Source of the DNA: a bacterium
GTDB lineage: Bacteria > Bacillota_I > Bacilli_A > RF39 > UBA660
Length of the DNA: 64,000 bases
Assembly (NCBI GenBank): GCA_029099845.1
Contig: JAQXOT010000011.1
Coordinates: 41,044 to 105,043, forward strand
Reading direction: 5' to 3'
The notes below the pieces were generated by a model. The model had not been told where the DNA came from. It made no database searches and saw nothing but the letters and a program-made list of their open reading frames with translations. Shown here piece by piece: positions 1 through 64,000 of this stretch. Position numbers and translations under genes: made by a program. Position 1 is the first letter of the stretch. The number at the start of each line of letters is the position of its first letter.

Positions 1-546
1 TTTTAATAATTCACTTTGCTTTTTGGCATCAGTAACATTTAATAAAGCTCTGGCATGACGTTCTGATATTTGTTCTTTTAATAAGGCGTCTTGGACTTCA
101 TCTGGTAATGATAGAAGACGTAATTTGTTAGCTACGGAAGATTGACTTTTACCCATTGTCTTAGCTAGTTCTTCTTGAGTCATTTGATCAATTTCTAAAA
201 TTTTTTGATACGTTCTTGCTTCTTCAATTGGATTTAAATTTTTTCGTTGTAGATTTTCTAGTAAAGCTACTTTTGAACTTTCTTTATCATCTAAATCTCT
301 AATAATCGCAGGGATTCTTGTTAGGCCAGCTAAGGCAGAAGCTTTGTATCTTCTTTCTCCAGCAATAATTTCATATTTACCATTGACATTTCTTACTATA
401 ATTGGTTGAATTACACCATGTTCTTTTATTGATACAGCTAATTCCTTTAAAGCTTTTTCATCAAATACTTCACGTGGTTGAAATCTATTAGGAATTATAT
501 CGTCTAAGTATAAATATACTACTTCATCTTTGGTCTCTTGATTCAT
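1..546 (-). CDS. ParB/Noc-family protein, N-terminal ~182 aa (3' end lies beyond window start)
   Basis: Reverse translation from the ATG at 546 gives MNQETKDEVVYLYLDDIIPNRFQPREVFDE...IIAGERRYKASALAGL. This has the ParB-box GERRY(K/R)A and an HTH region. Its position right after rsmG with no parA between matches noc in Bacillus. Confidence 0.8.
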   Translation of the reverse strand, partial: MNQETKDEVVYLYLDDIIPNRFQPREVFDEKALKELAVSIKEHGVIQPIIVRNVNGKYEIIAGERRYKASALAGLTRIPAIIRDLDDKESSKVALLENLQRKNLNPIEEARTYQKILEIDQMTQEELAKTMGKSQSSVANKLRLLSLPDEVQDALLKEQISERHARALLNVTDAKKQSELLK

Positions 547-746
547 GGTAAATCCCTCTTTTCTATTCTTCTTACCCTTATATATTTATTATAGCTAATT
601 TTTCAATTGTTTTCAATTTCTTTTTATTTTTTATTTTATTTTTTTATTAAGGTAACTTATTTTTTTTATAATTATTTTATAAATAGCTTTATTTTTTATA
701 TTTTATCTATAAATTATCTAATAATATAAAAAAGTGTATATTTACA

Positions 747-1391
747 CTACACTTTTTGTTTATTAGTGATTACTACCAAGCTTCTTTTACTATTTTCTTT
801 TGGTAGCATAAATTCTTCTACTAATTTTATTTCATATTTTTGATTTATCTTTTTTGCTATTTCTGGAGTTAATTCCTCAGAAATATTTCCTTTCATAGCA
901 ATTAACATGCCATTTTTAGAAACTAAATGCATGGTGTATGTTAACAATTTTTCAATATTTGCAACAGCCCTTGCGGTTACAACATCAAACTTTCCTTGTA
1001 ATTCTTCACTTCTAATATGGATTGCTTGGATATTTTCTAGTTCTAATTCTTTAATTATAGTATTTAGATAATTTACTCTTTTTAAAAGTGAATCAACTAA
1101 TGTTATTTTTAAATTTGGAAAGACGATTTTTAATACTATTCCAGGAAAGCCGGCACCACTACCCACATCACATAAAGTTTCTATTTTGGTTAAGTCTACA
1201 ACCTTTGTAATGGTTAAGCTATCATAAAAGTGTTTAAGATAAACGTCTTCTTTTTCAACGATTCTTGTTAGATTGATTTTGTTGTTCCAGGCAATTAATA
1301 ATTTATAAAATTTTTCTAATTTTATTTCTTGCTCTTCGTTTAATGTTATTCCAAGTCTAGCTAATGCCTCGATAAATTCTGTTCTATTCAT
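747..1391 (-). CDS. rsmG: 16S rRNA m7G527 methyltransferase
   Basis: SAM-binding motif [15 protein letters not shown]; conserved gidA-gidB synteny. Confidence 0.9.
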
Positions 1392-3252
1392 TATTACTCC
1401 TTTTAAGATAAACCATTAAAATAGATATGTCGGCTGGGTTTACTCCACTTATTCTTGAAGCTTGACCTATAGTAGTAGGATTTATTTCAGATAGCTTTTG
1501 ACGAGCTTCACTAGCTAAATTTGGTACTTTTGTATAATCAATATTTTGTGGAATTCTTTTTTCTTCGAGAGAAAGCATCCTTTCGGCTTCTTTTTCGGCT
1601 TTTTTGATATAGCCTTCATATTTTATATTTATTTCTACTTCTTCCCCTACTTCTTGATCTTGTGGTATTTCAATAAAATGATTGATGTGTTCTAACGTTA
1701 TTTCTGGTCTTTTTAAAAGTTCATACAACGATATTCCATCTTTTAGGGCTTTGGTATTGATTGATTCTAAGTATAAATTAATTTCTTTTTTAGGAGTTAT
1801 TCTTGTTTCTTCTAGTTTTTTTCTAAACTCAACCATTTCGTAAACTTTTTTTTGAAATTTAGCGTATCTTTCTTCATCAACTAAGCCAACTTGATAACCA
1901 TATTTTCTTAATCTTAAGTCAGCATTATCATGTCTTAATAATAAACGATATTCTGCTCGTGATGTTAGAAGTCGATATGGATCTTTTACGCCTTTGGTTA
2001 CTAAATCATCTATTAATACACCTATATATGATTCATTTCTTTTTAATATTAATGGTTCTTTTCCTTCTAGTTTTAAGGCGGCATTTATTCCGGCAATAAG
2101 ACCTTGCCCAGCAGCTTCTTCGTAACCACTAGTGCCATTTATTTGCCCGGCTGTATATAAACCTTCTACTAACTTTGTTTCTAGCGATTGTTTTAGTTGT
2201 TTAGAATCTATTGCATCATATTCAATAGCATATGCATATTTTAATATTTTGGCATTTTCTAAGCCAGGTAAACTATGAACCATTTCTTCTTGAACATTAT
2301 GAGGCATACTGGTTGAAAAACCTTGTAGATAAATATCATCATAATAAATGCTTTCTGGCTCTAGAAATAATTGATGACGCTCTTTATCACTAAAGCGGAC
2401 AATTTTGTCTTCTATTGATGGGCAATATCTAGGGCCAACACCTTCAACATAGCCGCCATACATACTTGATTCTTTTAGGTGTTGGCGAATAATTTCATGA
2501 GTTTTTTCCGTAGTATAAATTAAATTACATGGTACTTGATTTTTAACATCATAGTATGTCCTATTGTCAAAGGAAAATGTCCTTGCTACTGAATCGCCTG
2601 GTTCTACGGATGTTTTACTATAATCGATTGAACTTCTATCTATTCTTGGTGGTGTTCCTGTTTTTAAACGAAGTATTTTAAAACCTAATTCTTTTAAATT
2701 TTCACTTAAATATTTTGATTCTTTTTCACCATGTGGACCTCCTGGTGTTTTGTTAGCACCAGTTAAGATTACGGCTTTTAAATATGTTCCAGTTGTTAAA
2801 ATTACAGCTTGGGATTGAATTTTAGTTGAATCAGATAATTCTACTCCTTCAATTTTTCCATTTGATACAAGCAATTTTTCTACCATAGCTTCTTTTATCT
2901 CTAAATTTGGCTGTTTTGTTAGAGTTTTTAACATTTCTTGAGGATAAACAATTTTATCTTCTTGAGCTCTTAAAGCTTGAACTGCTGGGCCTTTTTTCGT
3001 ATTCAACATTTTTAGTTGAAGAGCTCCTTTGTCGGCATTTTTCCCCATTTCTCCACCAAGAGCATCTATTTCTCTGACAACAATTCCCTTAGCTGGTCCA
3101 CCTATTGATGGATTGCAAGGCATATCAGCGATATTTTTTATATTACCAGTAATTAGCAAGGTCTTATGTCCTTTTCTTGCAGCTGCTAAAGAGGCTTCAC
3201 ATCCAGCATGTCCTCCGCCAACTACAATTATTTCATATTCCATTTTATTCAC
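1384..3252 (-). CDS. mnmG: tRNA uridine-5-carboxymethylaminomethyl modification enzyme MnmG (GidA)
   Basis: N-terminal FAD motif [11 protein letters not shown]; 622 aa; synteny. Confidence 0.95.
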
Positions 3253-3326
3253 TTCCTATTTTTAACAATTTCATTTTTAATAAATTAATTGTCTTTATAC
3301 AAATAAATTATACATTTCATATTATT

Positions 3327-4679
3327 TTATTTTCCAACGCAAAAGTTTTCAAATAAATTATCTATTATTTCATCACTATATGTAGCACCAATTATTTCTC
3401 CAAGATTATCAAAACACTCTTTTAAATCTATTTCAATTATATCAACAGGTTGATTTTCTTTAATTGCTTCTTTGGCATCTAATAAATTTTGATATGCTTT
3501 TTTGGCTAAAGAAATTTGTCTACTATTGGTTAGATATGTATAATCTTTAGTAGAAATTTTTTCTAAATTAAACATTTCTTTTATTTTTTCTTTTAAACTT
3601 TTAATTCCTTCTACACTATTAGTATTTGTTTCTACTATATTAGTTAAACCTGTCGGTAAAGTTAATTTACGGTTTAAGTCATTTTTATTAATAACAATTA
3701 TTCTAGTTTTATTTTTAGTTTTTTCAAGAATTTCATAATCTTCTTGTGACAGGATTTCATTATTATTTAGAACAACTACTATTAAATCAGCTTCGTTTAT
3801 CATAGATAAACTTTTCTCTACACCTATTTTTTCAACTAAATCGTCGGTAGCTCTTATTCCAGCTGTATCTATTATATTTAATAATACGCCATCTAAATAT
3901 ATTTCTCCTTCAACTATATCTCTTGTAGTACCTGCAATATTGGTAACTATGGCTTTATCTTGTTCTAAAAGCATATTTAGAATACTACTTTTTCCTACAT
4001 TTGGTTTTCCAAGAATTACTGTTTTTATTCCATTTTTTATTGTTGCGGTATTTTCTGATTCCTTTATTAGATAAGAAAGTTCATCTTTCATTTTTTCTAC
4101 TTGCTCATTGATTTTTTCAATTGTCATAACTTCAATGTCATAATATTCTGGATAATCTATATTCACTTCAATAGATGATAGTAGTTGTTTTAAGTTATTT
4201 CTAAATTTAGTTATCAAAGCAGATGTTTTGCCATCTAATTGGGATAAAGCTATTTTTCTAGCTTCTTCACTCTTACTTTGAATTAAGTCCATTATCGCTT
4301 CACTTTTTACCAAATCAATTCTACCGTTTAAAAAAGCTCTTTTAGTAAATTCTCCTGGCTCTGCTAAGCGGGCACCATTATTTAATATTGTTTCCAATAT
4401 TTTGTTAGTCGTTATTATTCCACCGTGGCAGTTTATTTCAACAACATCTTCTGTGGTATAACTTTTAGGCTTTAACATTATTGAAACTAAAACTTCATCA
4501 ATTAATTCATCTCCATCATACATATGACCATAGTTTATAGTATGACTTTGAACTTTTGATAAATCTTTCCCTTTAAAACATTTATTTACAATGGAAACTG
4601 CTTCAGAACCGCTAAGTCTTACAATGGAAATTGCTCCTACTCCCATTGTTGTAGAAATAGCAACTATTGTATCATTCAT
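3327..4679 (-). CDS. mnmE: tRNA modification GTPase MnmE (TrmE)
   Basis: G-domain GKPNVGKSS, DTAGIR, C-terminal CxGK; synteny. Confidence 0.95.
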   Translation of the reverse strand: MNDTIVAISTTMGVGAISIVRLSGSEAVSIVNKCFKGKDLSKVQSHTINYGHMYDGDELIDEVLVSIMLKPKSYTTEDVVEINCHGGIITTNKILETILNNGARLAEPGEFTKRAFLNGRIDLVKSEAIMDLIQSKSEEARKIALSQLDGKTSALITKFRNNLKQLLSSIEVNIDYPEYYDIEVMTIEKINEQVEKMKDELSYLIKESENTATIKNGIKTVILGKPNVGKSSILNMLLEQDKAIVTNIAGTTRDIVEGEIYLDGVLLNIIDTAGIRATDDLVEKIGVEKSLSMINEADLIVVVLNNNEILSQEDYEILEKTKNKTRIIVINKNDLNRKLTLPTGLTNIVETNTNSVEGIKSLKEKIKEMFNLEKISTKDYTYLTNSRQISLAKKAYQNLLDAKEAIKENQPVDIIEIDLKECFDNLGEIIGATYSDEIIDNLFENFCVGK

Positions 4680-4747
4680 GGAACCACTCCTTTTTTTCTT
4701 TTCATATTATAGCATAATCCAGTAAAGATGAAAATAAAAAAGAAGAA

Positions 4748-5362
4748 TTAATCTTCTTTTGGTTTAATTACTACGTAGCGATTTGGTTCTTCCCCTTCAC
4801 TTTCGGTATAAACTTTTTTATTATTTGTTAATGCGTTATGAACGATTCTTCGCTCATAAGAGTTCATTGAATCTAGTTTAGCAGCAATCTTTGTGCTAGC
4901 GACTTCTCTAGCAACTTTTTTAGCTAAAGATTCAATTGATTTTTCATGCTTTTCCTTGTAAGAATTTATATCTATAATAAACTTGAAATTTCTTCCTGTT
5001 TCTTTTAATATATGTTGACTAGCTACGATTGATAAGGCCTTTAAATTTTTTCCGTTTTTTCCTATTAATAAAGCATCATTATCTGAATATATTATATATG
5101 TTGGTATTTCTTCTTTATTTTTTATTTCAATATTAGCAGAAAAACCTAAGTTTTTTAAAAGTTTTATTAAATACTCTTTAATATATTTTATAACTTCTCT
5201 TCTTTCAATTACTTCTATTTCTATTTTGGGACTTTTAAATAGACCACCTTTTTCATTTAATGTTTCTTTTATAATTAGGTTATCTTCTGTTTCTTGTAAG
5301 TCAATTGTTGCAGTTAAAATTGCATCTTCTTTAGTTTTCCCTGTATATTTATGCTTTTCCAT
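4748..5362 (-). CDS. khpB: Jag/KhpB RNA-binding protein (KH + R3H domains)
   Basis: Position between yidC and mnmE; ~200 aa with R3H-like C-terminus. Confidence 0.75.
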   Translation of the reverse strand: MEKHKYTGKTKEDAILTATIDLQETEDNLIIKETLNEKGGLFKSPKIEIEVIERREVIKYIKEYLIKLLKNLGFSANIEIKNKEEIPTYIIYSDNDALLIGKNGKNLKALSIVASQHILKETGRNFKFIIDINSYKEKHEKSIESLAKKVAREVASTKIAAKLDSMNSYERRIVHNALTNNKKVYTESEGEEPNRYVVIKPKED

Positions 5363-6290
5363 TTACTTCTTTACTCCTTTTAACTAAAATATTTTGAACA
5401 ATAGTAAATAAATTTGAAGTAATCCAATATATTCCTAAACCAGATGGCATAAATACTGAAGTTATTATAATCATTACTGTCATCATTATTGGCATTGATT
5501 TCATACTTGGATCTGCCATGTTTCCGGTTGAATTCATTTTAAATGAAAAATATGTGGTTAAACCAATCAAGGCAACTAATATTAGGTATGCATACCATGT
5601 GCCTGTTCCAATTCCAATTGATGGTGTTGTTCCTAATTGCAAAGCTAAAAATTTATCTTCAAAAATAGCAGGAGTTCTTTGAATTGCTTCGAAGAAAGCT
5701 ATAAATAATGGTAATTGTAAAAATGAAAATAGACAGCCAGATAAAGGATTTATATTGTATTTTTTATAAATCATTAGCATTTCTTGGTTTTGTTTCATTA
5801 ATGATTCTTGATCTGTTTTGTCTTTATATTTCTTTTGAAGTCTGTCTAATTCTGGTTGAGCTTTCTTTATTAATTCTGACTGCATAGCTGTTTTTCTTGT
5901 TATTGGATATGCTATTAGTCTTATTATTAAACTTAATATTATAACTGAAATAGCATAATTACCAACATTCTTTCCAACAAAAAGTAATATAAATGCTAGG
6001 GGTTTTATAAAGAAACTTGTCCATAAACTTTCATACTTTCCAGATGTAACTTTGAATTCATCACATGTTGGTAGTTTATTAATATCTACCCCATTTTTTT
6101 CATATATTGCAATCATTTCCTTGTCTGTTGGTTGACAAATAATATTTTTAGTTAAATTTTGACCAGTTACTTCATTTTTTACTGGTTTATTATTTTTATC
6201 CGTTAAAGTTGTTGTACAACCCGTCGTTACTAGTAGTAACAAAAGTACAAGTAATATTTTAATTTTATTTTTCTTTTTTGACTGATTCAT
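5349..6290 (-). CDS. yidC: membrane protein insertase YidC/SpoIIIJ (lipoprotein-type)
   Basis: N-terminal lipobox LLVTTGC, multiple TM helices, adjacent to rnpA. Confidence 0.85.
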   Translation of the reverse strand: MNQSKKKNKIKILLVLLLLLVTTGCTTTLTDKNNKPVKNEVTGQNLTKNIICQPTDKEMIAIYEKNGVDINKLPTCDEFKVTSGKYESLWTSFFIKPLAFILLFVGKNVGNYAISVIILSLIIRLIAYPITRKTAMQSELIKKAQPELDRLQKKYKDKTDQESLMKQNQEMLMIYKKYNINPLSGCLFSFLQLPLFIAFFEAIQRTPAIFEDKFLALQLGTTPSIGIGTGTWYAYLILVALIGLTTYFSFKMNSTGNMADPSMKSMPIMMTVMIIITSVFMPSGLGIYWITSNLFTIVQNILVKRSKEVNGKA

Positions 6291-6627
6291 TTGATTTTCC
6301 CTTCCTCATATTATTAATTAGAGATGTGAAGTCCATTTCAAGTTCTTGATAATTTTTATCTTTGGCACTTCCTCTTAATATTATAATATAATCTTGGTTT
6401 TTTATATAGTCTTTTTTTGAATTATCTATGATTGCTCTTAATCTCCGCTTATATTTGTTTCGATTAACTGCATTTCCAATTTTTTTTCCTACAGAAATAC
6501 CATAGCGATTATATGGTAAATTATTTTCTATATGATAGATTACAAAACTTTTGTTTTTTAAAACTTTACCAGTTGTCATAATTTTCTCAAAGTCCCTAGA
6601 GTTTTTTACTATATATAGTTTTTTCAT
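6265..6627 (-). CDS. rnpA: RNase P protein component
   Basis: Basic ~120-aa protein downstream of rpmH; conserved order. Confidence 0.85.
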   Translation of the reverse strand: MKKLYIVKNSRDFEKIMTTGKVLKNKSFVIYHIENNLPYNRYGISVGKKIGNAVNRNKYKRRLRAIIDNSKKDYIKNQDYIIILRGSAKDKNYQELEMDFTSLINNMRKGKSNESVKKEK

Positions 6628-6654
6628 CTAAATTCACCAATCTTTTCTTTAAAT

Positions 6655-6688
6655 AATAGTAAAAAACCACTGTATTTTTTCAGCGGTT
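6655..6688 (-). terminator. putative terminator downstream of rpmH
   Basis: Imperfect hairpin accactg...cagcggt next to a T-run. Confidence 0.35.
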
Positions 6689-6811
6689 TTATTTGCATAG
6701 ACTTTTACGTCCTTTGCGACGACGACGATTTAAAATATTTGTTTTTTTACGTGCAAAAAAACCTAGTTTTTTAGCTTTTTTACGATTATTTGGTTGATAT
6801 GTTCTTTTCAC
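6689..6811 (-). CDS. rpmH: 50S ribosomal protein L34
   Basis: GTG start preceded by GGAGGTG; MKRTYQPNNRKKAKKLGFFARKKTNILNRRRRKGRKSLCK. The six-frame ORF 6689..6871 is an upstream over-extension. Confidence 0.9.
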   Translation of the reverse strand: MKRTYQPNNRKKAKKLGFFARKKTNILNRRRRKGRKSLCK

Positions 6812-6892
6812 TTGTTCCACCTCCAGACATAAATCTCCATTATTATAATAGGAAGATGCATAGTTTGTCAATTAAATTAGTGTATTTTTTAT

Positions 6893-7034
6893 TTTTTCAC
6901 AAATTCCACAGAATTGTGGAATACTTTTATTCATATGTGCAAACAAAAACTGTGGAAACTGTGGAAAAAGCAAGGTTTTCTTTTAAAATCAAAGGTTTCA
7001 TTTGTGCAAAAAATTGTTGATTTCGTGTGGATAA
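6893..7034. promoter_or_regulatory. oriC upstream DnaA-box cluster (incC-like)
   Basis: At least six 9-mers matching or near TTATCCACA on either strand: TTTTTCACA 6893, AATTCCACA 6902, TGTGGAATA 6915, TGTGGAAAC 6951, TGTGGAAAA 6960, and a perfect TGTGGATAA at 7026..7034. Confidence 0.8.
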
Positions 7035-7119
7035 AATTTTATCAAAAAAAAATGTTTCTTTTTTTCACAATTTAAGGTACACTAATCGTAGTTTATTTAT
7101 CTTGAGGGGAGATGGTAGA

Positions 7120-8493
7120 ATGAATGTTGATGTTTTATGGTCTAATTTTTTAAAACAAATAAAAGAAGAATTAACATCTTTATCATTCGATACTTGGTTT
7201 GCAGATACTCACCTTCATAAGATAGATGATGGCAAGGCATATATTGTTGTGCCAATGCCAATCCATAAAAAGCATTTATTAGATAATTATTCTGATTTGA
7301 TTACAAAAATATTAAATGAAATTACTAACAGTAACTTAGAACTCGTTTTTTTGCTAAAAGAGGAAATTGAGGATGTTGTTCCGAAAAAAGAGATACAAAG
7401 TTCAGATTTATTGTTAGAGGTAGATAATAAAGTTCATTCAAATTTAAATGCTAATTATACTTTTGATAATTTTATAGTAGGGAATAGTAATAAATTTGCA
7501 CAGGCGGCAGCTCTTTCTGTAGCTGAAAATCCTGGGAAAATGTACAATCCACTATTTATATATGGTAATAGTGGGCTAGGTAAAACACATCTAATGCATG
7601 CAATTGGTAATTATATAATTCAAAATTCTGATAAAAAAGTTCTATATGTTACTAGTGATCAATTTATACAGGACTTTATTAGTCTAAAGAAAAAAGATGA
7701 AAGTGAAACAAATTTCAATTATATTGATTTTTTCAAAAACAAATATAGAAATATAGATGTTTTAATTATTGATGATATTCAATTTTTAGGGGGAGCAACA
7801 GGAACACAAAAAGAATTTTTCCATACTTTTAACACATTATATAATGATAGTAAACAAATTATAATTTCCTCTGATCGTTCTCCAGATGATTTGAAACTTT
7901 TAGAGGATAGGCTTAGAACAAGATTTTGTTGGGGGTTAACTGTTAATATTTTTCCACCGGATTTTGCTTTAAGAACTGCCATATTAAAAAAGAAAATTGT
8001 GGCGGGAAATTTTGAAAAAGAAATTCCAGAAGATGTAATTGAATATATTGCTTCTAATATTGGGACCGATGTTAGACAACTCGAGGGCTCAATCACACGT
8101 TTAATTGCTTATTCAGCAATAATGAGTGGGGCAGATATAACCTTAGATTTGGCAATAGAAGCCTTGAAAGATTTCATTAGTAAAGGTATGAGTGAAAAAA
8201 ATGACATTCATAGAATTCAAAAAATTGTATCTGAATATTTTCAAATCTCTGTAGAAGACATTAGAAGTAAAAAGCGAAGTTCAAATATTTCTTTTCCTAG
8301 GCAAATTGCTATGTATCTTTGTCGAGAGATGACCAGTGAGTCTTTTCCTAAAATTGGTACAGAGTTTGGGGGAAAAGATCATTCAACAGTAATGCATTCT
8401 GTTGAAAAAATAGAAAATGAAATTAAAGTGAATAAAGATTTAGCTAATATTATTGAAAAATTAAAAAAGGATATTGGTATTGTGCAAAAGTAG
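7120..8493 (+). CDS. dnaA: chromosomal replication initiator DnaA
   Basis: Walker A GNSGLGKTHL, AAA+ domain, and C-terminal DNA-binding helix. The start is moved to MNVDVLWSNF, which has a GAGGGGAG RBS; the 7027 ORF start runs through the DnaA boxes. Confidence 0.95.
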   Translation: MNVDVLWSNFLKQIKEELTSLSFDTWFADTHLHKIDDGKAYIVVPMPIHKKHLLDNYSDLITKILNEITNSNLELVFLLKEEIEDVVPKKEIQSSDLLLEVDNKVHSNLNANYTFDNFIVGNSNKFAQAAALSVAENPGKMYNPLFIYGNSGLGKTHLMHAIGNYIIQNSDKKVLYVTSDQFIQDFISLKKKDESETNFNYIDFFKNKYRNIDVLIIDDIQFLGGATGTQKEFFHTFNTLYNDSKQIIISSDRSPDDLKLLEDRLRTRFCWGLTVNIFPPDFALRTAILKKKIVAGNFEKEIPEDVIEYIASNIGTDVRQLEGSITRLIAYSAIMSGADITLDLAIEALKDFISKGMSEKNDIHRIQKIVSEYFQISVEDIRSKKRSSNISFPRQIAMYLCREMTSESFPKIGTEFGGKDHSTVMHSVEKIENEIKVNKDLANIIEKLKKDIGIVQK

Positions 8494-8508
8494 GGAAAAG
8501 TTTAATAG

Positions 8509-8579
8509 TTTTCCACAAGAAAAAATTAGCTAAATCTTAAAAATATAAAGGAAAAATTAAGTTTTCAACTTTTTCCACA
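8509..8579. promoter_or_regulatory. oriC downstream DnaA boxes plus AT-rich unwinding region
   Basis: TTTTCCACA at 8509..8517 and 8571..8579 within AT-rich spacer between dnaA and dnaN. Confidence 0.7.
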
Positions 8580-8619
8580 GTATTAATAATAATAGTTAAA
8601 AAGAAAGAAGGAAATAAAT

Positions 8620-9747
8620 ATGAAATTTACAATTAAAAAAGATTTATTATTAGATGCTTTAAATAAAGTATCAAAGGCTATTTCTACAAAGAACTTAATT
8701 CCTGTATTAGCTGGAATTAAATTTGAGCTAAAAAAGAAAAAATTAACTTTAACTGCTAGTGATAATGATATTACAATTCAAACTAGTATTGAAAGTAATA
8801 ATGAAGATGATTTTCATGTTGAAAATGAAGGAAGTATAATTATTCAAGGAAAGTATATTTTGGATATTGTAAGAAAATTACCTGATAAATATATTAATAT
8901 TGAAGTAATAGATGAATTAAAAATTCTTATTTATACAGAAAATAGTGAATTTAATTTAAATGGAATTAGTGAAAGTGAATATCCTAATATTGGCTTAGAA
9001 GAAAGTAAAAAGAAAGTAAATATCAAGGCTGGAGTATTTAAGAGTATTGTTAATCAAACTGCATTTGCTTCTTCTAATGAAGAAAGTAAACCTGTTTTAA
9101 CAGGAATTAATCTTAATATTGTTGGGGATGTTCTTGAATGTAATTCTACTGATTCTTATCGTTTAGCTAGAAAAGTAGTTAAATTAGATAAGGTTAGTGA
9201 AGATAATTATAATATAGTTATACCTAGCCATAATATTGTTGAATTTTCTAAAATTTTAGGTGATGATGAAGAAATAGTAGAACTTCATATATTTAGTAAT
9301 AAAATCTTATTTAAGACAGGAAATTTGAAGTTTGAATCTAGATTAATCAATGGAACATATCCAAATACTTCTAATTTATTGCCAGATGATTCCTTCTTAA
9401 TAGTAAGCACTAATTTAAATGATTTTTATGATGTTATTGACCGTGTTAGTATTCTAACTAGTGATAAGGAAAAAAATATTGTTACATTAGAAACAAATGA
9501 TGATACTTTAATTCTTCGCAGTAGTTCTGCTGAAATAGGAAGAGTAGAGGAAAAGATGAAAATTACTAAAAATAATAATGAAAATATTAAAATTTCATTT
9601 AGTGCTAAATATATGATGGAAGCTTTGAAAAGTTTTTCCACAGAAACTGTGGATATTCATTTTGTAGGAGAAATCAAACCAATTTTAATTAAGTCATCTG
9701 AAGATGAAACTTTAACACAGTTAGTTTTACCTATTAGAACATATTAA
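8620..9747 (+). CDS. dnaN: DNA polymerase III beta sliding clamp
   Basis: 375 aa, three-domain clamp, canonical position after dnaA. Confidence 0.95.
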   Translation: MKFTIKKDLLLDALNKVSKAISTKNLIPVLAGIKFELKKKKLTLTASDNDITIQTSIESNNEDDFHVENEGSIIIQGKYILDIVRKLPDKYINIEVIDELKILIYTENSEFNLNGISESEYPNIGLEESKKKVNIKAGVFKSIVNQTAFASSNEESKPVLTGINLNIVGDVLECNSTDSYRLARKVVKLDKVSEDNYNIVIPSHNIVEFSKILGDDEEIVELHIFSNKILFKTGNLKFESRLINGTYPNTSNLLPDDSFLIVSTNLNDFYDVIDRVSILTSDKEKNIVTLETNDDTLILRSSSAEIGRVEEKMKITKNNNENIKISFSAKYMMEALKSFSTETVDIHFVGEIKPILIKSSEDETLTQLVLPIRTY

Positions 9748-9775
9748 AGGAAATTAATTTTCCTTTTTTTTTGCT
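9748..9775 (+). terminator. rho-independent terminator after dnaN
   Basis: aaggaaaTTAAtttcctt hairpin followed by a T9 run. Confidence 0.7.
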
Positions 9776-9920
9776 TTTTTTCCATAAAAAAGCCTAAATA
9801 TCGCTAATAATATTAATAGAAGATATATATTTCTTCTTTTTTTGACATTTTATGACAATAGTATTTGCTATATTTTTTTTGAAAACATTATTTTGTTTTC
9901 TAATTTTAGGGGGAATTTTA

Positions 9921-10367
9921 ATGAAATATGAAATTAGTAAGGGAACTTTAGCAATTGTTCCTAATGAAAAAGAAAATAGTTTAGTTTATGAAGATGAAGA
10001 TCGTTATATTGTTGATCAAACACCTTTTGAAATTATGGAAAGTAGTTGTAGGTATTTTGGTAGCACGTATAATGGTAGAAAAGATGGTGCTAAGGATATT
10101 CTTGGTGCAGAGTATAAGGTGCCAATAATAATTGATGATGCTGATAATTTGATAGTTTTTCCTACAACTTCACCACTTTCAGATGATTGTATTTGGATTT
10201 CATTAAAGAGAGTTAAAAATTTTAAGAAGATTGATGCTTGTAATACAAAAATAGTATTTGATAATAATAAGGAAATTATTGTTCCTTGTTCATTTCGAAC
10301 AATAGAAAATCAGGTTTCTAGAGCATCAAGATTAGATCTTATTATGAGAAACAGAAGAAAACACTAA
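9921..10367 (+). CDS. comK: competence transcription factor ComK
   Basis: MKYEISKGTLAIVP...SCRYFGSTYNGRKDGA...FPTTSPLS...FENQVSRA is collinear with B. subtilis ComK (YEVNGATIAVLP...SCRFFGSSYAGRKAGT...FPTLSS...FENQVYRT). Start moved to the ATG with a GGGGGA RBS. Confidence 0.85.
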   Translation: MKYEISKGTLAIVPNEKENSLVYEDEDRYIVDQTPFEIMESSCRYFGSTYNGRKDGAKDILGAEYKVPIIIDDADNLIVFPTTSPLSDDCIWISLKRVKNFKKIDACNTKIVFDNNKEIIVPCSFRTIENQVSRASRLDLIMRNRRKH

Positions 10368-10371
10368 AATA

Positions 10372-10392
10372 GTTATAAAATAGCTATTTTTT
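10372..10392 (+). terminator. terminator after comK
   Basis: Perfect palindrome AAATAGCTATTT followed by T-run. Confidence 0.55.
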
Positions 10393-10491
10393 TGGTGCTT
10401 AAATTGTTCTATTATGGTATAATATGTTTGTGTGTATAGGAATATTTAAATAGGGGATAGGTGATTGTATGTGTCTTTTTTGGGGATTTAA

Positions 10492-11604
10492 ATGAAACTT
10501 ACCAAGATTAGTTTAAATAATTTCAGAAATTATTCAAATGTAGTAGTAAATTTTAATTCAAATATGAATATTTTTATTGGTAATAATGCACAAGGGAAGA
10601 CAAATTTGTTGGAAGCCATTGTTATTTTAGCTTTAACTAAGTCTCATCGAATTGGTGTTACTCCTAATATTATTCAATTTAATAAGAATAGAGCTATAAT
10701 TAAAGGAACAGTAAAAAAAGATAAAGTTATTTCAAAATTAGAAGTTATAATCACAGAAGATATAAAAAAAACTAAAGTAAATGGTGATGAAATAAAGAAA
10801 GTTGCTGACTATATTTCTAATTTAAATGTGATTGTTTTTACACCAGATGATTTAGAAATAATTAAAAGTTCACCTAATATCCGTAGAAATTTATTAAATA
10901 TTCAATTATCGCAAATTTCTAAGCAATATTTAAATACATATAATGAATATAATAAAATTTTAAAAACACGAAATGAGTATTTAAAAATTTTATTTAATAA
11001 TAGTATTGCTGATAAAGATTACCTTGATATTTTAACTGATAAACTTATTGAAAAAGTTATAATTATTTATCAAAAGAGAAAAGAGTATTTAGATTTTATA
11101 AATCAGAATATTGATAGATATTATAAGGAAATATCTGGTATTGGGGGACTTAAGGTTTGTTATGTGCCAAATATTGAATTTGATAGCTATGAATACGAAG
11201 ATTTGAGAAGAAAAATGAAGCATGTTTTTAAGAAAAACTATTTGAAAGAATTGAATTATGGAATGACTATGTATGGTCCTCATCGTGATGATTTTTTCTT
11301 TGAACTTAATGGTAATAATTTAAAGTTTTTTGGATCTCAGGGACAACAAAGATTAGCTATTTTGTCTTTTAAATTAGCGGAAATTGATATATTTACTAAG
11401 GTTAATGGAACTACACCAATTTTATTATTGGATGATATTTTTAGCGAGTTAGATTTAAAAAAGCGAAATAAGTTATTAAAATTTGTAAGCAGTAAGGGTG
11501 TGCAAAGTTTTTTAACAATGACTGATTTGAAAAATATTAATAAAAAGTATTTAGATAATTCTTATATATATGAGATTATGAACGGAAAAGTAGAAAGAAA
11601 GTAG
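10492..11604 (+). CDS. recF: DNA replication/repair protein RecF
   Basis: Walker A GNNAQGKTNLLEA; SMC-like signature; synteny before gyrB. Confidence 0.9.
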   Translation: MKLTKISLNNFRNYSNVVVNFNSNMNIFIGNNAQGKTNLLEAIVILALTKSHRIGVTPNIIQFNKNRAIIKGTVKKDKVISKLEVIITEDIKKTKVNGDEIKKVADYISNLNVIVFTPDDLEIIKSSPNIRRNLLNIQLSQISKQYLNTYNEYNKILKTRNEYLKILFNNSIADKDYLDILTDKLIEKVIIIYQKRKEYLDFINQNIDRYYKEISGIGGLKVCYVPNIEFDSYEYEDLRRKMKHVFKKNYLKELNYGMTMYGPHRDDFFFELNGNNLKFFGSQGQQRLAILSFKLAEIDIFTKVNGTTPILLLDDIFSELDLKKRNKLLKFVSSKGVQSFLTMTDLKNINKKYLDNSYIYEIMNGKVERK

Positions 11605-11613
11605 GTAATATAG

Positions 11614-13542
11614 ATGAATGAAGAAAAAGTAGAAGCAACGTATGATTCCTCAGCAATTCAAGTTCTTGAAGGACTTGAAGCAGTAAGAAAAAGACCAGGA
11701 ATGTATATTGGTAGTACTAGCTCTAGAGGATTACACCATTTAGTATGGGAAATTGTTGATAATGCTATTGATGAAGCTTTAGCTGGTTATTGTAAGCATA
11801 TTGAGGTTACAATTGGAAAAGATAATAGTATTACTGTAAAAGATGATGGTAGAGGTATACCTGTTGATATTCATCCAAAAACTGGAAAAAGTACTGTGGA
11901 AACCGTTTATACTGTTTTACATGCTGGTGGTAAATTTGGTGGTGGTGGATATAAAGTTTCTGGAGGTCTTCACGGTGTTGGTGCTAGTGTTGTTAATGCA
12001 CTTAGTGATTGGCTTGAAGTTAAAGTATATAGAAATGGTAATGTTTATTATCAAAGATATAGTAGAGGTGGGCATCCAGATGATGACTTAAAAATAATTG
12101 ATAAGTGTGATGAAAGCCGAACTGGAACTACTGTTCATTTCTTACCAGATGATGAAATTTTTACAGAAACTACAGTTTATGATTATGATATTTTAAAAAC
12201 TAGATTGAAAGAATTAGCATTTTTAAATAAAGGTTTAAGAATTTCTCTTTATGATGATAGAGAACCAGATAAAAAAGATACTTTTTGTTATGAAGGTGGA
12301 CTTGTTGAGTATGTTCAAATGCTTAATAAAAATAAGAATCCTATTCATGAAACAATTGTTGATATTGATGGTGAAGATAAGGGCATAAGAGTAGAAGTTG
12401 CACTTCAATATAATGAAACTTATAATTCAAGTATTTATTCGTTTGTTAATAATATAACTACTCCTGAAGGTGGTACTCACGAAGATGGTGTTAGACGTGC
12501 GTTGACTAGAATTTTGAATAAATATGCTACTAATGCTGGATTATTAAAAGAAAAGGATGATCCTTTAACTGGGGATGATGTTAGAGAAGGATTAACTATG
12601 ATAATTTCCGTTAAGCATCCTAATCCACAATTTGAAGGTCAGACTAAGACAAAATTGGGTAATAGTGAAGTTCGCGGTATTGCGGATAAAATTTTTGCGG
12701 AAACATTTGAGAGATTTTTAATGGAAAATCCTGATCAAGCAAAAATTATTATTGATAAGTCTATGACTGCTAGTCGTGCTCGAATAGCAGCTAAAAAAGC
12801 TAGGGAATTAACGCGTAGAAAAGGTGATTTAGATATTACTAATTTCTATGGTAAATTGTCTGATTGTAAGAGTAAAGATGCTAGTGTAAGTGAAATATTT
12901 TTGGTCGAAGGTGATTCGGCTGGTGGTTCTGCTATTAAAGGTAGAGATAGTATGACTCAAGCAATTTTGCCCTTGCGTGGTAAGATTTTAAATGTGGAAA
13001 AAGCGAGAATTGATAGGGCTTTATCAAATGAAGAAATTCGAACAATTATAACCGCTTTTGGTACTGGTATAGGTGATGAATTTGATTTATCAAAACTTCG
13101 TTATCATAAAATTATTATTATGACAGATGCCGATGTTGATGGTAGTCATATTCGTGTATTGTTACTTACTTTATTTTATCGTTTCTTTAGACCTATTGTA
13201 GAAGCAGGTCATGTCTATGCTGCTCAACCTCCTTTATTTGTAATTAAGCATGGTAAAACTATCAAATATGTTTTAAATGAAACTGAAAGAGATGAATATT
13301 TACAAACACTTTCTCCAAATACGAAGTATGATATTATGCGTATGAAAGGTTTGGGAGAAATGGATGCAGAGGAATTAAATGAAACAACTATGGATATAAA
13401 TAAGCGAGTTTTAAGACAAATAACTGTTGAAGATACACAAGCTGCTGATGAGGTTTTTGCTAAATTAATGGGTGAAGAAGTTGGCCCACGTCGAGAATTT
13501 ATTGAAACTAATGCGACTTATGTAGAAAATTTGGATGTATAG
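11614..13542 (+). CDS. gyrB: DNA gyrase subunit B
   Basis: GHKL ATPase motifs, Toprim EGDSAGG, 642 aa. Confidence 0.97.
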
Positions 13543-13556
13543 GGGGAAAATAAATC

Positions 13557-16004
13557 ATGGATAGATTAGAAAAAAATAATATTGTAAAAGAAGTAGAAGA
13601 TTCCTTTTTGGAATATTCTATGAGTGTTATTGTTTCAAGAGCGCTTCCGGATTTACGAGATGGTTTAAAGCCTGTTCATCGTCGTATTTTATATTCAATG
13701 TATGAGTCAGGTTATACGCCTGATAAGCCTCATAAGAAGAGTGCTAGAATAGTTGGAGATGTTATGGGAAAATACCATCCTCATGGGGACTCTAGTATTT
13801 ATGAGGCCATGGTTAGGATGGCACAGGATTTTTCATATCGTTATATGTTAGTTGATGGTCATGGAAATTTTGGTAATATTGAAGGTTATGGTGCTGCAGC
13901 AATGCGATATACTGAATCTAGACTTTCAAAAATTTCTTTGGAATTATTGAGAAATATTAATAAAAATACTGTAGATTTTAATCCAAACTTTGATGAAAGT
14001 GAAAGAGAACCGGCTGTTTTACCTTCTAGATTTCCTAATATTTTAGTAAATGGAACCACTGGTATTGCTGTTGGTATGGCGACAAATATCCCACCACATA
14101 ATTTAGGTGAAGTTATTGATGGTTGTGTTGCGTATATAGATAATCCTGATATTGATTTGGATGGTTTGATGCAATATATTAAAGGTCCTGATTTTCCAAC
14201 GGGGGCTACTATTTTAGGAAACGCTGGAATTAGAAGGGCTTATGAAACAGGGCGTGGAACCATTACAATTAGAAGTAAGGCAACAATAGAAGAGAAAAAT
14301 GGAAAGCAGTATATAGTAATTGATGAAGTACCTTATGGAGTAAATACTTTGGAACTAAAAAATAAGGTTGCTGAACTTGTTCATAATAAGACGATTGAGG
14401 GTATTGCTGATTATCATTCAGATTTAAAGAATGGAATTAAGATTACTATTACTTTGAAAAAAGACGCTAATGCGCAGGTTGTTTTAAATAAATTGTATAA
14501 GCATACGGCATTTCAAACAACGTATGGAATTATTTTCTTGATGTTAGATCAAGGAACTCCAAAAACTTTGGGATTAAAAGATATTATTGTTAAATATATT
14601 GATTTTCAAAAAGAAATAATAGTTCGTCGTACTAAATTTGATTTGGATGTTGCTGAAAAGAGAGTTCATATATTAGAGGGCTTAAAGATTGCTTTAGATA
14701 ATATTGATGCTGTTATTAAATTAATCCGTGCTTCTAAATCTGATGATGAAGCTAGAGCTGGATTAATGAATAATTTTAAGCTTTCTGAGTTGCAAGCTAA
14801 TGCAATATTAGAAATGAAATTACGCCGTTTAACGGGCTTAGAACGTGATAAGATAGAAAATGAATTAAATGACTTATTAAAATTAATTGATGAATTACGA
14901 GGCATTTTAGCTAGTGATAAGAAGGTATTAGAGGTTATAAAAAATGAGTTATTGGAAATAAAAGACAAATATGGCGATGAGAGACGTACTAATATAGATA
15001 TGACAGCAATTGAATATATTGAAGATGAATCATTAATACCAAATGAAGATGTTATAGTAACTTTGACAAATAGTGGTTATATTAAACGCTTAAGATCAGA
15101 TACTTATAAAACTCAAAATCGTGGGGGAGTAGGAATTAAAGGAATGACTACAAATGAAGAAGATTTTGTTGAACATTTAGTATCTATGAAAACTCATGAT
15201 TATATTTTATTCTTCTCTAATAAAGGAAGAGTATATAGAATGAAAGGTTATGAAATTCCCGAATTTTCAAGGCAATCTAAGGGTTTACCTATTATAAATT
15301 TATTGGAATTAGATAAAGATGAGAACATTAGTTCGATTGTGGAAATTTCAGAAGATTATGGTGATATTAAGTATTTAGTATTTGCTACAAAGAATGGAAT
15401 TGTAAAAAGAACTGATATTACTGAATTTGATAATATTCGACGAAGTGGTAAAATTGCTATTGTTTTGAAAGAAAATGATGAGCTAATTTCCGTTAGAAAG
15501 ACTTGTGGAAAAGATGAAATTGCTATTGGTGCAAGTAATGGTAGAATGGTTAGATTTGTTGAAGATGAAATTAGAGTAATGGGAAGAAGTTCTTCTGGTG
15601 TTAAAGGTATTGAACTTGATGGTAGTTATGTCGTTGGTGCGGAAGTTGTTAATCCTGGACAAGAAATTTTAATTGTTACTGATAATGGTTATGGTAAGAA
15701 AACATTAATTGATGAGTATAGATTAACACATAGGGGTAGTAAAGGTGTACGAGCACTAAATCTTACAGATAAAAATGGAAGTATGGCGGCATTTAAGTGC
15801 ATTGACTCTTTAAATTATGATATTATTCTTGTTACTGATAGTGGTATAGTTATGAAGATGCCATTAGAACAAGTTTCTACATTGAGACGTGCTACTCAAG
15901 GTGTAAGGTTAATTAATCTTAAAGATAACCAGAAAGTTGCTACTGTTGCTCTTGTGGAAAAAATAATTGAAAGTGATTCTGGTGTTACAGATGAGGAAAA
16001 TTAA
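13557..16004 (+). CDS. gyrA: DNA gyrase subunit A
   Basis: Active-site region AAMRYTE, QRDR, C-terminal beta-pinwheel repeats; 815 aa. Confidence 0.97.
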
Positions 16005-16026
16005 TTAAAAAAAATATCATTAATTG

Positions 16027-16061
16027 AAAGATAAAATTTAAATTTATCTTTCTTTTTTTTT
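16027..16061 (+). terminator. rho-independent terminator after gyrA
   Basis: aaagataaaATTTAAAtttatcttt hairpin followed by a T9 run. Confidence 0.7.
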
Positions 16062-16160
16062 ATGTTTATATTTTTATTGCATTATTTTTTGACCATATTA
16101 TTAGAAATTTGCTTGTGGAAAAAAGATTTTGGTGTTCTAATAATATTTCAATTTGTAAAA

Positions 16161-16176
16161 TGTTTCACGTGAAACA
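16161..16176. promoter_or_regulatory. parS site 1
   Basis: TGTTTCACGTGAAACA exact palindrome. Confidence 0.85.
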
Positions 16177-16424
16177 CAGGTAAGTATTTTTTATTTAATA
16201 CAAGGAAATTTATTTTAATTAAGTTTTTCACTTTTTATTTAATATTTTATTTTATATTTAATATTTTAAATTTTATTTTAGTATAATCAGTTTGTATTTT
16301 TTATTAATTGCTTGATAGATGATAGCTTTATTAGAAAACTTATTGAATATTTTATTTGTGGAAAAAATAATTGAACATGCAAATATATTATTATGTTTAA
16401 TTGTACTTTATTATTTTGGGAAAT

Positions 16425-16438
16425 ATTTCCTGGGAAAT
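16425..16438. promoter_or_regulatory. Noc-binding-site-like palindrome (ATTTCCTGGGAAAT, 1 mismatch to NBS)
   Basis: NBS consensus is ATTTCCCGGGAAAT; this copy differs at one central base. Confidence 0.45.
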
Positions 16439-16496
16439 AATTTTTATTAAGAAAATATTTTTATGATGTTTTTTTCTAATATAAATATTTAGTTAA

Positions 16497-16512
16497 TGTT
16501 TCACGTGAAACA
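16497..16512. promoter_or_regulatory. parS site 2
   Basis: TGTTTCACGTGAAACA exact palindrome. Confidence 0.85.
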
Positions 16513-16605
16513 TTAAGATTGAATATATTTTTTATGAGCAGCTGTTATATCTATTTTTAATAAAAAGTAATTTTTTTAAAGCATCGGTTTAAATTAAAAA
16601 AACAA

Positions 16606-16621
16606 TGTTTCACGTGAAACA
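16606..16621. promoter_or_regulatory. parS site 3
   Basis: TGTTTCACGTGAAACA exact palindrome. Confidence 0.85.
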
Positions 16622-16721
16622 TTGTAAGAAAAACTAAAATTGTTAAAAAAATAATATCATTATTGGATTATTTCTTTAGTCCAATTTAAAGCAACCTTTA
16701 TATTTAACTATAAAAATAGTA

Positions 16722-16737
16722 TGTTTCACGTGAAACA
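16722..16737. promoter_or_regulatory. parS site 4
   Basis: TGTTTCACGTGAAACA exact palindrome, extended to ATGTTTCACGTGAAACAT. Confidence 0.85.
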
Positions 16738-16835
16738 TAGATTAACCCATAAAAAATAAATATATACAATAAACAATATAAATAAGTATTTTAAGATTGA
16801 TTTTTTTATTATAGTTATTCTTATATTAAAAACAA

Positions 16836-16851
16836 TGTTTCACGTGAAACA
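16836..16851. promoter_or_regulatory. parS site 5
   Basis: TGTTTCACGTGAAACA exact palindrome. Confidence 0.85.
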
Positions 16852-17002
16852 TAAGAAAATACTTGGGAAATAATAGTTTACAAATAATTATTCTTATATT
16901 AAAATATGTTTGTGCAATGAAAGCAATAGAACCAGGTCAGGATTGGAAAATAGCAGCCTTAATATTTCACTTTCATGTGCACTTTTATTTTGAGGTGATA
17001 TT

Positions 17003-17452
17003 TTGAAAAACAAATATATGAATATAGCATTTGATGAAGCTTTAAAAGCATATAATCTTGATGAAATACCTGTTGGAGCTGTTATCGTAAAAAATGATGA
17101 AGTTATTGCTGTAGGACATAATATGAAGGAAAGTAAAAAAAGTGCTATTTATCATGCTGAAATAATAGCTTTACTTGCAGCTTCAGAAAAATTAAATAAT
17201 TGGCGATTGGATGAGTGTGATATGTATGTAACATTAGAACCTTGCCCAATGTGTGCTAGTGCAATTAAACAATCTCGAATTAAAAATGTTTACTGTGGAT
17301 TAAGCAATTCTGATAAAAATAATACGTTAATTCTAGAACAAATATTTTCTGTAGATAAAGTTAATCCTAAGATAAATTTTTATAATGATTTGGATGCAAA
17401 TAATGTACGTAATTTGATGCAAAAATTCTTCTCAGAAAAAAGAAAAAAATGA
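17003..17452 (+). CDS. tadA: tRNA-specific adenosine deaminase
   Basis: CDA zinc motifs HAEIIAL and PCPMCASA; TTG start after a GAGGTGA RBS. Confidence 0.9.
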   Translation: MKNKYMNIAFDEALKAYNLDEIPVGAVIVKNDEVIAVGHNMKESKKSAIYHAEIIALLAASEKLNNWRLDECDMYVTLEPCPMCASAIKQSRIKNVYCGLSNSDKNNTLILEQIFSVDKVNPKINFYNDLDANNVRNLMQKFFSEKRKK

Positions 17453-17486
17453 TATTATATGATATAATTTTGTTGGTGGTGATATT

Positions 17487-19292
17487 GTGTATCAAGCATT
17501 ATATAGAAAATATAGACCGATTGATTTTGATAGTGTAGTAGGACAAGAATCTTTAGTAAGAACACTAAAAAATTCCATTATAAATAATTCTTTTTCACAT
17601 GCTTATATGTTTTTTGGACCAAGAGGAACTGGAAAGACTACCTTATCAAAAATTTTTGCACGAGCAGTAAATTGTTTGAATCCGATAGATGGAAATGCTT
17701 GTGGAAAATGTAGTTGCTGCCTTAATTCTTATGAAAAAGAATGTGTTGATATTATTGAAATAGATGCAGCTTCTAATAATGGTGTTGATGAAATACGTGA
17801 ATTAAAAAATAAGATTTCTTTGGTCCCAGCTAATTTAAAATTTAAGGTTTACATAATAGATGAAGTTCATATGTTATCTTTGGGTGCTTTTAATGCTTTG
17901 CTAAAAACTTTGGAAGAACCTCCTGAACATGCTATTTTTATTTTGGCTACGACGGATCCTCAAAAAGTGCCTGAAACAATTATTTCTCGTTGCCAGTGCT
18001 TCTCTTTTAAAAGAATATCGAATGGTTGTATTGTTAAACGTTTAAGAGATATTTGCAAAATGGAAAAAATTTCCATTTCTGATGAAGTCCTTAATGAAAT
18101 TGCTTCGGCTTCTGAAGGTGGTATGCGTGATGCATTGGGATTACTTGATAAATTACGCTCTTTTACTAATGGTGAAATAACAGTTGATGATTTTATTGAA
18201 TTAAATGGCCTAATAACAAAAGACAATTTAAAAGAATTAGTTGATTCAATTATGCAAGGTGATAATACCAGAGTTTTACAATTAATTTCTTCATATAATG
18301 AAAATGGTAAGAATTTAATTCAAATTATGTCACAACTTATGAATTATTTAAGAAATATTATAGTTTCATACTATGTGGATAATATTATTTTTGCTTATAA
18401 TGTAGATAATTTAATTAAACTAGTAAACACTGTTAACGAAAAAATGTTCGATATTAAAAAAAGCGGTAATCCTAATATATATATAGAGATGCTGCTATTA
18501 AAATTTATGAATGATTATACTAAAAATACTACTATTGATGATAAAAAAAATATTTCCCGGGAAATAAAAACTTTAGAAAAAGAGAAAACTGTTTCTCTTA
18601 CTGAAAATTTTAAAACAAAACAAAATATTGAATATAATAATAAAATAGAAGATATACAAGTTATTAAATCTATAGATAAAGATAATAATGATGATCAGTC
18701 TGATAATAGTAAAAATAATGATAAAGTCGAAGAACCGGTCAAAAATATTAATACTAGCGCTAGTATGAGCTCTACTGTTGATAATACTAATAATGATAAT
18801 GATATAGTTACTTTGAGACTTGAAAATTTATTTGAAATTATGAAAGCAAGAGTTAATAATACGTTAGCTATGGCTGATAAACAAATTTTAAAAAATGTTG
18901 TTAATTCTATGAACGTTTTTAATGATTATACATTTGATAATGAAATTGGCTATATTGCTTGTTCTTTATTGGATGGAAAGGTTAGAGCGGCTAGTGAAGA
19001 TAGTATTATATTGAGTTATTATTATGATTCAATTGTTAAACAAAATTTATTGGAATTAGATAAAATAACTGATGTTTTTAATAGATTAACTAATTTGAAT
19101 AAAAAAATTGCGATTATTACAGATGATGATTGGGAAAAAGAAAAAAGTAAGTATATTCAGACTATAAAAAATGGTCAACAGTATACAGTAATTGAAGAAC
19201 CTGAAATGAAAGTATTTGAAGGTTTAAAAGAAAATGATATAATATCTAATAGTGCAATGGAACTATTTGGTGATATTGTAGAAATGGAATAG
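17487..19292 (+). CDS. dnaX: DNA polymerase III subunits gamma/tau
   Basis: GTG start; MYQALYRKYRP...VGQ; Walker A GPRGTGKTT; zinc module CGKCSCC; SRC motif. Confidence 0.95.
   Translation: MYQALYRKYRPIDFDSVVGQESLVRTLKNSIINNSFSHAYMFFGPRGTGKTTLSKIFARAVNCLNPIDGNACGKCSCCLNSYEKECVDIIEIDAASNNGVDEIRELKNKISLVPANLKFKVYIIDEVHMLSLGAFNALLKTLEEPPEHAIFILATTDPQKVPETIISRCQCFSFKRISNGCIVKRLRDICKMEKISISDEVLNEIASASEGGMRDALGLLDKLRSFTNGEITVDDFIELNGLITKDNLKELVDSIMQGDNTRVLQLISSYNENGKNLIQIMSQLMNYLRNIIVSYYVDNIIFAYNVDNLIKLVNTVNEKMFDIKKSGNPNIYIEMLLLKFMNDYTKNTTIDDKKNISREIKTLEKEKTVSLTENFKTKQNIEYNNKIEDIQVIKSIDKDNNDDQSDNSKNNDKVEEPVKNINTSASMSSTVDNTNNDNDIVTLRLENLFEIMKARVNNTLAMADKQILKNVVNSMNVFNDYTFDNEIGYIACSLLDGKVRAASEDSIILSYYYDSIVKQNLLELDKITDVFNRLTNLNKKIAIITDDDWEKEKSKYIQTIKNGQQYTVIEEPEMKVFEGLKENDIISNSAMELFGDIVEME
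18552..18565. promoter_or_regulatory. perfect Noc-binding-site palindrome ATTTCCCGGGAAAT inside dnaX
   Basis: Exact 14-bp match to the B. subtilis NBS consensus. Confidence 0.5.
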
Positions 19293-19298
19293 GAGGAT

Positions 19299-19601
19299 AT
19301 GTATATGAATATTCAAGCAATGATGAAACAAGCTCAAAGTTTACAACGTGATATGCTTAATGCAAAAAAGGAAATTGACGCAATGTCTTTTGTTGGGGAG
19401 AGTTCATTGGTTAAAGTTACTGTTAGTGGTGATAAAAAAGTAACTAAAGTTGAAATTAGTAATAAAGATACTTTAGAAAGCGACGATTTAGACATGTTGG
19501 AAGACATGATAATGGTAGCTTTGAATGATGCTTTTAATAAGGTTGATACTGAAACAGAGAAAAAAATGGGAAAATTTGCTAATATACCAGGATTATTTTA
19601 A
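19299..19601 (+). CDS. ybaB: nucleoid-associated protein YbaB/EbfC
   Basis: ~100 aa, conserved position between dnaX and recR. Confidence 0.9.
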   Translation: MYMNIQAMMKQAQSLQRDMLNAKKEIDAMSFVGESSLVKVTVSGDKKVTKVEISNKDTLESDDLDMLEDMIMVALNDAFNKVDTETEKKMGKFANIPGLF

Positions 19602-19603
19602 TT

Positions 19604-20200
19604 ATGTACCCAGATAGTATTAAAAACTTAATAGAATCTTTTAAATATTTACCTGGTATAGGAGAAAAAACTGCTGAAAGATTGGCTTTTGCGGTTTTAG
19701 ATCTTGATATAGAACAGGTTGAATTGTTTTCTGAAAGTTTAGAAGATGTTAAAAAGAAAGTTCATCAATGTTCTTCTTGTAATGCATTAACTGAGAATGA
19801 ATTGTGTTTTGTTTGTTCAGATTCGACTCGTGATAAAAATATTTTGTGTGTTGTTGAAGATACAAAGAATGTTTTTTTATTTGAAAAGTTAGGTATGTTC
19901 CATGGCTATTATCATGTTTTAAATGGTTTAATATCACCACTTGATGGCGTAAATCCAGAAGATATTGGCATTGATAAGTTATTGGATCGTATTACTAACG
20001 ACAAGTTTAAAGAAGTCATTTTGGCTTTTAAACCTAGTATTGAAGGTGAGACAACAGCTCTTTATATAAAAAAAGTTTTATCTGGAATGGATGTTCTTGT
20101 TACTAGACTAGCAAGTGGTGTTCCAATAGGAGCAGATATGGAATATGTTGATAGCCTTACTTTGGAAAGAGCATTAAAGGATCGAAAAGAAATTGAATAA
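19604..20200 (+). CDS. recR: recombination protein RecR
   Basis: HhH region, C4 zinc finger CSSC...CFVC, Toprim domain. Confidence 0.95.
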   Translation: MYPDSIKNLIESFKYLPGIGEKTAERLAFAVLDLDIEQVELFSESLEDVKKKVHQCSSCNALTENELCFVCSDSTRDKNILCVVEDTKNVFLFEKLGMFHGYYHVLNGLISPLDGVNPEDIGIDKLLDRITNDKFKEVILAFKPSIEGETTALYIKKVLSGMDVLVTRLASGVPIGADMEYVDSLTLERALKDRKEIE

Positions 20201-20242
20201 TATCTAAAAAAAATCATACTCTTGATTAGGAGATGATTTTAA

Positions 20243-20422
20243 ATGTTGATATCCTTAATTAAAAAAATAATATTTGGAGCTTTTTTGTTGTATGGTTATA
20301 ATTTAATTGCAGTAAATTTTAATATGGTAATACCTATTAATGCATTTACTTTGGCTTTGATTACTTTTTTAGGCTCTCCGGCTTTAATTGCTTTGGTTTT
20401 ATTTAAGATTATTGTATTGTGA
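20243..20422 (+). CDS. bofA: pro-sigma-K processing inhibitor BofA (59 aa; below the 60-aa ORF-track cutoff)
   Basis: MLISLIKKIIFGAFLL...VNFNMVIPINAFTLALITFLGSPALIALVLF matches the BofA two-TM pattern (VNF...IPLNA.T...G.LG.PG.ALL). Same recR-(yaaL)-bofA position as in B. subtilis. Confidence 0.6.
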   Translation: MLISLIKKIIFGAFLLYGYNLIAVNFNMVIPINAFTLALITFLGSPALIALVLFKIIVL

Positions 20423-20432
20423 GGTTTTTGAA

Positions 20433-21281
20433 TTGAATAGTTTTCCTAATAATAACTCTAACTTTATTTCTAAAATAGATAGGATAATGCAATCTAAGAT
20501 GCTTTCGCATGCTTATATTATTCAAGTTGGAAATTATGAGGAAGACTTTTTATTAGTTAAATTATTTGTTAAGGAAATTTTATGTAGTTATAATAGATTA
20601 AGTAATGATATTTTTTCTTGTAATTTATGTAATATTTGTAGTTTAATTGATTCTAATAGTTATCCTGATTTGTATATTGTTGAACCTGATGGAAAGGAAA
20701 TTAAAAAAAATCAGTTAGCTGGTTTACAAAAAGATTTTCAGAATAAATCTTTGCTTGGTCAAACTCGTGTTTATATTATTAAAGAGGCAGATAAGTTAAA
20801 TGATGCTGCTGCTAATACAATTTTGAAATTTTTAGAGGAACCTAATGACAATATTGTTGCTATTTTAGTTACAACTAATAGATATAGGATGTTGGAAACA
20901 ATTTTATCTAGATGTCAGGTTTTATCAATTAATTCTATGAAAAAAAACATAGTTTATGATAATGAGATTATAGATTTAGTTAATTACATATGTGAAGGTG
21001 AGTCATTATTTATAAATTATAATGATATTATCGATCATATTCTTCCAGATAAAGTTTTGGCTAATGAAAGATTAAAGACAGTTGAAGAAATATTTGTTCA
21101 ATATTTGGAGAAAAAAAATACTGAATTGAGTCAGTATTTGATTAAACTTTCTTCAGATTGTATTATAAAATATATTTTAATTATAGAAGAATACTTGCAA
21201 AAGTTGCAGTATAATGTTAATTATAAGTTGTGGTTAGATTCATTTTTTGCTAAGTTATTGGTGGTGAGTAAAAATGTATGA
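20433..21281 (+). CDS. holB: DNA polymerase III delta-prime subunit
   Basis: LSHAYII motif, SRC motif (SRCQV), AAA+ lid. A TTG start at 20433 with a GAGG RBS is proposed; the 20388 ORF start overlaps bofA. Confidence 0.75.
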   Translation: MNSFPNNNSNFISKIDRIMQSKMLSHAYIIQVGNYEEDFLLVKLFVKEILCSYNRLSNDIFSCNLCNICSLIDSNSYPDLYIVEPDGKEIKKNQLAGLQKDFQNKSLLGQTRVYIIKEADKLNDAAANTILKFLEEPNDNIVAILVTTNRYRMLETILSRCQVLSINSMKKNIVYDNEIIDLVNYICEGESLFINYNDIIDHILPDKVLANERLKTVEEIFVQYLEKKNTELSQYLIKLSSDCIIKYILIIEEYLQKLQYNVNYKLWLDSFFAKLLVVSKNV

Positions 21282-22077
21282 TGTTGTAGCAGTTAGTTTT
21301 AATAATAGTAAGAATATTGATTATTTGTTATATGATAATCTTTCATTAAAGAGGGGTAATTTTGTTGTTGTTGAGACAGATAATGGTTTGCAATTAGGCA
21401 TTGTAAAAAAGCCTGGCTATAAGGAAAAAAAAGAAAATTTAGTCTTACCACTTAAGAGTGTTTTACGTTTAGCTACTGAAGATGATATTAAGCAGGATGA
21501 AATTAATAAAAAAAATGCGGAAAAAGCCTTATGTGATGCCAAAAAATTTAGTAAAGAATTGGGTTTAAATATGAACTTTATCGAGGCTTTTTATAATTTA
21601 GATAGAACGCAGTTAATGTTTTATTTTTTAGCTGATGAACGTATTGATTTTAGGGATTTGGCTAAAAAGTTGGCCCAAAAATATAAAACACGTATTGAAT
21701 TAAGACAAATTGGTGTTCGTGATAAGGCAAAAAGAGTTGGTGGCTTGGGACCATGTGGTTTATTTTTATGTTGTAATTCTTTTTTAACTGATTTAAGCAG
21801 TGTTTCAATAAATATGGCTAAAAATCAATTTTTGGCATTAAATCCTACTAAAATTAATGGTGTATGTGGACGATTACTATGTTGTTTGGGATATGAAAAT
21901 GAATTATATTCTGAATTAAAGAAAGATTTACCAAAGATTGGCTCTATTATGGAAACTGAACATGGTTTAGGTAAGGTAGTAGAGGTTGATGTTTTTAAAC
22001 AATCATATAGTGTTGATTTGAAAAATAAAGGTATTGTTGTTTTTAATAAGGAAGAAGAAAATGGAAGTATTAAATGA
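21274..22077 (+). CDS. ricT: PSP1-domain protein RicT (YaaT)
   Basis: PSP1 C-terminal cysteine cluster GPCGLFLCC...GVCGRLLCC; position after holB. Confidence 0.85.
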   Translation: MYDVVAVSFNNSKNIDYLLYDNLSLKRGNFVVVETDNGLQLGIVKKPGYKEKKENLVLPLKSVLRLATEDDIKQDEINKKNAEKALCDAKKFSKELGLNMNFIEAFYNLDRTQLMFYFLADERIDFRDLAKKLAQKYKTRIELRQIGVRDKAKRVGGLGPCGLFLCCNSFLTDLSSVSINMAKNQFLALNPTKINGVCGRLLCCLGYENELYSELKKDLPKIGSIMETEHGLGKVVEVDVFKQSYSVDLKNKGIVVFNKEEENGSIK

Positions 22078-22792
22078 TATTTTAGGATATAAAAATAGAA
22101 AGATTTATCAAGATGATGACTGCTTTGCTTTTTCTTTAGATAGTGTTATGTTGGCTAATTTTGCGACAATTAGGTTGCGTGATAGAAAAATTTTGGATCT
22201 TGGTTGTGGAAATGGTGTGATTCCATTAATTTTGTCTTTACGATGTAATAAACCAATTGTTGGAATTGAAATTCAGTCGAAGTTAGCTGATATGGCAAAG
22301 AGGTCTGTTGAATATAATAATCTTGATTCACAAATTGCAATTGTTAATAGTGATATGAAATTATATGTTAAACCAGAAAATATAGGAATGTTTGATTTGA
22401 TTACATGTAATCCCCCATATTTTAAGGTTAATGAAAAAAATTATTTTAATTTAAGTCCTCAAAAATTGATTGCAAGACATGAAGTTAAAATCACGCTTAG
22501 TGATGTTTTTTCGGTTTCTAAAAAGTTATTAGCTAATAATGGAAATTTTGCTATGGTGCATAGACCTGAAAGATTACTTGAAATTTTAACTTTGTTTAGA
22601 GAAAATGGAATTGAGCCTAAGAGATTACAATTTGTGTATGAAAAGGTTTCTAAGGAGTCAACATTGGTGCTTGTTGAGGGGCAAAAAAATGGGAAGCCTG
22701 GTTTGAAAATTGAAAAACCATTTATTTTATATAATGAGGATGGTAGTAAGACTTTAGAGTATGAAAATTTATTTGTGGAGGTTTTAAAATGA
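22061..22792 (+). CDS. tRNA1(Val) (adenine37-N6)-methyltransferase-like SAM methyltransferase (YabB/TrmN6)
   Basis: DLGCGNGVIPL SAM motif and NPPY motif; synteny. Confidence 0.75.
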   Translation: MEVLNDILGYKNRKIYQDDDCFAFSLDSVMLANFATIRLRDRKILDLGCGNGVIPLILSLRCNKPIVGIEIQSKLADMAKRSVEYNNLDSQIAIVNSDMKLYVKPENIGMFDLITCNPPYFKVNEKNYFNLSPQKLIARHEVKITLSDVFSVSKKLLANNGNFAMVHRPERLLEILTLFRENGIEPKRLQFVYEKVSKESTLVLVEGQKNGKPGLKIEKPFILYNEDGSKTLEYENLFVEVLK

Positions 22793-23628
22793 GACAAAAG
22801 AGTTATGATGATAGTGCAAGTTTATATTTAATACCAACTCCTATTGGTAATTTAGATGATATTACTGTGAGGGCATTAAAAACTTTAGAGTCTGTTGATT
22901 TTATTTTATGTGAAGATACTAGGGAAACAGGAAAACTTCTTAGTAGATATAATATTAAAAAAAGATTGGTTAGTTGTCATGAATTTAATGAGGAAAAGGT
23001 TAGAAGTTATGTTGTTGATGAGCTTAAAAAGGGTCTTAATATCGGTCTAGTTACTGATCAGGGAACACCTATTATTAGTGATCCTGGATATATAGTTACT
23101 AAAGAGGTTGTTAGATGTGGATTTAATGTTATTAGTTTACCTGGTGCAACGGCTTTTGTTCCAGCTTTGACTAGTTCTGCGATACAGCCTGCTCCATTTA
23201 TTTTTTATGGCTTTTTAAATTCTAAAAATAGTAAACAAAAGAAAGAATTAGAGTATTTGAAAAACTTACCATATACACTTATTTTTTATGAAGCTCCACA
23301 TAGAATTAAGGACACTTTAAAAAATATTTTGGAAGTGTTTGGAGATCGAAATATGGCTTTGGCGAGGGAATTATCAAAGATTCATGAGGAAATTTGTCGT
23401 GATACCGTAAGCGGAATTCTTGAAATTGTTGATAGCATGAAGGGCGAATTTGTTTTAGTTGTTGATGGATGTCATGATGCGGTTGATTATAGTGATTTAA
23501 GTATTTTAGAACATGTTCAAATGTATTTGGAAGATGGTATGAGTGAAAAAGATGCAATAAAGTTGGTTGCAAAAGAAAGAAATGTGGCAAAATCTTTAGT
23601 TTATAAAGAATATCATATGGGGAAGTGA
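22789..23628 (+). CDS. rsmI: 16S rRNA C1402 2'-O-methyltransferase
   Basis: Tetrapyrrole-methylase fold, LYLIPTPIGNLDDIT N-terminus. Confidence 0.9.
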   Translation: MRQKSYDDSASLYLIPTPIGNLDDITVRALKTLESVDFILCEDTRETGKLLSRYNIKKRLVSCHEFNEEKVRSYVVDELKKGLNIGLVTDQGTPIISDPGYIVTKEVVRCGFNVISLPGATAFVPALTSSAIQPAPFIFYGFLNSKNSKQKKELEYLKNLPYTLIFYEAPHRIKDTLKNILEVFGDRNMALARELSKIHEEICRDTVSGILEIVDSMKGEFVLVVDGCHDAVDYSDLSILEHVQMYLEDGMSEKDAIKLVAKERNVAKSLVYKEYHMGK

Positions 23629-23632
23629 TATA

Positions 23633-24202
23633 ATGAAATTGATTGTAGGATTAGGAAATCCAGGAAAAGAATATGAGTATACCCGTCATAATATGGGGTT
23701 TTTAGTTATTGATAATTATTTATGTAAAAAGAAAATAGAAGCTTCTTGGCAAAAAAAGTTTAATTCTTTGTATATGATTAGTTACATCAATGGTGAAAAG
23801 GTCATTTTTTTAAAACCACAGACATATATGAATTTATCTGGTGAGGCAGTTAGAGAAGTTGTTAATTTTTTTAAAATAGATATTAATGATATTTTAATTA
23901 TTTCTGATGATTTAGATTTATCAATTGGAAATTTCAAATTGAAATTGCGTGGTTCTAGTGGAGGGCATAATGGTTTAAAAAGTATTTCTGAGTGTCTTGG
24001 TACTAATGATTATAAGCGTTTAAAAATTGGTATTGCTAAGGATAAGAGTGTTGATATAAAGGATTATGTTTTAGGAAAAATATCTTCTTTTGATTTAGCG
24101 GTTTATGGTAAATTATTTGATAATTTAGTATTAGTAATTGATGATTATTTTAGATTACCATTTTCAGATTTAATGAGTAAGTATAACCAAAAGAATAGGT
24201 GA
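23633..24202 (+). CDS. pth: peptidyl-tRNA hydrolase
   Basis: LIVGLGNPG...TRHNMGF N-terminus; GHNGLKS. Confidence 0.95.
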   Translation: MKLIVGLGNPGKEYEYTRHNMGFLVIDNYLCKKKIEASWQKKFNSLYMISYINGEKVIFLKPQTYMNLSGEAVREVVNFFKIDINDILIISDDLDLSIGNFKLKLRGSSGGHNGLKSISECLGTNDYKRLKIGIAKDKSVDIKDYVLGKISSFDLAVYGKLFDNLVLVIDDYFRLPFSDLMSKYNQKNR

Positions 24203-27200
24203 TTAATTTGGATTTTTTAAATGATTTTATTGATATAGATTTGCAAAAAAACATGGCTATATCGGGTCTTACCGATGAGTTTTTTTGTGTTTATTTAAGC
24301 AACATTTTAAAAAATAATAAGAAAAACATTTTGGTTGTTGTTAATTCTTTATTTGAAGCTAATAGTTTATATTCTTCATTATCTTCATATACTGATAGGG
24401 TTTCTTTATTTCCTATGGATGATTTTCTTACTAGTGAAGCTTTAGCTATTAGTCCAGATCTTAGAATTACTCGATTAGAAACACTTAATAAATTAGTTAA
24501 TGGAGAAAGAAATATTGTTATTACCAATTTGATGGGTCTTTTACGTTTTTTGCCTAGTATTGAAACTTATCGTGAACATGTTTTAAAGTTGGATATTGGG
24601 GAGAATATTGAACCTAAAGCAATGGCTGAATTTTTGATTAATAGTGGTTATTCTCGTGATACTATAGTTAATAAAACTGGCGAATTTGCAGTGAGGGGAT
24701 TTGTTGTTGATGTTTTTCCTATTGATGAGGATTTTCCTATTCGTATTGAGTTTTTTGATGATGATATTGAATCAATCAGGTATTTTGATCCGGATAGTCA
24801 AAAGTCTATTAAATCTATTGATAGTATTTCAATTAATCCCTTTTTTGAATTTTTATCTACAAAAACTGTGGAAGATAATAAATTTGGTAAGCAAAAGTAT
24901 TTACCAGAGGTGGAAAAAGTTGTTTCCATTTGTAATTATTTGGATGATGGTTTAGTTTTTTTTAAAGATTATGAACAGTTAAAATTAGGTTATCAGCAAA
25001 TTGCTGAAGATATTATTACGTATAGGGAAAGTCATGATGAGAAGTTTAATGGTAAATATATGTTTGAACTTTGTGATATAAATCCTTCTTTTCCTATATA
25101 TTATATGAGTATTAATAATTTGTTAGATAATAATAAGTATTCAAAAATTGTTAATTTTGGAGTTAAAACTATTAGTAATTTTTCTGAAAATATTGATCAA
25201 ATTAATAGTTTTATTCGAAAAGCCATTGATAAGAATATGACGGTTCTTATTTGTTTAAAAGCATATCAGCTTGCAAGTTTAGTAAAAAGGTTAGTTGTTC
25301 CTTATGTCGATAGTAGTTTTGATTCAATAAAAATTGGAAAAGTTAATTTAATTGAATGTGAGATTAATGCGGGTTTTATTTATAAAAACATTATTGTTTT
25401 ATCGGCACATGAGTTGTTTTTATCAAAAGAAAAAAATAAGAAATATAATACCAAATTTAAGTATTCTACTAGTATATCTGATTTTTCTAAATTATCGATT
25501 GGTGATTATGTTGTTCATAATGTTCATGGAATCGGTATTTATAATGGTATAAAGACGTTGTCTTCTAACGGTATAACTAAAGATTATTTAGAAATTTTAT
25601 ATCAAGGTACTGATAAAATATATATTCCTGTTGAAAAAATTGAATTGATAAGTAAGTATTCAGGTAATGAAGGCATGGTCCCTAAAGTAAATAAACTTGG
25701 TGGTACTGAATGGGCTAAAACGAAGGCGAGAGTTAGAAAAAAAGTTACTGATATAGCAGATAAGTTATTAGCTTTGTATGCTGAAAGAGAAGCGCGAAAA
25801 GGTTTTGCTTTTTCTCCTGATTGTGATATGTCTTTAGAATTTGAGAGGGATTTTCCATATCAGTTAACTAAAGATCAAGCTAATGCTATTGTTCAGATAA
25901 AAAAGGATATGGAATCTTCAACACCAATGGACCGCTTATTGTGTGGTGATGTTGGTTTTGGTAAAACTGAGGTTGCTTTTGTTGCGGCCTTTAAGGCTAT
26001 TCTTGATTCTAAACAGGTACTTTTCTTATGCCCAACAACGATTTTATCGAATCAACATTATGAAAATGCTCAAAAGAGATTTGAAAATTTTCCTGTTTCA
26101 ATTGGTTTACTTAATCGCTTTACTTCAGAAAGCGAGGTAAAACGTATTTTAGCTGGCTTAAAAGATGGGACAATAGACTTGGTTTTTGGAACACATCGAC
26201 TATTGAGCGATGATGTTGTAGTTAAGGATTTAGGACTTTTGATTATAGACGAGGAACAAAGATTTGGGGTTTTACACAAAGAAAAAATTAAGCAATATAA
26301 AACAAATGTTGATGTATTAACGTTAACGGCAACTCCAATTCCTAGAACATTACAAATGTCTTTGGTTGGTATTAGAAGTTTATCATTAATTGAAACTCCG
26401 CCAATTAATCGTTATCCTGTTCAGACTTATGTTATTGAAGAAAATTTGCAAATTATTAGAGATGCTATTTACAAGGAGCTTAGTCGTGGGGGACAAACCT
26501 TTGTTTTATATAATAGGGTTCAATCAATAGAAGAAGAAAGGCTAAAAATTAGTAATTTGGTTCCAGAAGCAAGGGTAGCTGTAGCACATGGACAAATGAC
26601 TAAAAATGAACTTGAGGGCAGAATCATTGATTTTGTTGATCATAAATATGATGTTTTGGTTTGTACGACTATTATTGAAACTGGGATTGATATTCCCAAT
26701 GTTAATACGTTAATCATTATTGATGCTGATAATTTTGGATTGAGTCAATTATATCAAATACGTGGTAGAGTGGGAAGAAGTGATCAATTTGCTTATGCAT
26801 ATTTGATGTATAATCCTGCTAAAGTTTTAACGGAGACGGCAGTTAAACGTTTGAATGTAATCAAAGAGTTTACAGAACTTGGCAGTGGTTTTTCAATTGC
26901 AACGAGAGATTTATCTATACGTGGTGCTGGTGATATCCTTGGTAGTGAGCAAGCCGGCTTTATTGATTCTGTTGGAATAGATTTATTCTTAAAAATGCTT
27001 AATGATGAAGTTAATATTAAGAAAAATATTATCAATGATGATGCAACTGATTTAGAAAATGATACTATGCCACTTATAAATGTTAGTACCCATATTGATG
27101 ATTCTTACGTTAGTGAGGATGATTTAAAAATTGAAATTCATCGAAAAATTAGTGAAATTGATTCAGAGAAAAAATTTGTTGAAATTAAGAATGAACTAGA

Positions 27201-27528
27201 AGATAGATTTGGACGTTTAAATGATGATTTAATTGTTTATATGTATGAGGAATGGTTTGAAAAATTAGCTAATAAGTTAAAAATAAAGAAAGTTAAACAA
27301 ACAAAAAATTCTATTGAGATATATTTTTCAGGAGATATTGTTTCTAAAATGGATACTGAGACAATATTTATGGATGCCTTTTATATAACTAATATGTTTA
27401 GATTTATTAGTCGTGGTAATGATTTAATTATTGTTTTGGATATTATTAAATTGGACAAGCATCCTATTTATTATTTAGTGGAATTGTTAGATAAAATTTA
27501 TACTAAATTTGGAAATAAGATTGACTAA
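24199..27528 (+). CDS. mfd: transcription-repair coupling factor
   Basis: 1109 aa; DEAD/DEAH helicase motifs GDVGFGKTEVA and DEEQRFG; TRG motif; pth-mfd synteny; GTG start. Confidence 0.95.
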   Translation: MINLDFLNDFIDIDLQKNMAISGLTDEFFCVYLSNILKNNKKNILVVVNSLFEANSLYSSLSSYTDRVSLFPMDDFLTSEALAISPDLRITRLETLNKLVNGERNIVITNLMGLLRFLPSIETYREHVLKLDIGENIEPKAMAEFLINSGYSRDTIVNKTGEFAVRGFVVDVFPIDEDFPIRIEFFDDDIESIRYFDPDSQKSIKSIDSISINPFFEFLSTKTVEDNKFGKQKYLPEVEKVVSICNYLDDGLVFFKDYEQLKLGYQQIAEDIITYRESHDEKFNGKYMFELCDINPSFPIYYMSINNLLDNNKYSKIVNFGVKTISNFSENIDQINSFIRKAIDKNMTVLICLKAYQLASLVKRLVVPYVDSSFDSIKIGKVNLIECEINAGFIYKNIIVLSAHELFLSKEKNKKYNTKFKYSTSISDFSKLSIGDYVVHNVHGIGIYNGIKTLSSNGITKDYLEILYQGTDKIYIPVEKIELISKYSGNEGMVPKVNKLGGTEWAKTKARVRKKVTDIADKLLALYAEREARKGFAFSPDCDMSLEFERDFPYQLTKDQANAIVQIKKDMESSTPMDRLLCGDVGFGKTEVAFVAAFKAILDSKQVLFLCPTTILSNQHYENAQKRFENFPVSIGLLNRFTSESEVKRILAGLKDGTIDLVFGTHRLLSDDVVVKDLGLLIIDEEQRFGVLHKEKIKQYKTNVDVLTLTATPIPRTLQMSLVGIRSLSLIETPPINRYPVQTYVIEENLQIIRDAIYKELSRGGQTFVLYNRVQSIEEERLKISNLVPEARVAVAHGQMTKNELEGRIIDFVDHKYDVLVCTTIIETGIDIPNVNTLIIIDADNFGLSQLYQIRGRVGRSDQFAYAYLMYNPAKVLTETAVKRLNVIKEFTELGSGFSIATRDLSIRGAGDILGSEQAGFIDSVGIDLFLKMLNDEVNIKKNIINDDATDLENDTMPLINVSTHIDDSYVSEDDLKIEIHRKISEIDSEKKFVEIKNELEDRFGRLNDDLIVYMYEEWFEKLANKLKIKKVKQTKNSIEIYFSGDIVSKMDTETIFMDAFYITNMFRFISRGNDLIIVLDIIKLDKHPIYYLVELLDKIYTKFGNKID

Positions 27529-27572
27529 TTAGGTAAACTTTTGTTTAACTTATAATACTAGGAGGAAGAATA

Positions 27573-28229
27573 ATGAACGATACTGTTGCTGAATTAAGAA
27601 AAAATCATCTAATGAACTATAAAAATGCTTTGATGGAGAATGTTAAGAATAATACTAACGTATTGGTTGATGAAGACATTATGTCATTATTGAAAAAACC
27701 ACCACTTGATTCTATGGATTTAATAAAAACTAAATTTTTAGATATGGCTAAAAAAAATAAAGTTATTTTGAATACGGAAAATCTTAATGGTATGATAATT
27801 CAATATCGTGATGATTTAATTAAAGTTTGTCCTAAATTAAAAGAGATTAGGATTAATAGTTTAAATAGTAAAATTGAGGAATTTAAGTTGAATGATGATT
27901 TAGATGTTTTCAAATTGGCTAAAAAAGACTTTATTGTGATTAATAAAGAGCTTAAGAAAGCTATTAAAGAACATATTAAAAAGTATATTGATGAGGATAT
28001 TATTAATAAACTTGATTGTTTATTTTTAGATGATGTTGATATTGAGAAGAAGGAAAAGATTATTTTGGAAGTTAGTAAGTTTATAAATAGTTCTTATCAA
28101 AAACAGTTACTTGAAAATATTGATTTTAAGATTTTGGTTAAGGATACAATTTTAATGAATGGTGTTAAAGAACAAAATGAGCGATATCTTTTTACTTTAA
28201 ATAATTCTAGAATATTTAGTGATTTATAG
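27573..28229 (+). CDS. hypothetical protein (charged, helical)
   Basis: ORF with a GGAGG RBS; no recognisable motif. Confidence 0.5.
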   Translation: MNDTVAELRKNHLMNYKNALMENVKNNTNVLVDEDIMSLLKKPPLDSMDLIKTKFLDMAKKNKVILNTENLNGMIIQYRDDLIKVCPKLKEIRINSLNSKIEEFKLNDDLDVFKLAKKDFIVINKELKKAIKEHIKKYIDEDIINKLDCLFLDDVDIEKKEKIILEVSKFINSSYQKQLLENIDFKILVKDTILMNGVKEQNERYLFTLNNSRIFSDL

Positions 28230-28352
28230 GGCAGTTTGAGCTGTCTTTTTTTATGGAAATATTTACCAAGGGAAAAATTGGAAATATTGTTTATAATATT
28301 ATTGAGAAGCAAATATTAGTATAAATGATGGAGTTTTAGGAAAAATATAAGT

Positions 28353-28907
28353 ATGAAGAAAGTGAGGAATAATTTTATGAAGTCAACTGGTGTTGTTAGA
28401 AGAGTAGATGATTTAGGACGAATCGTTATTCCAAAAGAAATTCGACGTACTCTAAGAATTCGTGATGGTGAAGCTTTAGAAATATTTGTTGATAGTGAAA
28501 TGATTGCGTTAAGAAAGTTTTCTAAAATGACGGATATAAGTGAGGTTGCTAAAGAGTTAGTAGATATAATTAATAGTAATATAAATAAAACTGTATTGAT
28601 TACTGATCGTGATAAATTTATTGCTGGTTCTGGTTCTTTAAAAAAAAATTATGTGGAAAAGAACATTTCTAAGTTTTTAGAAAATATAATGTCAGATAGA
28701 AAAAGTGTTGTTGAAACAAGTAAACATCCAATTGAATTAGTAGAAAATTTTAAAGAGTCTCTTGCTTATGTAATATATCCTATTATTATGAATGGTGATG
28801 CTATGGGATTAGTATTAGTCATATCAGATAAGAGTGATATTGGTCAATTGGAAGAAAAATTAGTTAATATAACGGCCCAATTTCTTGGAAAACATATTGA
28901 AGAATAG
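28353..28907 (+). CDS. spoVT: stage V sporulation protein T (AbrB-type N-domain + GAF domain)
   Basis: STGVVRRVDDLGRIVIPKEIRRTLRIRDGEALEIFVD swapped-hairpin AbrB domain; 184 aa; mfd-spoVT synteny. Confidence 0.85.
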   Translation: MKKVRNNFMKSTGVVRRVDDLGRIVIPKEIRRTLRIRDGEALEIFVDSEMIALRKFSKMTDISEVAKELVDIINSNINKTVLITDRDKFIAGSGSLKKNYVEKNISKFLENIMSDRKSVVETSKHPIELVENFKESLAYVIYPIIMNGDAMGLVLVISDKSDIGQLEEKLVNITAQFLGKHIEE

Positions 28908-28924
28908 AAAATTTTATGTTATAA

Positions 28925-29165
28925 TTTGTCCATATCTCAAATGTTGTGATGAAGAATTCTAAAAAATTGAGCTATGAAAGAGAACTCTGTTGGTGGAAAT
29001 GAGGATAGTTTTTTTTAGAGTATGGCTTTTGAACTACTATATCGATATGTAGATATGGTCGTAGATAGGCGTTAACTATTTAAGTGTGTGATAATGAATT
29101 ATTATAAAGTAAGGTGGTACCGCGGAGAAATTCGTCCTTATGTTTATAGTAATTTTTTTATTGGA
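28925..29165 (+). promoter_or_regulatory. T-box riboswitch leader controlling metG
   Basis: Canonical T-box AAGGTGGTACCGCGG at 29111..29125, a downstream T-run terminator (29151..29160), and AUG codons in the upstream specifier region. Confidence 0.75.
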
Positions 29166-29187
29166 TTATAGTTTAGGAGGAATAATT

Positions 29188-30735
29188 ATGAAGAAAAAGT
29201 TTTATATTACAACAGCAATTGCTTATACATCTGGTAAACCACATATTGGTAATACTTATGAGGCTGTGTTAGCTGATGCTATTGCTAGATATAAAAGACA
29301 AAGAGGATTTGATGTTTATTTACAAACCGGTACTGATGAACATGGAGTTAAAATTGAGGAAAAGGCTTTGCAAAAAGGTGTTACACCACAGGAATTTGTT
29401 GATGATGTAGCTGCTGAAATTAAAAGAATTTGGGATTTAATGGATGTTAGTTATGATAAGTTTGTTAGAACTACAGATAAGCATCATGAAGAAGTAGTAC
29501 AACATATTTTTAAGAAAATGTATGAAAATGGTGATATTTATAAAGGAGAATATAAAGGCCTTTATTGTACGCCTTGTGAGTCATTTTGGACAGAATCACA
29601 ATTAGTGGATGGTAAATGTCCTGATTGTGGACGAGATGTTGAAATTTCTAGTGAAGAGGCTTACTTTTTTAAATTATCAAAATATCAAGACCGTTTGGAG
29701 AAATATTTTGATGAACATCCAAATTTTATTTTGCCAGTATCTAGAAAAAATGAGATGATAAATAACTTTATTAAACCAGGGCTTCAAGATTTATGTGTAT
29801 CACGGACTTCCATTAAATGGGGAATTCCTGTTTCTTTTGATGATAAACATGTTGTTTATGTTTGGCTTGATGCTTTGACTAATTATATTACTAATATCGG
29901 ATATGATGTAGATAATGAGACTGATGAATTTAAAAGGTTATGGCCAGCCGATTTACAAATTATTGGTAAAGATATTGTTCGTTTTCATTCTATCTATTGG
30001 CCTTGCTTTTTATGGTCTTTAGGCTTAGAGTTACCTAAACAATTATTTGGTCATCCTTGGCTTTTAACTAATAATGATAAAATTGGTAAATCAAGAGGAA
30101 ATGCTATTTATGCTGATGATTTAGTTGAAAAGTTTGGTTTAGATGCAGTAAGATTTTATTTGTTACACGAAATGCCTTTTGCAAATGATGGTAATATTAC
30201 ATATGATTTATTGATTGAGAGAATTAATGGTGAACTTGCTAATGTGTTAGGTAATTTGGTTCAAAGGACAATTTCAATGGGAAATAAGTATTTTGATGGA
30301 AAAGTTACTAATAAAAAAGTTAATTTGGATGTTGATAATAATTTTATAGAACTTATTAATGGTTTAAATAAAAAATTAGAAGATAAGATGGATAATTACT
30401 TAGTAAGTGATGCACTTACTGAAATATTCAGTGTTTTGAGAGCTAGTAATAAGTATATTGATGATACTACACCATGGATACTTGCAAAAGATGAATCATC
30501 TAGGGATAGATTAGAAACAGTTCTTTATAATTTATTAGAAGCTATTAGAGTATGTGCTGTTTTATTAGTTCCATTTATGAGAAATACTAGTGAAAAAATA
30601 TTGCACCAATTAAATAATAGTGTTGATAGTTTCTATTATGTTTCTGATAATAATTATGAGTTAGGGCAACCAGAAGTTTTATTCCAACGATTAGATAAAG
30701 AACAACTTTTAAAAGAGTTAAATGATGTAAAATAG
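29188..30735 (+). CDS. metG: methionyl-tRNA synthetase (short form)
   Basis: HIGN (PHIGNTYE), zinc knuckles CTPCE/CPDCG, KMSKS-type KIGKSRGN. Start moved to MKKKFYITTA, which has a GGAGG RBS. Confidence 0.95.
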   Translation: MKKKFYITTAIAYTSGKPHIGNTYEAVLADAIARYKRQRGFDVYLQTGTDEHGVKIEEKALQKGVTPQEFVDDVAAEIKRIWDLMDVSYDKFVRTTDKHHEEVVQHIFKKMYENGDIYKGEYKGLYCTPCESFWTESQLVDGKCPDCGRDVEISSEEAYFFKLSKYQDRLEKYFDEHPNFILPVSRKNEMINNFIKPGLQDLCVSRTSIKWGIPVSFDDKHVVYVWLDALTNYITNIGYDVDNETDEFKRLWPADLQIIGKDIVRFHSIYWPCFLWSLGLELPKQLFGHPWLLTNNDKIGKSRGNAIYADDLVEKFGLDAVRFYLLHEMPFANDGNITYDLLIERINGELANVLGNLVQRTISMGNKYFDGKVTNKKVNLDVDNNFIELINGLNKKLEDKMDNYLVSDALTEIFSVLRASNKYIDDTTPWILAKDESSRDRLETVLYNLLEAIRVCAVLLVPFMRNTSEKILHQLNNSVDSFYYVSDNNYELGQPEVLFQRLDKEQLLKELNDVK

Positions 30736-30849
30736 TGTCTAAAGAAAAATAAAAGAAAGTTTCTTAGTTGTAACTTTCTTTTATTGTGTTATATTTAATT
30801 GTGTTGTAATGCAGTTAGATGTATAAATTATTTTAATGAGGAGATTTAT

Positions 30850-31023
30850 ATGACTAATAAGTTACTTAAAAAGTTTTCTATTGATATATTTTTTATTGTA
30901 GTTAGTTTACTGTTAATTATTTCAATTATTCAAACTGCAAATATTATAGATATTGCTTATTTTTGTTGTGTTATCTATTATTATGCGAGAATTAAAATAT
31001 GTAGATGTAAAAAGTGCCACTAA
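30850..31023 (+). CDS. small hydrophobic Cys-rich peptide (57 aa), hypothetical
   Basis: GAGGAG RBS, one TM helix, C-terminal CCVIYYYARIKICRCKKCH. Confidence 0.3.
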   Translation: MTNKLLKKFSIDIFFIVVSLLLIISIIQTANIIDIAYFCCVIYYYARIKICRCKKCH

Positions 31024-31052
31024 TATGGTATTTTTGTTTTGGAGGTATTTTT

Positions 31053-31805
31053 ATGTTTGTAGATACACATTGTCATTTGTCTTCAGAGGATTATGATGAT
31101 ATAGATTTAGTAATAAAGGAAAATTTAGATAATGGTGTTTCTAAAATGATTATTTCTGCTTGTACATTTGAGACTTTGGATGAGGCTCTTTCTATTAGTA
31201 AGAAAAATGATTGTGTTTATGTTACTTTAGGCTTTCATCCATCGGAAGCTTTGGTGATTGATGATGCAAAATTAAAGCTATTGGCGGAAAAATTACAGGA
31301 TGATAAAGTTGTTGGTGTTGGAGAGATTGGACTAGATTATCATTATGGCAAGGATATGAGAGATTTACAAATTGAACTATTTGAAAGGCAACTTTCTTTG
31401 GCTCAAGAATTAAATTTACCGGTCGTTATTCATAGTAGAGATGCTACACTTGATACAATTAATACTTTGAAAAAATATAAGGTTAAGGGAATAATACATT
31501 GTTTTAGTGGCAGTTTAGAAATAGCTAAGGAGTATGTTTCATTAGGGTATAAACTAGGTATTGGTGGGGTTGTTACTTTTAGTAATTCTAAGTTGAGTGA
31601 TGTTGTTGCTGAAATTGGTCTTGAAAATATTGTTTTAGAGACAGATAGTCCTTACTTAACTCCAGTTCCATTTAGAGGAAAAAAGAATAGTTCAAAGTAT
31701 ATATATTTAGTAGCAAAAAAGATAAGTGAAATTTATTCGGTTTCTTTGGATGAAGTAGCTAAAATCACTACCGATAATTCTTTGTCATTGTTTGACTTGA
31801 AATAA
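31053..31805 (+). CDS. tatD: TatD-family metal-dependent DNase
   Basis: MFVDTHCHL start, HSRDA, IHCFSG and ETDSPYL motifs. Confidence 0.9.
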   Translation: MFVDTHCHLSSEDYDDIDLVIKENLDNGVSKMIISACTFETLDEALSISKKNDCVYVTLGFHPSEALVIDDAKLKLLAEKLQDDKVVGVGEIGLDYHYGKDMRDLQIELFERQLSLAQELNLPVVIHSRDATLDTINTLKKYKVKGIIHCFSGSLEIAKEYVSLGYKLGIGGVVTFSNSKLSDVVAEIGLENIVLETDSPYLTPVPFRGKKNSSKYIYLVAKKISEIYSVSLDEVAKITTDNSLSLFDLK

Positions 31806-31855
31806 AAATTGTGGTACTCTTTATTTGATAATGGAGATAATTAGGGGTTGATTCA

Positions 31856-32434
31856 ATGGCAAAAATTTTTAAAGTTGCTTTTAATCATAAGGGTTTGATT
31901 TTTTTAATTTTGATATTTGCTTTTTTCCTTGTAATTAATTGTTGGCCATTTTTTTCAAAGAAGGATTTAGTAGAAATTCGGCTAGTTGGGCAGGAGGATA
32001 TTGAACTTGTATCTAAATTACCACTTACTGATGAAAGTGCTAAACAACTTAGTATTGAAAATATTCAACCTGGGATAATTGGTTATGCTTCTTTTTCAGT
32101 TAAGTTAGATTCTGATGCAAAGAAGAGTTTTGAGTATGAAATATATTTGGAAGATATGGCAGATGAAAATATATTTAATTATGATTATGTGAAGGTTTAT
32201 TTGACTGATGATGAGGAGAAACCTTATGATCAATTTAGTGGAAATAAAGTTCCCACTTATAAAGATTTACGAGTTTCTTTAAATGAACCTAATAAGCGTT
32301 TGTTGTATAGTGGAGTAATAAATTCTTCAGAAATAAAGAAATTTAAATTACGAATATGGGTAGCAGATACTTATGTTTTAAGTGATATAGAAAAAGAATT
32401 TAAAGGAAAGATTAGTATTAAAACTATTTCTTAG
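31856..32434 (+). CDS. signal-anchored secreted protein, paralog 1 of 3 (putative SipW substrate)
   Basis: N-terminal hydrophobic segment; shared C-terminal motif KFKLRIWVAD with the two neighbours. Confidence 0.6.
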   Translation: MAKIFKVAFNHKGLIFLILIFAFFLVINCWPFFSKKDLVEIRLVGQEDIELVSKLPLTDESAKQLSIENIQPGIIGYASFSVKLDSDAKKSFEYEIYLEDMADENIFNYDYVKVYLTDDEEKPYDQFSGNKVPTYKDLRVSLNEPNKRLLYSGVINSSEIKKFKLRIWVADTYVLSDIEKEFKGKISIKTIS

Positions 32435-32442
32435 GAGGAATA

Positions 32443-33048
32443 ATGAGTAGTAAAAAGGGTGTTTCAAAGAAGTTAATTATTGGTTTGATTATTGCCAGTA
32501 TTTTGGTAGTATCAGTAATTTCTGTTACTTTGGTATTATTTATAAATAGGGAAAAAAATAAGGACGTGGAACGTTTTGATTCTGGCCTTATCAAGATGAC
32601 TTATGCAGAAAATAGTAATATTTTTTTCTTAGATAAATTGGTTCCGACAAGTGATGCTGTTGGTAAATTAAGTAATGATGCTAGTCAATATTATGATTTT
32701 ACTATTAATGTTGATTTACGTGATTCAGCTAGTGTTTCATATGAGTTAGCTTTAAAAATTGATGAAGAATTTACCTCTGCTTTGCCTAATACGATGCGTG
32801 TATATTTGGAAAGGCAGGAAAGTGGAAGCTATGTTCCTGTTTTAGAGCCAACAAGTTTTAGTGAGTTAAATTCTAAATCTCAGTATGGAGCTAGTAATGA
32901 TGAAGTGATTATCGCTAGTGTATCTAGTAAGGAAAATATTTCTCATAATTATCGTTTGCGTATGTGGCTTGCTGAAGATACGTTAGTTGATCCAGAAGTA
33001 ACGCAGAGTTTTGGTGTAGAAATTAATGTTTATGGAGAGGCTAATTAG
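32443..33048 (+). CDS. signal-anchored secreted protein, paralog 2 of 3
   Basis: N-terminal TM; YRLRMWLAED motif; RVYLERQESGSYVPV resembles IRIYLEKLVDGVYVPT in paralog 3. Confidence 0.6.
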   Translation: MSSKKGVSKKLIIGLIIASILVVSVISVTLVLFINREKNKDVERFDSGLIKMTYAENSNIFFLDKLVPTSDAVGKLSNDASQYYDFTINVDLRDSASVSYELALKIDEEFTSALPNTMRVYLERQESGSYVPVLEPTSFSELNSKSQYGASNDEVIIASVSSKENISHNYRLRMWLAEDTLVDPEVTQSFGVEINVYGEAN

Positions 33049-33094
33049 ACTCTTTTTCTTTCACATTCTTGAATTTATAGTTATGTTTTAGTGT

Positions 33095-33721
33095 TTGGAG
33101 GTATTTATTATGGATAATTCTTTATCTAAGCAAATCCTTTTATCTATTTTAGGAATTGCAATATTAATTATTGCTTTTGTTGGAATTTCATATGCAGTTC
33201 TTGTTACTGGCAAGAATACTGATAGTGATCAAGAAGATATTTCAATTTCTTTTATTAACAATAATTCTAATATTTTAACAGTTAATGCTTTATCTTTTAC
33301 TGATGATGAGGGGGTAAAATTATCTAGTGAAAATAATGTTTTTGATTTTGTTGTTAATGCTGATATTGTAAATGGGAGAGAATTTAATTACGAAATTGTT
33401 TTAAGGAAGATAGATGATCATGCTTTTTTAATTAATGGTAATGATATAAGAATTTATTTGGAAAAGTTAGTTGATGGGGTATATGTTCCAACATCAACTA
33501 AGATGCCCATTACTTTTGTTGCTAATGGTGTAGTTGATGAATATGGTAGCCCAGCTGATAGTATGACTATTTATACTGGCTTTTTGAAAAATGTGACTGA
33601 AGATGAAAGCCGTTTTGTTGAAAAATATCGATTACGTATATGGATTTCTCAAAACGCTCTTCTTGATGGTACTTTTGATAATTTTCAGATTGCACTTGAA
33701 CTTCATAGTAAAGTGTTGTAA
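33095..33721 (+). CDS. signal-anchored secreted protein, paralog 3 of 3
   Basis: N-terminal TM; YRLRIWISQN motif. Confidence 0.6.
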   Translation: MEVFIMDNSLSKQILLSILGIAILIIAFVGISYAVLVTGKNTDSDQEDISISFINNNSNILTVNALSFTDDEGVKLSSENNVFDFVVNADIVNGREFNYEIVLRKIDDHAFLINGNDIRIYLEKLVDGVYVPTSTKMPITFVANGVVDEYGSPADSMTIYTGFLKNVTEDESRFVEKYRLRIWISQNALLDGTFDNFQIALELHSKVL

Positions 33722-33812
33722 GAACATGTAAAGTGTTCTTTTTTTTCTTGTAAAATGTGGAAATTAAGGTAATTTGCATATTATAATTGTTTTAAAGTTA
33801 GGAGGCAGTAAA

Positions 33813-34454
33813 ATGAAAATTAGTGCTAAATATCTTAATTGCCAAAAAGATATGACTACGTTTGGTAAAATTAAGTATCTTTGCCATTTTATTGCACGGT
33901 CTTTTTTATGTGCTGTTTTAGTTTTTTTTATAATTTTCTTTGTATTTATGGTGAGTTATTTTGGAGATTTATTTTATAATTTAAGGCAGGGAAATAATAA
34001 ATTTCCTTTATTTAATGCTTATGTTATTGTTTCTCCTAGTATGGTGCCTACAATAATGGTTAATGATGCAATTGTTGTAAAAAGAGAAGATGGAGGAATG
34101 CTTAATATTGGTGATATTATAACTTTTTCTTCTGCAGATGCTTCTTATCCTGGTTTAACGGTTACACATAGAATTGTTAGTAAACAGAAGGCTCAAAATG
34201 GAAATTATATTTTTAGAACTAAGGGTGATAATAATAATATTGAAGATCCTACTTTAGTTAGTGAAGATAGTATTTATGGTAAGGTTATTTTAAAAATTCC
34301 AAAACTAGGTTATATTAGAAAGTTTTTATTGACTTCTTATGGCTTTTTCTTTGGTATTGTTATACCAGCGGTTGCTATTATTATATTGGATATTTTAAAA
34401 ATATTTAAAAGAAAAAAACATAAGTGCTCAGATGATGAATTGGAAATTATATAG
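33813..34454 (+). CDS. sipW: SipW-type (ER/archaeal-type Ser-His) signal peptidase I
   Basis: IVSPSMVPT catalytic-Ser box and THRIV His box; N- and C-terminal TM segments. Start moved to MKISAKY, which follows a GGAGG RBS. Confidence 0.75.
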   Translation: MKISAKYLNCQKDMTTFGKIKYLCHFIARSFLCAVLVFFIIFFVFMVSYFGDLFYNLRQGNNKFPLFNAYVIVSPSMVPTIMVNDAIVVKREDGGMLNIGDIITFSSADASYPGLTVTHRIVSKQKAQNGNYIFRTKGDNNNIEDPTLVSEDSIYGKVILKIPKLGYIRKFLLTSYGFFFGIVIPAVAIIILDILKIFKRKKHKCSDDELEII

Positions 34455-34577
34455 TTTGTTTTTTAAATTATATTTTTAGGTTGAAATTTATAGGTATTTA
34501 GTTTAAAATTTATGATACTTAATTTTATAAACTTTATGAGTTAACAATATTTTATTTAAAAAGTGGGGATTGAGTTT

Positions 34578-35381
34578 ATGGAAAAGTATGATGTTAAGTT
34601 TAAAAAAAAATTTGGTCAAAATTTTTTGAAAGATGTAAGTATTGTTTCAAGAATTGTTGGAGTTGCTGATATTGATAAGGAGGCTTTAGTAATTGAAGTT
34701 GGTCCTGGTGGTGCGATAATGACGCGTGAGTTGGCAAAGGTGGCTAAAAATGTTTTAGCATATGAAATTGATACTGAATTACAAGAAGAACTTAATAAGA
34801 GAATATGTGGTTTTGATAATATAGATTTGCTATTTTGTGATTTTTTGACGGCAGATTTGGGGAAAGATGTTTTAAAATATGAGTATGATAATTTATATTT
34901 TGTAAGTAATGTTCCTTATTATATTACGACTCCTATAATTATGAAATTAATTAATAGTGGCTTACAATTTAAGAAGATTGTTATGATGGTGCAAAAGGAA
35001 GTAGGAGATAGGTTTTCTAATTGCTGTGGAAGTAGAGACTATAGTTCTATTTCTGTATTATTACAGTATTATTTTAATGTTAAAAAGGAATTTTTGGTGC
35101 CAAGAAAGGAATTTATTCCAGTTCCTAATGTTGATAGTGTGGTAATTTCTTTTACTGAAAGAAAAGATAAACCATTTGTTTCTGATTTTAAATTTTTTGA
35201 ACAAGTAGTTCGAGATAGTTTTCAATTTAAACGTAAAAATTTAAGAAATAATTTAAAAAAATATAATCTTGATATTATTAGTGATGTGCTAAAAAAATAT
35301 GGTAAGGATTTAAGTGTTAGGGCAGAGGCTTTGGATGTTGATGTTTTTGTTGATTTAGCAAATGCTCTTTATAATAAATAG
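34578..35381 (+). CDS. rsmA: 16S rRNA (adenine1518/1519-N6)-dimethyltransferase
   Basis: FGQNFL motif, VIEVGPGGA SAM motif, NVPYYITTPII. Confidence 0.95.
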   Translation: MEKYDVKFKKKFGQNFLKDVSIVSRIVGVADIDKEALVIEVGPGGAIMTRELAKVAKNVLAYEIDTELQEELNKRICGFDNIDLLFCDFLTADLGKDVLKYEYDNLYFVSNVPYYITTPIIMKLINSGLQFKKIVMMVQKEVGDRFSNCCGSRDYSSISVLLQYYFNVKKEFLVPRKEFIPVPNVDSVVISFTERKDKPFVSDFKFFEQVVRDSFQFKRKNLRNNLKKYNLDIISDVLKKYGKDLSVRAEALDVDVFVDLANALYNK

Positions 35382-35452
35382 ATTTTACCTAGAATAATGA
35401 TAGTTCTAAAAATATAATTTAATTCATAGTATTAAAATGGAGATGATTAAGT

Positions 35453-35755
35453 TTGGAATTTAGAATCGGGGATTTAGTAACTAGAATTTCTTATAAGCAT
35501 GATGTTGTTTTTAAAATAATTGGTTTTGAAGGCAATACAGTATTCTTGAAGGGTGTTGATTTGCGATTAATTGCTGATTGTGAAATTGATGATTTGGTTA
35601 AAGCGGAACGAGGTTTTGATGATGATAAGGAAATTATTGAAGCAAATGTACGTGACATTAAAATTGATCGTAGTCAGTATTTTTATTTACCAGGTAAAAT
35701 TTTGCATATAGATGCTGATATATATTTAAGTAATAAACTTGTTAGTTCTTTTTAA
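35453..35755 (+). CDS. yabG: sporulation-specific protease YabG, 5' gene segment (interrupted by insertion)
   Basis: TTG start; (M)EFRIGDLVTRISYKHDVVFKIIG...RLIAD...YFYLPGKILHIDAD is collinear with B. subtilis YabG MQFQIGDMVARKSYQMDVLFRIIG...RLIAD...YFHMPGKVLHLDGD. It then runs into a foreign stop. Confidence 0.8.
   Translation: MEFRIGDLVTRISYKHDVVFKIIGFEGNTVFLKGVDLRLIADCEIDDLVKAERGFDDDKEIIEANVRDIKIDRSQYFYLPGKILHIDADIYLSNKLVSSF
35711..35730. other. attL-like junction of the yabG intervening element
   Basis: GATGCTGATA..TATTTA shares its core with GATGGTGATA..TATTTA at 47037, in the same codon phase. Confidence 0.6.
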
Positions 35756-35959
35756 AATAAGTAATTATTAAGGAAAAGTCTAAAATTTTATATTTTAATT
35801 AGATGGGTTAAAACAGGGATGGTTGTTCTTGTTTTTTTTGCGTAAGTTGTTTTTTTTCTTTCTTTTTTATTTGATATTTTGTTTTGATATTTACAATTTT
35901 TTTCTATTAATTATGTTTTTTTAATGTTATAATTGTTAATAGAGAAGGGTAGGAGTGTT

Positions 35960-37576
35960 ATGGGGAAAGTCAAAAAGACTACAAAAAATGATAGAACTTT
36001 ATTTTTTGTATGTTTATTGATATTTGTTGTAGTAGTTTTTATAGTGCCGTCTATACAGACAGTTACTACTAATATTGTTAATGTTAAAAATTCAAGGACG
36101 TTGCGTATTCTTTCATCATATGAGAACGAAGTGGTTGAAGAAGAAGTTAAGGCTTATGCTAAAAGCATTGATAAGCAAGTATCTTTTACTTATATGGGTG
36201 ATTTGGATATTGTTAGTGAGTTAAATAATAATTCTTCAAATTATGATGCTGTATGGATTTCTAATTCAATGTGGTTGTATATGCTTGATAATTCTTATTT
36301 AACAAGTGACTCAAAATCAATAAGTATTAGTCCCGTTGTATTTGGAATAAAAAGAAGTAAAGCTTTAGCTTTGGGACTTGTTGATACTGATGTTACTAAT
36401 ATGGATATTCTTAATTTGGTTAAAGAAAAAAAGATTAAGTATGTTATGTCTTCTGTAACTCAGACTAATGTAGGTGCTACTGCATATTTAGGATTTTTAT
36501 CATCTCTTGCTGGTAATCCAGAGGTTTTAACTGAAGAAATGTTGGATGATGAAAATTTAGTTAATGATTTAATTAGCTTATTTTCTGGAGTTGAACGGGT
36601 TAGTGGTGATGAATCTTATCTTGAGGATATGTTTTTAAATGATGATAATTATGAGGCGGTTATTGCTTCTGAGGCATCTTTAATTAATATTAATAAGCGA
36701 TTACAAAAACAAAATAAAGAAGAATTATATTTTATATATCCAAGTGATGGAGTAGCTATTAATGATTCAGCGTTTGCTTATATTAATAGTGATGAGGTAA
36801 AGAAGGAGACTTTTTTAGAGATTCAAAGTTATTTGCTTAGTGATGATGGACAGAAAATGCTTGAAGAAAAAGGGCAAAGAACTTGGTATGGTGGAGTTAG
36901 TGATAATAGTAATATTAAGATTTTTAATCCTAAGTGGGGAATTGATACTAAGAAGTATTTGAACGTGACGAAATTTCCTTCCAAAAATGTTATTACTAGA
37001 GCAATTAATTTATATATTGAGAAGTTAAGAAAGCCAACACATGTAGTTTTCTGTTTAGATTATTCTGGCAGTATGTCTGGTGATGGTATAGAAGAATTGA
37101 CAAATGCGATGGATTATATTTTAGATTATGATAAAGCTTCAGCTGATAAGTTGCAGTTTTCTGAAAATGATAAGATAACAGTTATTACATTTAATTATGA
37201 GGTTGATGATATTTGGCAAGCAGAAAGTGGTTATAATACTGCTGATTTGATACGTAATATAAATAATAAGTATCCAGTTGGTTCAACAGCACTTTATGAT
37301 GCTATTATAAGTGGCCTTGATATTTTAAGTGAGGATTCTGATGAGTATACTAAAACAATTATTGCTATGACTGATGGAGCGGTAAATGTTGGTACTTTTG
37401 AACATTTATCTTCGTATTATAAAAGTATTAATTCCGATATTCCTATTTATAGTATTACTTTTGGCGATGCCCGTGAATCACAATTAGAAGAAATTGCTAA
37501 ATTATCAAATGCTAGAGTTTTTGATGGTAAAACTAATTTATTAGAGGCTTTTAAAGATGTTAGAGGGTATAATTAG
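35960..37576 (+). CDS. membrane-anchored protein: solute-binding-protein-like domain fused to C-terminal vWA domain (TerY-like)
   Basis: N-terminal TM; vWA MIDAS motif VVFCLDYSGSMSGDG with ...GSTALYDAI...AMTDGA; the N-terminal domain is paralogous to ORF 38198..39388. Confidence 0.7.
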   Translation: MGKVKKTTKNDRTLFFVCLLIFVVVVFIVPSIQTVTTNIVNVKNSRTLRILSSYENEVVEEEVKAYAKSIDKQVSFTYMGDLDIVSELNNNSSNYDAVWISNSMWLYMLDNSYLTSDSKSISISPVVFGIKRSKALALGLVDTDVTNMDILNLVKEKKIKYVMSSVTQTNVGATAYLGFLSSLAGNPEVLTEEMLDDENLVNDLISLFSGVERVSGDESYLEDMFLNDDNYEAVIASEASLININKRLQKQNKEELYFIYPSDGVAINDSAFAYINSDEVKKETFLEIQSYLLSDDGQKMLEEKGQRTWYGGVSDNSNIKIFNPKWGIDTKKYLNVTKFPSKNVITRAINLYIEKLRKPTHVVFCLDYSGSMSGDGIEELTNAMDYILDYDKASADKLQFSENDKITVITFNYEVDDIWQAESGYNTADLIRNINNKYPVGSTALYDAIISGLDILSEDSDEYTKTIIAMTDGAVNVGTFEHLSSYYKSINSDIPIYSITFGDARESQLEEIAKLSNARVFDGKTNLLEAFKDVRGYN

Positions 37577-37584
37577 GTGTTATT

Positions 37585-38205
37585 ATGAAAAATAGTGAAA
37601 TTGTATCGGCAGCTATAGGTGGAACGTTTTTTGCTATACCTTATCTAGCTTTATCAGTGCCAATTATACCATCCTTAGCAATTGGTGCATGTGCTTTTGT
37701 AGCAGGAGAGCTAGTTTTAAAAAAAGATACTAAATTAAGTTTGAAAGAAAGTAATTTTTCTTTATACCAGACGTTGGAAGAGGCTAAAAAGCAAAATAAG
37801 CATATTTTTGATATGATATCGATGATAGAAAATGCGTCGGTAAAGAAAGATCTTAATGAGATTAATGATTCAGTTACTAAAATTATTAAAACAATTGAAA
37901 AAGCTCCAACTAAAGAAAAACAATTAAAAAATTTCTTTGATTATTATTTACCGGTTACAGTTAAACTAGTAGATCGATATGATGAGATTGAAAATCAAAA
38001 AATATCTTCTGTTGAAAGTAAGAAGTTTAATGAATCAACGGAAAAGATGATTAGTGAAATTAATAGTGTTTTTAAAAAATTCTTAAATAATTTATATCAA
38101 TCTGATATGTTGGATGTTAATGTAGAAATAAAGGTATTAAATTCTATGCTTAAAGCAGATGGACTAGATAAAGATGAATTGAAAGTTGGTGGAAAAGATG
38201 AATAA
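37585..38205 (+). CDS. XpaC-like membrane protein (5-bromo-4-chloroindolyl phosphate hydrolysis protein family)
   Basis: 206 aa with an N-terminal double-TM followed by a helical region, which is the XpaC architecture. It pairs with a TelA/YaaN-like gene, as xpaC-yaaN do in B. subtilis. Confidence 0.5.
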   Translation: MKNSEIVSAAIGGTFFAIPYLALSVPIIPSLAIGACAFVAGELVLKKDTKLSLKESNFSLYQTLEEAKKQNKHIFDMISMIENASVKKDLNEINDSVTKIIKTIEKAPTKEKQLKNFFDYYLPVTVKLVDRYDEIENQKISSVESKKFNESTEKMISEINSVFKKFLNNLYQSDMLDVNVEIKVLNSMLKADGLDKDELKVGGKDE

Positions 38206-39388
38206 GAAACAGATTGTTGGAATTTCGATGTTTGTAGTTCTTGTTTTAATTATTATTTTTATAAAAGTAGTTATGACAGGTAATAATGTTGATAATAAGA
38301 ATTTGACTACAGTTTATGTTGCAACTGGTGGTGGTAAAGAAGATTTTATAGCTGATGAAGAGGTTAATAAAATATTAAAGGAAAAATATGGGCTAAACGT
38401 AGTATTTGATTCTTGGAGTAATGGTAAAACAGTTACTTTGCCATTAATTAGAGAATCGGTAGGACTTGGTAATCAGGAAATTATTGATCGGTTGAGTAAT
38501 GGTGAAAAAATTACAATTAATACTGAAGGTGTTTCTAAGTATGATGCTTTGTTTACTTCAGATCAAAGATTTTATGATTATTATAAATTGGCACCAAATA
38601 GTGCTAATAATGAAAGTGATAGATATATGGTTTTAGATGGTGGATTAACACTAAATACACCTATTGTTATTTATTCATGGAAAGAAGTTGCTAATAAATT
38701 GATTGATGAGGGTATTGTTACTAAAACCGATGAAATTTATTATATTACTGATATGAATAAGTTGATTGATTATATTTTGAGTGGCAAGACATGGAATGAA
38801 ATTGGTTTATCTGATTTGTATGGAACCATTAATATTTCTTCAACAGATCCTGTGTCTTCATCACCTGGAGCTACTTATTATGGATTATTGTTATCAATTT
38901 TAGGCAACGGTCAGATAACAGATGAAGGATTAGAAGATAATTTAGCTAAATTAAAACAATTTTATCAACATTCTGGTTATATGAATAATACACCAGCCGA
39001 TTTGTTTGAAAGATATTTGAAAACTGGTATGGGTGGTGCCCCAATGATTGTTGATTATGAAAAAAGTTTGATTGATTTTGCTAATTCTAATCCTAATGGA
39101 TTTCTTCAAGTAAAAGATGATATCGTTGTTTTATATCCAAAACCAACAATTTGGAATTCTCATTGCTTTGCGGCTTTTAGTGATAGTGGTAAGAAATTAT
39201 ATCAAGCATTACAAGATGCTGATATTCAGCAAATTGCTTTTGAAAAGTATGGATTTAGAACTGGTATAACTGGTGGAAATTATGATGTGTCTTCTGTTGG
39301 CATTGCTATTCCAAAATCAATTAATAGTACTGTAAGTAGTCTAAAAATGGACTATTATAATAGATTGATAGATTATTTAAAAAATTAG
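38198..39388 (+). CDS. membrane-anchored periplasmic-binding-protein-like protein (paralog of N-domain of 35960..37576)
   Basis: N-terminal TM; SPGATYYGLLLSILGNG resembles NVGATAYLGFLSSLAGN in the vWA protein. Confidence 0.6.
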   Translation: MNKKQIVGISMFVVLVLIIIFIKVVMTGNNVDNKNLTTVYVATGGGKEDFIADEEVNKILKEKYGLNVVFDSWSNGKTVTLPLIRESVGLGNQEIIDRLSNGEKITINTEGVSKYDALFTSDQRFYDYYKLAPNSANNESDRYMVLDGGLTLNTPIVIYSWKEVANKLIDEGIVTKTDEIYYITDMNKLIDYILSGKTWNEIGLSDLYGTINISSTDPVSSSPGATYYGLLLSILGNGQITDEGLEDNLAKLKQFYQHSGYMNNTPADLFERYLKTGMGGAPMIVDYEKSLIDFANSNPNGFLQVKDDIVVLYPKPTIWNSHCFAAFSDSGKKLYQALQDADIQQIAFEKYGFRTGITGGNYDVSSVGIAIPKSINSTVSSLKMDYYNRLIDYLKN

Positions 39389-39399
39389 GAGGTATTTGT

Positions 39400-40542
39400 A
39401 TGGCTGCATTGGAAATTAAGCTAGAAAATAAAAATGATGAAAGGGTAAATGATTTAGCTAATAGTAAAACTAAAATTACTGAATCTAAAATTGAAAAGTC
39501 TTTAAATTATGATGTGTTGAGTGCTGAAGAGAAAAAGGCTGTTGATGAATTTAATGCAAAGATAGATGTGTTTGATTCTACACAAATTTTACAATATGGA
39601 TCAGCTGCTCAAAATAAGATATCAGATTTTTCTGATTCTATTCTTGAAGATGTTAAAACAAAAGATACTGGTGAAACTGGAGAATTATTAGCTGATTTGG
39701 TTGCACAAATTAAAAGTTTTGATTCTTCTATTGGTGAGAAAAAAGGAATTTTTAAAATTTTTAATAATGTAAAAAGACAAGTTAATTCTATTATTGCTAA
39801 ATATAGTAAAATTGAGAATAATATTGATAGTATTGAAAAAGGATTGGATAAAAATAAGATTCAGTTATTAAAAGATATTAGTATATTTGATGAAATGTAT
39901 CAAAAAAATTTGGAGTATTTTAAAGAAATATCTTTATATATAATTGCTGGTGAAAGGAAAATAGAGGAACTTAAGAATGTAGTTTTACCAGAACTTAAAA
40001 AAGTAGCAGAGGAATCTAGAGAGCAATTAGATATCCAAAAGGTTCAGGATTTAGAAGCACAAATTAATCGATTTGAAAAGAAATTATATGATTTAAAAAC
40101 AACAAGAATTATATCTATTCAAATGGCACCACAAATTAGATTGTTACAAAATAATGATGCAGAGTTAGTAGAAAAGATTCAAAGTTCAATTACTAATACT
40201 ATCCCATTATGGAAAAATCAAATGGTTCTTGCTTTAGGTCTTAATAACGCTAAGAAATCTTTAAAAGAACAACAGGCTGTTTCTAACTTGACAAATGAAA
40301 TGCTATCTAAAAATAGTGAGACTTTAAAACAAGGTACTTTGGAAGTTGCTAGAGAAAGTGAAAGAGCTATTGTTGATATTGAAACACTTAAGAAAACAAA
40401 TAAAGATTTGATAGAAACTTTAGATGGTGTAATTAAAATTCATGAAGAAGGAAGAGTTAAGAGAGCCCAAGCTGAGGAAGAATTAAAGAATATTGAACAA
40501 GAGTTAAAAGATAAAATCTTGGAAATAAATGTTAATAAATAA
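39400..40542 (+). CDS. TelA/YaaN-family toxic-anion-resistance-like protein
   Basis: ILQYGSAAQNKISDFSDSILEDVKTKDTGETGELLADLV is the TelA signature; 380 aa and coiled-coil rich. Confidence 0.7.
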   Translation: MAALEIKLENKNDERVNDLANSKTKITESKIEKSLNYDVLSAEEKKAVDEFNAKIDVFDSTQILQYGSAAQNKISDFSDSILEDVKTKDTGETGELLADLVAQIKSFDSSIGEKKGIFKIFNNVKRQVNSIIAKYSKIENNIDSIEKGLDKNKIQLLKDISIFDEMYQKNLEYFKEISLYIIAGERKIEELKNVVLPELKKVAEESREQLDIQKVQDLEAQINRFEKKLYDLKTTRIISIQMAPQIRLLQNNDAELVEKIQSSITNTIPLWKNQMVLALGLNNAKKSLKEQQAVSNLTNEMLSKNSETLKQGTLEVARESERAIVDIETLKKTNKDLIETLDGVIKIHEEGRVKRAQAEEELKNIEQELKDKILEINVNK

Positions 40543-40579
40543 GCATTATTTTTAATGCTTTTTTAATTAGGAGATGAAT

Positions 40580-49230: not shown

Positions 49231-50544
49231 ATGATTAATATTGAAAATAGTTTTTCTTTTCACGATGGGGATATTATAGTTATTGGTTGTTCGGCTGGAC
49301 CAGATTCAATGGCTTTAGTGGACATGCTTTTAAAGATTAGGGAGAAATATAAATTATCATTGATAATTGCTCATGTTAATCATAATGTTCGAGAAGAAAG
49401 TGTAGAAGAAGCGGAGTATGTTAAAAATTATTGTTCTAAAAATAATATAGTTTTTGAGACAATGACAATTGAGGAATATGGTGATGATAATTTTGAAAAT
49501 GAGGCTAGAACTATAAGATATAATTTTTTTGATTCTCTTGTCCAAAAATATGGTGCTAATTATTTGATGACGGCACATCATGGTGATGATTTGATTGAAA
49601 CGATTTTGATGAGAATCGTTAGAGGTTCAAATTTGAATGGTTATTTAGGATTTAAAAAAATTGTTGATATGGGAAATTATGCAATAGTTCGTCCACTTTT
49701 GGATTATACTAAAGAGGAATTAGAAGAATATGATTTAGAAAATCATGTTCAGTACTATGTTGATAGTTCTAATAGTAGCGATAAATATACTAGAAATCGT
49801 TATCGAAAATATGTTTTGCCATTTTTAAAAGATGAAGATAGTAATGTTCATCGTAAGTTTTTGAAGTTTAGTGAGACCTTGGAATCAGCTTCTATTTTTA
49901 TTAACAAAGAGCGTGATAAGGCTTTACGTAGAACTTTATCTAATAATTTAGTAATGATTGATAAGTTTAAAGAAGAAGATGAATATATTCAAAGGGAAAT
50001 ATTGTATTATTTACTTAGTGAATTTTATCATGATGATTTGATTTTAGTTGGTGATAAACATATTGATTTAATTATGAATTTGGTATATAGTAAGAAAGCA
50101 AATAGTTTTATTAATTTACCTAATCAGGTTGTTGCTAATAAGTATTACAATATGTTAGAATTAAAGCGTGATACCGAGGCAATTACTAGCTATGAAATTG
50201 AATTTGATGATTATGTTACATTGCCTAATAATCATACAATTGAAAGAGTTAGTGATATTTTGGGTAATAGTAATAGTATTTGTAGAATTAATAGCAAAGA
50301 TGTGTTATTGCCTCTTGTTGTTAGGACACGAAAAATTGGTGATAAAATCATGGTTAAGGGACTTAATGGTTCTAAGAAAGTAAAAGATATTTTTATTGAT
50401 AAGAAAGTAAAATTATCACTTAGAGATTCTTGGCCTATTGTTGTTGACTCAAGAGGAGAAATTATTTGGATTCCTGGTATTAAGAAATCTAAATTTGATA
50501 AGAAAATAACCGAAGATTATGATATAATACTGAAATACGAGTAA
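49231..50544 (+). CDS. tilS: tRNA(Ile)-lysidine synthetase
   Basis: PP-loop GCSAGPDSMAL; 437 aa; precedes ftsH. Confidence 0.9.
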   Translation: MINIENSFSFHDGDIIVIGCSAGPDSMALVDMLLKIREKYKLSLIIAHVNHNVREESVEEAEYVKNYCSKNNIVFETMTIEEYGDDNFENEARTIRYNFFDSLVQKYGANYLMTAHHGDDLIETILMRIVRGSNLNGYLGFKKIVDMGNYAIVRPLLDYTKEELEEYDLENHVQYYVDSSNSSDKYTRNRYRKYVLPFLKDEDSNVHRKFLKFSETLESASIFINKERDKALRRTLSNNLVMIDKFKEEDEYIQREILYYLLSEFYHDDLILVGDKHIDLIMNLVYSKKANSFINLPNQVVANKYYNMLELKRDTEAITSYEIEFDDYVTLPNNHTIERVSDILGNSNSICRINSKDVLLPLVVRTRKIGDKIMVKGLNGSKKVKDIFIDKKVKLSLRDSWPIVVDSRGEIIWIPGIKKSKFDKKITEDYDIILKYE

Positions 50545-50556
50545 GGAGGAAAAGTT

Positions 50557-52527
50557 GTGAATAAAGGTATAGATAAAAAAACTATTAAAAGGGGATTACT
50601 ACCTTATTTATTTGTTATTTTGGCAATGTTAGGAGTTTTTTACTATGCAAGTATTGGTAGTAAAAAAGTTACTGAATTATCTTATAATGAATTTGTTGAA
50701 AAATTAAATAGTGGGGATATTGAAGAAATGGAGATTACTACTCGTGGTAATGCTTACATTTATGAGATCTCCGGTAGATTTAAGGATAGTAAAGATAATG
50801 AATATTTTGTAGCAACATTACCATTGAGTGAGGAAGTTGTTAAGAAAATTGTAGAGGCAAGTGATAGTCAAGATTTTAAACTTGTTGCTAATCCTGACCC
50901 TGATTCTTCATCATTCTTGTTTATTATTGTTAATGTGTTACCCCTTGTTTTATTAGCGGCGGTTGCTTTTTGGTTTTTAAATAAGCAGTTAGTTGGAAAT
51001 AAGAGTTCTTTAGATTTTGGTAAGAGTAGAGCTAGATTAAGTAATGATAATAATAAAGTAACATTTAAGGATGTTGCAGGATTAAAAGAAGAAAAAGAAG
51101 AAGTTAAAGAGTTAATTGACTTTTTAAAGAATCCTAAGAAATTTCAAAAATTGGGTGCTAGAATTCCTAAGGGAGTATTACTAGTTGGCCCTCCTGGAAC
51201 AGGAAAAACTTTATTAGCAAAAGCAGTTGCGGGAGAAGCTAATGTTCCATTTTACTTTATTAGTGGTTCTGATTTTGTAGAATTGTTTGTTGGTGTTGGA
51301 GCTAGTCGTGTTAGAGATATGTTTCAACAAGCAAAAAGAAATGCGCCTTGTTTAATATTTATTGATGAAATTGATGCAGTTGGACGCCAAAGAGGTACTG
51401 GTTTAGGTGGAGGACATGATGAAAGAGAACAAACTCTTAATCAGTTACTTACAGAGATGGATGGTTTTGGTGCAAATGAAGGAATTATTATAATTGCTGC
51501 AACAAATAGGCCAGATGTTTTGGATCCGGCTTTACTTAGACCAGGTAGATTTGATAGACAAGTTACAGTTAATTTACCAGATGTTCGTGAAAGAGAGGAA
51601 ATCTTAGCTGTACATGCTAAAAACAAGACACTTGCTGACAATATTACTTTGGAAAATTTAGCTAAGAGAACTCCAGGATTTAGTGGTGCTGATTTGGAGA
51701 ATTTGCTTAATGAGGCTGCTTTGCTTGCTGTTAGGAGAAATAAAGATAAGATTACAATGAGTGAGATTGATGAAGCTACCGATCGAGTTCTTATGGGACC
51801 AGCTAAGACTTCACGCAAATATAGTGAAAATGATCGAAAACTTGTTGCTTATCATGAAGCTGGGCATGCTGTTATCGGAATTAAGTTAAAAAATGCTAGT
51901 GATGTTCAAAAAGTTACAATAATTCCAAGAGGAACTGCTGGTGGATATAATATGATGGTTCCAACAGAAGAAAAATTATGTTCAACTAAAACAGATTTGT
52001 TAGAGCAAATTACTGGTTTATTAGGTGGTCGTACAGCTGAAGAAGTTGTTTTTGGTGAAATTACAACTGGGGCACATAATGATTTTGAAAAGGCTACAAA
52101 AATTGCTCGTGCAATGGTTACTGAATATGGTATGAGTGATTTAGGACCACTTCAATTTGAACAACCTGATGGTAGTGTATTTTTAGGTAGAGATTATAAT
52201 AAGAGTCAGCATTTTTCTAATGAAGTTGCTAATGAAATTGATATGGAAATGAGAAAAATTATTAATGATTGTCATAAAGAAGCAACTGATATTATTAAGA
52301 AAAATAAGGATTTATTAACTCTTATTGCAGACAATTTGTTGGAATATGAAACATTAACTAAAGAGCAAATTGATTATTTAGTTGAAAATAAAAAAATGCC
52401 AGCTGAAGATGATAATAATTTAGAGTTGTTATCAGTAACTCGTTTAAGAGAGTTAGCAAAAGAAAAAGGTATTAAAAATGTTAGTAAGATGACTAAGGCT
52501 GAATTATTGAAAGAGTTAGATGTATAA
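50557..52527 (+). CDS. ftsH: ATP-dependent zinc metalloprotease FtsH
   Basis: GTG start; Walker A GPPGTGKT; second region of homology; zinc motif HEAGHA. Confidence 0.97.
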
Positions 52528-52604
52528 TTTAACTCTTTTTTTCTTGCAAATAATTTTATTATTATTATAATATCTACATAGGGCTTTAATAGGAGGAATA
52601 ATAA

Positions 52605-53021
52605 ATGAAAAAGAGTAATAATATTGAAAAAATAAGTAAAGAAGCTAGTGAATTTAAGAATTTTATTTCTCGAGGTAATGTTGTTGATATGGCTGTGGGT
52701 GTTATTATTGGTGGTGCTTTTGGAAAGATTGTTACTAGTTTAGTGAATGATTTACTTATGCCATTAATTGGCGTTATTATTGGTGGGTTTGATTTTTCTA
52801 ATTTAAGTTTTAAAGTTGGCGATGCTGTTATTGCTTATGGTAATTTTATTCAAACAATAGTTGACTTTTTGATTATTTCTATTTGTATATTTTTAATGAT
52901 AAGATTTTTTGAAAGATTTAAAAAGAAGGAAAGTATTGTAGCAGAAGAAAAAACATCTAAGAAGAGTGATGAGGTATTATTATTGGAGGAAATTAGGGAT
53001 TTATTAAAGAAAAAGAAATAA
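52605..53021 (+). CDS. mscL: large-conductance mechanosensitive channel
   Basis: [24 protein letters not shown] signature. Confidence 0.9.
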
Positions 53022-53039
53022 AGTTAAGGGGCTGATTTT

Positions 53040-54012
53040 ATGGTGTGGTACATTGGTAATGTAAAAATTGATAATCAGATAGTTTTAGCACCTATGGCTG
53101 GTATATGTAATTCGGCTTTTAGAAGAATTTGTAAAGAAATGGGCTGCGGATTAGTGTATGCGGAAATGGTTAGTGATAAGGCGATTGCTTATAATAATCA
53201 AAAAACTATTGATATGCTTTATATGACAGAAAAAGAAAGACCGATAGTTCAACAAATTTTTGGTAGTGATAAGGAGTCTTTCGTAGTGGCGGCAAAATAT
53301 ATATATGAGAATATGCATCCTGATATTATCGATATTAATATGGGTTGCCCAGTGCCTAAAGTTGCGCTTAGAGCTCAAGCTGGTTCGGCACTTTTAAAAG
53401 ATCCAGAAAAGATTTATGATATTGTTAAGGCTGTGGTTGAAGCTGTTCCTATTCCTGTGACGGTTAAGATTAGGAGCGGTTGGGACTTTAATAGTATAAA
53501 TGCTGTTAGTGTTGCTAAAACGATTGAAAGAGCTGGGGCTAGTGCAATTTGTGTTCATCCTAGAACAAGGAGTCAAGGCTATAGTGGTAAAGCAGATTGG
53601 TCTATTATAAAAGAAGTCAAGGACAGTGTTTCAATACCTGTAATTGGAAATGGTGATATTAAAAAGCCTGAAGATGTAAAAAAAATGCTTGATGTAACTG
53701 GCTGTGATGCTGTTATGATTGGGCGTGGAATTTTGGGAAATCCTTGGCTTATTAAAAATTCAATTAATTATTTAAATGGTGAAAAGTTAGTTGATGTTTC
53801 TAATGTTGATAAAATAGATATGTGTTTAAAGCATCTTAGCTATTTGCAAGAACTTAAGAATGATAAATTAGCATGTTTAGAAATTAGAAATCATATTGGC
53901 TGGTATTTAAAGGGAATTAATGGTGCTAATGAGGTTAAAAATAATATTTATAAAACTACTAATATTTATGATATAATAGTCTTATTGAAGAACTTTAAGG
54001 AGGAGTTATTGA

Positions 54013-54023
<11 letters not shown>
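53040..54023 (+). CDS. dusB: tRNA-dihydrouridine synthase
   Basis: LAPMAGI...DINMGCP...catalytic Cys region; TIM-barrel Dus family. Confidence 0.9.
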
Positions 54024-56114
<2,091 letters not shown>

Positions 56115-56262
56115 TATAATATTGTTTGATAAATTTTGTAAGGATGATTAATTTATATGTAAGTTATCATCTTTTTTTATTGAATATATGATAATGCTTT
56201 TAAAAAAGTTGTGTATTGTAGTATATTACTATTAAATATATGATATATGAGTAGAATGATAT

Positions 56263-57069
56263 ATGAAAAATATGAAAAAAATTAGTAATAGTGGTTTTAC
56301 GTTAATAGAATTATTAGCTGTTATTGTAATTATGGGAATTTTAATGATGGTGGCAATTCCTTCTGTATCTAGGGTTATAGAAAATTCTAGAAAGGATACA
56401 TTTGTGGATATTGCTAAATCATATGCCAATTCAGCTAGAACGTTATGGGTTGCTGATTCTTTAACGTGCGGTAATAATAATACATATGTTTCTGGTGTTG
56501 ATGACGGAGATTACTATATTTTAATTGACACAAGTAATAGTAGTTTAGCGACGTTAGTGGATCAAGGAGGAAAATCTTCTTGGGGAAATAGAGATGTTAA
56601 AGGTTATGTACGTGTAAATGTTTCAACGGTTTCAGATGGAAAAAGAAAGCAAAAGTTTTATGTGGCATTAACTGATGGTACACATGGCGTATATGATGAT
56701 TATTCAAATCCAATATTAGCGGATGAGCTAGTACGAGGAAACGTATTGATGAATTTGGATTCTGATTCGGAAAAAGCCAATGCTATTGCGGTGCCACCTT
56801 TTATAAATGGGCATTTTACAACATGTAGTGAGGACGGTGGAACTTGGACAGGTGTTGTACCTATGAAAGTGACATTTACGGTTGGAGATACTACTTATGC
56901 TGCGGAAGATGGAATGACTTGGCGTGAATGGGTTAATAGTGAATATAATATAGATGGCTCATATATAGAAAAGAATTATGTATGTAGTAATAGCTTAGCA
57001 AATGTAGTTTTAGGTTATTTGGATAGTACTATTGATTTTTCTAATATTGGTCTTGGGCACTGTAAATAA
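56263..57069 (+). CDS. type IV pilin / pseudopilin with prepilin-peptidase N-terminal motif
   Basis: SGFTLIELLAVIVIMGIL (G|FTLIE, Glu+5); 268 aa; no pilus assembly genes nearby. Confidence 0.7.
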   Translation: MKNMKKISNSGFTLIELLAVIVIMGILMMVAIPSVSRVIENSRKDTFVDIAKSYANSARTLWVADSLTCGNNNTYVSGVDDGDYYILIDTSNSSLATLVDQGGKSSWGNRDVKGYVRVNVSTVSDGKRKQKFYVALTDGTHGVYDDYSNPILADELVRGNVLMNLDSDSEKANAIAVPPFINGHFTTCSEDGGTWTGVVPMKVTFTVGDTTYAAEDGMTWREWVNSEYNIDGSYIEKNYVCSNSLANVVLGYLDSTIDFSNIGLGHCK

Positions 57070-57174
57070 AAATAATTTTTGGAGATTTTAAATGGTGGGC
57101 TTTAAATATTAATAAAATAAGTATTTTCTTGTAAAATTATGTAAATGTAGTATAATTATAGTGGGAGGTTAATT

Positions 57175-58878
57175 ATGAAAAAACATAATATTTTAAAAGT
57201 CGCTTTATGGATTGTACCTATAATAATTTTATTATTGGCTATTATTTTTCCTAATGCGGGATGGGCTTATTTAGTTAATCTATTATTATCTTTCGCTGAG
57301 TTAGGTATAATAGTTTACAATTTTAAAGATAAGCATAATGCAAATAAAGTTGTTTTAGCTACAATGCTATGTTTTGTACTACTTACTTGGTTAATTCCAG
57401 CTGCTTATTTTTCTGGTGAGTATATTGAACAAGGGCGCATTCAAATGGGATTATTTGATTTTGTAAATTATCCAGTTACTGCAGTATCATATTTTGGTTA
57501 TATTGCTTTTTATGTATTGTGTATTGGAGCTTTTTATGGAGTTTTAAATAAAATCCCAGCATATCGTTCATTTTTGGATAGAATTGTTAAAGCGGTTAAG
57601 GGTACTGAAAAGTTTGTTTTATTTGTAATCATGCTTTTAATTGCTACATTAACATCACTAGGTGGAATGCAATTTGCATTATTTTGCTTTTTCCCTATGT
57701 TAGTATCAATAATTTTATTAATGGGATTTGATAAAATTGTTGCAGCATTAACTTTAGTTGGCTCAACTATTATAGGTATTGCTGGAACAACGTATGGTTA
57801 TGGAAATGTTAGTATAATTGGTACTGCTTTAGGTGTTGAGATTACTTCTGAAATGCTTACAAAGGTTGTTATTTTAGTTTTAGGTTTAGTATTATTGTTT
57901 GTTAATACTTTACTATACATTAAAAAACAAGAAAAGTCTGGTAAAGAAGTAACTAAAGAAATAAAGAAAAAAGAAATTAAAGTAGAAAAAACTACTACAA
58001 AAGCAAAAACTACAAAGTCTTCTTCAAGGAAAAATACAAAAGCAGCTCAAAAAGATGAAGAAGTTGTAATTGTAAAAGAGCAACCAAAGGAAACTGATGG
58101 AAAGACTGATTTCATACCAGCTTCTGTTAATTCAGGAAAACATAGTATCTGGCCATTTGTTGTTAGCTTTGCACTTTTATTTGTTGTTGTAGTTTTAGCA
58201 TTTATTCCATGGGTAGATGGATTTGGAGTTGAAGCTTTTGATGAGGCAACTAATGCCGTTATGGAATTTGAATTGTTTGGATTCCCTATTTTTAGTTCTC
58301 TTTTCGGAACATTTAATGCTTTTGGATATTGGACAATTATTGATTTAATACTTTTATTGTTAGTGATTGGAGCTTTATTGGTAATTATATATAAAGTTAA
58401 ATCACAAGATGTGTTAGATGGAATTTTAGAAGGTATTAAGAAAGCTTTACCATTGGGTATTTTGATAATTCTTATTTATACATGCTTAGTTGTTACTACA
58501 TATCATCCATTCCAATTGGAAGTTTATAAAGCTATTTTAAGTGTTGTTGGTAAGTTTAATTTTGGTAGCTCACTAGTTATTGCTTTGGTTTCAGTAATTG
58601 CTGCTATATTTAATGCTGAACCAGCTTATGCATTCCAAAGTTTCTTACCTTATTTAGCAACTATAGTGACTGATTCTGCTAGTTATTCAGTTATAGCTGT
58701 TATATCTCAGGCTATGTATGGTTTTGCAATGTTATTTGCACCAACTAGTTTAATTTTAATGGTAGTTTTATCTTATTTAGATATTCCATATTCTAAATGG
58801 TTAAAAACTATATGGAAATTATTATTAGAATTTTTAGTGATTTTATTAGTTGTTTTTGCTATAATCATAATTCTTTAA
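57175..58878 (+). CDS. polytopic membrane protein, putative transporter, with inserted Lys/Thr-rich hydrophilic loop
   Basis: ~12 predicted TM segments; central low-complexity loop KKQEKSGKEVTKEIKKKEIKVEKTTTKAKTTKSSSRKNTK. Confidence 0.5.
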   Translation: MKKHNILKVALWIVPIIILLLAIIFPNAGWAYLVNLLLSFAELGIIVYNFKDKHNANKVVLATMLCFVLLTWLIPAAYFSGEYIEQGRIQMGLFDFVNYPVTAVSYFGYIAFYVLCIGAFYGVLNKIPAYRSFLDRIVKAVKGTEKFVLFVIMLLIATLTSLGGMQFALFCFFPMLVSIILLMGFDKIVAALTLVGSTIIGIAGTTYGYGNVSIIGTALGVEITSEMLTKVVILVLGLVLLFVNTLLYIKKQEKSGKEVTKEIKKKEIKVEKTTTKAKTTKSSSRKNTKAAQKDEEVVIVKEQPKETDGKTDFIPASVNSGKHSIWPFVVSFALLFVVVVLAFIPWVDGFGVEAFDEATNAVMEFELFGFPIFSSLFGTFNAFGYWTIIDLILLLLVIGALLVIIYKVKSQDVLDGILEGIKKALPLGILIILIYTCLVVTTYHPFQLEVYKAILSVVGKFNFGSSLVIALVSVIAAIFNAEPAYAFQSFLPYLATIVTDSASYSVIAVISQAMYGFAMLFAPTSLILMVVLSYLDIPYSKWLKTIWKLLLEFLVILLVVFAIIIIL

Positions 58879-59017
58879 TAGATGTTTTCCATAATAAAAT
58901 ATGAAAGTGAAATATACTTTCATATTTTTTTTGCGTTGTTTGTCTTTTTTTGTATAACGTAATTTATTGCAATTAGTTTAATTTTAGAAATAAAATTATG
59001 CTAAGGAGATGATAGTT

Positions 59018-61231
59018 ATGTTTTCTAAATTTGATGAAGAAGCACAAAAGGTTTTACTTATGGCTAAAAAAGAAATGACGGATCTATGTCATCCTTATGT
59101 TGGTAGTGAACATTTGATGCTTTCGATACTGCATAATACAAATTTGCAAGTTACTAAGATATTAAAAGATTATGGAATAACTTATGATATATATCGAAAT
59201 GAAATTATAAGAGTAATTGGTGTTGGCAAAAGTACTAATACTTGGTTTTTATATACACCATTACTTAAAAGAATTATTGAGAATGCTATATATGATAGTA
59301 AGGATAATAATGATATTGTTACTGTTGATAAATTATTTATTTCTTTACTTGAGGAAGGCGAGGGGGTTGCTAATAGGATTTTACTGGGAATGAATATTGA
59401 TATTGATTTATTGTATGATAAATTTTCCGGTAATTATTTACGTTGCCGTCGTAATAGAAAAATGTTGATAGATGATTTTGCAATTGACTTAAATCAAAAA
59501 TATAAGGATGATGGTTTTGATCCTGTTATTGGTCGTGATGAAGAAGTTAATAGGATTATTGAAGTTTTACTTAGGCGAACAAAAAATAATCCTTTACTTA
59601 TTGGTGAGGCTGGGGTTGGCAAAACAGCATTAGTGGAGGAATTAGTACGAAGAATAGTTAATGGTGATGTTCCTAAAAAGCTTGAAAATTGTCGAGTTTT
59701 AAGTCTTGCTATGGGATCTTTAGTGGCGGGGACTAAATATCGTGGGGAGTTCGAAGAGAGAATTAATAAAATAATTAGTGAATTGGAAAAAGATGATTCA
59801 ATAATTATTTTTATTGATGAAATTCATACTTTGGTTGGTGCTGGAGGAGCAGAGGGGGCAATTGATGCTGCAAATATTTTAAAGCCTTATTTAGCTCGCG
59901 GTAAAATTAGAGTGATAGGCGCTACTACTCGAAATGAATATAGTAAGTATTTTGAAAAAGAAAGGGCGCTTGATAGACGATTCCAAAAAATCTATATTGA
60001 AGAGCCTAGCCCTATTGAGGTAAAGGAGATTTTAACTAAAACTAAGTCTATTTATGAGAAGTTTCATGGCGTTATAATAAGTGATTCAATTATTGATTTG
60101 ATTGTTGAATTATCTATAAAATATATTAATCAGGGTCATTTACCTGATAAGGCAATTGATATTTTGGACGAGGCGTGTTGTAAGGCAACGATTACGGATA
60201 GTGAAAATGATCGAAAACTTAGGACTTTGCTGGGGAAAGTTAATAAGCTTAAAGAATTGAAAAATGAGGCTATTGTTAATCATAATTATAAATTGGCATC
60301 AGAGTTAAAAACAAAGCAGGAGAAGATAGAAAATGAGTTTAATCTTTTAAATATTAGTAGTAATACTTTGGTTTCTATTAAAGAAATTACTGTTGATAAT
60401 GTGTATGATGTTATTTACGATAAAACAAAAATACCTATTAGAGATATTTTAAATTGGGATTCTAAAAAGATATATAATCATTTAGCAAAAGTTATTTTTG
60501 GCCAGAAAAAGGCAATACAGGAAATTCTTGAAATAATCGCTAAAGTTAAAAAAAATGCTCCATTATCTTTATTTTTAGTTGGAAATAGTGGCGTTGGTAA
60601 AACATTTTTTGTGAAAGAGTATGCTAAGTTGTTATATCCGAAGGAAGCTTTTATAAAAATTGATATGAGTGAATATAAAGAAAAGCATGCAATTAGTAAA
60701 ATAATCGGTTCTCCTCCTGGATATGTTGGATATGATGATAATAATTTTGTAATTACTAGAGTGAAAAGAAATCCATATTGTGTAATTTTATTAGATGAGA
60801 TAGAAAAAGCTCATCCAGATGTTATTAGACTTTTTCTTCAAGTATTTGATGATGGTAAGATGACTTCTTCTAATGGTGAGGTTGTTGATTTTAGTCACGC
60901 TATTATTTTTATGACTTCAAATATTGGTACTTCTCAATCTAGTATTGGTTTTAGTTGTAATAATGATATTCATATTCGTAATAAGTTGAAAGAATTTTTG
61001 GGTATAGAATTTGTTAATCGTTTGGATGGTGTTATTTATTTTAATGATATTGATGATAAAGTAATAACTAAAATTATAAAATCTAGGTTAGGTAAAGTTC
61101 CTGATATTGATTTATCCCCAGAAATTGTGGAAAAAATCAAAAATGAATCACAATTTTCTATGTATGGTGTAAGAAAATTAGATAAAATTCTTAATAATTA
61201 CGTAAAAGAGTCTAGTATTTATAACCGTTAG
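59018..61231 (+). CDS. Clp/Hsp100-family ATPase, two AAA+ domains (ClpC-like)
   Basis: Clp_N repeats; NBD1 GEAGVGKTA and NBD2 GNSGVGKTF; DEIEKAHPDV sensor. Confidence 0.85.
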   Translation: MFSKFDEEAQKVLLMAKKEMTDLCHPYVGSEHLMLSILHNTNLQVTKILKDYGITYDIYRNEIIRVIGVGKSTNTWFLYTPLLKRIIENAIYDSKDNNDIVTVDKLFISLLEEGEGVANRILLGMNIDIDLLYDKFSGNYLRCRRNRKMLIDDFAIDLNQKYKDDGFDPVIGRDEEVNRIIEVLLRRTKNNPLLIGEAGVGKTALVEELVRRIVNGDVPKKLENCRVLSLAMGSLVAGTKYRGEFEERINKIISELEKDDSIIIFIDEIHTLVGAGGAEGAIDAANILKPYLARGKIRVIGATTRNEYSKYFEKERALDRRFQKIYIEEPSPIEVKEILTKTKSIYEKFHGVIISDSIIDLIVELSIKYINQGHLPDKAIDILDEACCKATITDSENDRKLRTLLGKVNKLKELKNEAIVNHNYKLASELKTKQEKIENEFNLLNISSNTLVSIKEITVDNVYDVIYDKTKIPIRDILNWDSKKIYNHLAKVIFGQKKAIQEILEIIAKVKKNAPLSLFLVGNSGVGKTFFVKEYAKLLYPKEAFIKIDMSEYKEKHAISKIIGSPPGYVGYDDNNFVITRVKRNPYCVILLDEIEKAHPDVIRLFLQVFDDGKMTSSNGEVVDFSHAIIFMTSNIGTSQSSIGFSCNNDIHIRNKLKEFLGIEFVNRLDGVIYFNDIDDKVITKIIKSRLGKVPDIDLSPEIVEKIKNESQFSMYGVRKLDKILNNYVKESSIYNR

Positions 61232-61278
61232 TATGGTATCATTTTCTTAATTATTGTGTTATACTACGCAACAGAGAG

Positions 61279-62685
61279 GTGATAAATTTGAAATTATATA
61301 ATACATTAACTAAAAAGGTTGAAGAATTTGTACCTAATGAAGTAGGCTGTGTTAAGATGTATACTTGTGGCCCTACAGTCTATCATTATGCTCATATCGG
61401 TAATTTACGAACATATATTTTTGAAGATATTTTGGAGAAGGGACTTTCATTTTTAGGTTATAATGTTAAGCGCGCAATGAATATTACGGATGTTGGCCAT
61501 TTAACTAGCGATGGTGATACTGGTGAAGATAAAATGGCTAAGGGTGCTAAAAGAGAGGGCAAAACTGTTTATGAGATAGCAGATTTTTATACTGAAGCTT
61601 TTTTTAAAGATATGGCTGATTTAAATATTCGCAAGCCATCTATTGTGGAAAAAGCAAGTGATCATATTGATACGTATATTAAGATGATTGAAAAGATGCT
61701 TAAGGATGATTATGCTTATATATCTAATGGCAATGTTTATTTTGATATTAGTAAAGCTAAAGATTATTATAAATTGTCTGGTAAAAATCCAGAGGATTTA
61801 AAGATTGGTGTTAGAGATACGGTAGAAGAAGATAAATTTAAAAGAAATCCAGCAGACTTTGTTTTATGGTTTACGTTATCTAAATTTGAAAATCAAGCTA
61901 TGAAGTGGGATTCTCCTTGGGGAGTTGGGTATCCGGGTTGGCATATTGAATGCTCTGGTATTGCTTCTTTAACGCTTGGTGAATATTTGGATATTCATTG
62001 TGGTGGTGTTGATAATATTTTTCCTCATCATACTAATGAAATTGCACAGAGTGAGGCTTATTTTGGACATAAATGGTGTAATTACTGGTGCCATGGTGCT
62101 CATTTAAATGATAGTACTGGTAAAATGAGTAAATCAAAGGGAGAATTTTTGACGTTATCTTTACTTAAGGATAAAGGATATAGTCCACTTGATTATAGAT
62201 ATTTTTGCTTAAATAGTCATTATCGTAGCTCGTTAGTTTTTAGTTACGAATCTTTAGATGGTGCTAGGAATGCACTTCTTAAGTTAAAATCAAGAATTCT
62301 TGCCATTAAAAAAATTGGTGAGCTAGATAGTGATAAGCGAAGTATATATATGGATAAGTTTGCTTTAGCAATTGGTAATGATTTAAATACTTCATTGATG
62401 TTAACTGTTTTATATGACTTGTTAAAGGATGAAGATGTAAATGGTACAACTAAATTAAATTTAATTGCTGAATTTGATAAGGTTTTATCTCTTGATTTAT
62501 TGAAAGAAGAGAAAAAAGAAGTATCTTCTGATTTAGAAAAAGAAATTTTATCTAAAATTGAAGAAAGAAAAGAAGCTAAGAAAAATAAGGACTTTGTTAA
62601 GGCCGATGCGATAAGAGATGAATTACTTGCGAAGGGAGTTAGACTTATTGATACGCGTGAGGGGACTTCTTACGAATTAGTATAG
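61279..62685 (+). CDS. cysS: cysteinyl-tRNA synthetase
   Basis: HIGN (YHYAHIGNLRTY), KMSKS (GKMSKSKGEF), zinc-binding Cys; GTG start with an AGAGAGG RBS. Confidence 0.95.
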   Translation: MINLKLYNTLTKKVEEFVPNEVGCVKMYTCGPTVYHYAHIGNLRTYIFEDILEKGLSFLGYNVKRAMNITDVGHLTSDGDTGEDKMAKGAKREGKTVYEIADFYTEAFFKDMADLNIRKPSIVEKASDHIDTYIKMIEKMLKDDYAYISNGNVYFDISKAKDYYKLSGKNPEDLKIGVRDTVEEDKFKRNPADFVLWFTLSKFENQAMKWDSPWGVGYPGWHIECSGIASLTLGEYLDIHCGGVDNIFPHHTNEIAQSEAYFGHKWCNYWCHGAHLNDSTGKMSKSKGEFLTLSLLKDKGYSPLDYRYFCLNSHYRSSLVFSYESLDGARNALLKLKSRILAIKKIGELDSDKRSIYMDKFALAIGNDLNTSLMLTVLYDLLKDEDVNGTTKLNLIAEFDKVLSLDLLKEEKKEVSSDLEKEILSKIEERKEAKKNKDFVKADAIRDELLAKGVRLIDTREGTSYELV

Positions 62686-62749
62686 AGACTATTTATTAGT
62701 TTCTTTTTTCTTGTTTAATATGTGTTATAATTATATGTGTGGTGATTTT

Positions 62750-63124
62750 ATGCAGACAAAAGAAATAAATGTATTAGTACTTGCATATTTAGGAGATACT
62801 ATATACGAAAATTATGTTAGAAAATTTTTAATTGAAAAGGGTATTGGTAATGTTAATGCTTTACAAAAAGAAGCCATTAATTATGTTAGTGCAAAGAGTC
62901 AAGCGGGATTTTTAACTAAACTATTGGATAATGAGCTATTAACAAAAGAAGAAATTAGTGTTGTTAAAAGGGCTAGAAATTATAAGACAACGTCACACCC
63001 TAAAAGTTGTGATATTATAACTTATAAATATGCTACTGGCTTGGAAAGTTTGATAGGATATTTGGAACTTGAAAATAGAAGGGAAAGAATAGACGAAATT
63101 ATGAAGTTTATTTTAGGTAATTAA
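62750..63124 (+). CDS. mrnC: mini-ribonuclease III
   Basis: LAYLGDTIYENYVR catalytic signature of Mini-III; cysS-mrnC-rlmB-sigH synteny. Confidence 0.85.
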   Translation: MQTKEINVLVLAYLGDTIYENYVRKFLIEKGIGNVNALQKEAINYVSAKSQAGFLTKLLDNELLTKEEISVVKRARNYKTTSHPKSCDIITYKYATGLESLIGYLELENRRERIDEIMKFILGN

Positions 63125-63823
63125 ATGTTAGTATATGGAAGAAATGTTGCGAGAGAATTATTGCAAAAAAAAGAAAAGATTACAAAGATAATTATTCAGG
63201 ATGGTATGGATGATAAAAATTTAAATTTACTTATAAAAAATAGTAAAATTCCTGTTGAATATAAGTCAAAAAGAGAAATGGATAAGTTGGCTAATGGAGT
63301 TCATCAGGGTATAATTCTAACTATTCCGGACTATAAGTATAAAAGTATGGAGACTATTTTAGAGAAAAATCCGTCTTTTGTAGTTATTTTAGATCATATT
63401 GAAGATCCACATAATTTTGGGGCAATAATACGTACTTGTGAAGCTGCAGGAGTTGATGCCATTATTATTCCTCGTGATAGGCAAGTGCAAGTTAATGCGA
63501 CTGTTATGAAAACTAGTGTGGGAACGCTTGATAATATGGATATTGTTTCTGTTACTAATTTGGTCAATACTATTTCTTTACTAAAAGATAATGGTTTTTG
63601 GGTAGTTGGTACGGCACTTGAGGATAGCGTTGATTATCGAAGCATCGATTATTCTTCAAAAATTGCTTTGGTTATTGGTAATGAGGGAAGTGGAATGTCG
63701 AGATTGGTTAAAGAATCATGTGATTTTATAGCAAAGATACCAATGTATGGAACAACAAATAGTTTAAATGCAAGTGTTGCTGCAGGAATTATGATATATG
63801 AGGTAGTCCGTAATAGAAAGTAG
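63125..63823 (+). CDS. rlmB: TrmH/SpoU-family 23S rRNA 2'-O-methyltransferase (RlmB/YacO-like)
   Basis: SPOUT motifs LDHIEDPHNFGAIIRT and GNEGSGMS. Confidence 0.85.
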   Translation: MLVYGRNVARELLQKKEKITKIIIQDGMDDKNLNLLIKNSKIPVEYKSKREMDKLANGVHQGIILTIPDYKYKSMETILEKNPSFVVILDHIEDPHNFGAIIRTCEAAGVDAIIIPRDRQVQVNATVMKTSVGTLDNMDIVSVTNLVNTISLLKDNGFWVVGTALEDSVDYRSIDYSSKIALVIGNEGSGMSRLVKESCDFIAKIPMYGTTNSLNASVAAGIMIYEVVRNRK

Positions 63824-63832
63824 AGGAATTAA

Positions 63833-64000
63833 TGGATTACAAACAAGTTAATGATTATGAAGTTATGTATATGATAAGGGAAAATGATGATGAGGCCCAA
63901 GATTTATTGGTGAAAAAGTATATGCCTATTGTTAGCAAAATTGCGTCTAAATATTTGCCACTTGTTAAAACTTGTGGTATTGAATTTGATGATTTGTTAC
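63833..64000 (+). CDS. sigH: RNA polymerase sigma-H, N-terminal fragment (continues past window end)
   Basis: Position after rlmB; MDYKQVNDYEVMYMIRENDDEAQDLLVKKYMPIV resembles the sigma-70 region 2 lead-in of SigH. Confidence 0.6.

Follow-up and report, generated by a model that had tools for sequence, protein, structure and literature searches.

The question raised by this locus is why five perfect parS sites should stand side by side in the interval between gyrA and tadA. An earlier note took them for a dedicated centromere; they might instead be mainly operators, accessories of a replication-control element, or the remains of something acquired or artefactual. The DNA analysed, here called the window, is 64 kb long and includes the replication origin. 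Its features are listed in Table 1.

Table 1. Positions of the sites and genes discussed in the text, numbered from the first nucleotide of the window.
Feature	Position	Strand	Remarks
noc-like gene (NBS-type ParB paralogue), 5' part	1-546	-	soj and parB lie just past the window start
oriC region (rpmH-dnaA spacer, dnaA, dnaA-dnaN spacer)	6628-8619		DnaA boxes, GC-skew switch
gyrA	13557-16004	+	left border of the putative centromere spacer
AT-rich non-coding spacer with array	16005-16900		GC content, ORF and Rfam scans
DnaA-box-like TTTTCCACA (TGTGGAAAA on the plus strand)	16114-16122	-	110 bp past the gyrA stop
parS1	16161-16176		perfect TGTTTCACGTGAAACA; 157 bp past the gyrA stop
Second DnaA-box-like TTTTCCACA	16357-16365	-	inside a 20-bp exact repeat
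NBS-like palindrome TATTTCCTGGGAAATA	16424-16439		1 mismatch from the NBS consensus TATTTCCCGGGAAATA
parS2	16497-16512		perfect; within the 18-bp palindrome ATGTTTCACGTGAAACAT
parS3	16606-16621		perfect
parS4	16722-16737		perfect
parS5	16836-16851		perfect; 'anchor' site nearest the promoter, 25 bp before the ffs -35 hexamer
ffs promoter-like hexamers	16877-16882 (-35 TTTACA); 16900-16905 (-10 TAAAAT)	+	sequence
SRP RNA gene (ffs)	16901-16996	+	Rfam RF00169, 58.7 bits; starts 50 bp past parS5
tadA	17003-17452	+	gene after ffs
dnaX	17487-19292	+	gene after tadA
Perfect NBS TATTTCCCGGGAAATA	18551-18566		within the dnaX coding sequence, 1.7 kb past the array

All five sites proved to be exact copies of the 16-bp palindrome TGTTTCACGTGAAACA, gathered within 691 bp, and this sequence is identical to the parS consensus used experimentally (PMC7383237). 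Chance would be expected to produce none: no exact copy was found in 100 dinucleotide-preserving shuffles. Around oriC, the 64 kb and the 10 kb preceding them, about 74 kb in all, contain no further site with two mismatches or fewer, and relaxing the threshold to three mismatches adds a single parS-like site to the window, at 31789 (3 mismatches); more than about 50 kb from oriC, other parS may exist. Locus L001 (20.6 kb), which overlaps the window and reaches 10 kb past its start over noc, soj and parB, has no other parS at up to three mismatches; unlike in B. subtilis, none lies in or near parB.

The spacer that holds the sites is indeed AT-rich, with a GC content of 17.2% compared to 28.1% for the window. 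The earlier note also described the region between gyrA and tadA as gene-free. This holds for the spacer itself, which has no ORF longer than 47 aa, but not for the stretch that follows it, which is the SRP RNA gene. A hidden gene or RNA within the spacer was considered and rejected on the same ORF evidence and because an Rfam scan, even at E <= 1, returned SRP RNA as its sole match. A promoter scan of the spacer did no better than shuffles, and the lone 'terminator' match there is parS3 itself. Lying in an AT-rich spacer of its own, bounded by gyrA and the ffs promoter, the array leaves coding sequence uninterrupted.

Successive sites start 336, 109, 116 and 114 bp apart, spacings that show no consistent helical phase. 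The description of the array as tandem did not survive for this species: TRF finds no repeat containing parS, and a MAFFT alignment of the five units shows that only the site and a few flanking bases recur. Because the spacers are unrelated, the array is not a tandem repeat; and because the five sites are nevertheless perfect, purifying selection seems to act on the sites alone. Of 150 perfect parS sites from relatives, 98% have A at -1 and 99% have T at +16. Variant sites in relatives cluster at positions 5/12 and 1/16; position 5 is a degenerate N in the B. subtilis parS consensus, TGTTNCACGTGAAACA.

We then compared the locus with its relatives, using 73 loci that span gyrA to dnaX, taken from genomes or metagenome contigs and amounting to 1.12 Mb of origin-region DNA; the GyrA-centred loci stop short of noc. 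Among the relatives are 'Mycoplasma sp. CAG:877' and Candidatus Onthousia. When sites with at most one mismatch are counted, all 268 parS lie between gyrA and dnaX, a zone that makes up 9% of the bases, and none lies elsewhere. Each locus has from 0 to 9 copies (median 3), with two or more in 66 of the 73. Seen across 80 GTDB species, parS occurs 18-2137 bp past gyrA and nowhere else within ±6 kb, and more than 70 species share the order gyrA, array, ffs, tadA, dnaX, some relatives having parS and NBS (the Noc-binding palindrome, discussed below) between tadA and dnaX as well. The conservation that the earlier note had asked about is therefore present as a shared position between gyrA and dnaX with a varying number of copies. 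A position conserved throughout the clade, combined with variable copy number and spacers, is the pattern expected of a selected cis-acting site.

Many of the relatives' arrays are true tandem repeats, with units of 26-393 bp that are 72-100% identical and differ between species. Of the 80 metagenome-assembled genomes (MAGs) of the clade, 28 break right after gyrA, probably because of these arrays. Within the species of the window, the identical array is found in five other independent assemblies, and one strain-level contig (L167) has precisely lost the 109-bp unit between parS2 and parS3; together these observations indicate real sequence rather than assembly noise.

The same comparisons bear on whether the array could be left over from the centromere of an integrated plasmid or phage-plasmid, be a dispersed repeat of a generic kind, or have arisen as an assembly artefact. 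Tight arrays of three to eight perfect consensus parS do occur on viral or plasmid-like contigs in IMG/VR, one of which (L195) has eight copies at a period of about 38 bp, and the sopC centromere of the F plasmid consists of twelve 43-bp tandem repeats that contain 16-bp inverted repeats (PMC6238139). The likeness to sopC lies in the close packing of repeated ParB-family palindromes in non-coding DNA, and the 26-125-bp tandem units of some relatives follow the same design; head-to-tail direct repeats that each carry a palindrome are absent from the window but present in many relatives. Unlike sopC, the array is chromosomal, has unrelated spacers, and is flanked by core genes (gyrA, ffs, tadA, dnaX) in the synteny described above, far from parAB rather than beside a parAB operon on a mobile replicon. 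There are no mobile-element genes nearby, and neither the 74 kb scanned here nor the 1.12 Mb from relatives holds a copy elsewhere, so that a generic repeat is not what is seen. We consider this explanation largely refuted already, and its remaining probability to be negligible.

The position of the last site next to a promoter raises a different possibility, namely that the array is mainly a cluster of operators through which ParB, or another protein recognising the CACGTG core, acts on the transcription of ffs-tadA-dnaX or on where gyrA terminates. A parS is found 45-70 bp ahead of the SRP RNA start in 37 of 70 related loci, directly upstream of the conserved -35 hexamer TTTACA, as parS5 does in the window. 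There is a precedent in P. aeruginosa, where ParB bound at the intergenic parS3 and parS4 represses neighbouring genes (PMC7022226). However, one site would suffice for such a function, whereas copy number ranges widely and most copies are hundreds of base pairs from any promoter; some relatives have their sites after tadA instead; and the genomes concerned, which possess a full soj-parB pair, have no other parS in the origin region. We therefore regard regulation as very unlikely to be the main role of the array, although, with about half of the relatives having a parS immediately before the ffs promoter, a regulatory side function is possible.

The array was said to lie about 9 kb from oriC, and our estimate agrees, placing it roughly 7.6-9.9 kb to the right. 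The reference points are DnaA boxes at 6900-7034 and 8509-8579 and the GC-skew switch at about 6-7 kb; the stretch at about 6.6-8.6 kb holds dnaA and the DnaA boxes as well as the minimum of the GC skew and the point where gene orientation switches. The spacer also contains a DnaA-box-like site at a conserved position. The two 9-mers that the earlier note gave as TGTGGAAAA are both there, starting one nucleotide earlier than stated in that note (spans in Table 1) and reading TTTTCCACA on the minus strand. The second belongs to a 20-bp exact repeat (16356-16375) that copies the 3' end of gyrA (15952-15971; repeat family D9). The same TTTTCCACA variant is found at this organism's oriC (6960, 8509 and 8571), and 10 of its 13 occurrences in the window are between 6.9 and 17.7 kb.

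These sites could mean that the region is mainly a replication-control element, a cluster of DnaA boxes at which Soj-ParB and a Noc-type protein modulate DnaA and initiation and to which the parS sites are accessory. Of 66 loci, 26 have the DnaA-box-like TGTGGA[AT]AA within 300 bp past gyrA, usually at a distance of 70-190 bp, and the window (16114) is one of them; the density of perfect TTATCCACA in gyrA-ffs spacers is 8 times that in the remainder of the loci; and in one relative (L007) a perfect box abuts parS in every 309-bp unit. In S. aureus, moreover, Noc limits initiation and spreads outward over 8-10 kb from where it binds (PMC5540599). Set against this, the putative boxes are few, with no more than one or two in most loci and none in many, while parS is much more consistent, being present in 51 of the 52 complete gyrA-ffs spacers. 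As a description of what the region is chiefly for, replication control thus seems to us improbable, on a par with an operator cluster.

The reading of the earlier note calls for a ParB of the parAB type. One is encoded directly beyond the window start, where L001 shows the gene order rsmG, noc-like, soj (266 aa), parB (301 aa). The ParB sequence has the CTP-binding GERR motif (GERRVKAS), a ParA-interaction peptide KRRALGRGLEELF, and the residues R173 and G201 (GKSR...SMGHAR) that characterise parS specificity as defined in PMC7383237. Relatives likewise encode a cognate ParB with the GERR motif and parS-type specificity residues, along with a ParA partner. The parAB genes are about 17-19 kb from the array, on the opposite side of oriC and not adjacent to it. 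In more distant DnaA-centred loci no ParB-family gene was found within 10 kb, and neither smc nor scpAB was seen in the origin-region DNA examined.

The confinement of parS to this spacer in the DNA scanned, the presence of soj-parB and the conserved position all support the original proposal. We conclude from the sequence comparisons that the five sites very probably form the centromere of the chromosome in an uncultured gut bacterium with a small genome, one of the Bacilli, and that this putative centromere is compact and conserved in the lineage. By analogy with other ParABS systems, we infer that ParB binds and spreads at the array, and that segregation and SMC loading follow from it. Each 18-bp palindrome ATGTTTCACGTGAAACAT would serve as a point of nucleation for ParB dimers, which would take up CTP, shut into clamps and then slide onto the adjoining DNA. 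With five such loading sites in 691 bp, the rate of loading would be multiplied, creating one dense partition complex about 8-10 kb right of oriC, on which Soj/ParA would act via the N-terminal peptide of ParB and from which SMC would probably be loaded.

The near-perfect Noc site noted in the same region was confirmed as the NBS-like palindrome TATTTCCTGGGAAATA, which is kept in six other assemblies of this species and is also the repeated NBS form of a related array (L024). The perfect NBS within dnaX has counterparts at a roughly matching position, about 2.2-3.7 kb past gyrA, in about 20 relatives. What had been a side remark in the earlier note, the Noc-like site, is in relatives built into the array, where it alternates with parS. 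In most of them parS and perfect NBS (TATTTCCCGGGAAATA) are interleaved, often 25-40 bp apart start to start; 63 of the 73 related loci have at least one NBS (at most one mismatch) between gyrA and dnaX, and the NBS of related origin-region loci number 175 inside this zone and 32 outside it. We found no report of parS arrays alternating with NBS in the literature searched, which likewise yielded nothing on parS and ParB in RF39, nor did a parS and NBS composite on viral or plasmid contigs match anything in IMG/VR, where none of the mobile-element parS arrays has NBS.

Loading at the NBS sites presumably falls to the NBS-specific ParB paralogue, whose gene stands beside soj-parB. At the positions occupied in Noc by Q173, K179, K184 and R201 (ParB numbering) this paralogue has Q, K, S and R (GKSQSSVANKLRLLS...SERHAR), and those of relatives have QK[SAGTQN]R; a single lysine, at 179 or 184, is sufficient for NBS specificity (PMC7383237). 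In the PDB it is matched best by Noc (7NFU, E = 1e-63). On the NCBIfam model TIGR04285 it scores 295.7 bits, below the cut-off of 315, and ParB scores 241.7 on the same model. The paralogue lacks the N-terminal amphipathic helix (about aa 1-15) that targets Noc to the membrane and is needed for Noc function (PMC4331003): only 16 aa precede DDIIPNRFQPR, the N-terminus is acidic, and the protein aligns to Noc structures from Noc residue 23-26 onward. In all 20 relatives that were checked, too, the upstream in-frame ORF is too short to supply the helix. The paralogue also has a low-complexity linker of 130-320 aa.

We therefore put forward, tentatively and with somewhat less than even confidence, that at the centromere of this clade two ParB-family clamps are loaded on one composite array, where the helix-less, linker-bearing paralogue of Noc type is a second resident of the partition complex rather than a dispersed nucleoid-occlusion factor. 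The window, with five parS and one NBS in the spacer and one NBS in dnaX, would then represent a decayed state. In such a composite the paralogue might confine or shape the spreading of ParB, couple the centromere to division, or restrain initiation at oriC 8-10 kb away, as in S. aureus.

How does this arrangement compare with better known ones? The parS/Spo0J system of B. subtilis shares the 16-bp consensus, the gene order rsmG-noc-soj-spo0J, and the parS and NBS specificity residues of the two paralogues. One of the B. subtilis parS sites is inside spo0J; here all detectable parS are in one spacer, with none in or near parB. Distances of 5, 13 and 39 kb separate the four strongest sites of B. 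subtilis (PMC5815017). Several consensus 16-bp parS within a few kilobases of oriC, forming one ParB complex, are likewise found in Caulobacter crescentus (parS1-7), P. aeruginosa (parS1-4) and chromosome 1 of V. cholerae (parS1-3). In Caulobacter the distance from ori to the cluster is about 8 kb, a 5-kb stretch takes in the five strongest sites, and the parS are inside genes that are essential or carry a high fitness cost (PMC5815017), whereas the array described here is wholly intergenic and, with five sites in 0.69 kb, about 7 times more compact. It further differs from these origin-proximal clusters in not lying beside parAB, and in that the relatives' versions are truly tandem and interleaved with NBS. 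As for Noc, the palindrome TATTTCCCGGGAAATA is identical in B. subtilis and S. aureus, and the paralogue here has Q, K and R at NBS positions. In the Noc system NBS are spread over the origin-proximal part of the chromosome and are missing near ter. The NBS of B. subtilis, about 70 in number, are dispersed singly. Those of S. aureus, of which there are 41, are also dispersed singly (PMC5540599). By contrast, in the origin-region DNA of this clade NBS are concentrated in the centromere spacer, alternating with parS, and are matched with a paralogue that departs from Noc in the missing helix and added linker.

Reviews of ParABS list as open questions why parS copy number varies though one site suffices, why sites cluster, and how the centromere region expands (PMC7333895, PMC5815017). 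This clade provides a natural series at one fixed locus, with 0-9 copies, units of 26-393 bp and a strain-level deletion of one unit. Such a range shows expansion and contraction by recombination or slippage between the repeated sites, through which units are gained, lost and homogenised while selection holds each parS at the consensus. Fast-evolving repeat arrays occupy the same spot in related species, often alternating parS with NBS. This alternation, which is undescribed in model organisms, would tie ParB and its paralogue Noc together physically at the centromere, and is directly testable with the heterologous ChIP and binding assays already in use for these proteins.

The exact 16-mer TGTTTCACGTGAAACA, the consensus form of parS (the ParB/Spo0J centromere site), occurs five times in the 64-kb window, in agreement with the earlier note at every position, whereas 100 dinucleotide-preserving shuffles gave 0 copies. 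Allowing up to three mismatches adds a single window site, with three mismatches, and no perfect copy is scattered elsewhere in the window. Four of the five sites have the form of an 18-bp palindrome, ATGTTTCACGTGAAACAT. All five share one AT-rich spacer between gyrA and ffs (the SRP RNA gene), which contains no ORF longer than 47 aa. The close packing described in the earlier note therefore stands, but the array is not tandem, as the stretches separating the sites show no relation to one another, and the gyrA–tadA interval is not gene-free, since it carries ffs. Five perfect sites amid unrelated spacers indicate purifying selection on each of them at the sequence level. The features are listed in the table.

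Features of the window, with related positions in other contigs where indicated
Feature	Position	Strand	Remarks
noc-like gene, 5' part	1-546	-	ParB family; cut by window start; adjoins rsmG; whole gene L001 10846-12186
rsmG, mnmG, mnmE, jag, yidC, rnpA		-	classical origin region (Pfam)
DnaA-box clusters	6900-7034; 8509-8579		TGTGGATAA, TGTGGAAAA, TGTGGAAAC, TGTGGAATA
dnaA	7027-8493	+	Pfam; then dnaN, ComK-family gene, recF, gyrB
ComK-family gene	9852-10367	+	PF06338, E = 6e-46; between dnaN and recF; same position in L001
gyrA	13557-16004	+	Pfam; borders spacer
20-bp exact direct repeat TTGTGGAAAAAATAATTGAA	15952-15971; 16356-16375		gyrA 3' end; spacer; each holds TGTGGAAAA
AT-rich spacer	16005-16900		GC 17% vs 28% for whole window
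DnaA-box-like TGTGGAAAA	16114-16122		110 bp past gyrA stop
parS1 to parS5	16161, 16497, 16606, 16722, 16836		perfect
Second DnaA-box-like site	16357-16365		inside the spacer copy of the gyrA 3' end
NBS, central mismatch	16424-16439		same variant as repeated form in array of relative L024
ffs promoter	16877-16905		
ffs	16901-16996		SRP RNA; followed by tadA, dnaX, ybaB, recR
NBS, perfect	18551-18566		inside dnaX; about 20 relatives have an NBS at a roughly corresponding position
BofA-family gene, 59 aa	~20240-20425	+	after recR; L167 6244-6423
T-box leader (RF00230)	28937-29142	+	95.7 bits; directly 5' of methionyl-tRNA synthetase gene (29140-30735)
parS-like, three mismatches	31789		
ORF >500 aa	43863-45434	+	large serine recombinase domains (Resolvase, Recombinase, Zn_ribbon_recom)
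ORF >500 aa	45409-46959	+	adjoins preceding ORF
parS arrays, IMG/VR examples	L195 6137-6460; L183 8226-8406; L175 10535-11462		

GC skew changes sign at ~6–7 kb, gene orientation flips at the same place, and clusters of DnaA boxes lie close by. Because these place oriC, the array is about 8–10 kb into the right replichore, close to the 9 kb first estimated. Elsewhere in the window, BofA is a sporulation-associated family, here found in a small-genome uncultured Bacilli lineage, and the two adjoining long ORFs (both >500 aa) may be a sign of an integrated mobile element.

A ParB-family gene is cut by the window start, and the region was extended using L001, a 94-kb ENA contig with identical RsmG. 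Its order is rsmG, a noc-like gene (446 aa), soj (266 aa) and parB (301 aa), so that the ParB whose presence the earlier note had set as a check is there; no parS at up to three mismatches was found in 20.6 kb of L001. This ParB has the GERRVKAS motif and the KRRALGRGLEELF peptide at its N-terminus, and its parS-specifying residues are R and G; the residues that set specificity for parS or for NBS (the binding site of the ParB paralogue Noc) are defined in PMC7383237. The noc-like paralogue has Q, K, S and R at the four specificity positions and is thus of NBS type, and in the PDB it matches Noc structures best (7NFU, E = 1e-63). It scores just under the cut-off of the curated NCBIfam Noc model (295.7 vs 315). 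The N-terminal extension of Noc, a conserved amphipathic membrane helix needed for Noc function (PMC4331003), is absent from the paralogue of the window species and of 20/20 relatives examined. A low-complexity linker of ~200 aa precedes the C-terminal dimerisation domain; the linker is variable, and total length ranges over ~330–520 aa across relatives. Judged by its sequence, the NBS-type paralogue is not a classical Noc.

Relatives were identified through GyrA and are uncultured gut and rumen Bacilli, including ‘Mycoplasma sp. CAG:877’, ‘Clostridium sp. CAG:710’, Candidatus Onthousia (Bacilli incertae sedis at NCBI), Faecimonas, Fimihabitans and Coprovivens. The taxon labels of these MAGs are inconsistent; the relatives correspond to GTDB RFN20/RF39-type orders. 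In 80 GyrA loci, all parS-like sites (up to two mismatches) lie 18–2137 bp past the gyrA stop, with none in the upstream 6 kb or further downstream. These loci keep the order gyrA, array, ffs, tadA, dnaX, with additional sites between tadA and dnaX in a few species. A second, independent set of DnaA-centred loci (±10 kb) from JGI metagenomes reproduced this pattern; contigs that extend far enough carry parB and the noc-like gene upstream. Pooling the 73 loci that cover gyrA to dnaX (1.12 Mb in total) bears out the conservation of the array: all 268 parS at up to one mismatch fall in the gyrA–dnaX zone, which makes up 9% of the bases, and 0 fall outside. The median is 3 per locus (range 0–9), with at least two in 66/73 loci and at least five in 23/73. 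Among 258 sites from relatives at up to two mismatches, 150 are perfect and variants are concentrated at positions 5/12 and 1/16; position 5 is a degenerate N in the B. subtilis consensus. Conservation of the A and T on either side, which lengthen the site to the 18-bp palindrome, is 98–99%.

Arrays in many relatives are true tandem repeats, and their unit lengths are 26, 28, 34, 56, 62, 64, 68, 70, 75, 84, 93, 105, 108, 118 and 125 bp and larger. Identity between units of an array is mostly 85–100% (range 72–100%), and units differ from species to species. Five other assemblies of the window species, from different samples, have the same five-site array at 99.9–100% identity. In L167 (ENA ERZ28436041), also of this species, the 109 bp from parS2 to parS3 are precisely missing, leaving four sites, which may be an assembly collapse. 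From the repeat turnover and this one-unit loss it follows that the array gains and loses units by recombination between sites. Of 80 MAG contigs, 28 (among others L010, L014, L017, L021, L027, L030, L037–L039, L041, L046, L047, L052, L054, L056, L063, L065, L067–L069, L071, L075, L078 and L084) stop within 800 bp after gyrA, several of them inside parS arrays; L065, L067, L068, L069 and L071 end in perfect 26–28-bp tandem units with a two-mismatch parS variant. The repeat arrays probably cause breaks in short-read assemblies.

In most relatives another perfect palindrome, TATTTCCCGGGAAATA, lies within the tandem units; it is the consensus Noc-binding site (PMC7383237). NBS alternate with parS inside the units of L017, L025, L028, L042, L043, L048, L049, L058 and others, and the order of parS (P) and NBS (N) is often strictly alternating, as in L058 (NPNPNPNPNPNPNPNPNP), L049 (PNPNPNPNPNPN), L042, L043, L048 and L025. 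Neighbouring sites are unlike in 246/338 cases (2000 shuffles averaged 185 and never exceeded 211), although block duplication of units inflates this statistic and the 246 are not independent events. The alternation recurs across arrays that differ in unit length and spacers. NBS at up to one mismatch occur in the gyrA–dnaX zone in 63/73 loci, where there are 175, compared with 32 in the remaining 91% of bases. A subgroup (L070, L072–L074, L080, L083, L085) has parS-only arrays. The near-perfect Noc site reported for the window spacer is present and, with five parS and this one NBS, the window is at the plainer end of the clade's spectrum. The NBS of B. subtilis and S. aureus are dispersed singly across the origin-proximal chromosome (PMC5540599), and we found no report in the literature of NBS arrays or of NBS–parS alternation.

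Both DnaA-box-like 9-mers reported for the spacer are present, with their positions corrected in the table. The first is a variant also found at the organism's oriC, and 26/66 relatives have TGTGGA[AT]AA in the first 300 bp past gyrA, mostly at 70–190 bp, the fuller recurring element being TTAC-TTGTGGA[AT]AAAATATTTTT. The density of perfect TTATCCACA boxes in gyrA–ffs spacers is 8 times that elsewhere in the loci, and in the closest relative (L007) a perfect box abuts parS in every 309-bp unit. The 20-bp repeat around the second site suggests that a short piece of the gyrA end was copied into the spacer. Upstream of ffs is a conserved promoter (–35 TTTACA/TTTACT, extended –10 TATATTAAAAT-like), and in 37/70 loci a parS lies immediately before it. 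In about half of species this parS ends ~8–25 bp upstream of the –35, and in the window parS5 is 25 bp from it. This promoter-proximal parS could represent the array's ancestral anchor and could also affect ffs transcription.

Origin-proximal parS clusters are known from Caulobacter (parS1–7, ~8 kb from ori, five sites in 5 kb, all intragenic; PMC5815017), P. aeruginosa (parS1–4) and V. cholerae (parS1–3), and the F plasmid sopC, with twelve 43-bp repeats, is a tightly repeated plasmid centromere (PMC6238139). Viral or plasmid-like IMG/VR contigs (L175–L198; GC 30% to 71%) contain closely packed arrays of 2–8 perfect consensus parS with periods of ~36–150 bp and no NBS. Hence neither the dedicated centromere proposed in the earlier note nor the array design is new. 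What is new is a chromosomal, fully intergenic and very compact array fixed at gyrA–ffs across a whole uncultured clade. New too are direct evidence for how this array expands and contracts, and the alternation of parS with NBS together with an atypical Noc-type paralogue.

In the loci scanned, consensus parS is exclusive to one spacer near oriC, a cognate soj–parB with the correct specificity residues is present, and a clade-wide fixed position goes alongside rapid change in copy number. Following the established ParABS model (PMC7333895, PMC7053999, PMC8367383), ParB dimers would nucleate at each parS, bind CTP, close and slide, and five loading sites in 0.7 kb would build a single dense partition complex for Soj to act on; SMC loading from the array is plausible. 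By residue logic from other species, it is presumably the NBS-type paralogue that loads at the NBS. At the centromere, the paralogue might shape or confine the ParB complex, couple the centromere to division via its linker or, like Noc in S. aureus (PMC5540599), restrain initiation at oriC close by.

Follow-up and report, generated by a model that had tools for sequence, protein, structure and literature searches.

The question raised by this locus is whether three paralogous genes for exported proteins, followed by the gene of a SipW-type signal peptidase, encode a surface fibre of the kind known from TasA and BsaA, as an original prediction made from the bare DNA sequence had suggested. The locus lies in a window of 64,000 nucleotides (the whole stretch of DNA that was analysed) from a bacterium of the RF39 lineage. 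SipW combined with TasA-like paralogs is already an established type of system. In Bacillus subtilis, SipW processes TasA and TapA, and TasA fibres arise by donor-strand exchange (PMC9674648), with the complementing strand supplied by TapA (PMC10151520). Clostridium perfringens carries the locus sipW-bsaA-bsaB-bsaC, several paralogs per operon being common, and BsaA forms membrane-associated oligomers, not attached to the wall, by donor-strand exchange with an N-E-K isopeptide lock; the TasA/BsaA superfamily is very divergent in sequence according to the published survey (PMC11580942). Archaeal AbpA-type pilins, on the other hand, use a generic signal peptidase without a dedicated one nearby (PMC9245690). 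Our analysis tips towards a divergent system that depends on SipW-type processing and probably forms a surface fibre through donor-strand exchange, for which we infer both cleavage and polymerisation. The copy in the window is best explained as a reduced, derived version of a cassette found between tatD and ksgA in small-genome uncultured gut Bacilli (RF39/RFN20-like).

Organisation of the locus

The four expected open reading frames are present on the + strand, three paralogs being followed by a signal peptidase of the ER/archaeal (SipW-like) type. Paralog 1 (31856-32434, 192 aa) is supported by its open reading frame and translation and by the same gene in four other assemblies, and paralog 2 (32443-33048, 201 aa) by its open reading frame, its translation and the agreement of gene callers elsewhere. 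The start of paralog 3 (33110-33721, 203 aa) was corrected from the mechanical TTG at 33095 to the ATG at 33110, which has a GGAGG ribosome-binding site upstream, and that of the peptidase (33813-34454, 213 aa) from 33774 to the ATG at 33813, preceded by AGGAGG. Independent gene callers gave the lengths 192, 201, 203 and 213 aa in the four other assemblies of the same organism, and public MAGs contain a protein of 203 aa (P0001) that is identical to paralog 3. The flanking genes, neither of which is part of the system, are tatD on the left (31014-31805, + strand; PF01026, 8e-76; TIGR00010, 256.6 bits) and ksgA/rsmA on the right (34563-35381, + strand; TIGR00755, 232.6 bits), matches that bear out the proposed placement of the block.

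A hairpin followed by a run of U (33720-33746, + strand; sequence and RNA fold) begins at the stop codon of paralog 3. It has an 8-bp stem (AAGAACAU/GUGUUCUU) and a 5-nt loop, with a folding energy of -7.2 kcal/mol (z -2.2 against shuffles), and was missed by a consensus terminator scan because it contains few G-C pairs. Judged by its sequence, it may be a leaky intrinsic terminator that lies between the genes of the subunits and that of the peptidase. An Rfam search of positions 30000-36500 returned no RNA family. A VWA gene is found 1.5 kb downstream in the window; it was considered as an analogue of bsaC and rejected, being a member of a VWA-XpaC-TelA-AAA cluster that is not conserved with the cassette.

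The genomic slot in related genomes

Related loci were sought with 20 typical family members, and synteny was counted over the loci with both flanks. The cassette is flanked by tatD and ksgA in related genomes too, and in all 48 with both flanks (48/48) this slot holds the peptidase gene together with one to eight family genes, an arrangement that recurs over dozens of species-level genomes. At 34 of the 48 loci a further family gene stands directly 3' of the peptidase gene, mostly with a 4-base overlap. The block had been taken to be accessory to its lineage, a claim that has to be given up: because all 48 genomes carry peptidase and family genes at this one site, the block is fixed in the lineage, and a mobile or accessory island is ruled out by this conserved synteny and by a G+C content and GC skew that are those of the surroundings.

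The signal peptidase

The peptidase scored 80.9 bits against TIGR02228 (archaeal/ER-type signal peptidase I; cut-off 51.85) in an alignment that spans positions 6-154 of the 158 in the model. It remained under the cut-off both for the Bacillus SipW equivalog NF046067 (74.2 bits, cut-off 190) and for the bacterial P-type model TIGR02227 (22.7 bits, cut-off 47). By these profile scores the enzyme belongs to the class of SipW (S26B), yet it is no orthologue of B. subtilis SipW. The catalytic candidates are Ser76 (SPSM), His119 (THR) and Asp139 (GDN); among 67 aligned relatives S76, H119, D139 and D145 are at least 95% conserved, and hydrophobic stretches lie close to the N-terminus and to the C-terminus. 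An ER/SipW-type enzyme following the paralogs, as first proposed, is thus confirmed, and its supposed coupling to them is matched by their joint occurrence in the 48 genomes.

It may be asked whether this enzyme is instead the general, perhaps sole, signal peptidase I of the cell, kept beside the most abundant exported proteins without any dedicated pairing. Neither the 64-kb window nor the 81 related loci searched (~1.2 Mb, less than a whole genome) yielded a P-type (LepB/SipS-like) signal peptidase; with B. subtilis SipS as query, SipW-type genes alone were matched, and weakly. The host genomes are small (about 1.4-1.5 Mb), the peptidase gene sits among housekeeping genes, and one fragmented MAG contains many dispersed family copies without an adjacent peptidase, all of which would fit such a role. 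However, the adjacency in 48/48 genomes and the mostly overlapping start of the family gene point to co-expression and co-evolution, and the leader of the substrates is unusually conserved and family-specific. We consider a general peptidase quite unlikely, and it would alter the word "dedicated" and not the mechanism, since a sole signal peptidase I would still process the paralog family.

A large protein family with a conserved leader and a predicted cleavage site

BLASTP comparisons between the paralogs gave E-values of 1e-4 (1 vs 2), 3e-16 (2 vs 3) and 4e-7 (1 vs 3), and judged by these alignments the three are related beyond chance. Each begins with a short basic N-terminus and a hydrophobic stretch of 21-24 residues, in agreement with the description of three ~200-aa paralogs with hydrophobic leaders. 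The internal motifs that had been read as common to them are likewise real: Y-L (..VYLE..) and L-R-x-W (YRLRIW) are, together with P..D..GK, nearly invariant across a family with 2,766 representatives at E<=1e-10 and thousands of 50%-identity clusters. All representatives found so far are from uncultured gut Bacilli (RF39/RFN20-like MAGs); for ten diverse representatives, a search of their clusters gave neither a protein name nor an organism. The family has no model in Pfam or NCBIfam; scans of the three paralogs against both gave no useful match, weak matches to Omp28 and DUF2589 being taken as chance.

Members of ~200 aa consist of a Sec-type leader and a predicted jellyroll-like beta-sandwich of ~170 aa. 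Among the best 150 representatives, 144 were newly returned, and 57 of these are long forms of 280-1743 aa. In the long forms the family module stands at the very N-terminus, ahead of Big_2 or Listeria-Bacteroides repeats, and there is neither an LPXTG motif nor a C-terminal membrane anchor. Conservation across the family also includes Asn41 (83%), Glu54 (74%) and Lys73 (72%), the Asn being absent from all three window paralogs.

The leader of typical members ends in V-G-V-S-[FY]-A|A-F-[TS]-Y-[ST]. The pattern G-x-[ST]-x-A occurs in 408 of 557 distinct members, with S at -3 in 89%, A at -1 in 99% and A at +1 in 66%, and after the site F at +2 in 81%, Y/F at +4 in 81% and S/T at +5 in 83%. The family leader aligns in register with that of TasA, GGTWA|AFND (hhalign E 7.3e-5, probability 62.6%), whose [ST]-[WFY]-A|A-F site is followed by ..N.[FI]..GT[LI].[LM].. 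and N[LA].P as in the family; the full-length match covers only the leader and about 36 residues, that is, the leader and first strands of TasA (GGTWA|AFND..N.F..GTLDL...NLKP). A leaderless profile-profile comparison with TasA was not significant (E 0.1, probability 0.6%).

None of the TasA, camelysin or SipW-cognate leader models reached its cut-off. NF046066 (TasA) was, tied with PRK10591.2-1, the NCBIfam model matched by the largest number of members (5/49), its best match aligning N-terminus to N-terminus with E 4.4e-4 and 19.8 bits against a cut-off of 450; PF12389 gave no match at E<=1 with the window proteins and 49 members, and none was reported at E<=1 for TIGR04088, -89 or -90. The suggestion of a SipW-cognate class leader therefore holds at the level of a family site, S-[FY]-A|A-F, that is like the T-W-A|A-F of TasA, but not as a match to TIGR04088. 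That the adjacent peptidase cleaves typical members at this site is likely.

An alternative use of such an N-terminus would be that of pilin-like subunits, in which the hydrophobic helix is retained in the mature protein and helix packing takes the place of strand exchange in the filament. Conservation of the h-region is unusually high, the AlphaFold model of paralog 3 has an N-terminal helix of 32 residues, 5 of 49 members weakly match Pfam Pilin_N (best E 0.007), and there are weak profile matches to the archaeal pilin chains 6nav and 8tib (E 0.09-0.9). However, these matches do not exceed chance and are due to hydrophobic residues, the conserved S-x-A site stands where the hydrophobic stretch ends on its C-terminal side, and there is neither a class III leader, which would have G/A at -1 ahead of that stretch, nor a prepilin peptidase. 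The neighbouring gene encodes a type I signal peptidase, and no pilus ATPase or platform protein occurs in the annotated loci. Retention of the helix in a pilin-like filament is thus very improbable, and we return to cleavage at the conserved site.

The three paralogs of the window

Processing by the peptidase had been suggested for the three paralogs as a group; of these, only paralog 3 keeps a (-3,-1) site (SYA|VL), which is missing from paralogs 1 and 2. Paralog 1 has an N-terminal signal-anchor (n-region MAKIFKVAFNHK, h-region GLIFLILIFAFFLVINCWPFF) with neither small residues at -3/-1 nor the segment that forms the N-terminal tail of typical members, and its alignment shows a gap where other members have AFTYS...N.ITTG. 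About 23 orthologues (50-60% identity) retain the same uncleavable-looking anchor, and the core fold residues P, D, K, F, Y, YL and LRW are kept. Since both site and tail are absent, paralog 1 looks like a membrane-anchored subunit that can only accept a strand, and we regard it as a candidate for this role from its sequence. A reading of its VINC motif as that of a lipoprotein was rejected, as the Cys is not conserved among orthologues.

In paralog 2 the hydrophobic anchor is 24 residues long (LIIGLIIASILVVSVISVTLVLFI) and the cleavage region (ISVT|LVLF) is degenerate. The first strand (GLIKMTYAE) is retained, as are the core motifs, and the best matches of this paralog are typical cleavable members (124 bits). 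Paralog 3 is the only window copy with the family leader and a (-3,-1) site (...AFVGISYA|VLVTG). Its best BLASTP matches are genes directly 5' of the peptidase at other loci, and it is a candidate processed subunit, the counterpart of the gene in that position in related loci; its cleavage by the adjacent peptidase is probable, if less so than that of typical members. In paralog 3, V-L replaces A-F at +1/+2 and the N..TTG segment is absent; with these departures, and with two of three paralogs lacking a cleavage site, the window copy is the least typical one.

Predicted fold

The AlphaFold2 model of paralog 3 (pLDDT 85.5) consists of the N-terminal helix and a beta-sandwich of ~8 strands. For the mature part of a typical member, P0061, the model reached a pLDDT of 87.3 and a pTM of 0.84, while mature residues 1-13 (AFTFTKTGKVENT) fell below a pLDDT of 50 though they are among the best-conserved positions. 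From these models we predict that the family folds into a jellyroll-like beta-sandwich whose N-terminal tail is disordered.

The leaderless P0061 model was searched with Foldseek against 350,542 PDB chains. Its top 27 matches include three donor-strand filament subunits, namely 7pnb (Sulfolobus thread; rank 10, probability 0.92), 7ueg (AbpA; rank 15, probability 0.98) and 8aur (TasA fibre; probability 0.87), with TM 0.36-0.37 to 8aur and 7ueg amid many other jellyroll matches. The matches are all weak, with E 4e-4 to 5e-3 and a TM of no more than 0.38, and the donor-strand subunits are interspersed with jellyrolls of CBM, PA14, viral capsid and TNF-like type. When the model of paralog 3 was searched in full length, TasA was absent from the top 50, which held generic sandwiches instead, and a PDB sequence search with the family profile gave membrane-segment matches and chance-level archaeal pilins only. 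Of the TasA-like jellyroll that had been expected, a jellyroll-like beta-sandwich is indeed predicted, but its resemblance to TasA is weak (TM about 0.36; mature sequence E 0.1).

Such a fold would also suit monomeric surface proteins, adhesin or carbohydrate-binding modules, some released by the peptidase and others N-terminally anchored, with the conserved N-terminal region serving solely for recognition by the specialised peptidase. The top Foldseek matches are CBMs, PA14 and other non-polymerising jellyrolls, many members have adhesin-type repeats (Big_2, Flg_new) and there is a weak CBM_4_9 match; moreover, paralogs 1 and 2 resemble plain signal-anchored proteins and the likeness to TasA is limited to the leader region. 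In contrast, conservation of the mature N-terminus from +1 to +8 is normally unneeded in signal peptidase substrates, and this tail is predicted to be disordered in the monomer. Tandem arrays of up to eight subunits of near-identical length are typical of heteropolymeric fibres, and the long members, once cleaved, would be without other means of cell retention. Hence, we regard monomeric surface proteins as somewhat unlikely and favour subunits of a fibre, while whether the family proteins polymerise is, in our judgement, close to an even call.

Comparison with known systems

As in tapA-sipW-tasA of B. subtilis and sipW-tasA-calY of Bacillus cereus, an ER-type peptidase gene stands here beside exported substrates, and the mature part of TasA is a beta-sandwich, as is predicted for the family. 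Unlike TasA, the family falls outside PF12389 and NF046066, its similarity in the mature domain is not significant, and its domain is smaller (about 170 aa compared to about 230 aa). Unlike tapA-sipW-tasA, the cassette is fixed at tatD-ksgA and has up to eight tandem subunit genes. One window paralog may be specialised for anchoring or nucleation in a TapA-like role; this anchor candidate is itself a paralog of the subunits, whereas in B. subtilis the part is played by an unrelated TapA-type protein.

The C. perfringens locus offers the same picture of SipW beside several remote TasA-like paralogs, and the monomer of BsaA, compared here by its published description, resembles the family in its predicted disordered N-terminal loop. 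The N-E-K lock of BsaA was compared with Asn41/Glu54/Lys73 of the family by conservation of the positions alone, and the window paralogs are without this Asn. The mature model finds some of its best structural counterparts in the subunits of the AbpA bundling pili (7ueg) and of the Sulfolobus 0406 thread (7pnb), small jellyroll/Ig-like proteins that lose a type I signal peptide by cleavage and donate an N-terminal strand. However, TM values to these two are only 0.31-0.36, neither has sequence similarity to the family, and AbpA pili lack the adjacent peptidase gene that the family has.

A proposed mechanism

Around the observed peptidase class, paralogy, leader motif and strict synteny we propose the following model. 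The paralogs would be exported via Sec by their N-terminal leader, and the adjacent peptidase (Ser76/His119/Asp139) would cleave members with the G-[VI]-S-[FY]-A|A-F site, which in the window would place the cut in paralog 3, after SYA at residue 29. The freed conserved tail (AFTYS.. in typical members) may then enter the sandwich of a neighbour as a beta-strand, and donor-strand exchange of this kind would give a surface fibre, as in TasA, BsaA and AbpA. Paralog 1, with its uncleavable-looking anchor and no tail, and paralog 2, with its degenerate site, would remain in the membrane and, as acceptor-only subunits forming a base or adaptor, hold the fibre there. We put this anchor role of paralogs 1 and 2 forward tentatively.

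Significance

The gut lineages RF39 and RFN20 are abundant and have small genomes; some of them have reduced cell walls, and we know of no cultured members. What is new here is a large unnamed family and an undescribed form of a familiar system; it involves no new principle. For annotation, the work provides the motif G-[VI]-S-[FY]-A|A-F-[TS]-Y-[ST] and the fixed genomic address tatD-ksgA. If the proposed mechanism is true, the donor-strand theme of TasA, BsaA and AbpA would be extended to a family unseen by current domain models.

RFN20 has been reported to be without sortases, a lack that was interpreted as "reduced surface protein expression" (PMC10868615). The family with its own ER-type signal peptidase may be the route by which RF39 and RFN20 form fibres and display adhesins. 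A further-reaching proposal, which we consider unlikely, is that these wall-reduced gut Bacilli use the N-terminal module of ~200 aa as a general plug-in by which proteins are displayed on the surface without sortase. If so, SipW-type cleavage would free the tail of any module-bearing protein for insertion into the next module, the small subunits as well as the adhesin-like proteins of 400-1,700 aa (Big_2/Listeria-Bacteroides repeats, no LPXTG) being included, and paralogs without site and tail, such as paralog 1 of the window, would be the membrane-embedded acceptor-only bases. Pilus formation and adhesin display would then proceed without sortase, chaperone-usher or type IV machinery, by a display system chromosomally fixed in a whole uncultured clade.

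A SipW-class peptidase and three paralogs between tatD and ksgA

The interval between tatD (31014-31805, plus strand) and the downstream ksgA (34563-35381, plus strand) is occupied by four genes of the same orientation, namely paralog 1 (31856-32434, plus strand; 192 aa), paralog 2 (32443-33048, plus strand; 201 aa), paralog 3 (33110-33721, plus strand; 203 aa; ATG start behind GGAGG) and a signal peptidase gene (33813-34454, plus strand; 213 aa; ATG start behind AGGAGG). Gene calls from four further, independent assemblies of this organism give all four the same lengths. The three small proteins match one another by BLASTP (E 1e-4, 3e-16, and 4e-7) and have in common the internal motifs named in the original prediction; judged by sequence, they are paralogs. 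The GC skew and base composition of this cassette match those of its flanks. At the stop codon of paralog 3, a small stem-loop (-7.2 kcal/mol, z -2.2) that runs into a stretch of U may be a leaky terminator. Throughout 26000-40000 the GC skew is strongly positive (0.13-0.56) and all called genes are on the plus strand, which fits a leading-strand region. Between metG and tatD, a small ORF encoding a Cys-rich, hydrophobic product was observed (30799-31023), which is called as 57 aa (741-914) in L082-L085; L001 has a 53-aa gene at the same position.

The peptidase scored 80.9 bits against TIGR02228 (archaeal/ER-type signal peptidase I; curated cut-off 51.85), and the candidate catalytic residues Ser76 (SPSM), His119 (THR), and Asp139 (GDN) are kept, each at least 95% conserved among 67 relatives, in agreement with the ER/SipW type proposed for it. 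The enzyme failed the Bacillus SipW equivalog model (74 bits; cut-off 190) as well as the cut-off of the bacterial P-type signal peptidase model. Since TIGR02228 was passed and the SipW equivalog model was failed, the profile matches place it in the SipW class but not as a SipW orthologue.

A locus scan with one genome per species yielded 77 loci, from MAGs labeled as uncultured Bacilli, Tenericutes or Clostridia and including Candidatus Onthousia and Clostridium sp. CAG:451, which were searched with custom HMMs for the peptidase and family genes. The synteny was strict, as the peptidase and 1-8 family genes were found between tatD and ksgA in all 48 loci having both flanks, and the peptidase-less loci were either truncated at contig ends or belonged to a single fragmented MAG, in which family copies are dispersed and an IS element occurs. 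Vertical inheritance across the lineage therefore describes the cassette, and the earlier view of it as accessory is not supported. In a separate look-up, Candidatus Faecimonas (GTDB order RF39, 28% G+C, 1.4 Mb genome) showed the same gene order as the window: paralog 1-like, paralog 2-like, paralog 3-like, peptidase. The synteny extends to gene overlap, with an extra family member of ~180 aa starting at the peptidase stop or within 4 bases of it (34/48 loci). No P-type signal peptidase was found in the 64-kb window or in ~1.2 Mb of related loci, as would be expected if the enzyme beside the family genes were a general signal peptidase; we consider this unlikely, and it would alter the word "dedicated" while leaving the chemistry unchanged.

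The post-peptidase member has the leader MKK..(G)T-S-[YI]-[AL]-W-Y-x-F-F, with a site that varies by lineage (A|W in some, L-W in others). In L001 (10231-11926) two unannotated genes (230 and 161 aa), both encoding hydrophobic N-terminal stretches, separate it from ksgA; this member and the two unannotated genes are missing from the window. In the rabbit-gut MAG Lapin-012 bin84 (L062, L063, L067, L070, L074, L075, L078, L081) at least eight family copies lie scattered, among them 380-606-aa forms, and none has the peptidase as a neighbor; the tatD locus of this MAG holds an interrupted cassette beside a transposase-like gene.

Downstream of ksgA, yabG (sporulation peptidase U57) is cut down to a 100-aa N-terminal remnant (35453-35755), also called in four independent assemblies. 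The gene is full-length (254-262 aa) in L001, L003, and L004, where veg, spoVG, and yabP follow, suggesting sporulation-gene decay in the lineage of the window. The cluster at 35933-42166 encodes a 547-aa solute-binding-like and VWA protein, an XpaC-like PF10112 protein, TelA (E 2e-118), an AAA ATPase and a 400-aa protein without a family match. The VWA gene was considered as a counterpart of C. perfringens bsaC and rejected, being separate from the cassette in related genomes.

A large family with a TasA-type leader

While a word-indexed search returned 97 relatives, all unnamed and of gut-metagenome origin, an HMM search run exhaustively over 1.84 billion cluster representatives returned 5,576 at E<=1e-3, 2,766 at E<=1e-10, and 502 at E<=1e-30, so that the family is far bigger than the initial search implied. 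No Pfam or NCBIfam model covers it, and for 10 diverse representatives every source looked up lacked a name. Of the 150 best representatives, 144 were new, and 57 of these are 280-1,743 aa long, with the module at the extreme N-terminus followed by Big_2 or Listeria-Bacteroides repeats; neither an LPXTG motif nor a C-terminal membrane anchor was found in the long members. Many of them (P0110-P0228) end in a common motif, ..GVRP[VA]xYLKS......G.GT...PY.L, and in L043 (2133-5495) a 1,120-aa member lies inside the cassette, between small subunit genes.

The typical leader reads M..(K/R).. h-region ..V-G-V-S-[FY]-A|A-F-[TS]-Y-[ST]-K-x-G-x-x-x-N-x-I-T-T-G-T-I-x-M-x-Y-T-E, and G-x-[ST]-x-A is present in 408 of 557 distinct family sequences. 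The site satisfies the (-3,-1) rule (S 89% and T 10% at -3; A 99% at -1), and conservation continues beyond it (+1, A 66%; +2, F 81%; +4, Y or F 81%; +5, S or T 83%). A pilin-like arrangement, with the hydrophobic helix retained, is highly improbable beside such a site. The leader aligns residue by residue with the TasA consensus VGGGTWA|AFND..N.FAAGTLDL...NLKPGD, and hhalign gave E 0.0024 against a single TasA sequence (verified against 8aur and 5of1) and E 7.3e-5 against the TasA family (probability 62.6%, 61 columns). NF046066 (TasA), tied with PRK10591.2-1, was the NCBIfam model matched by the largest number of members (5/49; best E 4.4e-4), at a score far under the model cut-off. When mature parts only were compared, similarity to TasA was not significant (E 0.1), the best alignment being the same stretch. 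The prediction of TasA-like substrates thus stands for the leader and N-terminal organization, which at the profile level are of TasA type, and not for the mature domain; whole-domain homology to TasA is not established.

In the full-length model of paralog 3 (pLDDT 85.5), a beta-sandwich comes after an N-terminal helix of 32 residues. P0061, a typical member whose model begins at the putative cleavage site (pLDDT 87.3, pTM 0.84), is a predicted sandwich of 9-10 strands, short and long, in which residues 1-13 have pLDDT <50. Foldseek matches were all weak and mostly of jellyroll type (CBMs, PA14, birnavirus VP2, Pgp3), as would be expected if the proteins were monomeric surface or carbohydrate-binding proteins, an explanation that we find rather unlikely; among 350,542 chains, the top 27 matches of the leaderless model included three donor-strand filament subunits: the Sulfolobus thread 7pnb (rank 10), AbpA 7ueg (rank 15, probability 0.98), and the TasA fibre 8aur (rank 27, probability 0.87, TMq 0.37). 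Since the link between AbpA and monomeric TasA was likewise not readily made by automated structural searches (PMC9245690), a weak Foldseek score decides neither way.

A derived cassette and its possible function

The window copy is, by its sequence, a derived version. In the alignment to the family profile, none of the three paralogs has lost any of the core residues P66, D69, K73, F84, Y98, Y118-L119, L175-R176, and W178. Paralog 3 keeps S-Y-A, with V-L at +1/+2 and without N41..TTG, in paralog 2 I-S-V-T-L-V-L-F replaces the cleavage site, and paralog 1 has a plain signal-anchor with the whole tail segment deleted. As ~23 orthologues (50-60% identity) keep the architecture of paralog 1, it is maintained and not decaying. 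Across the family (P0105 numbering), N41 in the tail region (83%), E54 at the first-strand end (74%), and K73 after P..D..G (72%) are conserved and reminiscent of the N-E-K isopeptide triad of BsaA; the Asn is missing from all three window paralogs.

By analogy with SipW-TasA/TapA and SipW-BsaA (PMC9674648, PMC10151520, PMC11580942), we infer that the adjacent peptidase would cleave family members after S-[FY]-A and that the freed tail would insert into a neighboring subunit to form a fibre. Tail insertion is suggested because the tail is conserved well past the needs of a peptidase site, yet is predicted to be disordered in the monomer. More speculatively, paralog 1, with neither site nor tail, could be a membrane-held, acceptor-only base, echoing BsaA oligomers, which are reportedly membrane-attached and not wall-attached (PMC11580942), and paralog 2 could be an adaptor.

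None of the tests run placed the family in PF12389. The cassette would operate in the manner of sipW-tasA and sipW-bsaA operons. In a published survey (PMC11580942), the BsaA/TasA superfamily is described as occurring widely and diverging extremely, its operons each encoding several paralogs together with a signal peptidase; as this survey already covers divergent multi-paralog operons, the cassette is a variant of an established type. Compared to the sipW-tasA and sipW-bsaA operons, its family is very large and unannotated, the domain is smaller, the anchor candidates derive from paralogs, the module is also fused to large adhesin-like proteins without LPXTG, and the place of the cassette on the chromosome is fixed among uncultured, RF39/RFN20-like Bacilli of the gut. 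RFN20 reportedly lacks sortases (PMC10868615), which makes the family of interest as a candidate for sortase-independent display.
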